Below are positions 1 to 64,000 of a stretch of DNA of 64,000 nt, piece after piece; positions within the stretch are counted from its first letter, which is position 1, and each line of letters begins with the position of its first letter. Position numbers and translations under genes: made by a program. Source of the stretch: an uncultured archaeon (GTDB lineage Archaea > Asgardarchaeota > Lokiarchaeia > Sigyniarchaeales > SOKP01); NCBI GenBank assembly GCA_964493385.1, contig CAZBNW010000003.1, positions 6,509 to 70,508 of the forward strand. The letters are read 5' to 3'. The notes beneath the pieces were generated by a model. The model made no database searches. It had not been told where the DNA came from and saw nothing but the letters and a program-made list of their open reading frames with translations.

Positions 1-1471
1 GTTCAGTTAGCATATTTTCCTTATCGATTATTGAATTATCTTTTATTAGTGGAGAATCAGTTATTTCCTTAATCCAAGATATAGATTTTTTATGTTCAAT
101 GTTGTTTAAAGCATACTCAATGATTTCTCCGATTATAGAACCATGATTTAATTCACATATTGCTTCTGTTGGGCTATTTTCAGTGTATTGATAACTAAAT
201 AAATTACAACTAGTAATCCATGCATAACTTTGATCAATTACTAAAAATTTGCTGTGGAATTTTTCTCTGCTTTTAATAAACGCTATTTTGTCACTTTTAA
301 AAAGGGGAACTTTTTCCTTTAAATTCTCAATCTCTTCTCCAAGTAATCCCCAAAGAAGAATGACTTTAATATTTCTAGAATCCAATTTTTGAAGCAATGG
401 AATTAAATTATGAATACTGGATTCATTAACAAATGCAGAACCAATTATTACTAACTTTTTTGCTTCATTAAAGGTATTCTCCAATTTTGTTAAGATTTCT
501 TTTCCTTTATTTAGTTCAGCATTAATAAATCCAACATTGGCTCCCAAATCCATCATTTTGGGAATCAGATAATTCAAAGCTTCATTTTCCAAATTGTTAA
601 ATATTTTCTGGAATGCTTTTTTTTTTTCTCTGGTTTTTAGAGGTCTGCTTAGAGCATCCCCAATATCTTTATTGATTTCATTCCATTTTTTTATTAGTGT
701 GTGCCAATGATATTGAGACAAATACTCTTCATCGGCAGGAGTGAGATCATTAATGGTGTATGAATCAATTTTTGTTAGTGATTTCGTCCAAAATTCAATA
801 ACTGATATTGGAATTGTACTTGAATAAGGGATATAATATTCAGTATCATTAATTGTTCTCAATTTCATAGGGATGAACATAGTTCTACTATTAACTGGAA
901 TTAAATCATAAACCCTATTCACGCGTTCAAATATATCACCCTCACTAATATATGTTCTAAGTACCATTTTTGCTGTTTTAATAAGAGTTTGTATAGATAA
1001 ATTCTGAATATTAATATAATTTCGGTGACTGAGTTGAAGTTGTTCTGTAGACTCCATCCATTTACCTCTCAAGCTGGGGGGGACTTTTAAGTAATCTCTT
1101 ATATCATTTAACATCATTATTTGACCCGTAATTGTCTCTTGTACCCAATCTATGGATATAGTTTCAGGAATATCATCTTCTAAATATTCGTTTAAACGCC
1201 CACGATCTATAAAATCTTCGATTTCGGATGACACATATATTTTAGATTTGTCTAAGTCAACAAATACATATTCTTTATACATTAGATCAACAATAGCTTC
1301 TTGAACTAATCTTTTATCAATATTAAAAGCATTAACAATTGTTTCTAGATTATTTTCTTTAACAGCTAACTCTAATATAAAAGGATGGAGGGGATTTACC
1401 TTTTTTCTTCCCTTAAGTTGAACTTTTCCTTCATAAATAATAATTGGAAGTGCTAAATACTTTATTCTCAT
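1..1471 (-). CDS. PLD/HKD-superfamily nuclease-like protein, N-terminal ~490 codons only (continues past the left edge); MkoB-like partner of the upstream helicase
   Basis: Absent from the ORF track because it has no stop in the window. Manual minus-strand translation from ATG (1471..1469) stays open to position 1. It contains HSKFLVIDQSYAWITSCN (codons ~203..256), which fits HxKxxxxD-x6-(G/T)SxN, the HKD signature of Nuc/BfiI/Zucchini-type PLD nucleases. It is preceded by LVIIGSAF...NIKVILLWG. The ATG overlaps the upstream TGA (ATGA at 1468..1471). Confidence 0.7.
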   Translation of the reverse strand, partial: MRIKYLALPIIIYEGKVQLKGRKKVNPLHPFILELAVKENNLETIVNAFNIDKRLVQEAIVDLMYKEYVFVDLDKSKIYVSSEIEDFIDRGRLNEYLEDDIPETISIDWVQETITGQIMMLNDIRDYLKVPPSLRGKWMESTEQLQLSHRNYINIQNLSIQTLIKTAKMVLRTYISEGDIFERVNRVYDLIPVNSRTMFIPMKLRTINDTEYYIPYSSTIPISVIEFWTKSLTKIDSYTINDLTPADEEYLSQYHWHTLIKKWNEINKDIGDALSRPLKTREKKKAFQKIFNNLENEALNYLIPKMMDLGANVGFINAELNKGKEILTKLENTFNEAKKLVIIGSAFVNESSIHNLIPLLQKLDSRNIKVILLWGLLGEEIENLKEKVPLFKSDKIAFIKSREKFHSKFLVIDQSYAWITSCNLFSYQYTENSPTEAICELNHGSIIGEIIEYALNNIEHKKSISWIKEITDSPLIKDNSIIDKENMLTE

Positions 1472-4400
1472 TTAAAGCCCTCCAGAATATCAGATTTAAT
1501 TGCAATCCCTTTTTCCTTTACAAAATGGTACACTTGATTTATTTTTTTAGCTTCATCAGCTTCTTTAAATTGTAAAAAATGAGCAGAACACCCAATAATA
1601 ACCATTCTTTTTCGAACTCTTGAGAACATGACATTTAATCTCTCTTCTTCTATTAAAAATCCTAAGGCTCCTTTAATATCTTTTTTCTTGTTATTTCTTA
1701 CTAAAGAGATTATAACAATATCAGCTTGTTTTCCTTGATAAGAATCAACTGTGTGACAGTTATAAGATAATTCTTGGACATTGAAGGATTTACCTAAATT
1801 TTTATTAAAATTACTAGCTAAATTTTCCCGTTGAGCAGAGTATGGTGTTAAAAAGACTATATCTGAATAATTATTTGATTTAAATTTATCATCATATTCA
1901 AGATTTTTAACCAATTTAGTGATTAGGTTTATTTCACCCCTATTAAGACTGCTACCTTCTGCTGCTTTTTGATCTCCATATAAATTATTAGCCGAAACAT
2001 GAGGAGTATCAATCCATATTAATTGATTTGATTTGAAAAAATCTGGAGAATTAAATGGATCCCCTTCGCTTGGAGCCTTTTTTTTATTAATAAATTTTGT
2101 GTCATAAAAAATTGTTGAAATCATTTCTGAAATTAACGGAGGTAATCTGTATTGGTCCTCCAAAAGAGCGCAAGGATTATATTCTTGGTCGCTATATTGA
2201 GCTTTTACTGTCTTGAAATCTTCAAAAAGCGTTTTAAATAACTTAATATTTTTTAAACATTTATTATAGCTTTCTAGATATAGTGCATCATCCTTTTCTT
2301 CTTCCCTCTGATCCTCATCAAGTATCTCACTTAACGCAATTTCCATTTTATTATATTGGTATGGAGGTAACTGCCTTTGGTCTCCAATTAAAAGCCATCG
2401 ATGACCTAGATTCATTGGAAGTATTAATTCAACGGGATATGATTTAGCTGCTTCTTCTAGTATCACCCAATCAAATGGAGGAGCATTTTGTTTTAGCCAT
2501 TCAATAGCAGATGATGTTGAAGTAGCAAATACAACATTTGCAACTTTTAAAACTTCATCAGTCCAGCGAATGGAAGGATGATTATAGTTATCACTTAATG
2601 TTTTTTTCCATTCATTTTCAACATCTATATCTATGGATTTTATATTATTTGTATTACTCTTGGATTTTGTAAGTATTTCTTTTGTTATTCTCTCTTTAGT
2701 AAAATTTAATATGAAATCTGTTTCGATATATTCTTGCTCTTTCTCTGAACTGATTGTTCGAATCACAATTGGTTTTGGATCTAAACTTTTTGGAATTTTT
2801 TCTACAACAGCTTCAACAAGATGGTCTAACGGGTGATGATCTTTAGAAGATATTAAAATTCGTGAATTTGGATTATTTTTAAGAATTTTTGCCACAATTG
2901 TTGAAGCAATCCAAGTTTTTCCTGTCCCTGGAGGCCCTTGAACTAAATATAAAGGGATAGTGTTTAATATTTGGGATACAATCTTGTTTTGAATTTGAAA
3001 ATCTAAACCTAAATAAAAAGTTCTATACCATGGATTCAATATTGCAGTAAGAAGCAGGTCGTTATCTCTCACATAATCAATTGCGTTGTCTTTTCTCCGA
3101 TATAACTTATAAGACATACTCATATCAAAGGGTCTTATTACTCCCTCTTGAAGTATATCTTTATTTTTCTTCTTTATAGGACGTTCAATTTGAATCCTCA
3201 AGTTATTTTTGTTTATTTTTCTAATTGACCATTGGTTATAATTATCCCAATAAGAAGAAGGAGAATTTGAAGCAGATAATTCAATTAATCCTTTATTTTT
3301 ATTCCTAAACTCATTAATTATATCTAATAGCTTTCTTCTATCATCTCCTACCATATCTTTATCAAAATCTAAACTAATTTCTAATTCTGCAATTTCTTTC
3401 TCATCTGCAGCACTTCTCTTGTAGTCTTTTGTCTGAAATGAAATAATTTTTTCACTATCTAGAACATTTTCAGCCCTTAACATTGTTTGTAAATGCTCTA
3501 CAAACTGTTCTTCTTCATTTCTTATTTTTTTCTGCTCCTTTAGCTCTATTTGTGCCAGGCTCCACATTGTTCTCCATGAAGACTGGGGTTCTCTTATTTC
3601 TCTTCTATCTGTAAATCTAAATGCATTTTTGTAAATTCCAATTGGTCTTTTGTTTTTTATATAAGTAAAGATCTTTCTTGCTTCTTTTGGATAAATATCC
3701 TCCATATTCATTACTTCTTGATTATACGTTCCAGTTCTAAAATTTTGAGAGGGATTTAGAGAGAATGGAATATTGCTTTCAGTTAAAAGAATTAGGGGAA
3801 ATTTTTCATATCCAGTAGCAAATACTTTTGCATTAGAAAAGTTATCTAATAACCATGTATCTGGATTATCACGAATTTCTTGGGGAGATTTGGAAGATTT
3901 CAGTGCAACTTTTTGCAAAAATCGAGAATCTGCTCTATTATACCAATTAATTAATGGTCTGTCGATGAAAAGATTCTTGGTCTCTTCAAATTCTTCTAAA
4001 ATATCATTAATTGCACTTAAAATATCATTAATAGTTTTTGGCCTTTCCTGTGGATTTTGGGATATACATTTAATTATTAAATCTAATTCTGATTTGTTTA
4101 AAATTGAATTAGATGAAAAGAAGAATTCTTTAATCTCATTATAAGCAGAACTCCAATCGCTTAAATTTTTAAATGATTCTTTTGGGAAATTATTGTAAAA
4201 AATATAACATAATACCATTCCTAATGAATAAATATCACCAGCAAAAGGATTTGCGCGAGGTATTTGGTCTTTTTTTTTTAAGAATGATTCTGGAGCTTGA
4301 AATAGTGAGAATTCCTTTGGTTTAACTATATCTTTCTTTGGGATGAAATTGAGGTTATGCAAATATAAACTCCAAGTAAAACCTCCAATTTTGAAGATAT

Positions 4401-4911
4401 TCTCATCAGATTCTTCAGAAAAGAAAATAACACCTGGATGAATATTGCGATGTAATAATTTTGCAACATGTAAACATCTGACTCCATTCAACAAGGATCT
4501 AAATAATAACCATACTTCTTTACGAGATTTTGGATTTTTATCTTTTAAAAACCACAACTCATTAGTTTCATTCATCCATTCTTCTAATGATTTTCCATAT
4601 CTGGAACTTATAAGATAAAGTTTATTTGAATCATAATCAGCAAATGCGTCTAATAGTTGTAATAAAAAATGTCCGCCGCTTATTCCCATTGCTTTTCTAA
4701 TTAATCTTATCTCACGTTCCCAAAGTGTAACTGCTAATCTTTTTGCTTCCTCCTTTTCAGGAAGTTTAAATGTTTTTATCCTTACTAATTGATTATATAA
4801 TTCGTCAATCCCATAATATTCTTCTATATCTTCAGATTGAAAGATTAAGAAATTTGAATGAATTTCTTCACTAATAAAATATCTTTTGGTAGTTTTCGAC
4901 ATTATTGGCAC
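1468..4911 (-). CDS. Fusion of a protein-kinase-like (degenerate, probable pseudokinase) domain with an Upf1/DNA2-like superfamily-1 helicase (COG1112-type, MkoA-like)
   Basis: Kinase-fold landmarks: VRIKTF, HRNIHPGVI (where HRDxKPxN is expected), KIGGF (where DFG is expected), QAPE, DIYSLGMVL. Helicase motifs: GPPGTGKT (Walker A), DWVILEEAAK (II), LLIGDQRQLPP (III), YRLPP (IV), TVDSYQGKQADIVIISLVR (V), LNVMFSRVRKRMVIIG (VI). Confidence 0.85.
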   Translation of the reverse strand: MPIMSKTTKRYFISEEIHSNFLIFQSEDIEEYYGIDELYNQLVRIKTFKLPEKEEAKRLAVTLWEREIRLIRKAMGISGGHFLLQLLDAFADYDSNKLYLISSRYGKSLEEWMNETNELWFLKDKNPKSRKEVWLLFRSLLNGVRCLHVAKLLHRNIHPGVIFFSEESDENIFKIGGFTWSLYLHNLNFIPKKDIVKPKEFSLFQAPESFLKKKDQIPRANPFAGDIYSLGMVLCYIFYNNFPKESFKNLSDWSSAYNEIKEFFFSSNSILNKSELDLIIKCISQNPQERPKTINDILSAINDILEEFEETKNLFIDRPLINWYNRADSRFLQKVALKSSKSPQEIRDNPDTWLLDNFSNAKVFATGYEKFPLILLTESNIPFSLNPSQNFRTGTYNQEVMNMEDIYPKEARKIFTYIKNKRPIGIYKNAFRFTDRREIREPQSSWRTMWSLAQIELKEQKKIRNEEEQFVEHLQTMLRAENVLDSEKIISFQTKDYKRSAADEKEIAELEISLDFDKDMVGDDRRKLLDIINEFRNKNKGLIELSASNSPSSYWDNYNQWSIRKINKNNLRIQIERPIKKKNKDILQEGVIRPFDMSMSYKLYRRKDNAIDYVRDNDLLLTAILNPWYRTFYLGLDFQIQNKIVSQILNTIPLYLVQGPPGTGKTWIASTIVAKILKNNPNSRILISSKDHHPLDHLVEAVVEKIPKSLDPKPIVIRTISSEKEQEYIETDFILNFTKERITKEILTKSKSNTNNIKSIDIDVENEWKKTLSDNYNHPSIRWTDEVLKVANVVFATSTSSAIEWLKQNAPPFDWVILEEAAKSYPVELILPMNLGHRWLLIGDQRQLPPYQYNKMEIALSEILDEDQREEEKDDALYLESYNKCLKNIKLFKTLFEDFKTVKAQYSDQEYNPCALLEDQYRLPPLISEMISTIFYDTKFINKKKAPSEGDPFNSPDFFKSNQLIWIDTPHVSANNLYGDQKAAEGSSLNRGEINLITKLVKNLEYDDKFKSNNYSDIVFLTPYSAQRENLASNFNKNLGKSFNVQELSYNCHTVDSYQGKQADIVIISLVRNNKKKDIKGALGFLIEEERLNVMFSRVRKRMVIIGCSAHFLQFKEADEAKKINQVYHFVKEKGIAIKSDILEGFK

Positions 4912-4940
4912 TTCCTATTATGTAATAATAATATCGTTCT

Positions 4941-4950
4941 TTTATATAAA
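4941..4950 (-). promoter_or_regulatory. Candidate TATA-like element for the minus-strand helicase/PLD operon
   Basis: Palindromic TTTATATAAA lies 30-39 nt upstream of the ATG at 4911 on the minus strand. Such strings are common in AT-rich DNA. Confidence 0.2.
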
Positions 4951-4996
4951 AATGTATTTTGGGACTATTTTTTGTGTTTTATTCACTTGTTAATAG

Positions 4997-5016
4997 TATC
5001 AAATTTTTGCTTGATA
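4997..5016. promoter_or_regulatory. Inverted repeat TATCAA-N8-TTGATA, candidate operator in the divergent intergenic region
   Basis: Read directly: TATCAA (4997..5002), spacer atttttgc, TTGATA (5011..5016). It sits immediately upstream of the TATA-like box of the XRE-led operon. Confidence 0.3.
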
Positions 5017-5025
5017 TAGCGAACA

Positions 5026-5033
5026 TTTATATA
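5026..5033 (+). promoter_or_regulatory. Candidate archaeal TATA box for a leaderless XRE-pAgo operon transcript
   Basis: TTTATATA spans -30..-23 relative to the A of ATG at 5056. This is the canonical spacing for an archaeal TATA box with the TSS at the start codon. A purine-rich AGCGAACA lies just upstream, where a BRE would be. Confidence 0.35.
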
Positions 5034-5055
5034 TGAAACATACTTTATTGTATAT

Positions 5056-5400
5056 ATGGAAAGTAATTTAGGTTCATATTTGAAGCAAATAAGGAAAAAA
5101 TTAAATTTAACCTTACGCGATGTTCAAGCAGAAACAGGAATTTCTAATGCTTATTTAAGTCAACTAGAAAATAGTAAAAGCTCCAATCCTTCTCCTAATA
5201 TTTTACATAAATTAGCAGAGTATTATAAAATATCATATGAATTTCTAATGAAACTTGTAGGTTATCCTACTATTAGTGAAGAGCGTAGAATAACACCATT
5301 TCATAGAATTCAAAGTGATTTTCAAGAATTATCTCAAGATGAAAGAAACCAGGTTCTAGATTATATTCATTTTTTAAAATCAAAAAGGAAAAAACTATGA
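5056..5400 (+). CDS. XRE-family helix-turn-helix transcriptional regulator
   Basis: LNLTLRDVQAETGISNAYLSQLENSK is a typical HTH_3/Cro-CI motif. The stop overlaps the next start (ATGA at 5397..5400). Confidence 0.85.
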   Translation: MESNLGSYLKQIRKKLNLTLRDVQAETGISNAYLSQLENSKSSNPSPNILHKLAEYYKISYEFLMKLVGYPTISEERRITPFHRIQSDFQELSQDERNQVLDYIHFLKSKRKKL

Positions 5401-6350
5401 AATGGTCTATCTCTAAATCTAAAATGTTTTATAAGTGTCAAAGAAAATGGTTTTATTATGATAAAGTTGCTAGTTGGAATGCTCAAGATGAACTTAGAAG
5501 AGAAGCTTACATATTGAAACAGTTAAAAAGTATTTATGCATGGAGAGGAAGTTTAGTCGACACTGTTATTGAGAAATTAATTGTTCCTCAATTAAAAGAA
5601 AAAAATATTCCTACTTGTTCTCAAATTGAAAACTATACTTTAGACTTAATAGAGCGCCAACTTAATTTTGCAAAAGAGAAGAAATATAGAGAAAATGGAA
5701 TAACTAAATCACAAGCTGGTGATGATTTCTGTGCTCTTTATGAAATTGAGTATGAAACTGGATTAGATGACAATTTAATAGATAAAGTAGTTAATGAGAT
5801 TTTTACTTCATTGAAAAATCTGCTAAAATCAAATATAATGCCAAAAATCCTTGAAAATTCAACACATATCTATGCACAACCTGTTTTACATTGCACCTTC
5901 AATGAAATTAATATTATAGCACATCCAGATTTAATTATTTTCTTTTATAAAGAACCACCTTTAATAATAGATTGGAAAGTTCATTTTTATGGAGATAGTG
6001 ATGCTTGGCTGCAATTAGGTATTTATGCTTATGTATTTATGAATTCTACTTTTAATGATTATTTGAATGAACCTCTCAATGATCCAACAAAAATTAGATT
6101 AATGGAATATCAATTGCTAAAAGATTTTCAGAGAGATTATAATATTACCTTAGAAAATATTGCTGATATTGAAGATTATATCTTTAAATCAACCCAAAAA
6201 ATGAATAAAATTCAATTTAATTCAGAGTATGATATTTCCAATGAATCTCAATATAATACAGCAATTCATCCAAAGTATTGTGTGTTTTGTAATTTTAGAA
6301 AATTATGTTGGGAAAAAAAAAAAATTCAAAAAAATTTATGGGAGTTTTAA
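5397..6350 (+). CDS. Cas4/RecB-like PD-(D/E)XK nuclease with putative Fe-S cysteines
   Basis: HPDLIIFF...LIIDWKV fits D...(D/E)xK. WLQLGIYAYVF fits the QxxxY motif. One N-terminal Cys (YKCQRKW) plus C-terminal CVFCNFRKLC (CxxCx5C) gives the Cas4/AddB-type 4-Cys pattern. Confidence 0.65.
   Translation: MKWSISKSKMFYKCQRKWFYYDKVASWNAQDELRREAYILKQLKSIYAWRGSLVDTVIEKLIVPQLKEKNIPTCSQIENYTLDLIERQLNFAKEKKYRENGITKSQAGDDFCALYEIEYETGLDDNLIDKVVNEIFTSLKNLLKSNIMPKILENSTHIYAQPVLHCTFNEINIIAHPDLIIFFYKEPPLIIDWKVHFYGDSDAWLQLGIYAYVFMNSTFNDYLNEPLNDPTKIRLMEYQLLKDFQRDYNITLENIADIEDYIFKSTQKMNKIQFNSEYDISNESQYNTAIHPKYCVFCNFRKLCWEKKKIQKNLWEF
6313..6324 (+). repeat. A12 homopolymer inside the nuclease/pAgo overlap
   Basis: Counted directly: G AAA AAA AAA AAA TT in the nuclease frame (WEKKKI). 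The pAgo reading frame (-1 relative to the nuclease frame) is already open across it. Confidence 0.9.
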
Positions 6351-6355
6351 AAAAA

Positions 6356-8725
6356 ATGAACATGCAAGAAACTAATATCTTTTTGATTGAAAATTTAGAA
6401 GATTTAAATTGTAGATATAATTTATATAAAATACGAGGCTTACACCCAAATTCTGAAGAATATTATAGAAATAAACAACTTTTAATAAATATTTTAAGAA
6501 GTAAAACTCAAACACCAATACAACCTTATAAATCTGATAAAGGGTTTGTAATTGCACAACTTACTGGTTATAAAGAACTGCCAGAATCAGAAATACTTGT
6601 AAGAGCTTCTGTAAAAATTGAAAAACTAGATAAGAGTTATGAGCTTAGATTTGATTCATTAACAGCAGAAACAGCTCCTTTAGCGAAGAAGTTTTTAGAA
6701 TGGGAAATACAACATAAATTTTATAATAATAATACATTATGGCAACCAAGTCCAGGATTCCCATATTATAAAAAGAATCCGGATAATTTTTTTAAAGACA
6801 AATCAAAAAAGGTTGATGTATATAATGGTTTTATATCAAGAATAATTCTCTTAAAAGGAAATAAATTGGGGATATGTGTTGATGTTACTAATAAATATAT
6901 AGCGCGTGAATATCTTCCAACGGAAATCGATAGAGATTTTTTCAATCGCTACTGTCGAGGGAATAAATGTATGTATGAATATGGGAAGAATTGGTATGAA
7001 TTTAAAATTCAATCCTTAAATGATCTAAAAGTTAATGAATACATGCTACCATGGGGTTCTAATTTATTTGAAGATGTACATAATAGAGCTGGAAAATACA
7101 AAACTCCAAGTTTATTAGCGCTACCAGATGATTGTTCAGTAATAACTTATTATAATTCTCGTAATGAAGCTCGTCATGCTCCTTCAGGATTATGCAAATT
7201 AACTTATGGAACTGATCATCCAGAGGTTAAAAAATTACATGATTATACGATAAAACCGCCACATAAAAGACGTAGTGAAATTGCTTTTATTATAAATAAC
7301 TATTTTAAAGATTTAGAATTTTCCCAAAAAGATATAAAATTGTCAAATACTCCATATTTAATACCTAATAAATATTTTAGTTTTCCAGATTTAAAGTTTG
7401 GGAATAATAGAATCTTATCTACTAAAAATCGAACAAATGTTATAAGAACAACTATTGATGAATACGGTAAAAAAAAGAAAGAGCTATTGTATTCAGAAGA
7501 TGCTGGATTATTTAATAAAGATAAAATTCTAGATAGGCAGTATATATTACTACCTAATTCCATCTCTATGACCTATGGACCCCAATTTATTAATGATATA
7601 AAATCAATGTTTAAGAGATTGTATACACACGATTCTGATCTTGTGTATTCTCCCGACGTTTTATATTATAATGACTCAGTACAAAAGAATGTTTATAGAT
7701 TAGGTCAAGAAATCATAAAGACAGTAGAAGATAATCAAATACCCTTTGGATTTGGCTTAGTTATGATTCCCCGGATAAAATCTAAATACAGCAATAAGGA
7801 AGATGAATTAGCTAATCTGGTTATGAAGGAGTTAAGAGATAGAGATCTATATGTATCTATCATACATACAAAAATGTTAAAAAATAGTTATAGTCTACAT
7901 ACAGATAACAATGATAAATTAATTTGTAAAATTATCTCAGACAATAGAGTATTAAGAAAATATAAAGGATACTTACAAAATGTTATTTTAAATAAAATTT
8001 TAATAACAAATAACTATAAACCTTTTATCCTTGGAACACCCTTAATCGCTGATTTAATAATCGGTATTGATGTGAAGAACGAGACAGCAGGATTTACTGC
8101 TATAAATAAAAATAGTGATATTATATTTTTTGACAATAGCGAATCACAGAATAAAGAACAATTAGGAAAAAATGAAGTTAGATCGAAAATTTATCAAATT
8201 ATAAATAATGAAAAAGAGTTTCATAATGTTAAAGATATTGTAATTCACCGTCAAGGAAAAATTTTCCCACCCGAAAAAGAAGGAATAAATTTAGCATTAA
8301 ATCAACTTGCAAAAAAAGATTTAATTTCTCCAAATTTTAACTGCACTTTTGTAGATTTAAGAACAACCTCAAGAGTACCTTATAGGCAATTTTTTATAAA
8401 AACTAATGCTTACAGTCATGGAGAAAAGGTATATAATCCAAGGATAGGGAGTTATTCCATAATGTCTGAGGATGAGGGGTATCTGTGTAATACTGGTTTT
8501 CCTTATTACCATAAAGGAACTACAAATCCAATTCATATTTTAAAGGAAGGTCCTTTAAATATTAATTCAGTATTGAAAGACGTGTTTTATACCTCAAATT
8601 TAACATGGACTAAGGTAGATTATTGTTCGAGGCTTCCAATTACAGTGAAACTGAATGATATAAGATTGAGAGAGATTGCTGGTGAATATGACCAAGATGC
8701 ATTGATTTATGAGGTGGAGGTGTAA
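6356..8725 (+). CDS. Long prokaryotic Argonaute (PIWI-domain protein), probably catalytically inactive
   Basis: PIWI landmarks: LIIGIDV (GxDV, D codon 8069..8071), IVIHRQGK where HRDG is expected (Q codon CAA at 8252..8254), C-terminal LPITVKLNDIRLREIAG. MID/PIWI junction: YLQNVILNKILITNN. The ~580 aa upstream are consistent with N/L1/PAZ-like/L2/MID. The track ORF starts at 6305. I prefer ATG 6356 (MNMQETN), 5 nt after the upstream stop; 6338 is also possible. Confidence 0.8.
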   Translation: MNMQETNIFLIENLEDLNCRYNLYKIRGLHPNSEEYYRNKQLLINILRSKTQTPIQPYKSDKGFVIAQLTGYKELPESEILVRASVKIEKLDKSYELRFDSLTAETAPLAKKFLEWEIQHKFYNNNTLWQPSPGFPYYKKNPDNFFKDKSKKVDVYNGFISRIILLKGNKLGICVDVTNKYIAREYLPTEIDRDFFNRYCRGNKCMYEYGKNWYEFKIQSLNDLKVNEYMLPWGSNLFEDVHNRAGKYKTPSLLALPDDCSVITYYNSRNEARHAPSGLCKLTYGTDHPEVKKLHDYTIKPPHKRRSEIAFIINNYFKDLEFSQKDIKLSNTPYLIPNKYFSFPDLKFGNNRILSTKNRTNVIRTTIDEYGKKKKELLYSEDAGLFNKDKILDRQYILLPNSISMTYGPQFINDIKSMFKRLYTHDSDLVYSPDVLYYNDSVQKNVYRLGQEIIKTVEDNQIPFGFGLVMIPRIKSKYSNKEDELANLVMKELRDRDLYVSIIHTKMLKNSYSLHTDNNDKLICKIISDNRVLRKYKGYLQNVILNKILITNNYKPFILGTPLIADLIIGIDVKNETAGFTAINKNSDIIFFDNSESQNKEQLGKNEVRSKIYQIINNEKEFHNVKDIVIHRQGKIFPPEKEGINLALNQLAKKDLISPNFNCTFVDLRTTSRVPYRQFFIKTNAYSHGEKVYNPRIGSYSIMSEDEGYLCNTGFPYYHKGTTNPIHILKEGPLNINSVLKDVFYTSNLTWTKVDYCSRLPITVKLNDIRLREIAGEYDQDALIYEVEV

Positions 8726-8744
8726 AATTTTGGGTCATATTGGT

Positions 8745-9134
8745 ATGATCGCTATAAAATTGAATCAAAATATAAAACTATTAAGAGGTTTCAATTCATC
8801 GCTCCGTTTTTTTAGAAATGTGACAGAATATAGTAAAAAAAGTGAAAGTGTGGAGCATATTAATAATATATCTGCTATCCTAAATCCAGTTTGTAATGTA
8901 ATAGAAGGGAATCTCTCAAAGTCAACTAAGATCAATGAGGATAATATTATTAAAACACTCAAGAAAAAATTTAGAAATAATTGGTTAAGTTATAAAAATG
9001 AACTATTAAATTTAAAAACAAAATTGGATTCAGAAAGATTTTTTTTAACTGAGGATGATTTCACTCTTTTAAATGACATTGGAGACGCGATAAACGTTGA
9101 ATGCATTAACTTATTTAACAGATTAAATGAGTGA
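8745..9134 (+). CDS. Small hypothetical protein in the pAgo operon (no recognisable motif)
   Basis: ORF in the track (8709..9134). The start is uncertain: ATG 8709 overlaps the pAgo gene, TTG 8730 follows GGAGGTG, and ATG 8745 is also available. The stop overlaps the next gene start (GTGA at 9131..9134). Confidence 0.4.
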   Translation: MIAIKLNQNIKLLRGFNSSLRFFRNVTEYSKKSESVEHINNISAILNPVCNVIEGNLSKSTKINEDNIIKTLKKKFRNNWLSYKNELLNLKTKLDSERFFLTEDDFTLLNDIGDAINVECINLFNRLNE

Positions 9135-10279
9135 TTATAACGAGAAAAAATATTAAAGCGATTATTATAGAACAAATAAATAGAGGAAATAAGTTAAAAA
9201 ATTTAATAAATGGTAATCTTGATTCTTTATTAGATAATCTAATTAACAAATGTATTTTTTTAATAAATGAAACCTTGGATTATCTTAATTTTCTATTAGA
9301 TGAATTAGAAAATAATCAAAATGTTGATATAAGAAATTCATTTAGAGATGTCCGTATATGCATTATCCTTTTGAAAGAATTAGAGTATTATGGTATATCA
9401 GCGCTATATCATCAAACAAATGATTTAAAATATATTAACAAATTAATTCACGATATCCATCAAGAACTTTCATTACCTCTCGATCCTCCATCAGCTGCAT
9501 GTATCTCAACAAAATATTACTATTATCATCCATTAACAAATGTTATATTTATGCCAATTGGAGAAACTAATTCATTATTGCATTTGCCAGATATTTTTCA
9601 TGAAATTGGACATGAAATCCTACATTACAGTGAAGATAATCCTGCACTTGTTGAGATCCATAGTAGCTATTTAATGGCAATAGAAGAAATTAATATATAT
9701 TATAATAAAATAATAAATGAAAAGAGAAGAGAAACAGGCTCTAAAATCATTATAGAATTGATTGAAACAATTCATTCTTATTGGAAGAATAACTGGATAA
9801 ATGAATATTTTTGTGACTTGTTTGCTTGCTATTCATTAGGACCTGCCTATGTTTGGGCACATTTTTTTTTAACACTAAAAAGCTCGGATAATATCTACAA
9901 ATTTTTAATCCAATCACACCCATCGGATGACTCAAGGCTTCTATTTTTATTATATACCTTAAAAAAAATTGGATTCAATGAAGAAAAAACTACCATATCA
10001 GAAAACTGGAATAAAATGCCTTTATCTATAGATGTTAAACCTGAAAATGAGTATAAATATGCATATCCTAAAGATTTAATGTACAAAATAGCAAAAATAT
10101 TTTTAGATGGTCTTGATAGATCTAATTTTTTGAAAATAACAGATAAAAGTTTAGATAATATGACTAAGGGTAAGGTTGTGCGAATATTAAATGATGCTTG
10201 GAAATCTTTTTTAAAGGATCCTGAAAAATATGGGGAATGGGAAGACGAGATCATAAAAGAATTAAAATCTGGTATGTAA
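9131..10279 (+). CDS. HExxH zinc-metallopeptidase-like protein (possible ImmA/IrrE-like)
   Basis: LPDIFHEIGHEILHY (HExxHxxxH) followed by NEYFCDLFACYSLGP, which recalls the E-x-x-(N/D)-x-FA-x-x-L-x-P segment of COG2856 proteases. The spacing is longer than I expect for that family. Confidence 0.5.
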   Translation: MIITRKNIKAIIIEQINRGNKLKNLINGNLDSLLDNLINKCIFLINETLDYLNFLLDELENNQNVDIRNSFRDVRICIILLKELEYYGISALYHQTNDLKYINKLIHDIHQELSLPLDPPSAACISTKYYYYHPLTNVIFMPIGETNSLLHLPDIFHEIGHEILHYSEDNPALVEIHSSYLMAIEEINIYYNKIINEKRRETGSKIIIELIETIHSYWKNNWINEYFCDLFACYSLGPAYVWAHFFLTLKSSDNIYKFLIQSHPSDDSRLLFLLYTLKKIGFNEEKTTISENWNKMPLSIDVKPENEYKYAYPKDLMYKIAKIFLDGLDRSNFLKITDKSLDNMTKGKVVRILNDAWKSFLKDPEKYGEWEDEIIKELKSGM

Positions 10280-10311
10280 AAAATTTGTTTTAGATTGTAG
10301 TTTACTAATTA

Positions 10312-10656
10312 CTAGCAACTTTGAGTATACACACTCTGACTCGCACCGTAATAATTCTCATAAATATGAAAATAAACTACATCACATTTTTCGTAATAAG
10401 TTATTTCATCATAAATTGAAGGTAGATCTTTATCAAGAACCACTTCTATAGTATTTCGCACAGCAGCTTTTGTTTGCTGTATCTTTCTCCAATCTAAAAC
10501 CAATTTCTCTCTTTTCAAAACATCCAACAATTCTTTAGCTACCTGCTTTACTATATCATTTTCTTCTTCAGTAAGATTTTCTGAAAGTACTCTATTTTCT
10601 TCTTTATCCAATTTTTTAATAAAAGCTATTAATTCTTCAGAAACCTTAAGTGCTTG
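10312..10656 (-). pseudogene. hsdR: Remnant of the C-terminal domain of a type I restriction enzyme R subunit (hsdR)
   Basis: LTEEENDIVKQVAKELLDVLKREKLVLDWRKIQQTKAAVRNTIEVVLDKDLP...Y matches my memory of the conserved HsdR C-terminal (DUF3387-type) region. The frame is open for only ~115 codons, bounded upstream by TAG at 10657..10659. There are no helicase or nuclease domains, and the first listed codon is TTG. Confidence 0.6.
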
Positions 10657-10758
10657 CTAAAATTTTAGCATTGATTTTAAAAAGAAAATTTCATTTATCT
10701 TATTAATCCGATATATTAGATAATTATCCGTTAATTATTATTTTATAGGAATTCAAAT

Positions 10759-13632
10759 ATGAGTGTATTAGATAAAGATTGGAATTTTAATATTAGAGAT
10801 ATTAATGAAATCATAGACAATATTGAGAGTAGTCGCAGTTTAATTAAAAATGTTTTCGCATTTCATAAAAAAAGGATACAACCAATTTGGAAAGACTGGT
10901 TAATTGATATAAAAAAATGGATTAATTCAGAAAAGCAATATAGTTTCAATCATAATATGACGAGATTAGAAATCTTGATTTCAAAATCATATATTTCTCA
11001 AATTCTAAAAATTGATTCTTTTATATCTTTCTTTTTTAATTTTAATGAGAAAATTGTCTCTTCTAAAATTGAGTTAAAATTATTTGTTATAAGGTTTATT
11101 GAAGCTTTTGAACACTTAGATTTAGAAGATCATAATTTAATTATAAAATTCAAGAAGTTTACTAAATATTTAATTGAATTAATTGGAAATAAATTGCGTA
11201 AAGAAATATCTTACGAATTGCTAAATAATTACTTGTCTCTCTTAAGACTAGTTTTTCCCTTATTAACTATTGGAGAATTTAGCAGACAAGAGTTTCTACA
11301 ATATTTTTCAATATTTGATGAGTTTCCACTTAAATATGATTTGATAGAGAAATATCAACTTCTCTTTAGTTATTATATTGAAATTGAAAATAATTTTGAA
11401 GAAATAAAAAATTTGTTTTTTCATTTTTTAAAAATTCATAGAAGAAAAGAAATCTACGATATATATTACCCTGATCCAACAAAATTTTGCAGGAATTTTG
11501 AAAATAGATTTAGAGTTAAACCAAAAAATTTTGTGTTCAATACTTACTTAGAATTTTATAAGAGTTCTACAACTAATTTTATCCCACCTCTTTTTCTGAA
11601 AAAAAAAAGCCTGAATAATCCTATAATATTAAAAATTATATATAACAACCTTCAAAAAGAAAGATTCACCAATAGAGATTTAGAACAATTTTTTAATCAT
11701 TTTGTTCTGATCCACCCAAAAAAAGAGAATTTTAATTTATTTTGCTTAATAATATCTACATTAAAAAAACAGAATTTTCCAATTAATTTCTATAAAATTT
11801 ACGATTTAAAAAATTTTGATTTATCTGAAAAACTTATCCTAATTAATAAAATAATATCATTTAAGCCTGATTTTTATTGGAATAAATTACACCCTAAATA
11901 TCATAAATATTTAATTTCCAAAGAAAAGAATCTAAAAGTGGAAAAAAATTTAAAATTATATTTTAGGTTAATTTTAAAATTGGAGAACTACTCAGATTTT
12001 GGAGATTTTTGTTTTAATTTAAGAAATAATTTTTTTAAAATTAATAAAACTTTCAGAAAAAAATTGTTATTAGAAGTCGAAAAAATCTTAGATCTTAAGG
12101 AATTTTTATTACTAAAACGTTTATACCAGATAATTACAACAGAATTTTATAATATTTACAAAATAAATAATTACAAATCTTTAGATGAATTTATGTTAAA
12201 AGAATTAGATTCCAATTCAAGACATTTAAAAATTTTTCTTTTTGAACAATTTATAAGAATAGCAAAAAGAAATGATGATAGATTAAGTGGTAGAAAACTA
12301 TTTTTAGAATTCCAGAGATTTAGTAATAAAATTAATGAAGATGAAAAGAATTTAAATGATATTTTCAATGAATTTTTCTATAAAGATTATTATAACAGCT
12401 ATTCTATAGAATACGATTACTTTTTTACATTAATAGAATCAAAAGATAAAAAACTTCTAAATGATTTTATTGACGACCAAATCAAAAATGAAGAGAAGAG
12501 AATGATAAAAAATAATGAGAAACTGGGAATATTTTATTTTCTTAAAGGAGATTTACAAAATTCTTATATTTCAGTTGAAAATGCAATTTCTAGTTATGGA
12601 AAAACAAATATTCTTGTAGATATTTCAACAAATACAGTTGAAAATATAAAAAGATTGGCAAATTTTAAAGAAATCATAAGATTAGAACAAAATTTAAAAA
12701 ATTATGGGTCAATTTCAGATTTTATTAATGATTTAAAAGAACCTTTAACCTATTTTAAAAATAACAGTAACGGACTCATAGGATATTTCTTAAATTTTGA
12801 GATATACAAACATTATCATAATATTTATTGTTTCTTGACCTTAATAGATAATTTCGAAGCAAATATTATTGATAATAAAGAATATCTGAATGCCTTATTA
12901 AATTCGATTTATAAAAAATCAAAATTATGTATTGAATGGGCTGATATAAAGAAGTTATGGGAAAATAAAATTATTAACAAATTCAAGGAGGATGAATTAT
13001 TAAAATATGCTAAAATGCAATATGAAATCTTTAGTAAAAATCCGTTGTTAAATGGAATAAAAACATTTTTAGAAAATATTCAAAAACTAGGATCAAATTT
13101 GTATTTTTTGTTTAATTTTGATCCAGATAATTTAATCCATAATTTTAAAGAAAAATATCATTTGTTAAACAATATTTTTAATGAAAAATATCAAGATTTT
13201 TTATTTTTACCTCTAAATTACGAAGATCTTGATGAATTTAATAATATTCATTTGCCTTTTAAAAATATGCGAAAAGATTTTAATTTTTTTGTAATAACAC
13301 TGTCTAAAGCAATATCAGATTCTATAAATGTAAACCTACTTAAATCCGAACTTGGTATATCAGATTGGGATAAAGGTAGAATAAATATACTTGAAAATTT
13401 TATAGGAGAAAAATTAATTACAAAGGGAGAAACGATTAAAAAAATAATGTTTGGATTTAGAGAATTGAACAAACTACGATCTCATTTTGGGGTTACTCAC
13501 CGAAAACATCGTGATTATAAGAAAATTTTAAATAATTATTTGCTTCCAAATCTTTCAAAAATAGAAATTTCGAAGAAAATTATTTCAGATTTAACGGTTT
13601 CATTCACAAATTTAATTGAATTAATAGGATAA
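10759..13632 (+). CDS. Large (957 aa) N/K/F/I-rich hypothetical protein
   Basis: A long uninterrupted ORF in very AT-rich DNA, where random ORFs of this length are implausible. The only motif I see is C-terminal ELNKLRSHFGVTHRKH (Rx6H, weakly HEPN-like). Confidence 0.6.
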   Translation: MSVLDKDWNFNIRDINEIIDNIESSRSLIKNVFAFHKKRIQPIWKDWLIDIKKWINSEKQYSFNHNMTRLEILISKSYISQILKIDSFISFFFNFNEKIVSSKIELKLFVIRFIEAFEHLDLEDHNLIIKFKKFTKYLIELIGNKLRKEISYELLNNYLSLLRLVFPLLTIGEFSRQEFLQYFSIFDEFPLKYDLIEKYQLLFSYYIEIENNFEEIKNLFFHFLKIHRRKEIYDIYYPDPTKFCRNFENRFRVKPKNFVFNTYLEFYKSSTTNFIPPLFLKKKSLNNPIILKIIYNNLQKERFTNRDLEQFFNHFVLIHPKKENFNLFCLIISTLKKQNFPINFYKIYDLKNFDLSEKLILINKIISFKPDFYWNKLHPKYHKYLISKEKNLKVEKNLKLYFRLILKLENYSDFGDFCFNLRNNFFKINKTFRKKLLLEVEKILDLKEFLLLKRLYQIITTEFYNIYKINNYKSLDEFMLKELDSNSRHLKIFLFEQFIRIAKRNDDRLSGRKLFLEFQRFSNKINEDEKNLNDIFNEFFYKDYYNSYSIEYDYFFTLIESKDKKLLNDFIDDQIKNEEKRMIKNNEKLGIFYFLKGDLQNSYISVENAISSYGKTNILVDISTNTVENIKRLANFKEIIRLEQNLKNYGSISDFINDLKEPLTYFKNNSNGLIGYFLNFEIYKHYHNIYCFLTLIDNFEANIIDNKEYLNALLNSIYKKSKLCIEWADIKKLWENKIINKFKEDELLKYAKMQYEIFSKNPLLNGIKTFLENIQKLGSNLYFLFNFDPDNLIHNFKEKYHLLNNIFNEKYQDFLFLPLNYEDLDEFNNIHLPFKNMRKDFNFFVITLSKAISDSINVNLLKSELGISDWDKGRINILENFIGEKLITKGETIKKIMFGFRELNKLRSHFGVTHRKHRDYKKILNNYLLPNLSKIEISKKIISDLTVSFTNLIELIG

Positions 13633-14256
13633 AAAGAAAATCTCAGCAAAAGATTATTATCATCATCCATTAACAAATTTTTAATCCTATATAAAGAATA
13701 CAAATCCATTTAAATATGTTTTAAAAATGAATAAAAAAAATAAAAAAATTTATAATTTTATTTATAAATGATTTGATTGGATTATATTATATTCATAAAA
13801 ATAATATAAATAGAATAATAAAAAAAGATTTAATTTCTTTACAAATTAAATCTAAAAATTTAAGAATTGGTTATGTTTGGTTATTAACGATATAATGACA
13901 AAAATTAAGGATAATACATTTCTTTTAAGGAAAAATGAAGAATTTTATTCAATTTATCGTGATAAGATAAATGATCCAAATTTAAATAATAATTCCACGA
14001 TCCTTGATTTGGCGGAAGTTTTAAATTTAAATGAATATATTGATATTGAATTATGGTCCTATAATAAAATATATAAAATTTCCAATGAAATCTTAATATT
14101 ATTAGAGAAATAATTAAGAGAAATAAAAAGAAAATTAGGAAGAATTGAATAAATATGATAAATTGCAGGTTTAACATATTCTGATAATTAATCTTTTTAA
14201 TAAAATATCAGGGAGTAGAATTTAAAATAGAAAATAAAATTAAATATGAATTAAAA

Positions 14257-15651
14257 ATGACAAATAGGATAAATAAAGAAAAAAATCGATATTCTTGTTC
14301 AAATAAGTTTAGAATTCAAAATAATCAAAATTATTGTAAGGATTATTCTTTAAAATATAATATTTGTAATCTTTTACCACAAGTATCTAAATATTCTACT
14401 TTGAATCTGATTGAAGATCTAAAGGGGGAAATTCAAAAATATCCTGAAATACTATCTCAGATTTTTCCAAATAGATATAAATATAATCATAAACAATTTT
14501 CTTTGTTTTGGCGTGGAGGAAGAAATATAAATTATATATCTAAGCTTTTGGCTAAGTCTAAAAATGAAAAAAATTTTTCGCTGGATGAGAGAGATTTAGA
14601 CTTATTAGAGGAACATTTTAAAAGAAAGTTTGGAAATCGAGTTACAAATTACTATCATATAATAAACCAATATAAGAATTCTAAAATATCATTAATAATC
14701 TTTATTGAATTGATAGAGTTAGAATTGGGTAAGATTTCAGGAGATGTTAAGGTAACTTACGGAGAACTTGCAAGAATTCTTGGTAGACATGAAAATTATG
14801 TATATCATATAAGAAAATATATTTTGAGTCAAAACAATAGACGATATAATCCAAACTATAAATTTGACTTAGAGACTTTGAAAGATTTTAAGACAAATCT
14901 TAGAATAATATTTAGGAACAAAGCGAGAAATAGTTTATCATATATTGATAAATATATCCAATTGAATCCGGATTTAAAGGAATATTTATATGAAAAAGTA
15001 ACGATAAAAAATCCTCATTTTTTTAAAACGATAGATTGTGAAAAAAAAGCATACTGGTTTGGTTTTCTATGTGCAGACGTAAAAATTACTGGAAAAAAAT
15101 ATGGTTACATGATTAGGCTGGAACTCGCGACTTCCGATCGAGAACGTCTAATAAAATTTGCTAACGCCATAGGTTTTGATGTTGAGAGAATAACGGACAG
15201 AAAACGTTGGTATTATGATAAGAATGGCATCTTAAAACTTAAAAAATCTTCATATATTCAATATAAATCAAGAAGTATGTTGCAGGATCTACTTAAGAAT
15301 GGACTTTCTACTTCAGCGAGTAATAGAGGATTGCCAAATTTTGTTTGGAATCTCAACAATTCAAATTTAGCTTTAGCTTTTCTGTTAGGATTTTATGATG
15401 GGGATGGTAGTTGGTTTGGAGGTTATAGTGCGGAAATTTATTCTTCTAACAAAGAAATATTAATACAAATTAAAAGAGCCTTTCAAATTGAATATCCAGT
15501 TCGCAAAACTAAAAATAAAGTAGTTGATAGCTTTACCGGAGAAATAATCCACAGAGCAGCATATAGAATAACTTTAGGCGTCAAACTCTTTGAAAAAATG
15601 ATTAAAAGTTATGATGGTAGCATGAAACGAAAAAGACCTTCAGAATTTTAA
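14257..15651 (+). CDS. Free-standing double-motif LAGLIDADG endonuclease-like protein with ~250-aa N-terminal extension
   Basis: YWFGFLCADVKI (degenerate motif 1) and LAFLLGFYDGDGSW (canonical motif 2) lie ~110 aa apart. The N-terminal part has an HTH-like VTYGELARILGRHENYVYHIRKYI. Confidence 0.7.
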   Translation: MTNRINKEKNRYSCSNKFRIQNNQNYCKDYSLKYNICNLLPQVSKYSTLNLIEDLKGEIQKYPEILSQIFPNRYKYNHKQFSLFWRGGRNINYISKLLAKSKNEKNFSLDERDLDLLEEHFKRKFGNRVTNYYHIINQYKNSKISLIIFIELIELELGKISGDVKVTYGELARILGRHENYVYHIRKYILSQNNRRYNPNYKFDLETLKDFKTNLRIIFRNKARNSLSYIDKYIQLNPDLKEYLYEKVTIKNPHFFKTIDCEKKAYWFGFLCADVKITGKKYGYMIRLELATSDRERLIKFANAIGFDVERITDRKRWYYDKNGILKLKKSSYIQYKSRSMLQDLLKNGLSTSASNRGLPNFVWNLNNSNLALAFLLGFYDGDGSWFGGYSAEIYSSNKEILIQIKRAFQIEYPVRKTKNKVVDSFTGEIIHRAAYRITLGVKLFEKMIKSYDGSMKRKRPSEF

Positions 15652-15808
15652 AAATATTTAATTTCAGATAAGACTTGGCAAGTATTACTTTTTTTAACTT
15701 AGATTTAGTAGTGGGTTATCATTCCCTTCATAGAATTAGTAATCTTAATAATTTGTTCCAAATTAATTAAGATGAACTGTTAATGTTTATAATCTCAAGG
15801 TACTTAAT

Positions 15809-17146
15809 ATGAAGAAAAAAGTTATAATCGTTGGAGCATTAGGTTACGATTTTCATGTTTATAACACAGTTTTTAAAGACAATGAAGAATATGATGTTGT
15901 TGCATTTACTATTGCTGGCGAACAAAATGTTGGTACAATAGAAGGTGCTGAAAGATCATTCCCTGCTGAACTTGCAGGAAGACTCTATCCAAATGGAATT
16001 CCAATGGTATCAGAAGAGTTGCTTGAAGATATAATAAAAAAATATGAAGTAGATGAGGTTGTTTTTGCTTATTCTGATGTATCTCATGAAGAGGTAATGC
16101 ATAAAGCATCAAGAGTTCTTAGTGCTGGAGCTAATTACAGATTAATCTCTGGAAAATTTACTCAAATTAAAGCAAATAAACCGCTAGTTGCTATATGTGC
16201 TGTAAGAACAGGTTGTGGAAAAAGTCAGGTTTCTCGAGCCACTTATAGATATTTAAAAAATAAAGGTTATCGAGTAGTAGCGATTCGAGAACCTATGCCA
16301 TATGGTGATTTAGTTAAACAAAATGTCATGCGTTTCGAGAAGTATGAAGATTTAGACAAATATGATTGCACTATTGAAGAACGCGAAGAGTATGAACCCT
16401 ATATTGAACAAGGTCTTGTAATTTATTCAGGTGTAGATTATAAGAAAATAATTAGGGAAGCGGAAAAGGAGGCTGATGTAATTATTTTTGATGGTGGAAA
16501 TAATGAGATTTCATTCTATGTCACTAATTTACTATTTATTGTTGTTGATCCATTAAGACCTGGTCATGAAGTTAAATACCATCCCGGGGAAGTCAATGCT
16601 AAATACGCTGATGCTTTTGTTATAAATAAAATGAACAGTGCGAAGCCAGAAGATGTCAAAACAGTCGAAGCTAATTTAAATAAACTTAATCCAAATGCAA
16701 TAAAAATTTACACTAACTCGGTAGTTACTGTTGATAATACGCATAAAATCAAAGGCAAAAAGGTAATAGTGGTAGAAGACGGTCCAACCTTAACCCATGG
16801 GAATATGGCTTATGGAGCAGGATATGTCGCTGCTAAAAATAATGGTGCAGTAATAGTTGATCCAAGACCTTATCTGACAGGAACAATGAAAACAGTTTTT
16901 GAAGAATTCCCTCAAATTACTGAAATCGTTCCAGCAATGGGTTATAATGACCAACAAATTAAAGATATGGAAGATACATTGAATAAAGCAGAAGCTGAAG
17001 TTATAATTGATGGTAGTCCGATAGATCTTGAGAAATTAATAAAGAGCAATAAACCAATTGTAAGAGTCAGCTACGATATCGAAGCCATAAAAAGTCCAAA
17101 AATAGAAGAAGTGCTTGATAAGTTTATTAATGAATTTTTAAAATAA
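15809..17146 (+). CDS. COG2403-like P-loop protein (predicted GTPase / cyclic 2,3-diphosphoglycerate-synthetase-related family)
   Basis: P-loop-like AVRTGCGKSQVS in a ~445-aa architecture. The family assignment is from memory only. Confidence 0.4.
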   Translation: MKKKVIIVGALGYDFHVYNTVFKDNEEYDVVAFTIAGEQNVGTIEGAERSFPAELAGRLYPNGIPMVSEELLEDIIKKYEVDEVVFAYSDVSHEEVMHKASRVLSAGANYRLISGKFTQIKANKPLVAICAVRTGCGKSQVSRATYRYLKNKGYRVVAIREPMPYGDLVKQNVMRFEKYEDLDKYDCTIEEREEYEPYIEQGLVIYSGVDYKKIIREAEKEADVIIFDGGNNEISFYVTNLLFIVVDPLRPGHEVKYHPGEVNAKYADAFVINKMNSAKPEDVKTVEANLNKLNPNAIKIYTNSVVTVDNTHKIKGKKVIVVEDGPTLTHGNMAYGAGYVAAKNNGAVIVDPRPYLTGTMKTVFEEFPQITEIVPAMGYNDQQIKDMEDTLNKAEAEVIIDGSPIDLEKLIKSNKPIVRVSYDIEAIKSPKIEEVLDKFINEFLK

Positions 17147-17190
17147 TAACTAATTTTCAATTAATTTTTTTGAATTTTCATCAGTTTAAT

Positions 17191-17796
17191 TTATTTCGTA
17201 TCTCGAACCATTAACCACATTGGTAAATTCACTGGATCTGGCATATTTATTTTTTTGACAACATGAAACCCAAAATGCTCATAGAGTGACACATTCTTTT
17301 CATTTTGAGTCTCCAAATATATAGGTTTTCTTTCTATTTCAGATTTTTCTATAACTGCTCTTAAAAATTTTCCTCCAAAACCTTTTCCTTGAAATTCTTG
17401 TGAAACAGCCATTATAAATAGAAATATATATGGGTCAATATCAAGATCTTTTTTCGCTTCTTCTATTGCTTTAGAACTTGCCTCCATAATCTTTCTTAAG
17501 CTTGCTAATTTCAAACCAATAAAAAAACCACCACTACGTAAAATTCTCCATGTTGTCATATCACCTTTATCATGAGGTACAATTGCCATTACTCCTTCAA
17601 TATTATCAGATGACGCGAATACATTACCATATTTCATACAAAATCTAAGCATGATCTCAAACTGTGCACGGCGCTTATCTTCTTCTTTCATAAATTTTTC
17701 CATCATTGGATCATCAGAATATGCATTCACGAATACATTTACTGCTTTCTTAATATCTTCTTTTTTTAATTTATATAAATCGTTCATTAATGACAT
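17191..17796 (-). CDS. GNAT-family N-acetyltransferase
   Basis: VSQEFQGKGFGGKFLRAVIE (acetyl-CoA binding Q/RxxGxG/A) and IYLETQNEKNVSLYEHFGF. Confidence 0.8.
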   Translation of the reverse strand: MSLMNDLYKLKKEDIKKAVNVFVNAYSDDPMMEKFMKEEDKRRAQFEIMLRFCMKYGNVFASSDNIEGVMAIVPHDKGDMTTWRILRSGGFFIGLKLASLRKIMEASSKAIEEAKKDLDIDPYIFLFIMAVSQEFQGKGFGGKFLRAVIEKSEIERKPIYLETQNEKNVSLYEHFGFHVVKKINMPDPVNLPMWLMVRDTK

Positions 17797-17894
17797 ATTG
17801 ATTAGGTTAAATGAGAAAAAATATAAACTTTAATGCCATTTTTACATTTATTAATTTTTATTCGAAATAATATTGGTAGGATTAACGTTCTGTC

Positions 17895-18641
17895 ATGGCT
17901 AAAAAAAACAAAAGACGTTTAAAACGTGGTCATCCAATAGCAATTCTCATTGGTCTACATGATAATGATGCTGTAATCTGGAGAATATTTAGTGAAACAA
18001 TTATGCTACACTTCAAGATAAAACGTGGAAGGAAGAGAAGAAACCAAGATAAAAAGCAATTGTATCATTTTCATGAGGAAATCATTAACGTATTAAGACC
18101 TATAATTAAAGAAGGTATTAGAAGTGTTATATTGCTCTCCCCACCAAAAGAAGAATATTCAGATGAGTTTCTTAATCACGTTAATAAGCATCATTCATGG
18201 CTATTAAAAAAAGGAGATAAACAAGTTGTTTTTTCTAAGATCATAGGTAGTCAGGCAAAAACTCAAAAGGATGTGTATTACCTAAAAACACAAGAATATT
18301 TTAAAGATATCGTTGATGAAACTTCAAATCAAGAAGGTTTGTTGATTTTAGAAAAACTGACAGAAATTATTAACAGAAATGAAAAGTTCTCAAAGATTCT
18401 TTATACTTGGAGAGAAATCGAACAAGATCTAAGACTTATAAAGAAATCTCCTAATCTCCCTAGGCCAAATTATATTATCCTGACTGAAGAATTTCTAAAA
18501 AATCCAAAAAATAGAAATAAAACACATCGAATTTTACAGATCGCAAAACATCTTGAGATTAAAACTAAAATCGTCAAGCAAGAATCCGAAGCGGGTGCTA
18601 TCGTAGACCAATTTGGAGGGTTAGTATGTTATTTTGAATAG
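17895..18641 (+). CDS. eRF1/Pelota-like protein with central + C-terminal domains only, no GGQ
   Basis: C-terminal SEAGAIVDQFGGLVCYFE resembles the s.eG.qL..fGGIaaiLRy ending of aRF1/Pelota. IAILIGLHDNDAVIWRIF and QLYHFHEEIINVLRP...IRSVILLSPP resemble the central-domain core. The loop KRGRKRRNQDKKQ sits where GGQ would be. Confidence 0.45.
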   Translation: MAKKNKRRLKRGHPIAILIGLHDNDAVIWRIFSETIMLHFKIKRGRKRRNQDKKQLYHFHEEIINVLRPIIKEGIRSVILLSPPKEEYSDEFLNHVNKHHSWLLKKGDKQVVFSKIIGSQAKTQKDVYYLKTQEYFKDIVDETSNQEGLLILEKLTEIINRNEKFSKILYTWREIEQDLRLIKKSPNLPRPNYIILTEEFLKNPKNRNKTHRILQIAKHLEIKTKIVKQESEAGAIVDQFGGLVCYFE

Positions 18642-18739
18642 AGTTTTGTTGGAAAGCAACCTCTTATTTTATATTTATTAAAAAAAAAACAATAAATACT
18701 TTAAGAATTTACATATACTTAAATCGGAGTATCATTAAA

Positions 18740-19315
18740 ATGGACGTAAGTGAAGTTAGGGAGCATTTAGGAGAGGAGTTTGGCTTTATTTTTGAGAATA
18801 CCAATCCCATTGTTCAAGAGCTAGAATTAGATCTTAAAGCGAAAATTTTAGATATAGGAACTGGGGAAGGTAGAATGGCAATAACTCTTGCGTTAAACGA
18901 CTATAAAGTGCTTACCGGAGAATTAGAAAGTGACGAGTCAGAGTATGCTAAAAAAAACTGGTTAGAATCTGCTAAAAAAGTAGGAGTCGATCATTTAATT
19001 ACCTACAAACCAATTAACGCCGAAGTAATGCCCTTTGAAGATGAATCTTTCGATGCCATATTTTTATCTGGAACTTTGCATCATATTGAAGATCAACAGG
19101 CGGCTTTTAGCGAAAGCGTTCGGGTACTTAAATCTGATGGAATAATATGTATTTTCGAACCTAACCCCTTAGCATTAGGCATAATACGGGAAAGAAAGTT
19201 TCCAAACCATCCACACGCTGCTGATCCTAGAAAATATAATAAGAAATCGCAATTACCTGTGGAGATTAAAAAAACCTATTTTTACGATGCTTATATTTTT
19301 CATAAAAGAAAGTAA
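18740..19315 (+). CDS. Class I SAM-dependent methyltransferase
   Basis: ILDIGTGEGRMA (motif I) and FDAIFLSGTLHHI. Confidence 0.8.
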   Translation: MDVSEVREHLGEEFGFIFENTNPIVQELELDLKAKILDIGTGEGRMAITLALNDYKVLTGELESDESEYAKKNWLESAKKVGVDHLITYKPINAEVMPFEDESFDAIFLSGTLHHIEDQQAAFSESVRVLKSDGIICIFEPNPLALGIIRERKFPNHPHAADPRKYNKKSQLPVEIKKTYFYDAYIFHKRK

Positions 19316-19350
19316 TTAAATTTTAAATTGTATAAAATGAGGGATAAAAA

Positions 19351-19914
19351 ATGGAAAAAACCAAAGTATTAATTGCTTATGGTACTCGTTATGGAGCAAC
19401 AACTGGTACCGCTGAAGAAATTGCTAAGGTTCTTCAAGGTGAAGAATTTGCGGTAAAAGTGGTTAATCTCAAAGAAGAAAAGGTCAAAGATATCACAGAA
19501 TATGAACTTGTTATAGTTGGGAGTGGAATGAAAATAAACATGTGGACGAGCAAAGCTAAAGCATTTTTAAACAAATTTAGCGGTAAGCTCAAGAAAAAGA
19601 AAGTGGCGATCTTCGTGTCGTCTGGTGGACGTGCGCTCATGGAATATAAAGGAGAATATGATGAAATTAATAGGATTACAAAAAAATATCTTGAAGATAA
19701 AGCTTCTAAATATAGTTTAAATCCAATTTCAATGAATATGTTTGGAGGTATCTGGGACTATAATCAGATGGGTAAAATTTATAGAAAAGCCCTAGATGCT
19801 GAAAAAGACAATTTCATTCCGGCTGGATTTAAAGAAACAGAGCCAGGAGTTTATGATTCAAGAAATTGGGATGAAATTCGTAAATGGGCTAAAGACTTAG
19901 CTAGTAAGATTTAA
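19351..19914 (+). CDS. Flavodoxin-domain protein
   Basis: KVLIAYGTRYGATTGTAEEIA is a typical flavodoxin FMN-phosphate loop. Confidence 0.7.
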   Translation: MEKTKVLIAYGTRYGATTGTAEEIAKVLQGEEFAVKVVNLKEEKVKDITEYELVIVGSGMKINMWTSKAKAFLNKFSGKLKKKKVAIFVSSGGRALMEYKGEYDEINRITKKYLEDKASKYSLNPISMNMFGGIWDYNQMGKIYRKALDAEKDNFIPAGFKETEPGVYDSRNWDEIRKWAKDLASKI

Positions 19915-20082
19915 ATCCACCCTTTTCGGAATAAGACATTTTAAGAACATTCTATATCTTTTTTTTAAATATTTAACTTAGATTTGTTTAAATAAGATTT
20001 AATTCTAAAGTCTCATTAAATCATCCATAGTTTAAAATCATCTTTTTAATTTAATATTTAAAATTTTATTGAGTGAAAATCT

Positions 20083-22263
20083 ATGATATTAACAGAAATT
20101 AAATATGAAATTCACGAAGTACAAAAGGGTTATGCTAATAGAACCTTATATATTAATCTCACTAAAAATGAGATTGTAATAAAACCAGTCACAGATGAGA
20201 TGAAGGAAAAATTCATAGGTGGTAAAGGCTTCGATCTTTGGCTCATGTGGAACTCTCTCCCCAAAGATAGAATAAAAAAATGGGATGATCCTGAAAATGA
20301 AATTTGTATTTCCTCCGGTCCATTAGGAGGTAGTATTTTTTATCCAGGATCAGGTAAATCCTTAGTTACTTCAATATCTCCTTTGACAGGTATAATTGTC
20401 GATAGCAATGTAGGTGGTTATTTTGGACCCTATCTTAAGTTTTCTGGATTTGATGCCATTGAGATTCAAGGAAAGGCAGATGGCGATGTAATAATCTATA
20501 TTGATGGAATAGAAGGAGTAGTCCAAATATATCGAGTACAAGATTCAGATGGATTTTCAAAATATTCACATGAACTAACTCAACAATTAACAGACAAATA
20601 TGCAAAAGAGGATGCTGAAAAGAGACAGATTTCAGTGGTAAGCAGTGGTCCAGCAGCTAAACACTCAAAATGGGGGATGCTGAATTTTTCTTGGTACACC
20701 ACTACTCGTAAATATGCTTCTGTTAAACAAGCGGGGAGAGGTGGAATAGGTACTGTATTTACTGATAAAAAAATAAAGGCCTTAGTTTGTCGTACTCCTA
20801 GAGTCACAGTAAAATCAAATAATCCTGCAGATTTAGAGACTGCTAGAGATTTGGGAAAAATACATAGTAAGGAAATAGTTAATATTGATCCCTCCCAGAA
20901 TGAAATGAGGAGAGTTGGAACGGGATATTTGCCTGATATAATGAATATTGTTGATCTTTTACCAGTTGAAAATTTTCGTTATGGCTCTCATAAAGAAATA
21001 AAAGATAAAGGAATCCCTTATAATCGTGAAGAGATGCGTAAAGTTTATAATGTTAAAGAAGGTACAGATGGTTGTTGGATTGGTTGTACAATGAGCTGCT
21101 CACACTATACAACTGGACATAAAGTTATGACTGGTCCTTTTAAAGGTCAAGATGTGATCGTAGATGGTCCAGAATATGAAACTATAGCAGGATGTGGATC
21201 AAATTGGGGTGTTTGGGATATAAAATGGGTTCTTGAAGTGAATTTCTATTGTGATACATACGGATTGGACACTATCTCAACAGGTACTGGAATTGGGTTT
21301 GTGATGGAATGTTTTGAGGAAGGAATCCTAAATAAAGAAATCACGGGAGGTCTTGAGCTTAATTTCGGAAATGCTGAAGCTGCTCTAGAATTATTGCATC
21401 AGATGGCGCGAGGAGAAGGTTTTGGTGTAATAGTTGGTAAAGGAATAAGAGAAATGAAAAAATATTTTGCTGAGAATTATGGTAGAGATCCTCAATTTCT
21501 TCAGGATATTGGCATGGAACATAAAGGATTAGAATTTTCTGAATATATAACAAAAGAATCCCTTGCTCAACAGGGTGGATATGGGTTAGCACTCAAAGGA
21601 CCTCAACATGATGAAGCATGGTTAATTTTTGAAGATATGGTAAGAAATACAATTCCAACATTTGAAGATAAAGCTAAGGCATTAAAGTGGTTTCCTTATT
21701 GGCGTACTTGGTTCGGATTGAATGGTCTTTGTAAATTACCTTGGAATGATGCAATAGGCCCACAAAATAAAGAGCTTCCTATAAAAGATCCTAATACAGG
21801 AGAACTCCTCCAAGCAAGGATACCTTATCATGTTGAATGGTATGCTAAATTTTTTTCAGCAGTTACTGGAAAAGATTCTAATCCAGATGATCTTATTAAA
21901 ATGTCAGAACGAGTTTACAATTTTCAAAGAATTTTTAATATTCGCTTAGGACAAGGTTTACGTGACGGAGACTCGAATCTACCTTATAGAGCAATGGGAC
22001 CTGTTTTACCTTTAGAATACGAGAGTCGCCAAGAGAGATATGATAACCAACTACAAGAATTAGGAATCCACTTAGCTGATAAAACAACAGAAGAAAAGAT
22101 TAAAATTCTTCGAAAACATCGCGAAGAACAATATTCGAAACTTCAAGATGCTGTGTATAAAGAACGGGGATGGAATCAAAATGGTTGCCCAACAATTGAA
22201 AAAGTTAAAGAACTCGGAATTGATTATGAAGATGTCATAAAGTTCATAAAACCTCATCAATGA
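20083..22263 (+). CDS. Aldehyde:ferredoxin oxidoreductase (AOR) family tungstoenzyme, long paralog (726 aa)
   Basis: N-terminal YANRTLYINL...GGKGF, DGPEYETIAGCGSNWG, GLDTISTG. The cluster cysteines are spaced CWIGCTMSC (Cx3Cx3C), unlike the CxxCxxxC of the second paralog. Confidence 0.85.
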   Translation: MILTEIKYEIHEVQKGYANRTLYINLTKNEIVIKPVTDEMKEKFIGGKGFDLWLMWNSLPKDRIKKWDDPENEICISSGPLGGSIFYPGSGKSLVTSISPLTGIIVDSNVGGYFGPYLKFSGFDAIEIQGKADGDVIIYIDGIEGVVQIYRVQDSDGFSKYSHELTQQLTDKYAKEDAEKRQISVVSSGPAAKHSKWGMLNFSWYTTTRKYASVKQAGRGGIGTVFTDKKIKALVCRTPRVTVKSNNPADLETARDLGKIHSKEIVNIDPSQNEMRRVGTGYLPDIMNIVDLLPVENFRYGSHKEIKDKGIPYNREEMRKVYNVKEGTDGCWIGCTMSCSHYTTGHKVMTGPFKGQDVIVDGPEYETIAGCGSNWGVWDIKWVLEVNFYCDTYGLDTISTGTGIGFVMECFEEGILNKEITGGLELNFGNAEAALELLHQMARGEGFGVIVGKGIREMKKYFAENYGRDPQFLQDIGMEHKGLEFSEYITKESLAQQGGYGLALKGPQHDEAWLIFEDMVRNTIPTFEDKAKALKWFPYWRTWFGLNGLCKLPWNDAIGPQNKELPIKDPNTGELLQARIPYHVEWYAKFFSAVTGKDSNPDDLIKMSERVYNFQRIFNIRLGQGLRDGDSNLPYRAMGPVLPLEYESRQERYDNQLQELGIHLADKTTEEKIKILRKHREEQYSKLQDAVYKERGWNQNGCPTIEKVKELGIDYEDVIKFIKPHQ

Positions 22264-22294
22264 ATATTCTTAAAAATACCAATTTAGATTTTAA

Positions 22295-24376
22295 ATGGAA
22301 GATATAAAAACACATCCTATTTTAGAGGTACCAGAAAGAAAAAAGATAAATTTTAGTTTTGATGGTAAAAAGTTAACTGGATTTGAAGGAATGGTTATAT
22401 CTTCTGCACTTTTTCTTAATAAAATAAAAATTTTTGGTTATCACGTAAAGGATAACAGCCCACAGGGTATGTTTTGTGCTAATGGACAATGTGCTCAATG
22501 TAATGTCATTGTAGATGATATTCCTGTAAAAGCATGCATGACACTTCTTAAGGAGGGGATGGTAATAGAAAGTTGTAATGGATTGCCAGAATTACCGGCT
22601 ATTGATATCCCTGTGACTGTTGGAGATTCTGAAATTATCGACACAGAAGTGCTTGTGATTGGTGCTGGTCCAGCTGGATTATCAGCCACAAAAATATTAG
22701 GAGAAAATAAAATTGCGGTGATCTTAATAGATGACAAAACTGAACTTGGAGGTAAATTAGTTCTTCAGACACATAAATTTTTTGGCTCAGAAAAAGATGT
22801 ATATGCTGGCAAACGTGGTATAGACATTGCGAAAATTTTAGGAGAATCTATACGAGAGTTATCGAATGTTAAAGTTTGGCTAAACAGTGTTTGTTTAGCA
22901 GTATTTAGTGATGGAATGGTAGGAATTTTAAAGGATAATAAGTATGTATTGGTAAAGCCTAAGTACTTATTAATTGCTACTGGCGCACGGGAAAAAATGT
23001 TAGTTTTTCCTGGAAATACTCTTCCTGGAGTATATGGTGCTGGAGCTTTTCAAACCTTAGTAAATCGTGATTTGATAAAAGCCGCGGACAAAATTTTTAT
23101 TGTTGGAGGAGGGAATGTTGGTTTAATTGCTGGATATCATGCAATACAAGCCGGAATAGAAGTGGTCGGTTTAATTGAAGCATTACCTCAATGTGGCGGT
23201 TATAGAGTTCATGAAGATAAACTTAGAAGATTAGGTGTTCCAATTTATACAAGCTATACAATTGTATCTGCAAATGGAGAAAATAATGTAGAATCTATAA
23301 CAGTTGCACAAATCGATAAAAATTTTAATGTTATATCTGGGACTGAAAAAACATTTCCTTGTGATACAATTTTAATTGCTGTAGGATTAAATCCTGTTGA
23401 TGAATTTTATCAGAAGGCAAAAGAATTTGGATTTAAGGTTTGGGTTGCTGGTGATGCTCAAGAAATCGCTGAGGCTTCTGCTGCTATATTTACTGGGAGA
23501 ATTGAAGCTTTAAAGATTCTTAAAGAAATTGGACTTGAAATTTCAGAAGACCTTAATGAATTAGAAGATTTCGCCGAAGTTATGAAAGCAAAACCTCCAC
23601 AACCTATTGAAACGAAAATAAGATTTAAAGAAGAAGGAATCTATCCTATTTTTTATTGTAATCAAGAAATTCCTTGTAATCCATGTACAACTGTATGTGA
23701 TCAACAGCAAATTGAGACTATTGATGATTTAATTACTCAATTACCATATTTTAAGGGTGAACAAGATTGTATAGGATGTGGAAAATGTGTAGCTGTATGT
23801 CCTGGTTTAGCCGTTGTATTAATTGATTACCGAAAAGATAAAGGCAATCCACTAGTTACTTTTCCATTTGAACTTACTGAAAAAAAATTAGAAAAAGGAC
23901 AAAAAGTTATTGTTGTTGGTAATGAAAAAGAATTAGGGGCATTTGAAATTCATAGATCAAGATTATTAAAAGAATTTCCTAAGACTCAACTAATAACTAT
24001 TAAATTACCATCAGAAATTGCAAAACAAGCTGTAGCAATTAAACTTTATGAGACTAAATTTAATGAGCCAATAGATTTATACCAACAATCATTCACTGAC
24101 GATGAAATAATAGTTTGTAGATGTGAACGTGTCTCGGTAGGCGAAATTCGAAGGTGGATACGTTCAGGAGTCAGAGATTTTAATGAATTGAAAGCTTTAA
24201 CTAAAATAGGGATGGGAGCTTGTGGAGGTAAAACGTGCACTCCTTTAATTGAGAAAATATTTATGGAAGAGGGAGTGTCTATTGATGAGGTTACTCCTGG
24301 TACAAAACGTCCTCTATTTATTGAAGTTCCAATGGGCATATTTGCTAATGTTGAAAATACAAAGGAGGAGCCGTAG
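22295..24376 (+). CDS. Multi-domain Fe-S flavoprotein (2Fe-2S + FAD/NAD(P) + 4Fe-4S ferredoxin + BFD-like 2Fe-2S), of the sarcosine oxidase alpha / proline dehydrogenase alpha / HcnB-OoxA type
   Basis: CANGQCAQCNV...KAC near the N-terminus, VLVIGAGPAGLSA and IFIVGGGNVGL (two Rossmann GxGxxG), CIGCGKCVAVCPG, and C-terminal CRCERV...ACGGKTC. Confidence 0.65.
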   Translation: MEDIKTHPILEVPERKKINFSFDGKKLTGFEGMVISSALFLNKIKIFGYHVKDNSPQGMFCANGQCAQCNVIVDDIPVKACMTLLKEGMVIESCNGLPELPAIDIPVTVGDSEIIDTEVLVIGAGPAGLSATKILGENKIAVILIDDKTELGGKLVLQTHKFFGSEKDVYAGKRGIDIAKILGESIRELSNVKVWLNSVCLAVFSDGMVGILKDNKYVLVKPKYLLIATGAREKMLVFPGNTLPGVYGAGAFQTLVNRDLIKAADKIFIVGGGNVGLIAGYHAIQAGIEVVGLIEALPQCGGYRVHEDKLRRLGVPIYTSYTIVSANGENNVESITVAQIDKNFNVISGTEKTFPCDTILIAVGLNPVDEFYQKAKEFGFKVWVAGDAQEIAEASAAIFTGRIEALKILKEIGLEISEDLNELEDFAEVMKAKPPQPIETKIRFKEEGIYPIFYCNQEIPCNPCTTVCDQQQIETIDDLITQLPYFKGEQDCIGCGKCVAVCPGLAVVLIDYRKDKGNPLVTFPFELTEKKLEKGQKVIVVGNEKELGAFEIHRSRLLKEFPKTQLITIKLPSEIAKQAVAIKLYETKFNEPIDLYQQSFTDDEIIVCRCERVSVGEIRRWIRSGVRDFNELKALTKIGMGACGGKTCTPLIEKIFMEEGVSIDEVTPGTKRPLFIEVPMGIFANVENTKEEP

Positions 24377-25543
24377 ATGGTTGAATATGATGTGATTATC
24401 ATTGGTGCTGGAAGTGTCGGTGTCCCAATTGCTTTAGCTACGGTAAATGATGGATTAGAAACATTAGTTATCGATTCTTTGCCTTCGGTTGCTCAAGCAG
24501 ACAATAAGCATGCTATTGGCGGTATTAGAGCTACTCATTCCCATAAAGGAAAGATATGGTTATGCCAAAGGTCAATAGATATTTTTTCTTCTTGGGAAGA
24601 AAAGTATGGAGATGATATCTGGTGGGATCAAGGAGGTTATACTTTCTTAGCTTTTACAGAAGAACATGACAATTTCTTAAAAGATACAGTAAAACTTCAA
24701 AAGAGTTACGGTCTGAATATTAACTATGTTGACGCTGAAAGAATCAAAGAAATTATACCGGGAATCAATAATAATGAATTATTTGGTGGAACATATAGTC
24801 CTGAAGATGGTAATGCTTCACCTTTATTGGCTTTACATTCATTCTATAGGCATTCAAAAGATTTAGGGGCAAAATACCTTTTTAATGAGAAAGTTATTGA
24901 TATCTTAACCAAAGGAGGTAAAGTTGTAGGGGTTAAAACTTCCAATGGAAAATATAATACCAACACTATTATTAATGCTGCAGGAGCTCATGCTAAAGAG
25001 ATTGGTGATATGGTTAGTGTTAATACTCCAGTAGAACCAGAATCTCATGAAGCAGGAATAACTGAGCCGGTAAAGAAATTTTTCTCACCCATGATTGTTG
25101 ATATTAAACCATTTGTCGACCCTAAATTTGGAAATTCAAAAAACTATTATTTCTATCAAAATAAAGAAGGTAAAATTATTTTTTGTTTGAGCCCTGAACC
25201 AAACATTCCTGGAATTGACAGACGAGAAACGAGTTCTTTCCTACCTCAAATCTCAAAAAGAATGATTCAATTGTTGCCACGTTTAAGAAATATAAAAGTT
25301 AGAAGAACTTGGCGTGGGTTATACCCTATGACTCCAGATGGAAATCCCATAATCGGTAAAAATAATGCACTAGAGGGTTATATTAATGCGGTTGGTATGG
25401 CTGGACAAGGTTTTATGTTAGGTCCTGGGGTAGGAGAACTTTTGAGTCGCCTTTTAACAGAAAGAGCAGATTCAAGGGATAACGAAATTTTAAATTCATT
25501 CTCTTGTAATCGTGATTTTTGTTTTGAAGAAGAATTAAAATAG
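24377..25543 (+). CDS. DAO-family FAD-dependent oxidoreductase (sarcosine oxidase beta / L-proline dehydrogenase beta-like)
   Basis: YDVIIIGAGSVGVPIA (dinucleotide fold) and C-terminal GMAGQGFMLGPGVG. The start lies 0 nt after the upstream stop. Confidence 0.7.
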   Translation: MVEYDVIIIGAGSVGVPIALATVNDGLETLVIDSLPSVAQADNKHAIGGIRATHSHKGKIWLCQRSIDIFSSWEEKYGDDIWWDQGGYTFLAFTEEHDNFLKDTVKLQKSYGLNINYVDAERIKEIIPGINNNELFGGTYSPEDGNASPLLALHSFYRHSKDLGAKYLFNEKVIDILTKGGKVVGVKTSNGKYNTNTIINAAGAHAKEIGDMVSVNTPVEPESHEAGITEPVKKFFSPMIVDIKPFVDPKFGNSKNYYFYQNKEGKIIFCLSPEPNIPGIDRRETSSFLPQISKRMIQLLPRLRNIKVRRTWRGLYPMTPDGNPIIGKNNALEGYINAVGMAGQGFMLGPGVGELLSRLLTERADSRDNEILNSFSCNRDFCFEEELK

Positions 25544-25640
25544 CCAACGGAAAAAAAATCATATAAAAATTAACTTACATTTAAAATAACTTAAGAAAAT
25601 TAGGTTTGTTTATTCAAATTTATGTAATAAGTGATTAAAA

Positions 25641-26573
25641 ATGGTTCGACATCTTTTAAAAGTCTCTGATTTTTCAAAAGAGGAATGCAAGAAGGTTATT
25701 AATAAATCAATTGAGATAAAGAAAAATCCTAAAAAATACACTTCTCTTTTAGAGGGGGAAACTCTATTAATGTTATTTGAAAAACCTTCATTGAGAACTC
25801 GAATATCTTTTGAAACAGGAATGCAACAATTAGGTGGACATGCGATTTTTTATTCAATAAAAGATTCTCCTTTAGGTAAAAAGGAAAATATAAGCGATAC
25901 AGCAAAAGTTGCCTCAAGATTTGTAAATTTAATAGCTGCTCGAGTTTTTAAACGTCAAGATATATGGGATCTCGCTAAATATTCCGATGTTCCTGTTATT
26001 AATATGCTTGATGATTTTGCTCATCCATGCCAAATTCTTGGTGACTTTCAAACAATAAAAGAAAAAAAGAATCGACTCGATAACATGAAATTATCCTATT
26101 TTGGAGATGCATACAATAATGTAACCTATGATTTAATGCGAATGTGTGCAATTTTTGGCTGGAGAATGGATGTTGCGTGTCCTAATGCACCTCAGTATTC
26201 TCCAGAACAAGAAGTTTTGGTTGAGGTTTCAGAACTTTCAAAACAAACTGGAGCTGACGTCCGTGTGGTTCATGATGCAATCGAAGCTGCTAGAGACGCA
26301 GACGTTATATATACTGATAGCTGGATGAGTTATGGTATACCACAAGAACAGGAAGAAAAACGGAAAAAAGCCTTTATGGTTTACCAAGTCTCTTCATCAA
26401 TTATGGACGCTGCGAATTCCAATGCGGTATTTATGAATTGTTTACCGGCTATGCGAAATTACGAACAAACAGCTGAAGTAATTGATGGTCTACAATCAAT
26501 TGTTTTTGATCAGGCTGAAAATCGATTACATATTCAGAAAGCAATTATGTTATTTTTACGAAACAAATTTTAG
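25641..26573 (+). CDS. Ornithine-carbamoyltransferase-family enzyme with non-canonical substrate motifs
   Basis: Collinear with OTC as I remember it: FEKPSLRTRISFE, HPCQILGD, AENRLHIQKA. However, SLRTR replaces STRTR, DSWMSYG replaces DxWxSMG, and FMNCLPA replaces FMHCLPA. Confidence 0.7.
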   Translation: MVRHLLKVSDFSKEECKKVINKSIEIKKNPKKYTSLLEGETLLMLFEKPSLRTRISFETGMQQLGGHAIFYSIKDSPLGKKENISDTAKVASRFVNLIAARVFKRQDIWDLAKYSDVPVINMLDDFAHPCQILGDFQTIKEKKNRLDNMKLSYFGDAYNNVTYDLMRMCAIFGWRMDVACPNAPQYSPEQEVLVEVSELSKQTGADVRVVHDAIEAARDADVIYTDSWMSYGIPQEQEEKRKKAFMVYQVSSSIMDAANSNAVFMNCLPAMRNYEQTAEVIDGLQSIVFDQAENRLHIQKAIMLFLRNKF

Positions 26574-26650
26574 GATAAGGTCTTTAAATCAAATTCTAAT
26601 CAATTTTATTTGAAAAGAATTTAAATATGTGTATGTATATGTGCATACAT

Positions 26651-26890
26651 ATGACTTCAAAAAATATTAGTATTACTGAGGATGTATATAAAAAATTAAT
26701 GAAAATTAAGGGAGAAAATGAAAGTTTCTCTGAGCTTTTCCTAAGATTATTAAGAATCCAAAAAAGTAATATGGAAAAAACCTTTGGAGCATGGAATCTT
26801 TCAAAAAAAGAGAGATCTGAGATTTGGGATGATATTTCAAATCGTTCTGGTCGTAGTTGGAAAAGATCAGAGATGGGTGAAATCAAGTGA
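26651..26890 (+). CDS. vapB: VapB-type antitoxin (COG1753-like)
   Basis: MTSKNISITEDVYKKLMKIKGENESFSELFLRLL is typical of small archaeal antitoxins paired with PIN toxins. The stop overlaps the vapC GTG (GTGA at 26887..26890). The track ORF begins at 26627; ATG 26651 is preferred. Confidence 0.7.
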   Translation: MTSKNISITEDVYKKLMKIKGENESFSELFLRLLRIQKSNMEKTFGAWNLSKKERSEIWDDISNRSGRSWKRSEMGEIK

Positions 26891-27294
26891 TAATTCTTGA
26901 TACTTCTGCATGCATAGATTATCTAAACGGTAATAACGCCCTTAAAAAGGTTATCTCTGAACAAGAGAATCTTATTCATCTTACTTCAATTACCATCTAT
27001 GAAGTAAGTATCGGTCTAGAACGAACAAGAAGAAGAGTTTCCGAAGAGAGATATAAAGAACTGTATAAAACATGGATGGAATTCATTAGTGGTATGGAAA
27101 TCTTCTCTTTAGGATTTAAAGAAGCGGAAAAAGCAGCAGAAATATATGATGTTCTTAAGTCCAAAGGTAAAATGATTGATGACAATGATATTTTAATTGC
27201 AGGAATAATGCTTTCAAATGGGATAAAAAAAATTATAACTAAAAATGTTAAATATTTTGAAATAATTGATGACATTGAACTAATTCAATATTAA
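26887..27294 (+). CDS. vapC: PIN-domain toxin VapC
   Basis: MIILDTSACIDYL (first acidic residue), ITIYEV (E), and DDNDILIAG (D) fit the PIN acidic residues. Confidence 0.8.
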   Translation: MIILDTSACIDYLNGNNALKKVISEQENLIHLTSITIYEVSIGLERTRRRVSEERYKELYKTWMEFISGMEIFSLGFKEAEKAAEIYDVLKSKGKMIDDNDILIAGIMLSNGIKKIITKNVKYFEIIDDIELIQY

Positions 27295-27418
27295 TTTAAA
27301 AAAAAAAATAAAGAAAATAAATAACAGCACTCATTTTACGAGAAAAATTTTAAATATTAAGTTGAATATTATTATTTTTTCCATATGTGTTAAACAACTT
27401 TATTTTGAAGGATTTTGC

Positions 27419-28336
27419 ATGAAAACATTGATCGTGGCGCTAGGTGGAAATGCTTTAATCAAGTTTGGTGAAGAAGGGACAATGGAGGAACAATTTCGAA
27501 ATTTAAGAGTTCCAATTAGCCAAATTGCAGAATTAGCGAAAAACTATAACATTATTATAACGCATGGTAATGGGCCACAAGTTGGAAATCTCTTACTTCA
27601 ACAGGAAGCAACTGAATTTGTATCAAAAAGGCCGTTGCAAATCTTAGTAGCAGAAACTCAAGGCCAGATTGGATTCATGATTGAGAGTACATTAGATGAA
27701 GAGCTTATGAAAATAGATCTTGATGAAGAAAAGCTTTTCCTAACAGTTCTAACTTATGTGAAAGTTGATTCTGAAGACCCTGCTTTTAAAAATCCCACAA
27801 AACCAATTGGCCCTGCATATCCTGTTCGTACAAAGCAGGGACAAGTTAAAACAGCTAAGGGATGGCGACAAGTTGTTCCTTCCCCGAAGCCTATAAAAAT
27901 ATATCAATGGCGTGAAATAAAGAAATTAATGGAACTTGGAAGCTGGATTGTTATAGCTTGTGGTGGAGGTGGTATACCTGTTATAAAAGAAGAAAAAAGA
28001 TTATATGGTGTTGAAGCTGTAATAGATAAAGATCTTGCTAGTTCTAAATTAGCTGAACAAATAGGAGCAGATATACTGCTTATTGCTACTGATGTTGAGA
28101 AAGTTGCTCTTAATTATGGTACACCTAACCAAAAGGATTTAGATAAGCTTACTATCTATGAAGCAAAGAAATATTTGGGGGAAGGTCAATTTCCTGCTGG
28201 AAGTATGGGCCCTAAAATTCAAGCAGTAATAAATTTTATGGAAACCGGCGGAGAAAAAGCGATTATAACTTCAATTGAAAAAATTAAAGAAGGTTTAGAA
28301 GAAAAAGCCGGAACTCATATTTTTATAGATAATTAG
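27419..28336 (+). CDS. arcC: Carbamate kinase
   Basis: MKTLIVALGGNAL...IIITHGNGPQVGNLLLQ and ACGGGGIPV. ATG 27419 is preferred over the track start at 27362. Confidence 0.85.
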   Translation: MKTLIVALGGNALIKFGEEGTMEEQFRNLRVPISQIAELAKNYNIIITHGNGPQVGNLLLQQEATEFVSKRPLQILVAETQGQIGFMIESTLDEELMKIDLDEEKLFLTVLTYVKVDSEDPAFKNPTKPIGPAYPVRTKQGQVKTAKGWRQVVPSPKPIKIYQWREIKKLMELGSWIVIACGGGGIPVIKEEKRLYGVEAVIDKDLASSKLAEQIGADILLIATDVEKVALNYGTPNQKDLDKLTIYEAKKYLGEGQFPAGSMGPKIQAVINFMETGGEKAIITSIEKIKEGLEEKAGTHIFIDN

Positions 28337-28339
28337 TTT

Positions 28340-29602
28340 TTATTGTTTCACAAACACTTTTTCAATGGTTTCAAGTGCCCAATCAATCTCACCTTTAGTA
28401 ATAACCAAGGGTGGGGCAAAACGAATAGTTGTAGAATGTGTATCTTTTGCTAAAATTCCATTATCCTTGAGTTCTTCAACGATTTGTCTAGCATCCTCCG
28501 TAAATTCGACAGCAATTAATAACCCTTTACCCCTAATATCTTTAATTGGAATTTTAGTTCTTTTCTCACCAATTTCTCTTAACCTTTTTATAAAATAAGC
28601 ACCCATCTCCTTTGCTCGCTCGGCAAGGTTCTCACGCAAATGAATATCTATAGATTTCATTGCCACCGCGCTGGCCAAAGGATTTCCGCCCCAAGTACTA
28701 CCATGACTTCCAGGAATTATCACATCTGGACCTATAATTTCTCTTGTGGTTACACATGCAGAAACTGGATATACACCACCACCAAGGGCTTTCCCTAATA
28801 ATAACATATCTGGTTTTACATTTTCATGATCACAAGCAAATAATTCCCCAGTTCTTCCAAAACCAGTTTGAATTTCATCTAGCATCAATAAAACATTATA
28901 TTTTGTACATATTTCTCTAACTTTTTTTAAATATCCTTCTGGAGGGACATTCACACCAGCTTCTCCTTGGATAGGCTCAACCAAAAAAGCAGCTACTTTT
29001 TCAGGTCCAATTTCCAAAATAACATTTTCTAATTCCTCAGCATCTCCGTAGGGAATAATAATGAAACCGGGAGTATAAGGGCCAAAATTACCATAATATC
29101 GAGCTGCTGAAATATCAGAACTAAAACCCACAATTGTGATGGTTCTTCCATGAAAATTGTTTCTACAAACAATTATTTTAGCTTCATTTTTTGGAATTTT
29201 TTTCTTTATATAACCCCATGCTCTTGCCATTTTTAAGCCAGTCGAAACTGCTTCAGTCCCTGTATTCATAGGAATAGACATTATACCGGAATTTGTGAGA
29301 TCATTAATATGTGGTCCAACAACATCCGCTAACATTTTTAGAAATGGGCCCATCATATCATTATGAAATGCCCGAGAAGTTAGTGTAACAATATCTGCTT
29401 GTTCTTTAAGAGTAGCTACAATTTCTGGGTGGCAATGGCCAGCATTCTGGCTTGAATATGCTGATAAGCAATCTAAATATTTCTTACCTTCTGGATCGTA
29501 AACCCAAACTCCTTCCGCTCGCGAAATTACAACTGGAATTGGGTGATAATTATGAGCACAATATTTAAGATCCATTTCAATAAATTCTTTTGAAGTTGGC
29601 AT
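28340..29602 (-). CDS. rocD: Ornithine aminotransferase (class III PLP aminotransferase)
   Basis: YCAHNYHPIPVVISRAEGVWVYDPEGKKYLDCLSAYSSQNAGHCHP, DEIQTGFGRTG, and LLGKALGGG (PLP Lys). Confidence 0.8.
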   Translation of the reverse strand: MPTSKEFIEMDLKYCAHNYHPIPVVISRAEGVWVYDPEGKKYLDCLSAYSSQNAGHCHPEIVATLKEQADIVTLTSRAFHNDMMGPFLKMLADVVGPHINDLTNSGIMSIPMNTGTEAVSTGLKMARAWGYIKKKIPKNEAKIIVCRNNFHGRTITIVGFSSDISAARYYGNFGPYTPGFIIIPYGDAEELENVILEIGPEKVAAFLVEPIQGEAGVNVPPEGYLKKVREICTKYNVLLMLDEIQTGFGRTGELFACDHENVKPDMLLLGKALGGGVYPVSACVTTREIIGPDVIIPGSHGSTWGGNPLASAVAMKSIDIHLRENLAERAKEMGAYFIKRLREIGEKRTKIPIKDIRGKGLLIAVEFTEDARQIVEELKDNGILAKDTHSTTIRFAPPLVITKGEIDWALETIEKVFVKQ

Positions 29603-29821
29603 ATTAATTCATATTTATTCCTTTTCCAATAATACTACTTAATTATATGAAGAGATTCATTAAAAGTTTAGATGTTCTCTTTTTAAATTTGGGTAGAAAA
29701 TGGGATTCTTAAAATTGCAATCTTAGCGACTCGATATAAAAGTTTATATATAATTATGTTGAAGAGAATAATTGCACGAAATTTTTAAAAAAATAAATCC
29801 AAAAAAAAAAGGTTTAAACAC

Positions 29822-32272
29822 ATGAGAAAAAGAATATATATCTGTCTTTTATCTGTCATGTTCTTATTTAGTTTTTTACCTATGCTTCCTGCTTTAGCAG
29901 GTAACAGTAATGAAATCCTAATTGTACGAGATAACTATGGTGTTCCTCATATATTCGCTAATACAAAAGAGGGATTAGCCTTTGGTGCAGGATATGCAAT
30001 GGCTCAGGATAGACTTTGGCAAGCAGATCTATTCCGAAGAGATGCTTTCGGAAGTTTAGCTGAATTTGGATTCGCATCAATAAATGATGATTATAGAACC
30101 AGAACTTTAGGTTATAGTAAGGAAGAATTGTTTGAAGTTTTTGAAGAATGGGTTCCATCTAAGCCAGAAGCAAAATTAAAAGAAATGATGCTAGCATATG
30201 TAGATGGGATTAATCAGTACATTTATGAGGCCCATATGAATCCAGCTCTTATACCAATTGAATATTTATTACTTGACCTTCTTCCAATCGAGCCCTTCAC
30301 AATAGCAGATTGTGCGTCTATTATCGTAATGATGGCTTGGAGATTTGGTGGAACAGGTGGCGGTGAACTCGGTCATGCTGCTCGCTTCCAAGCTTTAAAT
30401 GCAACATATGATGAAGATACAGCTTGGGCAATCTTTAATGATCTATACCCTCAAGTAGATCCTGGAGCACCAACTACAATACCAAGTCAGGGAAGCCATT
30501 ATCCTCAGGGTCCAATCCAAAGTAGTATCCCTACTCTTCCTGATAATATTAATGAGATCTATGAACAAGTTATAGGAGCCACCAAAGCACAAGAACAGTT
30601 GTCTGAATCTTTAGGATTGCCAACTAAATTTGGTAGCAATGCATGGATGGTACGACCAAAAAAATCTAAAACAGGAAATGCTATGCAAGTAGGAGGGCCT
30701 CAAATGGGGCATACTATTCCACAAATTGTTCACGAGTTAGGGTTACATGGTGCTGGAATTAATGCAGTTGGAATGGCGATGCCATTCGCACCAGTTATCA
30801 TAATTGGAGCCAGTGATTTTGGAGCATGGACCTCTACAACTGGTTCTTCAGATCTTATTGATACTTACATTGAAGTTTTAAACCCAGAAAATCACACCCA
30901 GTACTGGTACAACGGCGAATGGGTCAATATGGAGAAAAGAACAGAAATAATTTATGGTTATAAGAAATTATGGAATGAAACAAGAGATATTTATCGCACG
31001 GTTCATGGTCCTATCAGAGCTTGGGATCTTGATAATAATTTATGCTACTCCATGAAGGTAGATTACTACAAAGATGAATTGGCTGCTGAGGAAGGGTGGA
31101 TGTTATTCCAACAAGCGAGAAGTATCTCCGATTTTGAAGATGCAACTAGAGTTGTTACTGCTGGTCACAACTTCTATTGGGTAGATAGGCGCGGTAATAT
31201 TGGCTTCTGGCACTGTGGAGCTTTCCCAAAAAAACCAATTACTGGTAAAGATGGGAGAATAATTGATGATAGATTCCCATTATGGGGCACTGGAGAAGAA
31301 GAGTGGGTAGGTGTCACTGGATTTGATGAGATCCCAAAATGTATCAATCCTGCGCAAGGATATCTTGCTAACTGGAACAATAAGCCAATAGCAGATTGGC
31401 CTTATAGAGAAGCTGATTGGGGTGAAGTTCATGGAGTTCAATGGATACAAGAACAATTAGCAACTGGTGGTAAAATTTCATTTGAAGATATGAATAGTAT
31501 CAATCGTGATACTGGCTATGCCCATTATGGGGGAATGCATTTCCTCGACTTTTTAATAAACGCTGCTAAGAATGACCCATCTATTCCACTTGAAGTTATT
31601 GAAGCTCTTGAATCGTGGAATTGGCATTATAACGATGTAATAGATCCAATATATCCTAATCCTGGTGCTACATACGATGATCCTGGCCTCACAATCTTCG
31701 ATAAGTGGTTCTCAATGGTCAATAATGAAGTGTTTGATAATGACCTTCCACCAGGAGTAGGTGGAAGCCCAAGCACATTACTTCACGTCTTCGATGGAGA
31801 AAACTCAAAATTACCATTAAGTTATGATTATCTTAACGGAGAAGATCGAGATACCTTGATAGTCAGAGTATTAAAAGAAGCTTTAGATGAATTAGAAATA
31901 GAATATGGATCTAATGATGTAACTACATGGCTTACTGAAGTGAGTACCACAAGATTTAGTCCTCAAGGATTTCTATCTAATCCTCTATTTGGGCAACCAG
32001 AGTTAAGAATGCATTCTATGAACCGAGGTACTTATAACCATATTGTAGAGATGCCAAAATGGAAGTGGAAGAATTTTTTCAGACAAGAACCAACCCATGG
32101 AGTAAACGTGATTCCACCAGGACAGAGTGGATTTTTCAGTATAGTAACTGGACCAAGTCCTCATGCATATGATCAATTGGCTCTTTATGAAACTTGGACA
32201 TATAAACCCATGCTTTTCCGTTACCAACCTATAGCGGACGTTGCTGAATCTTTTACGACTTTAATTTATTAA
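29822..32272 (+). CDS. Penicillin/cephalosporin-acylase-family Ntn hydrolase (peptidase S45) with signal peptide
   Basis: Hydrophobic N-terminus ending in ALAG. DNYGVPHIFA and the FGSNAWMV autoprocessing/catalytic Ser motif. Confidence 0.8.
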   Translation: MRKRIYICLLSVMFLFSFLPMLPALAGNSNEILIVRDNYGVPHIFANTKEGLAFGAGYAMAQDRLWQADLFRRDAFGSLAEFGFASINDDYRTRTLGYSKEELFEVFEEWVPSKPEAKLKEMMLAYVDGINQYIYEAHMNPALIPIEYLLLDLLPIEPFTIADCASIIVMMAWRFGGTGGGELGHAARFQALNATYDEDTAWAIFNDLYPQVDPGAPTTIPSQGSHYPQGPIQSSIPTLPDNINEIYEQVIGATKAQEQLSESLGLPTKFGSNAWMVRPKKSKTGNAMQVGGPQMGHTIPQIVHELGLHGAGINAVGMAMPFAPVIIIGASDFGAWTSTTGSSDLIDTYIEVLNPENHTQYWYNGEWVNMEKRTEIIYGYKKLWNETRDIYRTVHGPIRAWDLDNNLCYSMKVDYYKDELAAEEGWMLFQQARSISDFEDATRVVTAGHNFYWVDRRGNIGFWHCGAFPKKPITGKDGRIIDDRFPLWGTGEEEWVGVTGFDEIPKCINPAQGYLANWNNKPIADWPYREADWGEVHGVQWIQEQLATGGKISFEDMNSINRDTGYAHYGGMHFLDFLINAAKNDPSIPLEVIEALESWNWHYNDVIDPIYPNPGATYDDPGLTIFDKWFSMVNNEVFDNDLPPGVGGSPSTLLHVFDGENSKLPLSYDYLNGEDRDTLIVRVLKEALDELEIEYGSNDVTTWLTEVSTTRFSPQGFLSNPLFGQPELRMHSMNRGTYNHIVEMPKWKWKNFFRQEPTHGVNVIPPGQSGFFSIVTGPSPHAYDQLALYETWTYKPMLFRYQPIADVAESFTTLIY

Positions 32273-32379
32273 TGCTTAAATTAAAAATCAAATTAAAAAA
32301 TTAATATAACTATTTTTTTATTTATACTAAAAAATTGAAGTTTATTAAATCTAAATTAATACTACTTTTTATCAACCTT

Positions 32380-33165
32380 TCAGGTTTTTCTTCTTACTAA
32401 TTCTTTAATAGCAAAAGTAGCTACTAATTCAGCATATGTACCGGGGCCAAATCCAGCATCATATCCTAGTTCTTTAGCGAGTTCATTATTAATTCTTGGT
32501 CCTCCACATATCAAAACGATTTTCTCTCTTAATCCCTCGGCTTCCAAAAGCTCAACTAATTGGGTTAAGTTTTTTACATGAACATTTTTCTGTGTGACTG
32601 TTTGTGAGACAAGCAAAACATCAGCTTTAAGTTCTATAGCTCTTTTAACAAATATTTCATTTGAAACTTGACTGCCTAAGTTAAAAGCTTCTATCATTTC
32701 ATATTGTTCTAAACCATAATGACCAGCAAAACCTTTCATGTTGATAATTGCATCGATCCCCACTGTATGAGCGTCTGTTCCTGTAGATGCCCCCAGTATA
32801 ACTAATTTACGTCCAATCTTTTCTTTAATATAGTTATTAATGTCTTCTTTAGACATAACATCTATATCTACAGCTTCTACTTGAATTTTAGTGTAATCGA
32901 TTGTATGAATTAACTTTCCATAAACTACAAAATAAGTGAATCCTTTGTCTAATGCAGTATGATATACTACTTCTGGATCTTTTAACCCCATTTTTTCTGC
33001 TAGTTCTTTAGCTGCTTCAATTGCTTTTTTATCATGTTCTACAGGAAGAGTAAAACTTATTTGTACCTTACCATCATTCATTGTATCTCCGTAAGGTTTA
33101 ATTCTTGTTAAATCAAGAGTTTTATTAAAATCTTCCTTTTTCGTTGAATATAATCCCCCTCTCAT
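32380..33165 (-). CDS. kamE: Lysine 5,6-aminomutase beta subunit (B12-binding)
   Basis: IKPYGDTMNDGKVQISFTLP and GTDAHTVGID (DxHxxG cobalamin motif). Confidence 0.8.
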   Translation of the reverse strand: MRGGLYSTKKEDFNKTLDLTRIKPYGDTMNDGKVQISFTLPVEHDKKAIEAAKELAEKMGLKDPEVVYHTALDKGFTYFVVYGKLIHTIDYTKIQVEAVDIDVMSKEDINNYIKEKIGRKLVILGASTGTDAHTVGIDAIINMKGFAGHYGLEQYEMIEAFNLGSQVSNEIFVKRAIELKADVLLVSQTVTQKNVHVKNLTQLVELLEAEGLREKIVLICGGPRINNELAKELGYDAGFGPGTYAELVATFAIKELVRRKT

Positions 33166-33166
33166 T

Positions 33167-34765
33167 TTAATATCCTCCTTTTGTTAATTCCTTAATCATA
33201 AGTTCTATAAAGGGATTAAAATAGTCTTTTTCTTTCTTAAACACACCATCTAATCCTTTACCTCCTTCTATTGGCCTTTTGATGTTAGCAAAAATTCCTT
33301 TTTCAATTGTTTTAAATAATCCTTCTTTTTCGATTTCTTTTAATAAATCATAAGCGTTATTAAGAACCTTATCAACTCGTCTTTCCATCAAACCCCCTTT
33401 TTTGAATACTATTTCTTCACTAATAGACTTCATATTGTTGAATATATAGCGTACATTTTCAATAGATAAAGCTCTATCTGACATGAAAGGAGTATGAATA
33501 GCTTCTGTTAACATACCGAGGAGATGAATCCTTTGATTTGTCATCACTGTTATCATATTAAATAAAGCATCTTGAATATGTCCTTTAAATATGTTTCCAG
33601 TCATATATCTCGTAGGAGGCATATATTTTAAAGGAGCTTTTGGAAATATCTCTCGTGTCATTTGAGCTTGAGCAAGTTCATATAAAAATCCATTTTCTAA
33701 TTCAGGATTCATCTCAAATGCGTGACCTAAACCCATTTGTTCTTCCTTTAATCCTGCAAGTAATGCAAATTGCTCATTAATAAACTCAGAAGCAAGAACA
33801 GTATGTGCAGCTTCATAGGCATCGGCTGTGGTTAAATAGTTATCTTCTCCTGTGTTGATTATCACTCCAGCATAAGCATTTATCATTCTTGAAAAATATT
33901 GATCGATAATTGTTCTTTTTATATTAATATCCCGGAATAAAATACCATAGAGAGCATCATTAAGCATAACATCAAGTCTTTCAAAAGCTCCCATGGCAGC
34001 AATTTCAGGCATGCATAAGCCAGAACAATAATTTGTTAATCTAATATATCGTCCTAATTCTTCTCCAACCTCATCTAATGCTTTTCTCATAAGTCTGAAA
34101 TTTTCTTGAGTTGCATACGTTCCACCAAATCCTTCTGTTGTTGCACCATATGGAACATAATCAAGCAGGCTTTGTACTGTAGATCTTATAACTGCAATTA
34201 TATCAGCACCTTGTCTTGCTGCAGCTTGCGCTTGGATGATATCCTCATAAATATTTCCTGTAGCAACAATGACATAAATTAAAGGTCCTTCCTTATCGCC
34301 ATATTTTTTAAGTAATTCATCTCTTTTTTTCTTATTTTGAGAGATTTTTACTAAGGTCTCCTGAGCAATGATATTTAAAGTTGCTTTAATTTCAGAAAGA
34401 TCTTTTAGTGGCAATTGTGTTAAATCTAATTCATTTTTAGCTATTTTTTCTGCTATTTCTTGGGGTGAAAGATTTGTATATAATATAGCATTACCGATAT
34501 AAATAGCAGCACCGACTCCAAGACCGTTTCCCTTGTTTATATTATCTATGACGATATTAGGGAGAGGAACTTCAAACTCATCCACTCCATCTATACTAAA
34601 TAATCTACAAACTGTTCTTTCTATTGTTGTAGTAGTATGTTGATCTATAAATTCTTGGGTCCTTAGTGCTATATTTTTGGCTGCTTTTCTTGCGTTTTCT
34701 ACAATTTTAAAATCCAAATTTAATTTGCTCTCTGGCAATTTTCCCAGTTCTTTCATATTTTTCAC
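33167..34765 (-). CDS. kamD: Lysine 5,6-aminomutase alpha subunit
   Basis: Its size (532 aa) and its position 1 nt upstream of kamE in a kamA/kdd/kce cluster. TIM-barrel-like sequence; the family is recognised from memory. Confidence 0.7.
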   Translation of the reverse strand: MKNMKELGKLPESKLNLDFKIVENARKAAKNIALRTQEFIDQHTTTTIERTVCRLFSIDGVDEFEVPLPNIVIDNINKGNGLGVGAAIYIGNAILYTNLSPQEIAEKIAKNELDLTQLPLKDLSEIKATLNIIAQETLVKISQNKKKRDELLKKYGDKEGPLIYVIVATGNIYEDIIQAQAAARQGADIIAVIRSTVQSLLDYVPYGATTEGFGGTYATQENFRLMRKALDEVGEELGRYIRLTNYCSGLCMPEIAAMGAFERLDVMLNDALYGILFRDINIKRTIIDQYFSRMINAYAGVIINTGEDNYLTTADAYEAAHTVLASEFINEQFALLAGLKEEQMGLGHAFEMNPELENGFLYELAQAQMTREIFPKAPLKYMPPTRYMTGNIFKGHIQDALFNMITVMTNQRIHLLGMLTEAIHTPFMSDRALSIENVRYIFNNMKSISEEIVFKKGGLMERRVDKVLNNAYDLLKEIEKEGLFKTIEKGIFANIKRPIEGGKGLDGVFKKEKDYFNPFIELMIKELTKGGY

Positions 34766-34807
34766 ATTTACGAAATTTAATATAACTTTGTAACAATTTT
34801 ATCCAAA

Positions 34808-35839
34808 TTAGTTATTAACTCCTAAATCATAAACAGGAACATCAAGATTTTCTTTTAATATATTTAAAAATTTATTTTTATCAAACTGATATCCATACGG
34901 CGAAGTTGGATTTATAGTAACAGCAATTATATTTATAGAATTTAAAACCTTTAAAAAGCCACCTTTTCTTTGGAATTTCTGCTTTACTTTTTTGCTCAAA
35001 AATAGTTTTGTAGCATCTTCCACTAAAAAAGTAACTCCTTTATACTTCTCTGTAGATTTCATTAAATCTTCTAATAATTTATCAGTAACAGCACCCTTTA
35101 TTACAACATATTTTGAATTATTGTCTAAGTTATCAATAATTTCCTTAGTCGCATCTAATGGAGTTAATACATCTAACAATTTTATAGAATTATTATCATT
35201 AATTATTCCTATTTTTGATTTTTTCAAAATACTATTAGCAATTTCTACTATTTCTTGGTCATTTTCACTTTCTAAATTTAATAATTCAAGAGTATGAACT
35301 GTTAAATTAATCACATTTTGCATATTTTCAGACACAGAAGCTCCTGTCGAAAGAATTGTAGCATCAGATATTATAGGAGTTGCATATGATCTCCTATCAA
35401 ATGCACCATCAATTAGTATTAAATCACATCCTAAATTTTTTAATTCTAAACATATTTTGTGTAAATATTTATTTATTGATGGTCCTGCTAATTCTATAAT
35501 TCCCTCGTTTAATGCCTTTAATATCAAAATTTCGCCTAATGGAGTGTTAAATTCTGTAGTTTTTAATATTTCCATTTTAACTTCACTCTCTTCAAAACTC
35601 TGTCTAGCTGTTGCAACAATAGTACCCTTTTTGATAAATATGCGGGGTTTTGGTAAACGTGTAATTACATCATACTTTTCTCCATCTCTGCCTATAGATG
35701 TTAGACCAAGTTTATAATCTTTTAGATTTTTTATTATATAGTTTAACGTAGTAGTTTTACTAACGTTTTTTGCGAGGCCTATTATTGAGATTATTTGATA
35801 TTTATCAATTCTACTCAAGAAATAAGTCATAAAATCCAT
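34808..35839 (-). CDS. Uncharacterised protein of the lysine-fermentation cluster with degenerate P-loop (possible aminomutase accessory/reactivase)
   Basis: IIGLAKNVSKTTT (GxxxxSKT, no canonical GK[ST]) and LILIDGAFDR (Walker-B-like). The function is inferred from its position only. Confidence 0.3.
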   Translation of the reverse strand: MDFMTYFLSRIDKYQIISIIGLAKNVSKTTTLNYIIKNLKDYKLGLTSIGRDGEKYDVITRLPKPRIFIKKGTIVATARQSFEESEVKMEILKTTEFNTPLGEILILKALNEGIIELAGPSINKYLHKICLELKNLGCDLILIDGAFDRRSYATPIISDATILSTGASVSENMQNVINLTVHTLELLNLESENDQEIVEIANSILKKSKIGIINDNNSIKLLDVLTPLDATKEIIDNLDNNSKYVVIKGAVTDKLLEDLMKSTEKYKGVTFLVEDATKLFLSKKVKQKFQRKGGFLKVLNSINIIAVTINPTSPYGYQFDKNKFLNILKENLDVPVYDLGVNN

Positions 35840-35908
35840 TTTATCGCCAAAAACTAATGGAGTTTCCGTTAATAACAGAAATAAATCTTAATTATTTAAA
35901 CTTTAGAA

Positions 35909-37147
35909 TTATTTAGTGAGTTTTCTTCTTCTTAACTTTCTTATAAGATCTTCTGGTTCGATCGTCATTTTTTGACCACTCAATAAAGCACTAACTCCAA
36001 TTTGTTTTTCACAATCTTCACAGTGACAAATTGGTATATAATCATCTGGTTCCTCATAAGTTGTTATAACACCCTCAAAATTCCTTAATACCACACGCCT
36101 ATTTCCTTGAGAAATTGTATAATCTGGCATAACTGGAATTTTTCCGCCCCCTCCAGGAGCATCTACTACAAATGTAGGCACACATAGTCCAGATGTATGA
36201 CCTCTTAGCCCTTCAATAATCTCAATGCCTTGAGCAACACTCGTTCTAAAATGAGCAAGTCCAACAGAAAGATCACATTGGTAAATATAATATGGTCTTA
36301 CCCGTATTCTTACTAATTCTTGCACTAATTTTTTCATTATATGAATACAATCATTTACTCCTCTCAACAAAACAGATTGATTTCCAAGAGGTATCCCAGC
36401 ATCAGCTAGCATTTCACATGCTTTTGTAGAATCTTCTGTAATTTCATTGGCATGATTATAATGGGTATTAAACCAAATAGGTTGGTATTTTTGTAGCATT
36501 TTGCATAACTCAGGAGTAATTCGTTGAGGAACTGTGACTGGAGTTCTAGAACCTATACGTATTATCTCTACATGAGGAATTGCTTTTAATCTTTTTAGAA
36601 TCTCTTCTAATTTTTTATCAGATATTAATAATGCATCTCCACCGGATAAAAGTACATCTCTAATTGCAGGTGTTTTTTCAATATATTCAATACAAGCGTC
36701 TATTTGTTCTTGTGGAGGAGCCATATCATGATGACCCGCAAATCTTCTCCTTGTGCAATGTCTACAATACATTGAACAATTTTCGGTAACTAAAAATAAT
36801 ACTCTATCTGGATAACGATGAGTTAATCCTTCAACAGGAGAATCGACATCCTCACTAAGGGGATCTTCGAGGTCACTACTATATCGTTGCAATTCATGAA
36901 TGGTTGGAATTGCTTGTTTTCTTATAGGATCATAAGGATCATCAGGATCGATTAATGATAAATAATATGGTGTAATTGCCATCCTGTACTCTTGTAATAT
37001 GCGGGGATCATCTTCATCTTTAGTCAATTTGATAGATTTTTTAAGTTCTTCTAAACTTGTTATTCTATTTTTAACTTGCCAATGCCAATCGTTCCAATCC
37101 TTATCACTTACATGTGAAAATAATTCTTTTCGTCTGTTAACTTTCAT
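35909..37147 (-). CDS. kamA: Lysine 2,3-aminomutase (radical SAM)
   Basis: CSMYCRHCTRRR (CxxxCxxC), LLSGGDAL, and the C-terminal Zn-site CHCEDC. Confidence 0.9.
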   Translation of the reverse strand: MKVNRRKELFSHVSDKDWNDWHWQVKNRITSLEELKKSIKLTKDEDDPRILQEYRMAITPYYLSLIDPDDPYDPIRKQAIPTIHELQRYSSDLEDPLSEDVDSPVEGLTHRYPDRVLFLVTENCSMYCRHCTRRRFAGHHDMAPPQEQIDACIEYIEKTPAIRDVLLSGGDALLISDKKLEEILKRLKAIPHVEIIRIGSRTPVTVPQRITPELCKMLQKYQPIWFNTHYNHANEITEDSTKACEMLADAGIPLGNQSVLLRGVNDCIHIMKKLVQELVRIRVRPYYIYQCDLSVGLAHFRTSVAQGIEIIEGLRGHTSGLCVPTFVVDAPGGGGKIPVMPDYTISQGNRRVVLRNFEGVITTYEEPDDYIPICHCEDCEKQIGVSALLSGQKMTIEPEDLIRKLRRRKLTK

Positions 37148-37186
37148 ATTTTCTTTCTCTTAAATTTTTTCTAACTCAACAATTAA

Positions 37187-38224
37187 TTAAACGTATTTTT
37201 CTTCAAATATTTTTCGTAATGTATCTGATTCTCGTACCAAGTCTAAAGCGATTTGCGCATGATTTTTTGCATATCCACACCCAATCAACATTTTAACATC
37301 TTTACCAATTCCTTCTGCTCCTAATGCAGCTTTTGTAAAACTCGTTGCCATGGAAAAGAAATATACTATTCCTTCATCTTTTACTGGGAGGATACAAGAC
37401 ATCTCCGTGTTGGGAATACTTAGACAATTTATTGAGACATCTACTTCTTTTCCATTATTTACTTCAAGAACTTTATTTAAAACATCAATAGGATTTAACA
37501 CATCGGCAATTATTATTTCATCACAAAAATCGCTTTTTTTAAGAAAAACTGCCCTCTTTTCATTTCTTGCTTGGCCAATGACTCTTCCTTTCTTTCCAAC
37601 CATCTTTTTAGCCATTAAAGAACACATCAATCCTGATTTTCCTGTAGCTCCTAAAATTAATACTGTATTTCCAGGTTTTACTAAGTTTTTTACTTGAGCT
37701 GGAGCCCCTGCTACATCAAGAATAGCTAATGCTAAGGTATCCTCCATATCTTCAGGAAGCTTAGCATATATTCCACTTTCAAAAAGAATTGCTTTTCCCT
37801 CAATTTTAACCCTATCAATATCAGGTTGAATATTTAGAATTTTATCTATCCTAAGTGGTGTTAAGGAAAGTGAAACAAGTGTAGCAATTTTATCACCAAT
37901 GTTTAAGTCAATTTTGCCTTTTAAAGCATCACCAATATTTTCAATGTTCCCTATTAGCATTCCACCAGAGCCAGTCACTGGATTCTGCATTTTACCCCTA
38001 TTATTTACAATTTCTATTATCTTTTGTTTAACTTTTTCCATATCGTTATGCTCTTCTTCTCTGAGCTGATTAAAACTAGCAGAATCAATATTTAAGTAAT
38101 CAACATCTATTAAAATTTCATTATCAAAAATATCCATATTATTTGAAATTGTTATTGCAGGTTGGGGTAAAGCTCCTTTTGGTTCAATTACTCTATGAGT
38201 TCCATATTTATTTCCTTTTTTCAT
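37187..38224 (-). CDS. kdd: 3,5-diaminohexanoate dehydrogenase
   Basis: N-terminal KYGTHRVIEPKGALPQPA, the Rossmann motif LILGATGKSG, and its position between kamA and kce. Confidence 0.7.
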   Translation of the reverse strand: MKKGNKYGTHRVIEPKGALPQPAITISNNMDIFDNEILIDVDYLNIDSASFNQLREEEHNDMEKVKQKIIEIVNNRGKMQNPVTGSGGMLIGNIENIGDALKGKIDLNIGDKIATLVSLSLTPLRIDKILNIQPDIDRVKIEGKAILFESGIYAKLPEDMEDTLALAILDVAGAPAQVKNLVKPGNTVLILGATGKSGLMCSLMAKKMVGKKGRVIGQARNEKRAVFLKKSDFCDEIIIADVLNPIDVLNKVLEVNNGKEVDVSINCLSIPNTEMSCILPVKDEGIVYFFSMATSFTKAALGAEGIGKDVKMLIGCGYAKNHAQIALDLVRESDTLRKIFEEKYV

Positions 38225-38232
38225 ATCACATC

Positions 38233-39069
38233 TTAATCCATTATTATTAATCCTAATATTTTTCTTGCATCATTAGGTGTAGCAATATTTCTTCCTAATT
38301 CCTTTGATATTCTAACCACTTTTTCTACTAATTCTCCATTTGATTTTGCTAATATACCTTTAGACAAATAGATGTTATCTTCAAATCCAACTCTCGCATG
38401 ACCGCCCATTATTATAGATAACGTAACCATTGGAAATTCATGTCTTCCAATAGCACCAACACAAAATGTAGAATTTTCAGGAATACTATTTGTTAAAAAA
38501 ATTAAATCCCTTACTGATGCATTTATGCCTCCTTTTACTCCTAACATGAAATTAAAATGCATTGGATCTTTTATATATCCTTTATTATGTAATCCTAATG
38601 CAGTATCAACCATTCCTTTGTCAAAGCACTCCAACTCATATTTTATCCCAAGCTTATTCATTTCTTCAGCAAAATGGATTATTGTATTTTCTGTATTGAC
38701 AAATATTTCATCTCCCCCGAAATTCATTGTTCCACAATCGAGTGTAGCCATTTTGGGGGGAGGTTCTAAATAGATAGGTTGAAGTCTTTCCTCATTAGTC
38801 ATTCCAACTGCTCCCCCCGTAGAAGGCATAATAATGACATCTGGGCATCGTTTTTTTATCTCTTCAATACATACTCTAAATCTTTCCTTATTTTGAGTAG
38901 GAGTTCCATTATCTTCTCTCACATGTAAATGAATTATGCTAGCTCCAGCTTTATAAGCTAATTCCGCTTCTCTTCCTATTTCTTCTACAGTGTAAGGTAT
39001 GCTTGGATTATTCTCCTTTGAAACTTCTGCTCCACATATAGCTGCTGTTATTATAAGTTTTTCCATCAA
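38233..39069 (-). CDS. kce: 3-keto-5-aminohexanoate cleavage enzyme (BKACE/DUF849)
   Basis: KLIITAAICGAE...PYTVEEIGREAELAYKAGASIIHLHVRE. Confidence 0.85.
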   Translation of the reverse strand: MMEKLIITAAICGAEVSKENNPSIPYTVEEIGREAELAYKAGASIIHLHVREDNGTPTQNKERFRVCIEEIKKRCPDVIIMPSTGGAVGMTNEERLQPIYLEPPPKMATLDCGTMNFGGDEIFVNTENTIIHFAEEMNKLGIKYELECFDKGMVDTALGLHNKGYIKDPMHFNFMLGVKGGINASVRDLIFLTNSIPENSTFCVGAIGRHEFPMVTLSIIMGGHARVGFEDNIYLSKGILAKSNGELVEKVVRISKELGRNIATPNDARKILGLIIMD

Positions 39070-39182
39070 AAAATCCTCTTACAGTGTAAAAAGAATATGA
39101 ATTATAATAAATAATAACTTACAGATATAAAACATTAGTATTATGCCTTAGTTTTAATAGAATTGTAATTCATTTTAATAAT

Positions 39183-39208
39183 AAGTGATTTTCCAAAAAA
39201 AATCACTT
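39183..39208. repeat. Perfect 10-bp inverted repeat (hairpin) in the kce/his divergent intergenic region
   Basis: AAGTGATTTT (39183..39192), loop ccaaaa, AAAATCACTT (39199..39208). Read directly. Confidence 0.6.
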
Positions 39209-39362
39209 TATGTACTAAAAAATTTAAGTTAAGTTAACAAAATTTTCTGAATCTTATTGTTTCTATTGAAATTGAGATCTAATCAAGAGTAAATTTCTTA
39301 AAGTTAATAATAATAAACATTAATTAAAGTTGTATTGAAATTACGTTAAAGTAGATGAATAA

Positions 39363-40556
39363 ATGTTAAGATTTGAATTAAATATAAGTAAAATTAAATC
39401 AAATAGGAAGAATTTGCTTAAAATCGACGATAATTTTATAATTAATTATGCAAAAAGTATAAATTTATTTGGTAGTATCGTAATAAATAATTGTCCCTCT
39501 AATAATCTTCTAAAACGGGTTTGTAGTGTTGCTGAATGCTATTTAATAATGAATTCCCCTAATTTAGAATCGATAAAATTAGGGTTACAAATGGGTGTAA
39601 AAAAATTTATCATTCCTGAAAAAGAAATTGAAAAAATCAACAAAACTATATCGAAAAATATAATTATGGCTAGGATTACACTAAAAGACAAATCTGTTTT
39701 TAAGAACGATTTAAATTCACTTAGAGAACAATTTAGTGCAATTTTTAACCGTTTAAAACCATATTGTTCAGAATTTTTGATTGATTGGGATAATAAATTA
39801 AATTTAAGCAGAAATGCAGTACTAAAAATCGCAGATTCCATTTCCAGTGTAGTTAAAACTCAACTAACATTTTTAGATCCAGATGGTCAAAATTCTAAAG
39901 AATTAGAAAATAAAGGAATTAATCCATTTGTAATTTCATCTAATGTATTTTCAGAAAAAGAAATGTTAAAAATCTTTAAATTCATCCTAAATTTTCATAA
40001 ACAAGGTGGGCTCATCCCTACTATCGTTCAAGATGATCACAATCAAATATTAATGCTAGCATATTCATCACAGGATTCTTTAACTCAGGCTTTAATTCAA
40101 AAGCAAGGGATCTATTTTAGTCGTTCCCGAAAATCAATTTGGATTAAAGGAGAAACAACAGGAAACTATCAAGAATTATATCAAGCAAGATATGATTGTG
40201 ATCAAGATACACTTTTATTTACTGTTCATCAATTGGGATCTGCATGCCATTTACAACGATATTCATGTTTCAAAGATAAAAACTTTGGTTTTTTAGATTT
40301 ATATGAAATCATTCAAAATAGGATTAAAAATCCTGTTCCAAATTCGTACACTAGTAAAATTTCAAAAAGTGAGGGATTAATTATTGAAAAAATAAGAGAA
40401 GAAAGTAATGAGCTTATAAATTATGTTAATCAAGAGAATTTAATATGGGAAATTGCAGACTTACTATATTTCATTCTTGTTCTTATGGCTAAGAAAGGAA
40501 TCAAGATTCAAGATGTATTAAATGAGTTATGGAGGAGAAGAAATTATGGAAATTAA
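39363..40556 (+). CDS. hisIE: Bifunctional phosphoribosyl-AMP cyclohydrolase / phosphoribosyl-ATP pyrophosphatase with ~215-aa unassigned N-terminal extension
   Basis: HisI: PTIVQDDHNQILMLAYSSQDSL...WIKGETTGNYQ...DCDQDTLLF...ACH. HisE: EKIREESNELI...EIADLLYFILVLM. Confidence 0.85.
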   Translation: MLRFELNISKIKSNRKNLLKIDDNFIINYAKSINLFGSIVINNCPSNNLLKRVCSVAECYLIMNSPNLESIKLGLQMGVKKFIIPEKEIEKINKTISKNIIMARITLKDKSVFKNDLNSLREQFSAIFNRLKPYCSEFLIDWDNKLNLSRNAVLKIADSISSVVKTQLTFLDPDGQNSKELENKGINPFVISSNVFSEKEMLKIFKFILNFHKQGGLIPTIVQDDHNQILMLAYSSQDSLTQALIQKQGIYFSRSRKSIWIKGETTGNYQELYQARYDCDQDTLLFTVHQLGSACHLQRYSCFKDKNFGFLDLYEIIQNRIKNPVPNSYTSKISKSEGLIIEKIREESNELINYVNQENLIWEIADLLYFILVLMAKKGIKIQDVLNELWRRRNYGN

Positions 40557-41556
40557 AAGAACATTAGAAAATCCAAATTCACGATTGATTCGTATGGGAA
40601 TTCCCTCAAAAGGTCGTATGGCAGCGGAAACCCTAGAGTTTTTAAATAAATGTGGTTTCAAAATAATGCGAAACAGACAACAATATATTGGGGGGCTAGA
40701 AGGATTTCCAGAGATCCAAATAGTATTTCAACGACAAGAGGATATCATTCATGGTGTTATTAAAGGGAGTTTAGCTTATGGAATCGTAGGTTTAGATTTA
40801 TTGAATGAGATCACTAAGAAAGATCCAGATAAAACTGTGATTATTCATGAGGATTTAGGATTTGGGAAGTGCACCTTAGAAGTATTAATACCTGAAGAGT
40901 GGACAGAGAATTCAATGAGAGATTTGAATAAAAGCAAAAAAATTTTACGTGTTGCTTCTAAATTTCCTTTATTGACGAAAAAATTCTTCGATCACTATAA
41001 CTTAGATTTTGAATTGGTTGAAGCAGCAGGAACATTGGAAGTGGCCCCTGCGCTAGGCTATTCTGATATAATTGTTGATTTAGTTTCTACAGGGCAAACC
41101 ATAAAAGATAATAGATTAAAGAGATTACAAGATGGATGTATTCTTCAATCCCAAGCATGTTTTATAGCGAATCGAAAAAGTCTAAAAGAAAATCAGATAG
41201 TTCTAAACTTTGCCCAAACATTTTTAGAGTACTTTGAAGCTACATTAAGAGCAAAAAATTATGTTTCTGTATTTATTAATATGCGGGGAGATGATCCTAA
41301 ATCGATTGCTGAAAAAATGTTTGCTAAGGAAAACTTAGAAGGTCTCCAAGGTCCTACAATCTCGCGAGTCATTTCTCCGCGGGGAGGTTCTTGGTTTGCC
41401 GTTCATATAATTGTTGAAAAGAAGAAGTTGACGGAAACAATAAGAGCACTACGGGAAATCGGTGGTAGCGGTGTTGTTGTTAGCCCTACATTATTTATTT
41501 TTGAAGAAGAACCAACCCGATATAAAACATTATTAAAAAATTTGGAGGCAAATTAA
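40546..41556 (+). CDS. hisG: ATP phosphoribosyltransferase, long form with C-terminal regulatory domain
   Basis: IRMGIPSKGRM, DIIVDLVSTGQTIKDNRL, and C-terminal GPTISRV...AVHIIV. ATG 40546 is preceded by GGAGGA; the track start is 40522. Confidence 0.85.
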   Translation: MEIKRTLENPNSRLIRMGIPSKGRMAAETLEFLNKCGFKIMRNRQQYIGGLEGFPEIQIVFQRQEDIIHGVIKGSLAYGIVGLDLLNEITKKDPDKTVIIHEDLGFGKCTLEVLIPEEWTENSMRDLNKSKKILRVASKFPLLTKKFFDHYNLDFELVEAAGTLEVAPALGYSDIIVDLVSTGQTIKDNRLKRLQDGCILQSQACFIANRKSLKENQIVLNFAQTFLEYFEATLRAKNYVSVFINMRGDDPKSIAEKMFAKENLEGLQGPTISRVISPRGGSWFAVHIIVEKKKLTETIRALREIGGSGVVVSPTLFIFEEEPTRYKTLLKNLEAN

Positions 41557-42881
41557 TGATTCCAATTTATTCTTTAGAGGAAGCGAAAAGCAGAATTCTT
41601 AAGCGTAGAAATATCATAGATAATCCATTGCCCCCTCATGTAAATCAACGGATTATAGAAATCTTCGGGCAATCTTTAACACCACAAGAAGTGGTATTAC
41701 GTATTATTAAAGACGTAAAAGAGAATGGTGATGCTGCTCTTATTGAATGGACAAAAAAGTTGGATAAAATTGATATTTCTGAAGCGATTGAAGTTGATTT
41801 TAATCAAATAGAAGTAGCACTTATTTCTATTGATGATAAAATTAAAGATGCACTCATCGAATCAAGAGATAGAATCTTAACATTCCACAGAAAGCAACCC
41901 ATATCCTCCTGGATTACAAATGATTTAGGAGGAAATTTAGGTCAATTAATAAATCCTATATCTCGAGTAGGGATATACGTACCTGGGGGCACAGCTCCAC
42001 TTCCATCAACTATTATTCATAGTGTGTGTCCTGCAGTTATAGCTGGTGTCAAAGAGATAGTTATAGTCAGTCCGCCACCAATTTCTCCAATAATTCTAGC
42101 TACGTGTAATTTAATCAATCAATTGAATGTTAACCTAAAAGTTTTTCGCATTGGAGGGGCTCAAGCAATTGCCGCTCTCGCTTTTGGGACTCAAACTGTT
42201 CCAAATGTTAATAAAATCGTAGGGCCTGGAAATATTTTCGTAACGCTTGCTAAACGAGAAGTATTTGGGATTGTTGGTATTGATAATATTGCTGGTCCAA
42301 CTGAAGCATTAATTTTAGCTGACGGTACGGCTAATCCAGAATTAATCGCATTTGATTTGCTGGCGCAAGCTGAACATGATTTTTTATCAATACCAATTTT
42401 AATTACTACTGATCAAAACTTAGCAAATATGGTTAAAAATTCAGTCGAACAGCAATTATTAGACTTGTCGCGTGCTGAAATTGCTCAATATGCTATTGAA
42501 CACAATGGTGGAATTATCCTTATTCCCAATATTAAAGAAGCTATCATGCTAATCAATGAATTCGCCCCTGAACATCTATCTGTATTATTGAAAGATCCTT
42601 GGGAAATTCTACCTAATATAAAAAATTCTGGAGGTATCTTCTTAGGTGAACACTCTTGTGAAGTTATTGGTGACTATATTGCTGGACCCAGTCATGTTAT
42701 GCCTACAGGTGGATCTGCAAAATTTTCTTCGCCGTTATCAGTTTTAGATTTTGTAAAAATAACAAATTTAATAGCTTTAGATAAAAGAACTGTTAATTCA
42801 ATAGCACCATTGGCAGAATTAATAGCTAATGCAGAACAACTCACGGCTCATTCAAAAGCCGCAAGGAGGCGATATAAATGA
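41556..42881 (+). CDS. hisD: Histidinol dehydrogenase
   Basis: VGIYVPGGTAPLPST, IAGPTEALILAD, AQAEHD, APEHL. Confidence 0.9.
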   Translation: MIPIYSLEEAKSRILKRRNIIDNPLPPHVNQRIIEIFGQSLTPQEVVLRIIKDVKENGDAALIEWTKKLDKIDISEAIEVDFNQIEVALISIDDKIKDALIESRDRILTFHRKQPISSWITNDLGGNLGQLINPISRVGIYVPGGTAPLPSTIIHSVCPAVIAGVKEIVIVSPPPISPIILATCNLINQLNVNLKVFRIGGAQAIAALAFGTQTVPNVNKIVGPGNIFVTLAKREVFGIVGIDNIAGPTEALILADGTANPELIAFDLLAQAEHDFLSIPILITTDQNLANMVKNSVEQQLLDLSRAEIAQYAIEHNGGIILIPNIKEAIMLINEFAPEHLSVLLKDPWEILPNIKNSGGIFLGEHSCEVIGDYIAGPSHVMPTGGSAKFSSPLSVLDFVKITNLIALDKRTVNSIAPLAELIANAEQLTAHSKAARRRYK

Positions 42882-44002
42882 CAAGAATTAAACCTGTAGA
42901 TCATATCATTTCAATTAATTCCTATAACGGAGTTAAATCCCTAGAACTCATTGCTGAAGAACTGAATATACCCGCAAAAAGTATTATTAAACTAGATGGT
43001 AATGAAAATCCATATCCCCCCCTTCCAGAAGTGTTGACAACCTTAGGATCTCTTGAAAACGTTAGTTTTTATCCAGACATGTTAAGCTCTAATTTATTAA
43101 AAATTTTAGCGAAAAAAGAAAATCTAAAACCTAAAAATTTTATAATTGGTTCTGGATCTGACGAATTAATCGAATTATTAATTAGAGCATATGCAAGCCC
43201 TTCTGATACAGTTTTAACATATACTCCTACATTTGGGATGATATCGTTTTTAGCTCAGGTTTATGGAGTATATTTTAAAGTAATTCCTCAAAAGCTTGTA
43301 AAACAGGAGATTTTCGCTCAATACATTCTTGATGAGAACAGATTTATAAAAGCAGCAAAAAAAGCAAAAATAATTTTTCTCGCTCGCCCAAATAATCCAG
43401 ATGGACAAGTTTTGTCAGAAGAGTTCATAAAAAAGTTAACATCTCTTCCAGCTTTAGTTATTGTTGATGAGGCCTATATAGAATTCTCGAATTTTCACAG
43501 TCTTGCAAAATGGGTTCCTCAGTATGAGAATCTTGTTGTTCTTCGAACATTTAGTAAAGCATATGGTTTAGGGGGGTTGCGTGTAGGCTATGGAATTATG
43601 CCAAATGATATTAGAAATATCTTGATGTCAATTAAACAGCCATATAATGTAAATGTAGTTGGACAAAAAGCAGCAATATCTGCTTTATCCAGCCCTTTAG
43701 TTAATGAAAGAATTGAGGAAATGAAAAAAATGAGAAATTGGTTTATAGATCAACTTATTTCGCTTCAAGAGCATTTTAAAATCTTTTGGATACACCCTAG
43801 TGAAGCATGTTATGTTTTGCTTACTTTTGAATCTGCAGATATTATTAACAAGTTATATAAACTATTTTATTCAAAAGGAATTCTTGTACGATACTATTCC
43901 TCCTCAGATATGACTAATAACTTAAGGATTAGTATAGGTCTTCAAAAACAGATGGAGAAAGTAATCGAAGAATTTAAATTATTTTTAGAAGGTGTAAATT
44001 GA
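42878..44002 (+). CDS. hisC: Histidinol-phosphate aminotransferase
   Basis: LDGNENPYPP, RPNNPDG, and RTFSKAYGLGGLRVGY (PLP Lys). Confidence 0.85.
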   Translation: MTRIKPVDHIISINSYNGVKSLELIAEELNIPAKSIIKLDGNENPYPPLPEVLTTLGSLENVSFYPDMLSSNLLKILAKKENLKPKNFIIGSGSDELIELLIRAYASPSDTVLTYTPTFGMISFLAQVYGVYFKVIPQKLVKQEIFAQYILDENRFIKAAKKAKIIFLARPNNPDGQVLSEEFIKKLTSLPALVIVDEAYIEFSNFHSLAKWVPQYENLVVLRTFSKAYGLGGLRVGYGIMPNDIRNILMSIKQPYNVNVVGQKAAISALSSPLVNERIEEMKKMRNWFIDQLISLQEHFKIFWIHPSEACYVLLTFESADIINKLYKLFYSKGILVRYYSSSDMTNNLRISIGLQKQMEKVIEEFKLFLEGVN

Positions 44003-44003
44003 G

Positions 44004-44609
44004 ATGAATCGCCAATCAAAACAAGAAAGGAAAACAAAAGAGTCGGTTGTGAGTATTTCTCTTAATCTTGATGGTTCTGGAGTTGCTAATATTAACACTA
44101 GAATTGGATTTTTTGATCATATGTTAAACCACATTGCAATACATGGCCTATTTGATATTGAAGTTAAAGTGAACGGTGATCTTCACGTTGATGCTCATCA
44201 TACTATTGAAGATGTAGGGATAGTTTTAGGTAAAGCTTTTTTTCAAGCAATTGGAGATAAAACCGGGATAACCCGGATAGGACACTCTTATGTACCAATG
44301 GATGATGCTCTTGCTTTTGTGGCTATTGATTTTTCAAATCGTCCTTATTCCACTATAGAGATTCCATGGACAGGTAAATACTTTGGGACTAAACAAGATG
44401 AACTTATACCAGTTACTTTAATAGACCACTTTTTACAAACGTTTGCAATGAATGCTAGTATTACACTTCACGTAAAGATTTTATCAGGAAAAGATGATCA
44501 TCACAAGGCAGAAGCAGTTTTTAAAGCTCTTGGTCGTGCACTTGATAAAGCTTCTCGATTTGATGCAAAACGAAAGGAAGGCGTCCCATCTACTAAAGGT
44601 TTACTATAA
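44004..44609 (+). CDS. hisB: Imidazoleglycerol-phosphate dehydratase (monofunctional)
   Basis: GFFDHMLNHIAIHG, DAHHTIEDVGIVLG, DDHHKAEAVFKALGRAL. Confidence 0.9.
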   Translation: MNRQSKQERKTKESVVSISLNLDGSGVANINTRIGFFDHMLNHIAIHGLFDIEVKVNGDLHVDAHHTIEDVGIVLGKAFFQAIGDKTGITRIGHSYVPMDDALAFVAIDFSNRPYSTIEIPWTGKYFGTKQDELIPVTLIDHFLQTFAMNASITLHVKILSGKDDHHKAEAVFKALGRALDKASRFDAKRKEGVPSTKGLL

Positions 44610-44651
44610 AAAAAATAAAATCCGTTTAATTAAATAAATGACTATCTTGTT

Positions 44652-45254
44652 ATGATAACAATAATCGATTACGGAACTGGAAACTTAAGATCAATTCAGC
44701 GAGCATTGCAAAGATATTATTCGGATGTAATAATATCAAGCGAAGTAAAGCATATTAAACATGCAAAAGGTATTGTTTTACCTGGTGTCGGAGCGTTTGG
44801 AGATGCAATTGAAGAATTGTTGCAAAGAAAGCTTTTTAAACTTTTAAAACAGATTATACCTCTAAAATCAACTTTAGGGATTTGTTTAGGATTACAGATT
44901 TTATTAAATAGTTCAGAAGAGCGTCCTAGAGTTAAGGGTTTAGGCATCATTCCTGGTAAAGTAAAAAGACTTGCTCCCACAAAATTAATTCGAATTCCCC
45001 ATACGGGATGGAATAGAATTATTCCCCTAAGGGAACCATATTTTTCAGGTTTCGCTTATTTTAATCATGCTTTTTATTGTGATGTTGTTGATAAGGATTT
45101 TATTATTGCAGATTCTTTACATGGTATAAGATTTGGGGTTATTTTTAAATGTCGCACAATTTTAGCGACACAATTTCATCCCGAAAAAAGCAAAAGAATT
45201 GGGGAAGATATACTAAAATATTGGATTAATTCAATGATAAAAACGGTGAATTAA
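44652..45254 (+). CDS. hisH: Imidazole glycerol phosphate synthase, glutaminase subunit
   Basis: [28 protein letters not shown] (catalytic Cys), QFHPEKS. Confidence 0.85.
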
Positions 45255-45261
45255 CATTACA

Positions 45262-46764
45262 TTGCACACTATTTATCCGGCAATTGATATAAGAAATGGT
45301 AAGGTTGTTAGACTTACTCGAGGTGACTTTTCAAATCAAATTATATATTCTCAAGATCCTATCAATGTTCTTAGACAATTCATTAAAAGTGGCACAAGGT
45401 GGATACATATTATTAATTTGGACGGCGCCTTAACTGGTTCATTTGAAGAAAATCTTAGTTATAAAGTTATAATGGATCTTATAGAATTTTCAAAACAGTA
45501 TGGAATAAAAATTCAGATTGGTGGTGGTATAAGGGAAATTGAACTGATTGAAAAACTAATTAATAAAGGAATTCATCGAATTATTTTAAGTACAATTGCA
45601 ATTGAAAATACAAACCTACTGAAAAAAATAACTAAAAGATTTAGAAATAAAATTGCTGTTGCATTAGATATTTTGAGTGGGACAATTCGAATAAAAGGCT
45701 GGCAGTACGATACAAATTTAGATCTCCTTGAGGTTCTACACCAATTGGAGAATATTGGAATCCAAACTTTCATTGTTACTGATATTGAAAAAGATGGTAC
45801 ATTTGCTGGATTAAATATAAACCTTTATCAGGAATTGAAAAACAGTAAAAAACCCAATACCAAAATAATTGCATCAGGTGGAATTTCAAGCATAAATGAT
45901 GTAAAGAAGGCATTATTATATGCTGAGGGAGTTATAATAGGAAAAGCTTTGTATAATGGAAAAATTCCACTGAATACTTTAAAATCTTTCTTTGATAAAC
46001 TTCATAATTCAGGTTTGATAAGACGAGTCATACCTTGTCTGGATGTAAAAGAGGGAAGGGTAGTAAAGGGAGTTAAATTCAAGGATTTACAAGATAGTGG
46101 GGATCCAGTTAAAATGGCCCGTTATTACAATGAAGCAGGTGCCGATGAGTTAGTTTTTTTAGACATATCGGCAACTATAGAAGGGCGAAAAAGCATGCTT
46201 CACACAATTCGATCTGTAGCTGAAGAAATCTATATTCCTTTTACTGTTGGTGGTGGAATCAGGACAATTGAGGATATGACTACCATTATCAAAGCAGGAG
46301 CTGAAAAAGTTAGTATAAACTCAGCAGCTATAAATGATCCTGATTTAATTACTAAAGGTGCAAATAAATTTGGCTCTCAATGCATAGTTGTCTCCATCGA
46401 CGCAAAAAGAAAAGCCAAATCATGGGAAGTATATTCTCACAGCGGTACAAGACCTACTGGACTCGATGCGCTAGAATGGGCAAAAACTGCTGTGGAGAAA
46501 GGTGCTGGTGAATTACTAGTTACCAGCATGGATAGAGATGGTACCAATTTAGGATACGATCTCGAATTAATCCAAAAAATCTCTAGTATGGTATCTGTAC
46601 CTGTGATTGCTTCTGGTGGAGCTGGCACTAAAGAACATTTCTTAGAAGCAATCAATAATGGAGCCGAAGCTATATTAGCTGCGTCTTTATTTCATTACAA
46701 TAAATTGGAAATCCAAGATTTGAAAAAATATCTGGATGATCACGATATTATGGTAAGGTTATGA
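45262..46764 (+). CDS. hisA/hisF: Single-polypeptide fusion of HisA (ProFAR isomerase) and HisF (IGP synthase cyclase subunit)
   Basis: The N-terminal half reads [20 protein letters not shown]...IQIGGGIR...IASGGISS...GKALYNG. The C-terminal half reads [20 protein letters not shown]...[12 protein letters not shown]...TVGGGIR...VSINSAA...[12 protein letters not shown]...[15 protein letters not shown]...VIASGGAG. One uninterrupted 500-codon ORF with a TTG start. Confidence 0.85.
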
Positions 46765-46783
46765 CTGAATGTATTAATAATCC

Positions 46784-48058
46784 TCATATTAGATTTTTAC
46801 ATTCTTTTAAAGAATCTTCAATCATAGTGGCGGCATGTTCTAAATCTTCTTCAGTATGTCGATAACAAATATATCCATGATGGAAAGGTTGAAGGAATAT
46901 ATTTCGTCGAATAAGTTGCCTATAGAATTCTTCTCTAAGTTTCCTATATAGAAAATCTTTATCAGGAATGAAGGTTATATATGGCATCCAAGGTTCTCCA
47001 GAATAATTACATGGAATACCACTATCTTCAATACGCTCTTTTACTTGCTTTGCAAATTGATTCCCTTTTTGACGAATATTGTCTAAAACTTTTTCACGTT
47101 CTAGTATTTCAATTGTTTTGAGGGATGCGATCTGAGCAAGACTGTTAGGGAAAAAAGTTGAACTTAAAAATACTTTTTCTACTAATACATCCATAAATTC
47201 GTTTTTCCCTACAAGGGTACTTATAGGATATCCATTTCCCATTGCCTTACCAAACGCAGCAAGATCAGGGATAACTGCAAACATTTTTTGTGCTCCCCCC
47301 ATGTCAACCCTAAAACCTGTCCTTATTTCATCATATATTAATAGAGCATTATTGTCGGTTGCTAACTCACGAATACCTTCTAAGAACCCTGGTTTCGGCA
47401 TTTCAATTTCTCGACCCCCGGGTGTATGGATTGGATTCACTATAATAGCCGCAATTTCATCTTTATTTTTTTTTAATAATTTTTCAACTTCTTCAAGATT
47501 ATTAAATTCAAATTCATAAAAATCTTCATACAACTTCTTAGGTATCCCCGCCTCGATTCCATGAACCTCACTGAAAGCATCATACCAGCCGTGATATCCA
47601 CAGCTGAGAACCTTTATTTTTTTTGTATATGCTCTTGCTACTCTTATTGCTGCTATTGTTGCATCAGTTCCCATCTTCATTAATACCATCTTCTCACAAC
47701 ATGGTATCAATTCTCTTAGCTTTTTCGATAGTTCGTTTTGTACTTGTTGGGTCAAAGACATACAGAATCCTTTATTTTGTATTTGTTCAATTACCGCATT
47801 ATCTATTTCTTCTTCCCTGTGGCCTATGATTATAGGTCCATAAGCACATAACATATCAATGTATTCATTAGAATCTACATCAATTACTTTTCCACCTTTT
47901 GCTGATTCAAAGAATATTGGATATTCTCCTTCAATGAAGTTATATGGGCGGCGGATGCCTAAGATCGCTCCTGGAATTAATTTCAATGCTTCTTCATATA
48001 AGCTAAATGAATTATTAAGATTTAGTTTATCAGACAATTTCTCTCTCCATTTTTTCAA
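46784..48058 (-). CDS. Class III PLP aminotransferase (glutamate-1-semialdehyde-aminomutase-like)
   Basis: VIDVDSNEYIDMLCAYGPIIIGH, YDEIRTGFR, AAFGKAMGNGYP. Confidence 0.7.
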   Translation of the reverse strand: MKKWREKLSDKLNLNNSFSLYEEALKLIPGAILGIRRPYNFIEGEYPIFFESAKGGKVIDVDSNEYIDMLCAYGPIIIGHREEEIDNAVIEQIQNKGFCMSLTQQVQNELSKKLRELIPCCEKMVLMKMGTDATIAAIRVARAYTKKIKVLSCGYHGWYDAFSEVHGIEAGIPKKLYEDFYEFEFNNLEEVEKLLKKNKDEIAAIIVNPIHTPGGREIEMPKPGFLEGIRELATDNNALLIYDEIRTGFRVDMGGAQKMFAVIPDLAAFGKAMGNGYPISTLVGKNEFMDVLVEKVFLSSTFFPNSLAQIASLKTIEILEREKVLDNIRQKGNQFAKQVKERIEDSGIPCNYSGEPWMPYITFIPDKDFLYRKLREEFYRQLIRRNIFLQPFHHGYICYRHTEEDLEHAATMIEDSLKECKNLI

Positions 48059-48275
48059 ATACTATAGCAATTAATTATTTAGCATAATTATTGAAGATTT
48101 CTAAACAGAATCATACAATAAATTTTGAATTTAATAATACACAAGGTTAAGGGTATTTTTGCTTTTTCTTTAAAATCAAAAATTTAGCTCTAATTATATT
48201 CCATAAGAGATTAGTTTTTGATTCAATAATATTTTGGTGTCTTTAGGAAAAGTAATTCGTTTGGTGTTGAAAAAA

Positions 48276-48449
48276 ATGTTTAATAAATTAGTGTGTAGTA
48301 TATGTGGCTCTGAAAGATCAGTTCCAGTTTGTTGTGATAAATCCATGATGGTAAAAGATGATTATTTGCTCTGTTGTTGTTCAGAGGAATGTGGATATCA
48401 ACCTATTCCTGAATGTTGTGGAAAAAAAATGGATTATGCTGGATATTAG
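48276..48449 (+). CDS. Small cysteine-rich protein (12 Cys in 57 aa), unknown function
   Basis: MFNKLVCSICGSERSVPVCCDKSMMVKDDYLLCCCSEECGYQPIPECCGKKMDYAGY. The track ORF starts at TTG 48234. Its coding status is supported only by the regular Cys pattern. Confidence 0.4.
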   Translation: MFNKLVCSICGSERSVPVCCDKSMMVKDDYLLCCCSEECGYQPIPECCGKKMDYAGY

Positions 48450-48489
48450 AGGATATAAGATAAATAAATAAAGCGAAAAAGAATTTTTC

Positions 48490-50070
48490 CTACCAAACTA
48501 GATTAGTTATAATATCTTTTGCTGTTTCAGCTTGTTTCTTATTTAGAATTTTTCTAATTCGTAAGTCATTGATAGCATCCTCAAGTCGTGTATCTAAGTT
48601 TTTCATTTCCATTAAATTATTTTTATCTCCTTGAGTTTCTACTAACTCGATCATTGAATTTTCTTTATTCATTAAATCTCTTAACTTTTGTCTGAAGCTC
48701 GCCTTAACTTTTGTCCTTACAGGTTTGCCTCCATCAATCAATATCGGGAGTACAGGTGCTCTCTCAGTAGTTCTATTTGTATTAGGATCTATAAAGAAAA
48801 ATATATAAATAGGGATACCTACTACGACATTTTGAGTTTTTATTTCAAGAGTATAATCATTAAAAAAGTTTTGAACATCGGTCATTTCTTTATCTTTCAC
48901 AGACTCAATATTATCTAAACTAGATTGTTTTACGGTTTGTATTTTCGCAACTATATCTTCAGCACTGGTTAAATCTTTACTGAGCCCGCTGTGTTTTGCT
49001 TCAATTTGTTTTTCCACTTCAGTTTTTTTGCGCTCTAGTTCTCTTAACTTCTGTTGTTTTGTTTTTTCAAGATCAGAGATTTCACGGTGTACATTTTTCC
49101 TTAATTGAGCAATTTCATTATTATATCTGCTAATTGCATTTCCTAACTCGGTATATTTCATGTTTATATCCTTTAAACCTTCTTCTACTAAAAATAGATC
49201 GCGGTTATTAATTGCGTTTTTCAAACCATCAACACTGCTTTTAATTGAGCTGAGATTGTTATTCAATTCTCCCGTTTTATCATTTATTTTATATTTTCCT
49301 AATTTTACTAATTCTTCTGGAGATTTTTCAATTTCTCGTTCTTTTTCTGCTTGGATTTCCTTATTAAGTATGGCTAATTGCTTCTCTTCTTCCCCTGTAT
49401 CTACTTTAGTGTCTCTAATTTTATCTACCTCTTTCCCTCCTTTTTCTATCCATCTTTCGCATAATTTTATTATAGCATCTCCAAATGTATCAAGCATCTT
49501 CACATCTTTCTGTGAGACATACTCAGGTATTTCTGGTACTATTTTTGTTTGATTAACACTTTTAGTAATAGGCCCACCTTCTAATAGAAAATAAGGCGTA
49601 GAATGAGAACTTAAACTATATTGGTTAAGAAAAAAATTCTGGAAATATCCTACTTCATTTGTATTAAATAATGCCTCTTGGATAACAGTGCCTCTTTTAA
49701 AATTTTTAAAACGTTTAAGATATGTATTATTATAAGTTCGTAATGAATTAAAAAAAGATTCGGGATCTGCTCCTTTAATAACATTTTCGGGTCGTGGTGG
49801 CATTTGAGCAAATTTTCCAACACTTAACTTTTCTTGTTTGTTTAAAAGATAACTGCAAACGCACGCTCGTGTATCACTTAATGGAATTAGACGAACTGGC
49901 CAAAATGCTGTTGAAATTTTTGAGATTTTTCCTAATTTTTTAAGATTCTTACCATAAATACTAATACATTCAATTAATCCCATTGCTAATTCGTTTAATA
50001 ACGCAGCTTGGCTCCGAGCGGGAGTTACTTCAGACATATTAATTAAATAAGGTACTACTTTATCAACCAT
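48490..50070 (-). CDS. Hypothetical protein with long central coiled-coil-like region
   Basis: 526-aa ORF. The central ~200 aa are rich in E/K/L/I/N and heptad-like (EEKQLAILNKEIQAEKEREIEKSPEEL...QQKLRELERKKTEVEKQIEAK). Confidence 0.55.
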   Translation of the reverse strand: MVDKVVPYLINMSEVTPARSQAALLNELAMGLIECISIYGKNLKKLGKISKISTAFWPVRLIPLSDTRACVCSYLLNKQEKLSVGKFAQMPPRPENVIKGADPESFFNSLRTYNNTYLKRFKNFKRGTVIQEALFNTNEVGYFQNFFLNQYSLSSHSTPYFLLEGGPITKSVNQTKIVPEIPEYVSQKDVKMLDTFGDAIIKLCERWIEKGGKEVDKIRDTKVDTGEEEKQLAILNKEIQAEKEREIEKSPEELVKLGKYKINDKTGELNNNLSSIKSSVDGLKNAINNRDLFLVEEGLKDINMKYTELGNAISRYNNEIAQLRKNVHREISDLEKTKQQKLRELERKKTEVEKQIEAKHSGLSKDLTSAEDIVAKIQTVKQSSLDNIESVKDKEMTDVQNFFNDYTLEIKTQNVVVGIPIYIFFFIDPNTNRTTERAPVLPILIDGGKPVRTKVKASFRQKLRDLMNKENSMIELVETQGDKNNLMEMKNLDTRLEDAINDLRIRKILNKKQAETAKDIITNLVW

Positions 50071-50235
50071 ATTTGATTCACTTGATATTTCTATATTATT
50101 TTTTAATACCGATATAATAATTAAAGTTTTGGTTTTGAATTGATTTCATTGTATCTTATTATAAATTTAAATAGAAAGAAGAAAAATTAATATCATGAAA
50201 TGGAGTTAGTTCTAAACATTTGAGGTATAGATATA

Positions 50236-51048
50236 ATGGTCGAAAAATTTTTAGAAGGAAAAGGAGCTCTTATTACTGGTGGAGCTTCTGGTTTTGGTAA
50301 GGGTGTAGCCCTTGAATATGCAAAGAGAGGTGCTGACTTAGTTTTAGTTGATATTAAAGAAGAAATGTTAGAAGAAACTTCAAAAAAAATTGAAGCTGAA
50401 ACAAAACAAAAAGTGGTGCCTATTATATGTGATGTATCACAAGCTACTAAGGTTAAAAATATGGCAAAACAAGCATTTGAAGAACTCGATAATATATATG
50501 TACTATTTAATAATGCGGGAATATGTCCAGGGTATGGAAAAGATATCTTAAAAGCTGATGAAAAACTATGGGATTCAACTCTTAACGTAAATCTTAAAGG
50601 TCAATGGTTAGTTTCGAAATTTATTTGTAGAAACATGAGAAGGCAACCATTTGAACCTTTAGCGGGTAAAGTAATTCATACTTCATCTGATATGGGAATG
50701 GCAGTTGATATAACAGTTCCCATATATTGTATAAGTAAAGCTGGGATAATTACTCTAATGCAAATACTTGCAAAAACATTGGCTCCGAAAATAACAGCAA
50801 ACTCTATTTCCCCAGGATATCACGCAACTGGAATTTATGCCAATAATGAAGAGATAATGATTCAAACTATGAAGATCGGTAATGTTAAAACTCCCTTAAA
50901 TCGAATAGGTACAGTAGAAGACATCGTAAATGTGGGACTCTTCTTAGCTTCGCCTGCATCTAATTTTATAACTGGGCATAATTTTGCAGTTGATGGAGGG
51001 ATTGCCGAAGTTGGAGTACCAGCAAATTATTTAAAAACCAATATTTAA
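50236..51048 (+). CDS. Short-chain dehydrogenase/reductase (SDR)
   Basis: ITGGASGFGKG (TGxxxGxG), NNAG, and YCISKAG (YxxxK). Confidence 0.85.
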   Translation: MVEKFLEGKGALITGGASGFGKGVALEYAKRGADLVLVDIKEEMLEETSKKIEAETKQKVVPIICDVSQATKVKNMAKQAFEELDNIYVLFNNAGICPGYGKDILKADEKLWDSTLNVNLKGQWLVSKFICRNMRRQPFEPLAGKVIHTSSDMGMAVDITVPIYCISKAGIITLMQILAKTLAPKITANSISPGYHATGIYANNEEIMIQTMKIGNVKTPLNRIGTVEDIVNVGLFLASPASNFITGHNFAVDGGIAEVGVPANYLKTNI

Positions 51049-51149
51049 TTCAATTTTTTTATTATGGAAAAAAAAATTTTAGAAAAACTGAAGTTTTATA
51101 TAGTTTTTATAATCTTCTTATAACATAATAAAAAAAAATTCCTGATAAA

Positions 51150-51557
51150 GTGAATAAGATGTTGGATATTTTAATTGCGATTACTCAAATAATATGGGGA
51201 TTTGGTATTATTGCCTTTTGGATATATTTTTTTTTAGTTGAGAACAAAAATCCCGAAAGATCAGAAGTATACCTTGTGTTTGAGAGATCGTTCGTATTAC
51301 CAGATACATGTTGGATAGCTCCTTGTTATTTTATTTCTGGTTTTAGTTTACTTATGAATCAACAAATTTGGGTTTTTTTCTCAATAGCAGGAGGAAGTGG
51401 TATGTTATTTCTCTTTCTTTTGGATTTATCTTTTAATATACAACAAGGAAATTATAAAAAAGATAAGAGAAAAAAAAATATAGGAGAAATAGTGATTAAT
51501 ATTCTATGTGCAATATTTGGTCCTTTATACATGACATTGGGTTTTATAAATCTCTAA
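51150..51557 (+). CDS. Small hydrophobic (about 4 TM) membrane protein
   Basis: Four hydrophobic stretches in 135 aa, with a GTG start. Confidence 0.45.
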   Translation: MNKMLDILIAITQIIWGFGIIAFWIYFFLVENKNPERSEVYLVFERSFVLPDTCWIAPCYFISGFSLLMNQQIWVFFSIAGGSGMLFLFLLDLSFNIQQGNYKKDKRKKNIGEIVINILCAIFGPLYMTLGFINL

Positions 51558-51678
51558 AATTTTTTTTTAAATTTTCCATTTTTTAAGAAATTTTAAAGAT
51601 AGATTTTATAAAAGCAAAAATCTAAATTTATACCTATATAACTAAAATAAAACAATTAAATTTTTGGAGGTAAACGTA

Positions 51679-53472
51679 ATGGTAAAAGTTAATGGAGCTC
51701 AATTAGTAGTTCGTGCGTTAGATAATCAAGGTGTTGGAGTTATTTTTACTCTTTGCGGAGACAATCGCTTAATTTATCATTATTGCCAAGATCCCTCTTG
51801 TACTGAGACTGGAATAGACATTATTGATTTCCGGCATGAACAGGCCACTGGACACGCAGCTATGGGATATTTTCTTGCTACTGGTGAAGTAGGGGTGTGT
51901 TCAGTTCAATCTGGACCGGGAATTACGGATTTATTCCCTTCAATTCCAATCGCTTATGATGCAAGCATTCCTCTCGTAGCCATTTGCACAAGTACCGCAC
52001 TAATGGATTTTGAAAAGTTAGCTCAAAATGAAATTGATGTTGTTCCATCCTTTCGTCCTGTAACAAAATGGAGTGGATATTGCTATGAAACAGCCCGAAT
52101 ACCAGAATATATAAATATGGCTTTTAGAATTGCTACAACTGGTCGTCCTGGCCCTGTTCTTCTTCTTATTCCTTTTGATATTTTAATAAAGGAATGTAAT
52201 GATGAATTAGATATCGTACAACGAGCTTTTAAACCAGTTCAGAAATTAAGGGCGTTTTACGGTCCCTATGGAAATAGTGAACTCGTATCTAAAGCTGCTG
52301 ACTTACTTCTTAAAGCACAGCGACCTTTAATTATTGCAGGAACGGGAACTGCTTTTTCAAATGCGTCTTTAGAACTATTAAAATTTGCAGAATTGACAAA
52401 AATTCCTGTAGGATTGTGGGGATTTGGTTTAGGAGAATTTCCACCCGATCACCCACTATATTTTGGAATCGCAAGTCCATTAGATGGTCCAGGAACGGCA
52501 TTACTTCAAAAAGTAGATGTAGCTTTAATATTAGGATCGAGAATTTCTGAATTAATGAATTTTGGATATATGCCTTATTTTTCAGATGAGGCAAAACTTA
52601 TCCAAGTAGATATAAAAGCAGAAGAGATTGGGAGAAATCGTGCTATTGACATACCAATTGTAGGTGATGTTAAAGGTGTTCTGACGCAATTAATTCAAAT
52701 TACGAAAGATAAACCGCAAGAACCAAGAATAGAAACACCGTGGGTTAAAACTGTCCAAGAAGATTTGAAAAAATTTGAAGCTCGCCTTGAGAAAGAAGGA
52801 TCTTCAGATAAAATTCCAATTCAACCCCAACGGTTAGTTAAAGAGGTTCGCGATTTTATGCCTGAGGATGGAATTATAATTTTGGATGGTGGGGATACTA
52901 CAGTTTGGGGTTTGATTTACTTAAGATCTCGCTATTCTAAATCACTTTATTTCTCTGGTGGTTTAGGTATCCAACATCTTGGTGGTGGTATTCCAATGGC
53001 CATTGCTACCAAATATGCATATCCTGAAAAGAAAGTTCTAGTCTTAACTGGGGATGGTTCATTCTTATTTAATGGAAAAGAAATAGAGACTGCCCGTAGA
53101 TTTAATTTACCATTTGTGGTTGTTGTAAGTAATGATAGACTTTGGGGAATGGTAGCGAGAGGTCAAAAAATGTCTCACGGTAAGAAATTTTTCGGTTTAG
53201 GAAGCTCTTTAAGTAACGAAACTCGTTATGACAAATACGCAGAAGCATTCAAATGTTATGGAGAATTAATAACAGATCCTAAAGAAATTCGCCATGCTTT
53301 AAAACGAGCTTTTGATTCTGACCTTCCATCTGTGATTGATGTACGTATTAACCCAAAAATAAATTCCATATTTAATTATCTTGCCAGAGAAGGTTATAAT
53401 CCAGATAGTTGGGAACGAAAAGTAAAGAAAAAAGCTGAAATTGTACTTGAAATACCACAGACGAAGAGTTAA
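51679..53472 (+). CDS. Thiamine-diphosphate-dependent enzyme (acetolactate synthase large subunit-like family)
   Basis: HEQATGHAAMGY and GDGSFLFNG...VVSND (GDG-x24-NN-type TPP motif). ATG 51679 follows GGAGG. Confidence 0.8.
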   Translation: MVKVNGAQLVVRALDNQGVGVIFTLCGDNRLIYHYCQDPSCTETGIDIIDFRHEQATGHAAMGYFLATGEVGVCSVQSGPGITDLFPSIPIAYDASIPLVAICTSTALMDFEKLAQNEIDVVPSFRPVTKWSGYCYETARIPEYINMAFRIATTGRPGPVLLLIPFDILIKECNDELDIVQRAFKPVQKLRAFYGPYGNSELVSKAADLLLKAQRPLIIAGTGTAFSNASLELLKFAELTKIPVGLWGFGLGEFPPDHPLYFGIASPLDGPGTALLQKVDVALILGSRISELMNFGYMPYFSDEAKLIQVDIKAEEIGRNRAIDIPIVGDVKGVLTQLIQITKDKPQEPRIETPWVKTVQEDLKKFEARLEKEGSSDKIPIQPQRLVKEVRDFMPEDGIIILDGGDTTVWGLIYLRSRYSKSLYFSGGLGIQHLGGGIPMAIATKYAYPEKKVLVLTGDGSFLFNGKEIETARRFNLPFVVVVSNDRLWGMVARGQKMSHGKKFFGLGSSLSNETRYDKYAEAFKCYGELITDPKEIRHALKRAFDSDLPSVIDVRINPKINSIFNYLAREGYNPDSWERKVKKKAEIVLEIPQTKS

Positions 53473-53521
53473 ATTATTGATCTAAATATTTAAAAGTGAT
53501 TTCCAAGAAGATTTGAGTTAA

Positions 53522-54535
53522 ATGAAGGCAGCGAAGTATGAAGGAAAAGGAAAAATATCAATTATAGATATACCTAAACCTATTCCTCAAAAGGATGAAG
53601 TATTAGTTCAGGTAAAATATACTGGAATATGTGGTTCAGATTTAGAAATATATAAAACGGGATTACTCCCTGCTAAAGTTGTATTAGGGCATGAAATTAT
53701 GGGGTATATAGCAGAAATTGGTCCTGATGTAAAAGAATGGAAAAATGGAGATCGCGTGACTATATTTCCAATCATTAGCTGTGATCATTGTCATTTTTGT
53801 CGAAAAAGTCAATCAAATTTATGTATTTATGAAGATTCTATAGGTCTAGGGCAAGATGGAGGCTATGCGGAGTATGTTTTAGCTAAACAAGACCAACTTT
53901 ATAGAATTCCAGAAGGGATACCAGATAAACATGGTACGGTTTTTGATCAAATCGCAACTACATCACTAGCTTTGAGGGAATCTAATTACATACCTGGAAG
54001 TCATACTGCTATTTTAGGACTTGGTACAATGGGTCAGTTTTTTCTTCAGTATCTAAAAGTTGTGGGCGCTAAGACTATAACTGTTGTTGAAATAAATCCT
54101 TATAGATTAAATGTAGCAAAGAAATTTAATCCTGATTTAGCATTGAATAAATTAGCTTTAGCAAAAATTAAAAGGATTCCGAAACGAGATTTTGGGGGTG
54201 TAGATTTTGTATTTGAATGTACCGGTCATCAGACCGTAGTAGATGCGGCTCTTAGTATCGTAAAGAAAGGAGGAACTGTTGTTCAGATTGGTATTTGGGA
54301 TAAGCCGATTGAGATCAACCTATTCAAATATGTTTGGCATCAAATACGAATACAAGGGATTTGGAGCTATACTAGAAAAGATTTTGAATATGCAATAGAT
54401 TTAGTTGCCAAAAAACTTATTGATCCTGAGCCAATTGTTACAAAAATAATTCCTTTAGATGATATCGTTGAAGAAGGATTTGAGTCCGCCATTGATCCTG
54501 AGACAAAAGATATTAAAATCCTTGTAGAGCCTTAA
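53522..54535 (+). CDS. Zinc-dependent medium-chain alcohol/polyol dehydrogenase
   Basis: GICGSDLE, GHEIMGYI, CDHCHFCRKSQSNLC (structural Zn), and GLGTMG (Rossmann). Confidence 0.85.
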   Translation: MKAAKYEGKGKISIIDIPKPIPQKDEVLVQVKYTGICGSDLEIYKTGLLPAKVVLGHEIMGYIAEIGPDVKEWKNGDRVTIFPIISCDHCHFCRKSQSNLCIYEDSIGLGQDGGYAEYVLAKQDQLYRIPEGIPDKHGTVFDQIATTSLALRESNYIPGSHTAILGLGTMGQFFLQYLKVVGAKTITVVEINPYRLNVAKKFNPDLALNKLALAKIKRIPKRDFGGVDFVFECTGHQTVVDAALSIVKKGGTVVQIGIWDKPIEINLFKYVWHQIRIQGIWSYTRKDFEYAIDLVAKKLIDPEPIVTKIIPLDDIVEEGFESAIDPETKDIKILVEP

Positions 54536-54616
54536 AAAGATATAATTACAATTTTTACTTCTTTTTTATTTAATACAAAAAGAAATTTAATTAAGATTAA
54601 GAATATCAATATTATT

Positions 54617-55723
54617 ATGAGAAAAATTGGGCTAATTGTAAATCCAATTGCTGGAATGGGTGGTAGTGTTGGACTTAAAGGAACGGATGGAGATATTTAC
54701 CAAGAAGCTGTAAGAATGGGTGCTACACCTGTTGTACCACAAAGGGTGAGTGAGTTATTATCACAAATAAAAAGGAGAAAAGAAATCTTTTTCCTTGTGG
54801 CACCTGGCATAATGGGAGTGGAATATATTAAAGATAAAGGATTCAATTTTGAAGTAATTGGGAAAATTAGTGAACATACTACTTCTGAAGATACCATAAG
54901 TATTGCAAAAGAAATGATTAATAAAACAATTGAACTATTGATATTTTGTGGTGGGGATGGGACAGCACGAGATATCTATGATGCAATTGGATTAAAAATG
55001 CCTGTGGTTGCGTTACCAGCTGGAGTAAAAATGTTTAGCTCTGTCTTTGCTCTTAATCCTAGAGCTGCTGCTCAAATTGTTGATAAATTTTTAGAGGAAG
55101 CTGTTGAAACTCAAGAACAAGAAATACTAGATATTAATGAAGATCTTGTACGTGATGATATTTTAGAATCAAGATTATATGGATATTTAAAAGTGCCGAA
55201 AATCTTAAGCTTAATACAATCAAGTAAATCTGGTTCAAAACTAGGGAAAACTGTACGGGAAAATAAACAAGAAATCGCACAATTTATTATTGAAAACATG
55301 GAAAATGATATTTTATATTTATTAGGACCGGGAACAACAGCGAAAACTATTACAGATATTTTAAAATTGCCGAAAACCCTTCTTGGAATAGATGCCATTT
55401 ATAATAAAAAGAATGTTGGTAAAGATGTAAATGAACAAGGTATTCTTGAGTTATTAGAAAAATATTCAAAGGTAAATGTTATAGTTTCACCAATAGGAGG
55501 CCAAGGATTTGTCTTTGGCAGAGGAAATAAACAATTCACTCCTGAAATCCTTAAAAGAATTGGAAAAAAGAATATAAAAATCATAGCAACAGAGGAAAAA
55601 ATGAGAGAACTGGATTGTTTAAGGATTGACACAGGAAATATTGAAGTAGATAATACATTAAAAGGATTTACTAAGGTAATAATTGGTTATAAAGAAGAAT
55701 TAGTTCTTAAAATTGAATGCTAA
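54617..55723 (+). CDS. ATP-NAD kinase-like family protein (COG3199-type)
   Basis: NPIAGMGGSVGLKGTDG and FCGGDGTARD. Confidence 0.6.
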   Translation: MRKIGLIVNPIAGMGGSVGLKGTDGDIYQEAVRMGATPVVPQRVSELLSQIKRRKEIFFLVAPGIMGVEYIKDKGFNFEVIGKISEHTTSEDTISIAKEMINKTIELLIFCGGDGTARDIYDAIGLKMPVVALPAGVKMFSSVFALNPRAAAQIVDKFLEEAVETQEQEILDINEDLVRDDILESRLYGYLKVPKILSLIQSSKSGSKLGKTVRENKQEIAQFIIENMENDILYLLGPGTTAKTITDILKLPKTLLGIDAIYNKKNVGKDVNEQGILELLEKYSKVNVIVSPIGGQGFVFGRGNKQFTPEILKRIGKKNIKIIATEEKMRELDCLRIDTGNIEVDNTLKGFTKVIIGYKEELVLKIEC

Positions 55724-55864
55724 TTTTTAGTAAATCACAGAGTATTAGTATAAACTCAAATTATAAAATCAATATTCATTTATTCTAATTAATTATATTC
55801 ACTAACTAATTTTTTGAAAAAGGAAATTAAGGGATACTTAATTATTAAGAGGTTTTATAATTAA

Positions 55865-56767
55865 ATGTTTAAAGATGAAGTAATTAATAAAGCTCTTGTT
55901 TTGGGTTTTGAAGATATTGGCTTTACGACTGCTGAACCTTTTCCTACTCAAAGAGAAATTTTATTATCAAGGAAGGAAGAATATGCTTGGGCAGCAGAAA
56001 AAGAGTTAGACCTCACTAAAGGATTAGATCCCAAAAATATTATGCCAGATGCTGAATCTATAATCGTTCTGATTGATGTTTATTTTAAAGAATCATACCC
56101 AAATTATCTTGAAGGTCATTTCGGTCGTGCTTATTTGGATGATGATAGAAATACTAAAGGACAATTATATCAAAGGATCAAGATTTTTCGTGGTTTCTTA
56201 AGAGATAATGGTATTAGTTCAAGAGCACCGTTCAATATTCCTCACCAATTAACTGCAGCAAGAGCTGGTTTAGGCACTTTTGGAAAGAATAATTTCTTAT
56301 ATTCACGGAAAGCAGCCCTCCAAAGTTCTTGGATTGTGCCAATCCCTATAGTAGTTAATTTTGAATTTATTCCTGACGATCCTACTATTGAAGTTGGTTG
56401 CCCTTCTTGGTGTAAAAACACTTGTATTGCCTCATGTCCCACAGGAGCACTTCGAGGTCCTCGTAATATCGACCCTCGAAAGTGTATCTCATATCTTTCA
56501 TATTATGGAGAAGGAATTACTCCAATGGAACTCCGTGAACCTATGGGAACATGGGTCTATGGTTGTGATTGCTGCCAAGAAGTTTGCCCTCGTAATAGAG
56601 TTTGGCTTTCACAAAAATTACCCCTTAATAAAAGAGTTGTTGCTAAAGCAAAAGATTTTGAACTAATCAAATTGCTTCATATGGATAGAGAACATTATAA
56701 AACAAAAGTTTGGCCTCATATGTTCTATATGTCGGATAATGCCTCATACCATGATCTTTGGAGATGA
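55865..56767 (+). CDS. QueG/reductive-dehalogenase-superfamily Fe-S protein, ending at an in-frame TGA (N-terminal part of a split or read-through gene)
   Basis: CPSWCKNTCIASCPTGAL, CISYLS, and GCDCCQEVCPRN resemble epoxyqueuosine reductase. The frame continues after TGA (56765..56767) into the HEAT-like ORF. Confidence 0.6.
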   Translation: MFKDEVINKALVLGFEDIGFTTAEPFPTQREILLSRKEEYAWAAEKELDLTKGLDPKNIMPDAESIIVLIDVYFKESYPNYLEGHFGRAYLDDDRNTKGQLYQRIKIFRGFLRDNGISSRAPFNIPHQLTAARAGLGTFGKNNFLYSRKAALQSSWIVPIPIVVNFEFIPDDPTIEVGCPSWCKNTCIASCPTGALRGPRNIDPRKCISYLSYYGEGITPMELREPMGTWVYGCDCCQEVCPRNRVWLSQKLPLNKRVVAKAKDFELIKLLHMDREHYKTKVWPHMFYMSDNASYHDLWR

Positions 56768-56770
56768 AAA

Positions 56771-57004
56771 ATGAATGTAGCCAGAGCTATGGGAAATTCC
56801 CTTGATCCTAAATATATCCCTGAATTAATTAAGGCATTCAAAGAAAATGTTGACGAGAGAGTAAAAGGGATGATAGCCTGGGCATTAGGACGGATTGGTG
56901 GTGAAGAATCAAAGGAAATATTGAAGATTTCTCTTTCTGATAGTGAGGGTTTAGTTAAACAAGAAATTTTCCTTGCCTTAGAAAAACTTAGTAAAAAAGT
57001 TTAA
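56771..57004 (+). CDS. HEAT-repeat-like fragment corresponding to the C-terminal domain of QueG-like proteins
   Basis: NVARAMGNSLD...ERVKGMIAWALGRIGG resembles the RNVAIALGN...AAWALG tail of QueG. It is in the same reading frame as 55865..56767. Confidence 0.5.
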   Translation: MNVARAMGNSLDPKYIPELIKAFKENVDERVKGMIAWALGRIGGEESKEILKISLSDSEGLVKQEIFLALEKLSKKV

Positions 57005-57009
57005 GATCT

Positions 57010-57963
57010 TCATATAGGATTAAAAGCATTTATCTTTTCCAGGTGTTCTAGCATTTGAAGATACAATCTATCTCTTTTTTTAAGAATTTCTTGCTCATTA
57101 CGTCCACCGTAATCATAAAAGCCCTTACCTGACTTTGCACCCAAATGTCCTTTTTCTACTTTTTCAATAATAAAAGGAACCTCAATACCCCTATTCTTAA
57201 GAATATCATTCAATAAATCTAGTCCTGTAAAATCTTGGGATTGGATTACTCCTACAACAGGAAGTCTGATCCCTAATGTATTTTTTATTGCTATATCAAT
57301 TTGTTCTGGCGTTGCTAATCCTCTAGTTATAAGTTCATACATTGCTCCAGTGATAGCACTCTGTATTTTATTTACAATATATGAAGGAGCAAATTTTTTC
57401 ATCAATAATGGTCGTTTTCCAATTTTTTGCATTAACTCTATTGAGAAATCCACGACCTCCTTAGACGTTTTTCGCCCTGGGGCAACCTCAACAAGTGGTA
57501 TAATATGGGGTGGTGCGTAATAATGATGAGCAATTACTTGTTTGATCCTATTGATTTTTTTGACAATATTAAATATATCTAAAGTTGAGGTATTGCTTGC
57601 TAAAACAACATCATCAGAACAGTATTTATCTAATTGTAAAAAAACATCTCTTTTCACTTCGGGAATTTCACTAACAACTTCAGTTACAAAGTCAGCACTT
57701 TCAGCAGCAGCAATTAGATTTGTAGTTAAATGAATTCGATTAAGAATAGCAGGTATTTCTTTCCCATCTACTCTCTGAAATTCAGCGAGGATATTTAGAT
57801 TTGATTCAACTAGTCGAATTGCATTAGTTAATCTCTTCTTGTTTAAATCTACTAAATCAACATCATATCCCGCTTTAGCATATATTTGTGCGATGGAGTG
57901 TCCCATCGTACCCGCTCCCACAATTAAAATACGTTTAATTTTATTGACATTCATATAAATCAA
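57010..57963 (-). CDS. 3-hydroxyacyl-CoA dehydrogenase (Hbd-like)
   Basis: ILIVGAGTMGHSIA, NTSTL, and the C-terminal GKGFYDY. Confidence 0.8.
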   Translation of the reverse strand: MIYMNVNKIKRILIVGAGTMGHSIAQIYAKAGYDVDLVDLNKKRLTNAIRLVESNLNILAEFQRVDGKEIPAILNRIHLTTNLIAAAESADFVTEVVSEIPEVKRDVFLQLDKYCSDDVVLASNTSTLDIFNIVKKINRIKQVIAHHYYAPPHIIPLVEVAPGRKTSKEVVDFSIELMQKIGKRPLLMKKFAPSYIVNKIQSAITGAMYELITRGLATPEQIDIAIKNTLGIRLPVVGVIQSQDFTGLDLLNDILKNRGIEVPFIIEKVEKGHLGAKSGKGFYDYGGRNEQEILKKRDRLYLQMLEHLEKINAFNPI

Positions 57964-58053
57964 TTGAATTCAAAATAGAAGTTAATATTAATAGGAGAAA
58001 TAAAATAATAAATTATTCGTGAAATGACTTGAATATGAAAAACTAAACATGAA

Positions 58054-59934
58054 TTAAATTATGTTAAGTTCTTTTAATTTTTCAGCAGTAGGCTTACCAG
58101 TCTCCCAATCCCAACCTCGATGCTTATAATATTTTTTTAAATTTTCTTCCAAGTCTAATTTTACATGAGTTGTTTTACCCGATTTTAAAACTTGTTTTAA
58201 GATTCCTGGTAATTTATCATCGTCCCTAGTAATTCCTAATTTACAATTTATTAATCTTTTAAGGTTATTAATACGTTCTCCAACTCTTAATATCGATTTT
58301 TTGTCATAATTAAAACCTGTAGTAGCATTTATATGACCTATTATATGCTCTAAGCTAAGACTAACAAAATCACAATCAACTGCAGAGTCATCTACAGCTC
58401 TTATATCCTGTAAAGCAATAACTCCTTTTTCTCTCCCCTTGATTAAAGGTCTACTTTTACCCATTTTCACGTGTAAATCAGGATAGGAAACAGTTGTTAT
58501 TTCTACACTATACCAATCACATTTTTGATTATTTGCTCCTACACAAGATGTGATATAACTTAAAGCCTGTCCTGCAAAAGCTCTTGGATCATGCATCGGC
58601 ATTTCTAAGCCCTTTACATGTGCAGCTAATTCTGGATCAACCCCAAGCTTTTTAGCAATTGACCGTACACCTTCAGCAAGTAAACTTCCAATTCCTTCTT
58701 TTTTTGAAATTTTGTCGATTAATTTTAATATTAGTTCACCATTACCCCATTTTATCTCTTCAAGATTGATGTCATCCAATATAAGTCTTATTTTATCAGT
58801 ATTAAGGTTATTTTCAACCAAATATATCAAAAATGCGATACACACTCCACTTGAAATTGTGTCAATACCATGGATATTACATAGATGGTTTGCTAATATT
58901 ACTTCTTTAGAATTAAAGACGCCACATAAAGGTCCTAAAGCGGCAACTGATTCATATTCTGGACCATCAACTTTTATTTCTTCACCATTATTCTCAATAA
59001 TCGTTTGTTTACCGCATCTCAAGGTACAGCCAGCACAACCATAATCTAAAACAGGGTATTCTTCTCGTAGAGTTTTTCCCGTTAATTTTTCAGCGGGAAA
59101 TTCTGTTTCAGTAAAATAATATGCGGGAGTATCTCCAAGTGCCATTCCAATATCAAGATAACAATTTGTTCCATACAAAGTATATAAAAGAGGTGTTGTA
59201 GATGCAAGAAGCACTCCTTTCTTTGAATCCTCTGCCTGCCTTAATAATTCTCTACCTATATTAGGTTCAGCTATTTTAACTTTATTAGTTCCGTGAATGG
59301 CAATTGCTTTTAAATTCTTTGAGCCCATGAGAGCACCCAAACCACATCTACCCTGAGCTCGACCTTCATCGTTAATAATAGCAGCATATTTTACCAGATT
59401 CTCTCCAGCAGGTCCTATACATGCAACTTTTGCCTTATCGTTTTTTACCTCTTTTTTAATTAATTCTTGAGTTTCATAGGTGTTTTTTCCCCATAAATTA
59501 CTCGCATCTTTAAATTCAAAAGTATTATTGTGGATATATAAATAGATAGGGTTCTTGGATTTTCCCGTAATTACTATAGCGTCAAATCCGCTATTCCGTA
59601 GAGAGATACAGAAAAAACCACCTGAAGTCCCCTCTCCCCAAATTCCTGTGAGTGGTGAAATTCCAGTTACAGAATATCTACCAGAAGAAGGTCTGATTGT
59701 TCCTGTTATAGGGCCAGTAGCAAAAATTAACGGATTTTTATCTGAAAATAGGTTACTTTTTAAAACTTCATAATCATTATCGGATAAAAAATTATATGTT
59801 AGCTTAGCACTTAATCCCGTTCCTCCAAGATATTGCTTTGCAATCAGACCATCTAAATCTTTGATATTAACCTTTTGACTGGTTAAATCAATATAGGTAA
59901 TTTTTCCATTATATCCATTTAATTCTTCACTCAT
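58054..59934 (-). CDS. aor: Aldehyde:ferredoxin oxidoreductase family tungstoenzyme (626 aa, canonical length)
   Basis: GYNGKITYIDL, GCAGCTLRCGK (CxxCxxxC), DGPEYESVAALG, GIDTISSG. Confidence 0.85.
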   Translation of the reverse strand: MSEELNGYNGKITYIDLTSQKVNIKDLDGLIAKQYLGGTGLSAKLTYNFLSDNDYEVLKSNLFSDKNPLIFATGPITGTIRPSSGRYSVTGISPLTGIWGEGTSGGFFCISLRNSGFDAIVITGKSKNPIYLYIHNNTFEFKDASNLWGKNTYETQELIKKEVKNDKAKVACIGPAGENLVKYAAIINDEGRAQGRCGLGALMGSKNLKAIAIHGTNKVKIAEPNIGRELLRQAEDSKKGVLLASTTPLLYTLYGTNCYLDIGMALGDTPAYYFTETEFPAEKLTGKTLREEYPVLDYGCAGCTLRCGKQTIIENNGEEIKVDGPEYESVAALGPLCGVFNSKEVILANHLCNIHGIDTISSGVCIAFLIYLVENNLNTDKIRLILDDINLEEIKWGNGELILKLIDKISKKEGIGSLLAEGVRSIAKKLGVDPELAAHVKGLEMPMHDPRAFAGQALSYITSCVGANNQKCDWYSVEITTVSYPDLHVKMGKSRPLIKGREKGVIALQDIRAVDDSAVDCDFVSLSLEHIIGHINATTGFNYDKKSILRVGERINNLKRLINCKLGITRDDDKLPGILKQVLKSGKTTHVKLDLEENLKKYYKHRGWDWETGKPTAEKLKELNII

Positions 59935-59957
59935 TTATATTCACTTAAAGTTTTTAA

Positions 59958-61244
59958 TTAAAAATCAATATCCTTTCCATCCCAAGCATATTCAAATATT
60001 TTCTTACAGAGTTCTTCATTAATTGGGCGGTATGAAATTAATATTACAGCATCATTAATAGCGTAATCCACTAATTTTTCAAGTTTTTCGAAATATTCTT
60101 CTTTATTAATTATGGGATCTTTTATATCTTTCATACATGTTGGACCATCAATAGAGTGTATGAAATCTTTAATTTTTTGAATAAACTCTTTCATCAATTC
60201 CTCTCTCTTTTTGTTTTTAATTTCAATGCCGAAAATTGGACACAATTGCTTCCATCTATCAGTAACTTTCGCTTTGAATGCAAGAGTATATGGTAAAAAT
60301 AGGGCACAAGAAAGACCATGATGGACATCAAAGATTTTTCCAAAACTATGGCCAAAAGCATGGTTCAATCCAGAAGTTTGATTTCCATATGCTCCGACTG
60401 CGGCCCATGTGGATGCCATTTGCATGTGGCTTCGAGCTTCAATATCTTTTCCACCATATTTATAACAACGGGGAAGATATTTTACAATCTCCTTTATGAC
60501 AGCTAAATTAATAGCATCAACGTAGGGATTACCCCAATTTGTAGTAAAAGCTCCCAATGCATGAGTTAACGCATCTAAACCAGTTGCCATCGTTAAAAAT
60601 GGTGGCAAATCTTTTACGAAATCTGGATCTAAGATAGTAATATCAGCTAGTAATTCCTCATGGACCACTTCAATTTTTTTTGGAGGATCTCTCGCAGTAT
60701 CGGTAATCGTAGCATCTTGTGAATTTTCTGATCCTGTTCCAGCTGTAGTTGGTATAAAGATCAAGTATTTAATCTTTTTACGTAATCCAAGGGGTCCTCC
60801 AACACTAGGTAGAATCATAAAAAGATTCTGCTCTGGTTTTTCATATTTTACCATTATCATCTTAGCCGTATCCATTACACTCCCCCCTCCAATTGCAACC
60901 AATATTTTCGGGTTATAGGATTCACAAACTTTTACTCCTTCTTCTATTGTAGGCACTGGGACTTCTGGTAAAACATTCGACCATACTTTATAATCCATAT
61001 CGATTAATTTAAGGTAATCCTCTAGATTTTTAATAAATTTTTTAGTAAATGAATCAGTAATAATTAAAGCTCTTCTATCCTCCTTTTTGATAACCGCTTC
61101 TAAATATTTTGCTACTCTGAGTAGCGCTGATTTACCTGTATATATTCTTGACAAGAAAAAATTAGTTTCTATTCCTCTTACCGCTCTACCACCAAAGATT
61201 GGAAATAAATCTTTAGCCATTTGTGATTCATACCAAGTAGGCAT
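59958..61244 (-). CDS. Iron-containing (group III) alcohol dehydrogenase
   Basis: VAIGGGSVMDTAK, PTTAGTGSE, and the His cluster HALGAF...HAFGHSFG...HG. Confidence 0.8.
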   Translation of the reverse strand: MPTWYESQMAKDLFPIFGGRAVRGIETNFFLSRIYTGKSALLRVAKYLEAVIKKEDRRALIITDSFTKKFIKNLEDYLKLIDMDYKVWSNVLPEVPVPTIEEGVKVCESYNPKILVAIGGGSVMDTAKMIMVKYEKPEQNLFMILPSVGGPLGLRKKIKYLIFIPTTAGTGSENSQDATITDTARDPPKKIEVVHEELLADITILDPDFVKDLPPFLTMATGLDALTHALGAFTTNWGNPYVDAINLAVIKEIVKYLPRCYKYGGKDIEARSHMQMASTWAAVGAYGNQTSGLNHAFGHSFGKIFDVHHGLSCALFLPYTLAFKAKVTDRWKQLCPIFGIEIKNKKREELMKEFIQKIKDFIHSIDGPTCMKDIKDPIINKEEYFEKLEKLVDYAINDAVILISYRPINEELCKKIFEYAWDGKDIDF

Positions 61245-61411
61245 CTTAATATATCCCCTTTATAATCTTGATAAAATTAATTTTTAGGGTAATAGATATT
61301 AAAAGCAAATTCAATAAAAAAACATTTTTAATTCAATATCAGATATTATCTTAAGTAGAGAAGTTATGAAAAGAACCTCTAATAATTAAATTGTTTCTGG
61401 GTTTCATAATT

Positions 61412-62383
61412 ATGAAGATAAAGCTAAATATGAATGAAATGTATAAATCCCCTCCTAAAGAGATAATTAATCAAGTAAAAGAATCTATTAATAAGATTAA
61501 TAGATATACTCCTCAAAAAGAAGTAGATATTTTAATAGAAGAACTATCACATTATACAAATGTCCCGCCAGAATCGATCGTTTTGAGTTCAGGTTCGGAT
61601 TTAATAATTAAAGAATTTATATTTCTCTTTTCAAATAATAGGCAAATTATAATTGCTGAGCCAACATTTGTTATTATAAACAATTCAGCTCAAAATGCTG
61701 ATTCTCCTTTAATAAAATTCAGATTAAATGAGCCAGATTTTAAAATCTCTTTAGAACCTTTAATTAATGAATTGAAAACTCCTTCTTTAATAGTATTTGA
61801 TAACCCTAATAATCCAACTGGAAGTTTAATAATTACTCAAAATGATATTGAAACTATCTTAGAGGATGAGAATGTAATTTTATTAATTGATGAGGCTTAT
61901 TTTGAATTCTCAAACGTTAGTTTTGTTGATTTAATAGATAGGTATCCCAATCTTGCAATTTTAAGAACATTAAGTAAATCTTTTGGATTAGCAGGATCCG
62001 GAATTGGATATCTAATTGCTGGAGATTTAATACGTAAAAAATTTCAAGGATTAGAGATTATGCTTCCATATCCAAGCGTTATTGCTGGAATTGAAGCATT
62101 AAGAAATCCCGGATATATGACTGATTACGTTAAGGAAGTAGAAACTGAAAAAAGAAGAATAATGAATCTTGTCTCTGAGTTAGGAATAATAGTATACCAA
62201 AGCTATACAAATTTTTTACTTATGAAAACTAAGATACAAAGAATTTCTGAGAAGTTAGCAGAACAAGGGGTTTTAGTGCATGATGTATCTAATCAATTGA
62301 GTTCGGAATATTTCCGAGTTACTATTGGTTCTAAAAAAGAAAATGATTATTTTTTAAATGCTCTTAAAAATATTGTTTCCTAA
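61412..62383 (+). CDS. HisC-like class II aminotransferase (second paralog)
   Basis: DNPNNPTG, IDEAYFEF, and RTLSKSFGLAGSGIGY. ATG 61412 is preferred over the TTG at 61391. Confidence 0.7.
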   Translation: MKIKLNMNEMYKSPPKEIINQVKESINKINRYTPQKEVDILIEELSHYTNVPPESIVLSSGSDLIIKEFIFLFSNNRQIIIAEPTFVIINNSAQNADSPLIKFRLNEPDFKISLEPLINELKTPSLIVFDNPNNPTGSLIITQNDIETILEDENVILLIDEAYFEFSNVSFVDLIDRYPNLAILRTLSKSFGLAGSGIGYLIAGDLIRKKFQGLEIMLPYPSVIAGIEALRNPGYMTDYVKEVETEKRRIMNLVSELGIIVYQSYTNFLLMKTKIQRISEKLAEQGVLVHDVSNQLSSEYFRVTIGSKKENDYFLNALKNIVS

Positions 62384-62474
62384 AATAAAGATTAATAAGA
62401 AATTTTTATTAATGAAAATAAACAAAATCTTTTCTATAAGATTTATAAAACATAGTTTGTAATGAGGCGTTTAT

Positions 62475-63290
62475 ATGGTTGAAAAAATAAATACTATCTC
62501 TGTAATTGGAGCAGGATATATGGGTAGACAAATTATAAAGAAATCAGCAATGTTTAATTATGATGTTAAGGTTTTTGATACTAATCTAGAAGGATTAGAG
62601 CTATATATAAAAGAAATTAAAGAAACAGAAGATATAAAAGGAGAAATAACACTTTATGATGATCTTTCTGAAGCGGTGAAAAATACTGATCTTGTTATTG
62701 AGGCTATCCCTGAGATAATTGAATTGAAAAGAGATACTTTCTCCCTGATTGATAAAGTAGCTCCATCTCATACCATCCTAGCTACAAATAGTTCCTCAAT
62801 TCCAATTTCAAAAATAGAGGATGTTGTTGAGAGAAGAGATAAAGTTATGAATATTCATTTCTACAATCTATTTGACTATCCAATGGCAGATCTTATGAAA
62901 GGAACACAAACTAGCGATGAAACATTCGAAAAAGGAAAGAGTTGGGTCGAAAGTATTGATATCACTCCTCTAATTGTAAAAAAAGAATGTTATGGATTTG
63001 TTTTCAATAGAGTGTGGCGAGCAATAAAAAAAGATTGCCTTAAAATATGGGGGGAAGGCTATGCTGATTTTGAGGATGTAGATAAAGGATTTAATATTTT
63101 CACTAGTATGGGTAAAGGTCCTTTTCAATTAATGGATGAAATAGGATTAGATGTTATTTATGATATTGAAATGTCATACTTTAAAAAAAGCGGTGATCCT
63201 GATGATAAACCGCCCCAAGCACTTAAGGATAAGGTCGATAGAGGAGAATTAGGAAAAAAAACTGGAAAAGGATTCTATACTTGGAAATAA
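62475..63290 (+). CDS. 3-hydroxyacyl-CoA dehydrogenase family protein (short form)
   Basis: ISVIGAGYMGRQI, ATNSSS, and the C-terminal GKKTGKGFYTW. Confidence 0.7.
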   Translation: MVEKINTISVIGAGYMGRQIIKKSAMFNYDVKVFDTNLEGLELYIKEIKETEDIKGEITLYDDLSEAVKNTDLVIEAIPEIIELKRDTFSLIDKVAPSHTILATNSSSIPISKIEDVVERRDKVMNIHFYNLFDYPMADLMKGTQTSDETFEKGKSWVESIDITPLIVKKECYGFVFNRVWRAIKKDCLKIWGEGYADFEDVDKGFNIFTSMGKGPFQLMDEIGLDVIYDIEMSYFKKSGDPDDKPPQALKDKVDRGELGKKTGKGFYTWK

Positions 63291-63370
63291 AATAACATTT
63301 TTTTTCTATCCATAATTATTAAAAATAACTAATTTTTTCAAATTTATTATTAAGATTTGTATTATAGTAG

Positions 63371-64000
63371 ATGACAGATAAGAGAGAACAAGAAGTACCT
63401 AGGATTAAAGAACTTGAAAGTATCAATTTAGCGAGGGAAGAGATAAGAGACTTCGTTATAGAGACGAAAAAAGAAGTTGAAAAAGATAATGATTTGTTAG
63501 CAGAGCAGATAAATAATAAGCTTAATAAAATAGGTATTAAATCTATAGATATTGTTGGTGCAATTGGTGCGGGGAAAACAGCACTTTTAGAAAAAATGGC
63601 TGAAAATTTATCAAAAAAATATCGAATCTTAGTGATATGTGGTGATATTACCACTAGAGTTGATGCCGATAGAATTGAGAAACACAATGTTGAGACAATT
63701 CAAATAAATACTGGACGAGAATGTGCTTTAAATGCTTATCATATTTATCAGGTTATTAAAAATAAAAGTTTAGAGGATTACGATCTTATCTTTATCGAAA
63801 ATGTAGGCAACTTAATTTGTCCTTCTGATTTTCAATTAGGAACTGATAAACGAATTACAGTGGTCTCGATTACAGAAGGTGAATGGGTGATTGAAAAACA
63901 TCCGATGCTTTTTAAAATGTCCAATATTGCTGTCATTAATAAAATAGATCTTTTAGAGAGATTAGGGACTAATATTGATAAAATTATAAATGATGCTAAG
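63371..64000 (+). CDS. hypB: Hydrogenase nickel-incorporation GTPase HypB, 3'-truncated by the window edge
   Basis: Manual translation from ATG 63371 is open to 64000. IVGAIGAGKTALLEKM (P-loop), VICGDITTRVDADRI, INTGREC, IENVGNLICP, NKIDLL. Absent from the track because it has no stop. Confidence 0.8.
   Translation, partial: MTDKREQEVPRIKELESINLAREEIRDFVIETKKEVEKDNDLLAEQINNKLNKIGIKSIDIVGAIGAGKTALLEKMAENLSKKYRILVICGDITTRVDADRIEKHNVETIQINTGRECALNAYHIYQVIKNKSLEDYDLIFIENVGNLICPSDFQLGTDKRITVVSITEGEWVIEKHPMLFKMSNIAVINKIDLLERLGTNIDKIINDAK

Follow-up and report, generated by a model that had tools for sequence, protein, structure and literature searches.

A five-gene Argonaute cassette of archaea and bacteria with genes for a small helical protein and a putative metallopeptidase downstream of the Argonaute

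The long prokaryotic Argonaute (pAgo) gene in the stretch of DNA analysed here (the window, 64,000 nucleotides from an uncultured archaeon) is the third gene of a five-gene cassette, and the two genes that follow it, which encode a small helical protein and a 382-aa HExxH protein, were found to belong to this cassette in every related locus with enough flanking sequence. These two genes are the new part of the cassette. The pair is undescribed in the literature that could be searched, the 2022 paper on PliAgo and its relatives naming only the nuclease and the regulator in the accessible parts of its text and legends, and a search of this literature for a link between pAgo and a protease returned nothing relevant. 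The cassette may well be an RNA-sensing Argonaute defence module with an output that includes a dedicated protease, a reading for which the mechanism is inferred and to which we assign a probability of about 0.5.

Organization and conservation of the cassette

Five co-directional open reading frames were present on the forward strand between positions 5056 and 10279, with coordinates and junctions as in the original prediction. In order, these encode an XRE-family HTH regulator of 114 aa (5056..5400), a Cas4-family PD-(D/E)XK nuclease of 317 aa with an Fe-S four-cysteine signature (5397..6350), a long pAgo of the PliAgo group of 789 aa (6356..8725), a small four-helix-bundle protein of 134 aa (8730..9134) and a soluble HExxH/ExxxD protein of 382 aa, which is a predicted metallopeptidase (9131..10279). 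As read directly from the sequence, the XRE and nuclease genes share an ATGA overlap (5397-5400) and the small and HExxH genes a GTGA overlap (9131-9134). The nuclease stop codon (TAA, 6348-6350) is separated by a gap of 5 nt from the ATG at 6356; an in-frame ATG upstream, at 6305, would make the pAgo gene overlap the nuclease gene, and the start at 6356 was favored because the longer reading frame aligns with other pAgos only from about residue 20 onward. The pAgo stop codon (TAA, 8723-8725) is followed by the small gene with either a gap or an overlap, depending on whether translation starts from ATG 8709 (overlap, 141 aa), TTG 8730 (134 aa) or ATG 8745 (129 aa). The TTG lies 9 nt past GGAGGTG and was the start chosen in gene calls of sibling contigs.

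That the five genes form one tightly coupled unit, as originally proposed, was evident from 43 distinct complete cassettes of other organisms, which span archaea and bacteria and have an identical gene order, with the XRE gene first in 43/43. When the start of each reading frame was taken as the first start codon after a stop, the next frame began no more than 20 nt from the preceding stop in 43/43, 43/43, 43/43 and 38/43 cassettes for the first to fourth junction, respectively, and a 4-nt overlap was the most frequent junction. The packing is not a matter of chance.

The same gene order was noted, wherever the contig was long enough, among 26 genome loci recovered by an alignment-based scan for pAgo and among 80 metagenome loci recovered with the HExxH protein as query; a genome scan with a single pAgo sequence as query found nothing. 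The proposal that the two downstream genes are pAgo accessory factors, which had been made to depend on their conservation next to related pAgos, was borne out by these neighbourhoods, both genes being present at practically all loci where the sequence reached far enough and thus conserved partners of pAgo. No conserved sixth gene was found beside the cassettes. Pairwise identities of the nuclease, pAgo, small and HExxH proteins were correlated with one another at r = 0.90-0.96 and those of the HTH protein at approximately 0.78; the HExxH family tracked pAgo (r = 0.96) more closely than it tracked HTH (r = 0.79).

The composition of the operon, which had at first not been recognised, proved to be familiar in its upstream part. 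According to the available portions of the report on the PliAgo group (Lisitskaya 2022, PMC9360449), these pAgos are DNA-guided and RNA-targeting (D-R), cleave RNA with DNA guides and are encoded in an operon where genes for an HTH regulator and a Cas4-like nuclease precede that of pAgo, and the existing PADLOC model 'Class II' (pAgo_II plus Aga_Cas4-like_Nuc) covers the pAgo and nuclease of the window. The locus of RslAgo, another D-R pAgo described there, carries on Runella plasmid pRUNSL03 the same five-gene cassette in the same order, its downstream genes being annotated 'hypothetical protein' in RefSeq and having no PADLOC model. The window resembles the PliAgo group in full-length homology of pAgo, in the lysine of the GIDVK motif, in the Cas4-like nuclease encoded directly upstream and in the HTH gene that leads the operon, whereas it differs in the catalytic tetrad (DEQD as opposed to DEDD) and in belonging to a mostly archaeal clade with approximately 30-34% identity to bacterial members.

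A common core of nuclease, pAgo, small and HExxH genes was also noted in the sister PnyAgo group (Pedobacter nyackensis, Hydrobacter and Mucilaginibacter MbpAgo). Thus, on PnyAgo-type plasmids of Spirosoma and Emticicia, profile HMMs identified the HExxH protein at 4e-73 and 2e-50 and the small protein at 5e-9 and 6e-5, respectively. In place of the XRE gene of the window, this group has genes for a sigma-70-family factor and a protein of approximately 180 aa, and the Spirosoma and Emticicia pAgos contain GxDVH rather than GIDVK.

The control region (4912..5055) is intergenic and common to the divergent mkoA gene of a Mokosh system. A TATA-like box, TTTATATA, was found at 5026-5033, approximately 26 nt ahead of the first-gene ATG, with a mirrored TATATAAA at 4943-4950 between the XRE gene and mkoA and an imperfect 20-nt direct repeat at 5028-5047 and 5051-5070. 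These features suggest an archaeal-type promoter, a leaderless transcript and possible operator sites, in a very AT-rich region where chance matches are likely. The cassette lies divergently to the Mokosh type I system within a defence island, where it is adjoined by MkoA and MkoB together with an HsdR relic. Relatives elsewhere were noted on plasmids and beside Abi systems; no relative was found in IMG/VR, which was searched for carriage by phages. The window, which comes from a low-GC organism, contained neither rRNA nor tRNA genes.

The regulator, the nuclease and the Argonaute

The XRE protein matched Pfam HTH_3 (1.2e-14) and PADLOC capH (3.2e-12), residues 2-110 aligning in the latter case to profile positions 4-101 of 103. 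Its HTH occupies residues 5-69, and the C-terminal helix behind it is conserved (E96, Y103 and F106).

Identification of the second protein as a Cas4-like Fe-S nuclease was correct, as indicated by a full-length match to PADLOC Aga_Cas4-like_Nuc (3e-88) and by conservation of both the active site and the cysteines. It also matched Pfam PDDEXK_1 (1.6e-7). Among 54 homologues, residues D178, D192-W-K194, Q206, Y210, C14, C295, C298 and C304 were conserved at 94-100%, and the protein has the pattern that defines Cas4 and ACE enzymes, i.e., D...DxK with one N-terminal and three C-terminal cysteines (C295-x2-C298-x5-C304). In length, the nuclease (317 aa) comes near the mean of ACE2 enzymes (313 aa). 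In APACE1, a Cas4-family enzyme with the same D-DxK motif and 1+3 cysteines is likewise co-encoded with a long pAgo, in that case of the long-A clade; the pAgo and ACE1 associate as a heterodimer, trimming of the DNA guides being done by ACE1, and the authors caution that a role in guide making may not transfer to other clades (PMC12094033). APACE1 differs from the window in having two genes, a DNA target, a pAgo and an ACE of other clades and neither a protease nor a small partner.

By sequence, the pAgo is a full-length relative of PliAgo and belongs to the D-R group. Alignment with PliAgo (7r8f/7r8k in PDB) covered residues 5-783 at a phmmer E-value of 1e-110, a profile search returned PliAgo at 3e-200 and the match to PADLOC pAgo_II (PDLC02382) was 5.5e-229. 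In PDB, PliAgo was followed by 8xih/9wmd, VbAgo, KmAgo and an APACE1 pAgo, and no long-B structure appeared at E<=1 in this ranking, which is one of similarity. Placement among long-B pAgos of the BPAN kind was rejected on these grounds, the ranking being led by the active PliAgo.

The motif GIDVK at residues 570-574 contains the lysine, two residues past the first catalytic Asp, that is characteristic of the PliAgo group (K565 in PliAgo, with His in its place in the PnyAgo group). In contrast to the canonical DEDD of that group, the tetrad is DEQD (D572, E601, Q633 and D768), Q633 being aligned with PliAgo D626. This third residue was Gln in 59 of 79 homologues and Asp in the other 20; the Gln is conserved in a large, mostly archaeal subclade, and proteins with Q at this position make up a single crown clade. 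The cassette was intact in lineages of both kinds. The earlier description of this pAgo as inactive is thus right as regards alteration of the slicer site but not as regards the other three catalytic residues, which are intact, and, as these are invariant, residual or altered catalysis by the DEQD protein is possible.

The small helical protein and the HExxH protein

The small protein is basic (pI 9.3) and was modeled by AF2 as four helices (pLDDT 86). It is fast-evolving, with a median pairwise identity of 22%, and had no significant match to PDB folds and no match in Pfam, NCBIfam, PADLOC or PHROGs, but an iterated HMM joined the reading frames found at this point of the cassette in archaea, in bacteria and in the PnyAgo group. 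Identity as a HEPN protein was considered and rejected, HEPN toxins having appeared only among low-probability four-helix matches and the Rx4-6H motif not being conserved. An apparent fusion of the small and HExxH genes in one locus (L014) resolved into two separate genes.

The AF2 model of the 382-aa protein was of high confidence (pLDDT 94.5, pTM 0.92). It contains a three-stranded sheet (strands within 121-140), then a helix (153-167) bearing HEIGH at residues 157-161 (H157-E158-x-x-H161) and a later helix (205-236) bearing E225-x-x-x-D229. A sheet, an HExxH helix and a third-ligand Glu within ExxxD on a later helix are the arrangement of gluzincins, in which the ExxxD motif corresponds to E166/D170 of thermolysin and E646/D650 of neprilysin. 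H157, E158, H161, E225 and D229 were invariant in 87 homologues, as were E85, E145, W218, W222, H263, R269 and W293. The protein has no transmembrane segment and is acidic (pI 5.7).

Foldseek comparison of this model with PDB gave no global fold match and no hit at E<=0.001; locally, the model came closest to the minigluzincin jannalysin (4jix, probability 0.66 over 65 columns) and to BlaR1. When both downstream proteins were folded with AF2, a four-helix bundle without a significant match in PDB was obtained for one and a zincin-like core without a global match for the other. The HExxH protein belonged to no family in Pfam, NCBIfam or PADLOC, and no consistent match to a Pfam peptidase was seen among 65 members of the family; DUF1570 was hit by 3 of these 65 at 0.03, a PHROG labeled 'peptidase' matched at 0.08 and a family profile run against all PDB sequences returned noise only. 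Identity as an M78 (ImmA/IrrE) or CapP protein was rejected, none of the 65 members having matched these at E<=10 in Pfam, NCBIfam, PADLOC or PHROGs. In two cassettes that were otherwise normal (P0208 and P0221), the HExxH protein was fused to a CHAT domain in which both residues of the caspase dyad, His and Cys, are kept. HExxH motifs are found in non-protease enzymes too. The protein is predicted to be a metallopeptidase of an undescribed family, protease activity being predicted from motifs because neither a global peptidase fold nor a sequence family was matched.

Proposed function and alternative explanations

If the cassette is an RNA-sensing defence module, the XRE protein would control transcription of the operon and the Cas4-like nuclease, by analogy with ACE1, would make or trim short guides of single-stranded DNA out of the DNA of invaders. 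Guide-loaded pAgo would recognise complementary transcripts of the invader, which DEDD relatives would slice, while in the DEQD lineage recognition rather than slicing would probably be the main event. Recognition would be handed to the small and HExxH proteins, the latter executing the response as a zinc protease that cuts a regulator or cellular proteins and the fast-evolving small protein acting as its adaptor or inhibitor. A role for pAgo as sensor is suggested because the cassette is intact in DEDD and DEQD lineages and the Q variants form a single crown clade, and a role for the HExxH protein as protease because the confidently modeled zincin-like core carries HExxH and ExxxD motifs that do not vary, with local matches to minigluzincin and BlaR1 and with CHAT fusions.

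Such a logic would resemble that of CRISPR systems in which the sensing of RNA controls a protease. In Craspase (type III-E: gRAMP and TPR-CHAT with Csx30, Csx31 and a sigma factor) and in CalpL-CalpT-CalpS, genes for a protease, a small partner and a transcription factor accompany that of an RNA-targeting guided effector, as in the present cassettes (the transcription factor of the PnyAgo group being a sigma factor), and Craspase shares with some of these cassettes the presence of CHAT domains. The analogy is functional only; the sensing proteins are non-homologous, and the protease proposed here is a predicted metalloenzyme. A bolder version, which we put forward tentatively and with more doubt than conviction, is that pAgos of the PliAgo and PnyAgo types do not act as RNA slicers on their own but serve as sensor within a machine of four proteins, where recognition of an invader transcript would activate an undescribed gluzincin protease held by its four-helix partner, as an independent Argonaute counterpart of Craspase, the DEQD pAgo having given up slicing to become a pure sensor.

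The resemblance of the XRE protein to CapH agrees just as well with a protease whose role is purely regulatory. On that account, the HExxH protein would be the protease of the operon's own XRE repressor, and a cue of stress or infection would lead to cleavage and to induction of the nuclease and pAgo, to which all defence would belong, with the small protein modulating the protease. Pairs of an XRE protein and a metalloprotease are an established form of defence regulation (CapH-CapP, ImmR-ImmA), to which, with DdrO-IrrE, the window bears a likeness through co-encoding of an HExxH protein with a full-length match to capH; furthermore, the sister group has a sigma factor and a 180-aa protein, and sigma/anti-sigma pairs are typically controlled by proteolysis. 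However, the HExxH protein is larger than the proteases of those pairs, has another fold context and, across the 65 members, resembles neither Peptidase_M78 nor any PADLOC family at E<=10. Its gene and that of the XRE protein lie at opposite ends of the operon, separated by three others, it tracks pAgo over HTH and it is kept unchanged where a sigma factor replaces XRE, while the CHAT fusions look more like elaboration of an effector. A purely regulatory switch is unlikely in our judgment.

It is less probable still that the small and HExxH proteins serve guide biogenesis or loading, or guard against viral inhibitors, rather than output; for example, the metalloenzyme might clear proteins off DNA ends, in the manner of DNA-dependent proteases of the SprT/Wss1 type, for the nuclease to generate guides. 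Such roles would agree with the fact that both genes are strictly co-inherited with those of the nuclease and pAgo and with the rapid evolution of the small protein, as expected at a host-parasite interface. PliAgo and RslAgo, according to the accessible text of the 2022 paper (PMC9360449), are active in vitro with synthetic guides and without partners from the cassette, so that the supply of guides is the step still to be explained. The HExxH protein, on the other hand, is acidic and has no similarity to SprT, Wss1 or nucleic-acid-binding domains, and a task of this kind does not readily account for the CHAT fusions.

A BPAN-like system (PMC10620215), in which a dead long-B pAgo unleashes a partner nuclease for abortive infection and further genes are optional extras, was the comparison first drawn for this locus. 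Like BPAN, the window has a pAgo with an impaired slicer site (here DEQD), an intact co-encoded nuclease and a defence setting. BPAN, however, is an operon of two or three genes with RNA guides and DNA targets, its pAgo is of another clade and its nuclease, bAgaN, belongs to a different orthogroup (og_15, RecB2/Card1-like) and is encoded downstream of pAgo, whereas the window nuclease is of the Cas4 family and lies upstream. The assignment to long-B and BPAN was rejected from the PDB similarity ranking, in which the pAgo groups with active PliAgo, MbpAgo-like proteins, VbAgo and KmAgo, and from the family and position of the nuclease; as the same cassette occurs in DEDD relatives and its downstream genes are obligate, a mechanism of this type is highly improbable. 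Most improbable of all is that the HExxH protein is a scaffold, a pseudo-enzyme or a metal enzyme of other chemistry, such as the alpha-ketoglutarate-dependent HEXXH enzymes named in the title of one paper, for although it had no global peptidase fold match or family assignment, the invariance of the HExxH His, Glu and His and the ExxxD Glu and Asp in 87 sequences from two domains of life argues for catalysis, pseudo-enzymes usually lose such residues and the order of sheet, HExxH helix and ExxxD helix is that of gluzincins.

D-R pAgos are in development as RNA tools and have so far been studied as isolated proteins. The present results indicate that they are inherited across bacteria and archaea along with a Cas4-like nuclease, the small four-helix protein and the putative zinc protease and that a large lineage keeps the full set while replacing a catalytic Asp, which changes what needs testing. 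If the protease is the output, the cassette would be a protease-coupled Argonaute system, of which the literature that could be searched holds no description, and would add to the instances in which immune sensors have converged on signalling by proteolysis.

Gene order and flanking genes

Five co-directional ORFs on the + strand (window 5056-10279) encoded an XRE HTH regulator, a Cas4-like nuclease, a long pAgo, a small protein and a 382-aa HExxH protein, and the packing and junctions claimed for them in the original prediction were the same when re-read from the sequence. Genes 1 and 2 overlapped by ATGA at 5397-5400, the nuclease stop codon (6348-6350) was followed by the pAgo ATG at 6356, and the small gene and HExxH gene overlapped by GTGA at 9131-9134. 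An alternative pAgo ATG at 6305 would overlap the nuclease gene, but it was only from about residue 20 of this long ORF that homology to other pAgos began. The pAgo stop codon was at 8723-8725, and three possible starts were noted for the small gene, namely ATG 8709, TTG 8730 (9 nt after GGAGGTG) and ATG 8745. The GC content of the cassette was approximately 26-28%, with GC and AT skew positive on the coding strand. A TATA-like box (TTTATATA) approximately 26 nt ahead of the first ATG, mirrored for the divergent gene, would fit an archaeal leaderless transcript and is only suggestive because the surrounding DNA is so AT-rich.

A Mokosh type I pair (window 1-4911) was divergent from the cassette and comprised MkoA (1468-4911, - strand; N-terminal protein kinase and SF1 helicase; PADLOC 4e-182) and an MkoB-like PLD protein (2-1471, - strand; PADLOC 8e-28) that ran off the window start. 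Beyond the HExxH gene, a 99-aa ORF (10312-10611, - strand) had a match to type I restriction HsdR at that protein's C-terminal end only (Pfam T1RH-like_C, 1.4e-6) and is probably a gene relic marking a decaying defence island. Another ORF (957 aa; 10759-13632, + strand), located in a stretch of 18-22% GC, had no match in Pfam, NCBIfam, PADLOC or PHROGs; on one sibling metagenome contig, L001, it was split into pieces of 284 and 564 aa, and on others it was intact. Beside this stretch, a 464-aa protein with a weak LAGLIDADG-like domain (14257-15651, + strand; 3e-5) may be the product of a homing-endonuclease-type or mobile element gene. Elsewhere in the window, a histidine biosynthesis cluster included one 500-aa ORF (45262-46764, + strand) whose N-terminal half matched HisA (residues 4-238) and whose C-terminal half matched HisF (252-499), apparently a fusion of the two.

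Assignment of the pAgo and its slicer site

The pAgo had no Pfam match and was identified by PADLOC pAgo_II (5.5e-229). Among solved structures it matched PliAgo over residues 5-783 (E 1e-110), and in a family-profile ranking of these structures PliAgo (3e-200) stood ahead of 8xih/9wmd, VbAgo, KmAgo and an APACE1 pAgo, with no long-B protein in the ranking. According to Lisitskaya (2022; PMC9360449), pAgos that cut RNA with DNA guides (D-R pAgos) fall into two groups, of which PliAgo and RslAgo define the first, the D-R pAgo gene follows that of a PD-(D/E)XK nuclease with a distant relationship to Cas4, the regulator is an HTH protein in the first group and a sigma-70 factor in the second, and a lysine beside the first catalytic Asp is peculiar to the PliAgo group. 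This lysine was found in the window pAgo (GIDVK). In systems of a long-B pAgo plus nuclease (BPAN), unlike the window cassette, the nuclease belongs to another orthogroup and is encoded after the pAgo (PMC10620215). Placement of the operon in the BPAN or long-B frame, on which the original prediction drew, was not borne out by the ranking or by the orthogroup and position of the BPAN nuclease.

Residues D572/E601/Q633/D768 of the window pAgo aligned with D563/E592/D626/D762 of PliAgo. Among 79 homologues, tetrad residues 1, 2 and 4 were kept in all sequences that covered those columns, and the third was Gln in 59 sequences and Asp in 20; across the fetched loci it was D in 44, Q in 31 and H in one. 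In a rough neighbour-joining tree with PnyAgo-type proteins as the root, the Q and H forms fell into a single crown clade within the archaeal-type branch, two D forms being nested there, and all sequences of the bacterial branch, including RslAgo, had D at this position. The Gln is thus a feature conserved in a lineage and not a sign of decay. Of the earlier claim that the pAgo is inactive, the alteration of the slicer site (Q633 for Asp) stood, the other three residues were intact, and inactivity is plausible.

Conservation of the cassette and its regulatory head

When one genome per species was scanned with the pAgo, 26 loci were obtained from archaea (Bathyarchaeia, Methanoperedens, Nitrososphaerales, Nitrosotalea, Archaeoglobus) and bacteria (Cloacimonadota, Alpha- and Gammaproteobacteria, Sulfitobacter, Bythopirellula, Caldilineaceae, Saprospiraceae, Pyrinomonadaceae, Desulfobacter), and in all loci on a long enough contig the genes ran in the order HTH, nuclease, pAgo, small ORF and HExxH. 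Relatives of the HExxH protein were encoded on 433 metagenome stretches, and among the best 80 of these 433 the full cassette was present in almost all loci where the upstream DNA was long enough, the exceptions being three shortened remnants and one further locus without regulator and nuclease. The two downstream genes were thus conserved beside related pAgos in essentially all loci of sufficient length. The small ORFs, which were too divergent for a single search, were linked by iterated profile. A 4-nt overlap was the most frequent junction in 43 distinct complete cassettes, and a recurring sixth gene, looked for around cassettes, was not found. Correlations between the pairwise identities of the nuclease, the pAgo, the small protein and the HExxH protein were r = 0.90-0.96 (HTH approximately 0.78), which indicates that inheritance and transfer took place as one unit. 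The HExxH family comprised 1,540 representatives (E<=0.001) in a 1.84-billion-protein library and none in IMG/VR viral contigs.

The same five genes were present on Runella slithyformis plasmid pRUNSL03, from the strain that is the source of the characterised RslAgo, where the annotations were HTH regulator, PD-(D/E)XK nuclease and, for the remaining three (801, 125 and 378 aa), hypothetical protein. The accessions of this cassette are WP_041344179, WP_013921750, WP_013921749, WP_013921748 and WP_013921747. Spirosoma and Emticicia plasmid pAgos were of the PnyAgo type (GxDVH; PADLOC PDLC02383 1e-226), and here the operon started with genes for a sigma-70 factor and a 180-aa protein, in place of the XRE gene, and continued with those for the nuclease, the pAgo, the small protein and the HExxH protein, in that order. 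The conserved core therefore consists of the last four genes, and the regulatory head can be exchanged. The approximately 180-aa protein between sigma factor and nuclease (2021-2566 in L114, the Spirosoma plasmid locus; 1808-2350 in locus L115) gave no more than faint XRE-HTH signals (E approximately 0.1); it may be an anti-sigma factor or else correspond, in diverged form, to the XRE regulator.

A multiubiquitin-domain protein and a ThiF/E1-like adenylyltransferase (weak PADLOC E1-E2 matches) were encoded beside the cassette on two plasmids, one from Runella (PliAgo group; L113 8321-10500, with DUF6527) and one from Spirosoma (PnyAgo group; L114 1-1027), and may be a defence-island coincidence or a recurring neighbour. 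Broken cassette genes, which could represent real decay or assembly errors, were a split pAgo in a near-identical sibling contig (L003 3762-6182), a pAgo interrupted by an insertion of approximately 3.5 kb in a Desulfobacter genome (L032 5979-11923), an HExxH gene broken into four pieces in a Saprospiraceae genome (L028 12864-13926) and a frameshifted nuclease in one of two CHAT-fusion cassettes (L116 4294-5051).

Regulator, nuclease and pAgo are already known as a trio, and the composition, which the original prediction did not recognise, was to that extent already published. The obligate pair of small protein and predicted metalloprotease was not addressed in the text of the searchable literature, nor were the presence of this pair in both D-R groups, the CHAT fusions or the conserved Gln lineage.

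Predicted proteins and proposed mechanism

Gene 1 encoded an XRE HTH protein (Pfam HTH_3, 1e-14) with a full-length match to PADLOC capH (3e-12), and gene 2 a Cas4-family nuclease (PADLOC Aga_Cas4-like_Nuc, 3e-88) in which D178, D192-W-K194, C14 and C295-x2-C298-x5-C304 were kept in 94-100% of 54 homologues. Work published in 2025 on ACE1 and ACE2, the Cas4-family partners of long-A pAgos, showed that ACE1 trims DNA guides; ACE2 systems were left uncharacterised (PMC12094033). The window nuclease carried ACE hallmarks and was ACE2-like in length.

Genes 4 and 5 had no match in Pfam, NCBIfam, PADLOC or PHROGs, and the structural check proposed with the original prediction, run with models and Foldseek, likewise gave no global fold match for either protein. 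The 382-aa model was confident (pLDDT 94.5, pTM 0.92) and contained four long N-terminal helices, a three-stranded sheet, the HEIGH helix and a later helix with E225-x-x-x-D229; Foldseek against PDB returned no global match to it, and the matches to BlaR1 and the minigluzincin jannalysin were local. The HExxH and ExxxD residues, together the gluzincin signature of thermolysin and neprilysin, were invariant along with approximately ten others in 87 sequences from both pAgo groups, and the protein was computed to be soluble and acidic. The small protein, which was the fastest-evolving cassette component (median identity 22%), was modelled as a basic four-helix bundle (pLDDT 86) for which a specific structural relative was not found.

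A C-terminal CHAT domain was fused to the HExxH protein in at least two otherwise normal cassettes, with Pfam scores of 4e-9 (above threshold) and 2e-4 (below threshold) and with HG and AC/TC dyad motifs intact. In another locus (L118 5311-7710), the HExxH protein was extended at its C-terminus by 420 aa, which included a second HExxH-like motif (HEFLH); this cassette was flanked by AbiE genes. One CHAT-fusion cassette (L117 9896-11101) included a sixth gene (401 aa) that overlapped the fusion gene by 4 nt and had no PADLOC match.

The composition and conservation of the cassette, its intact nuclease and HExxH motifs, its altered slicer site and its defence-island setting were evident from these results. 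In the mechanism proposed, the XRE protein would control the operon, the Cas4-like nuclease would supply or trim DNA guides, the pAgo would find invader transcripts and the small protein and HExxH protein would together turn recognition into proteolysis. A serious rival is that the HExxH protein may be purely regulatory, in the manner of CapP/ImmA, and the CapH-like XRE protein speaks for this reading. An output role is nevertheless favoured, because the predicted protease is retained under a different regulator, follows the pAgo more closely than it follows the HTH protein, is encoded by a gene not adjacent to the HTH gene and, in some lineages, has acquired a second protease domain. The finding first reported for this locus is real, and the proper entry for the locus is "PliAgo-type D-R pAgo cassette, DEQD variant" in place of "unknown long-B system".
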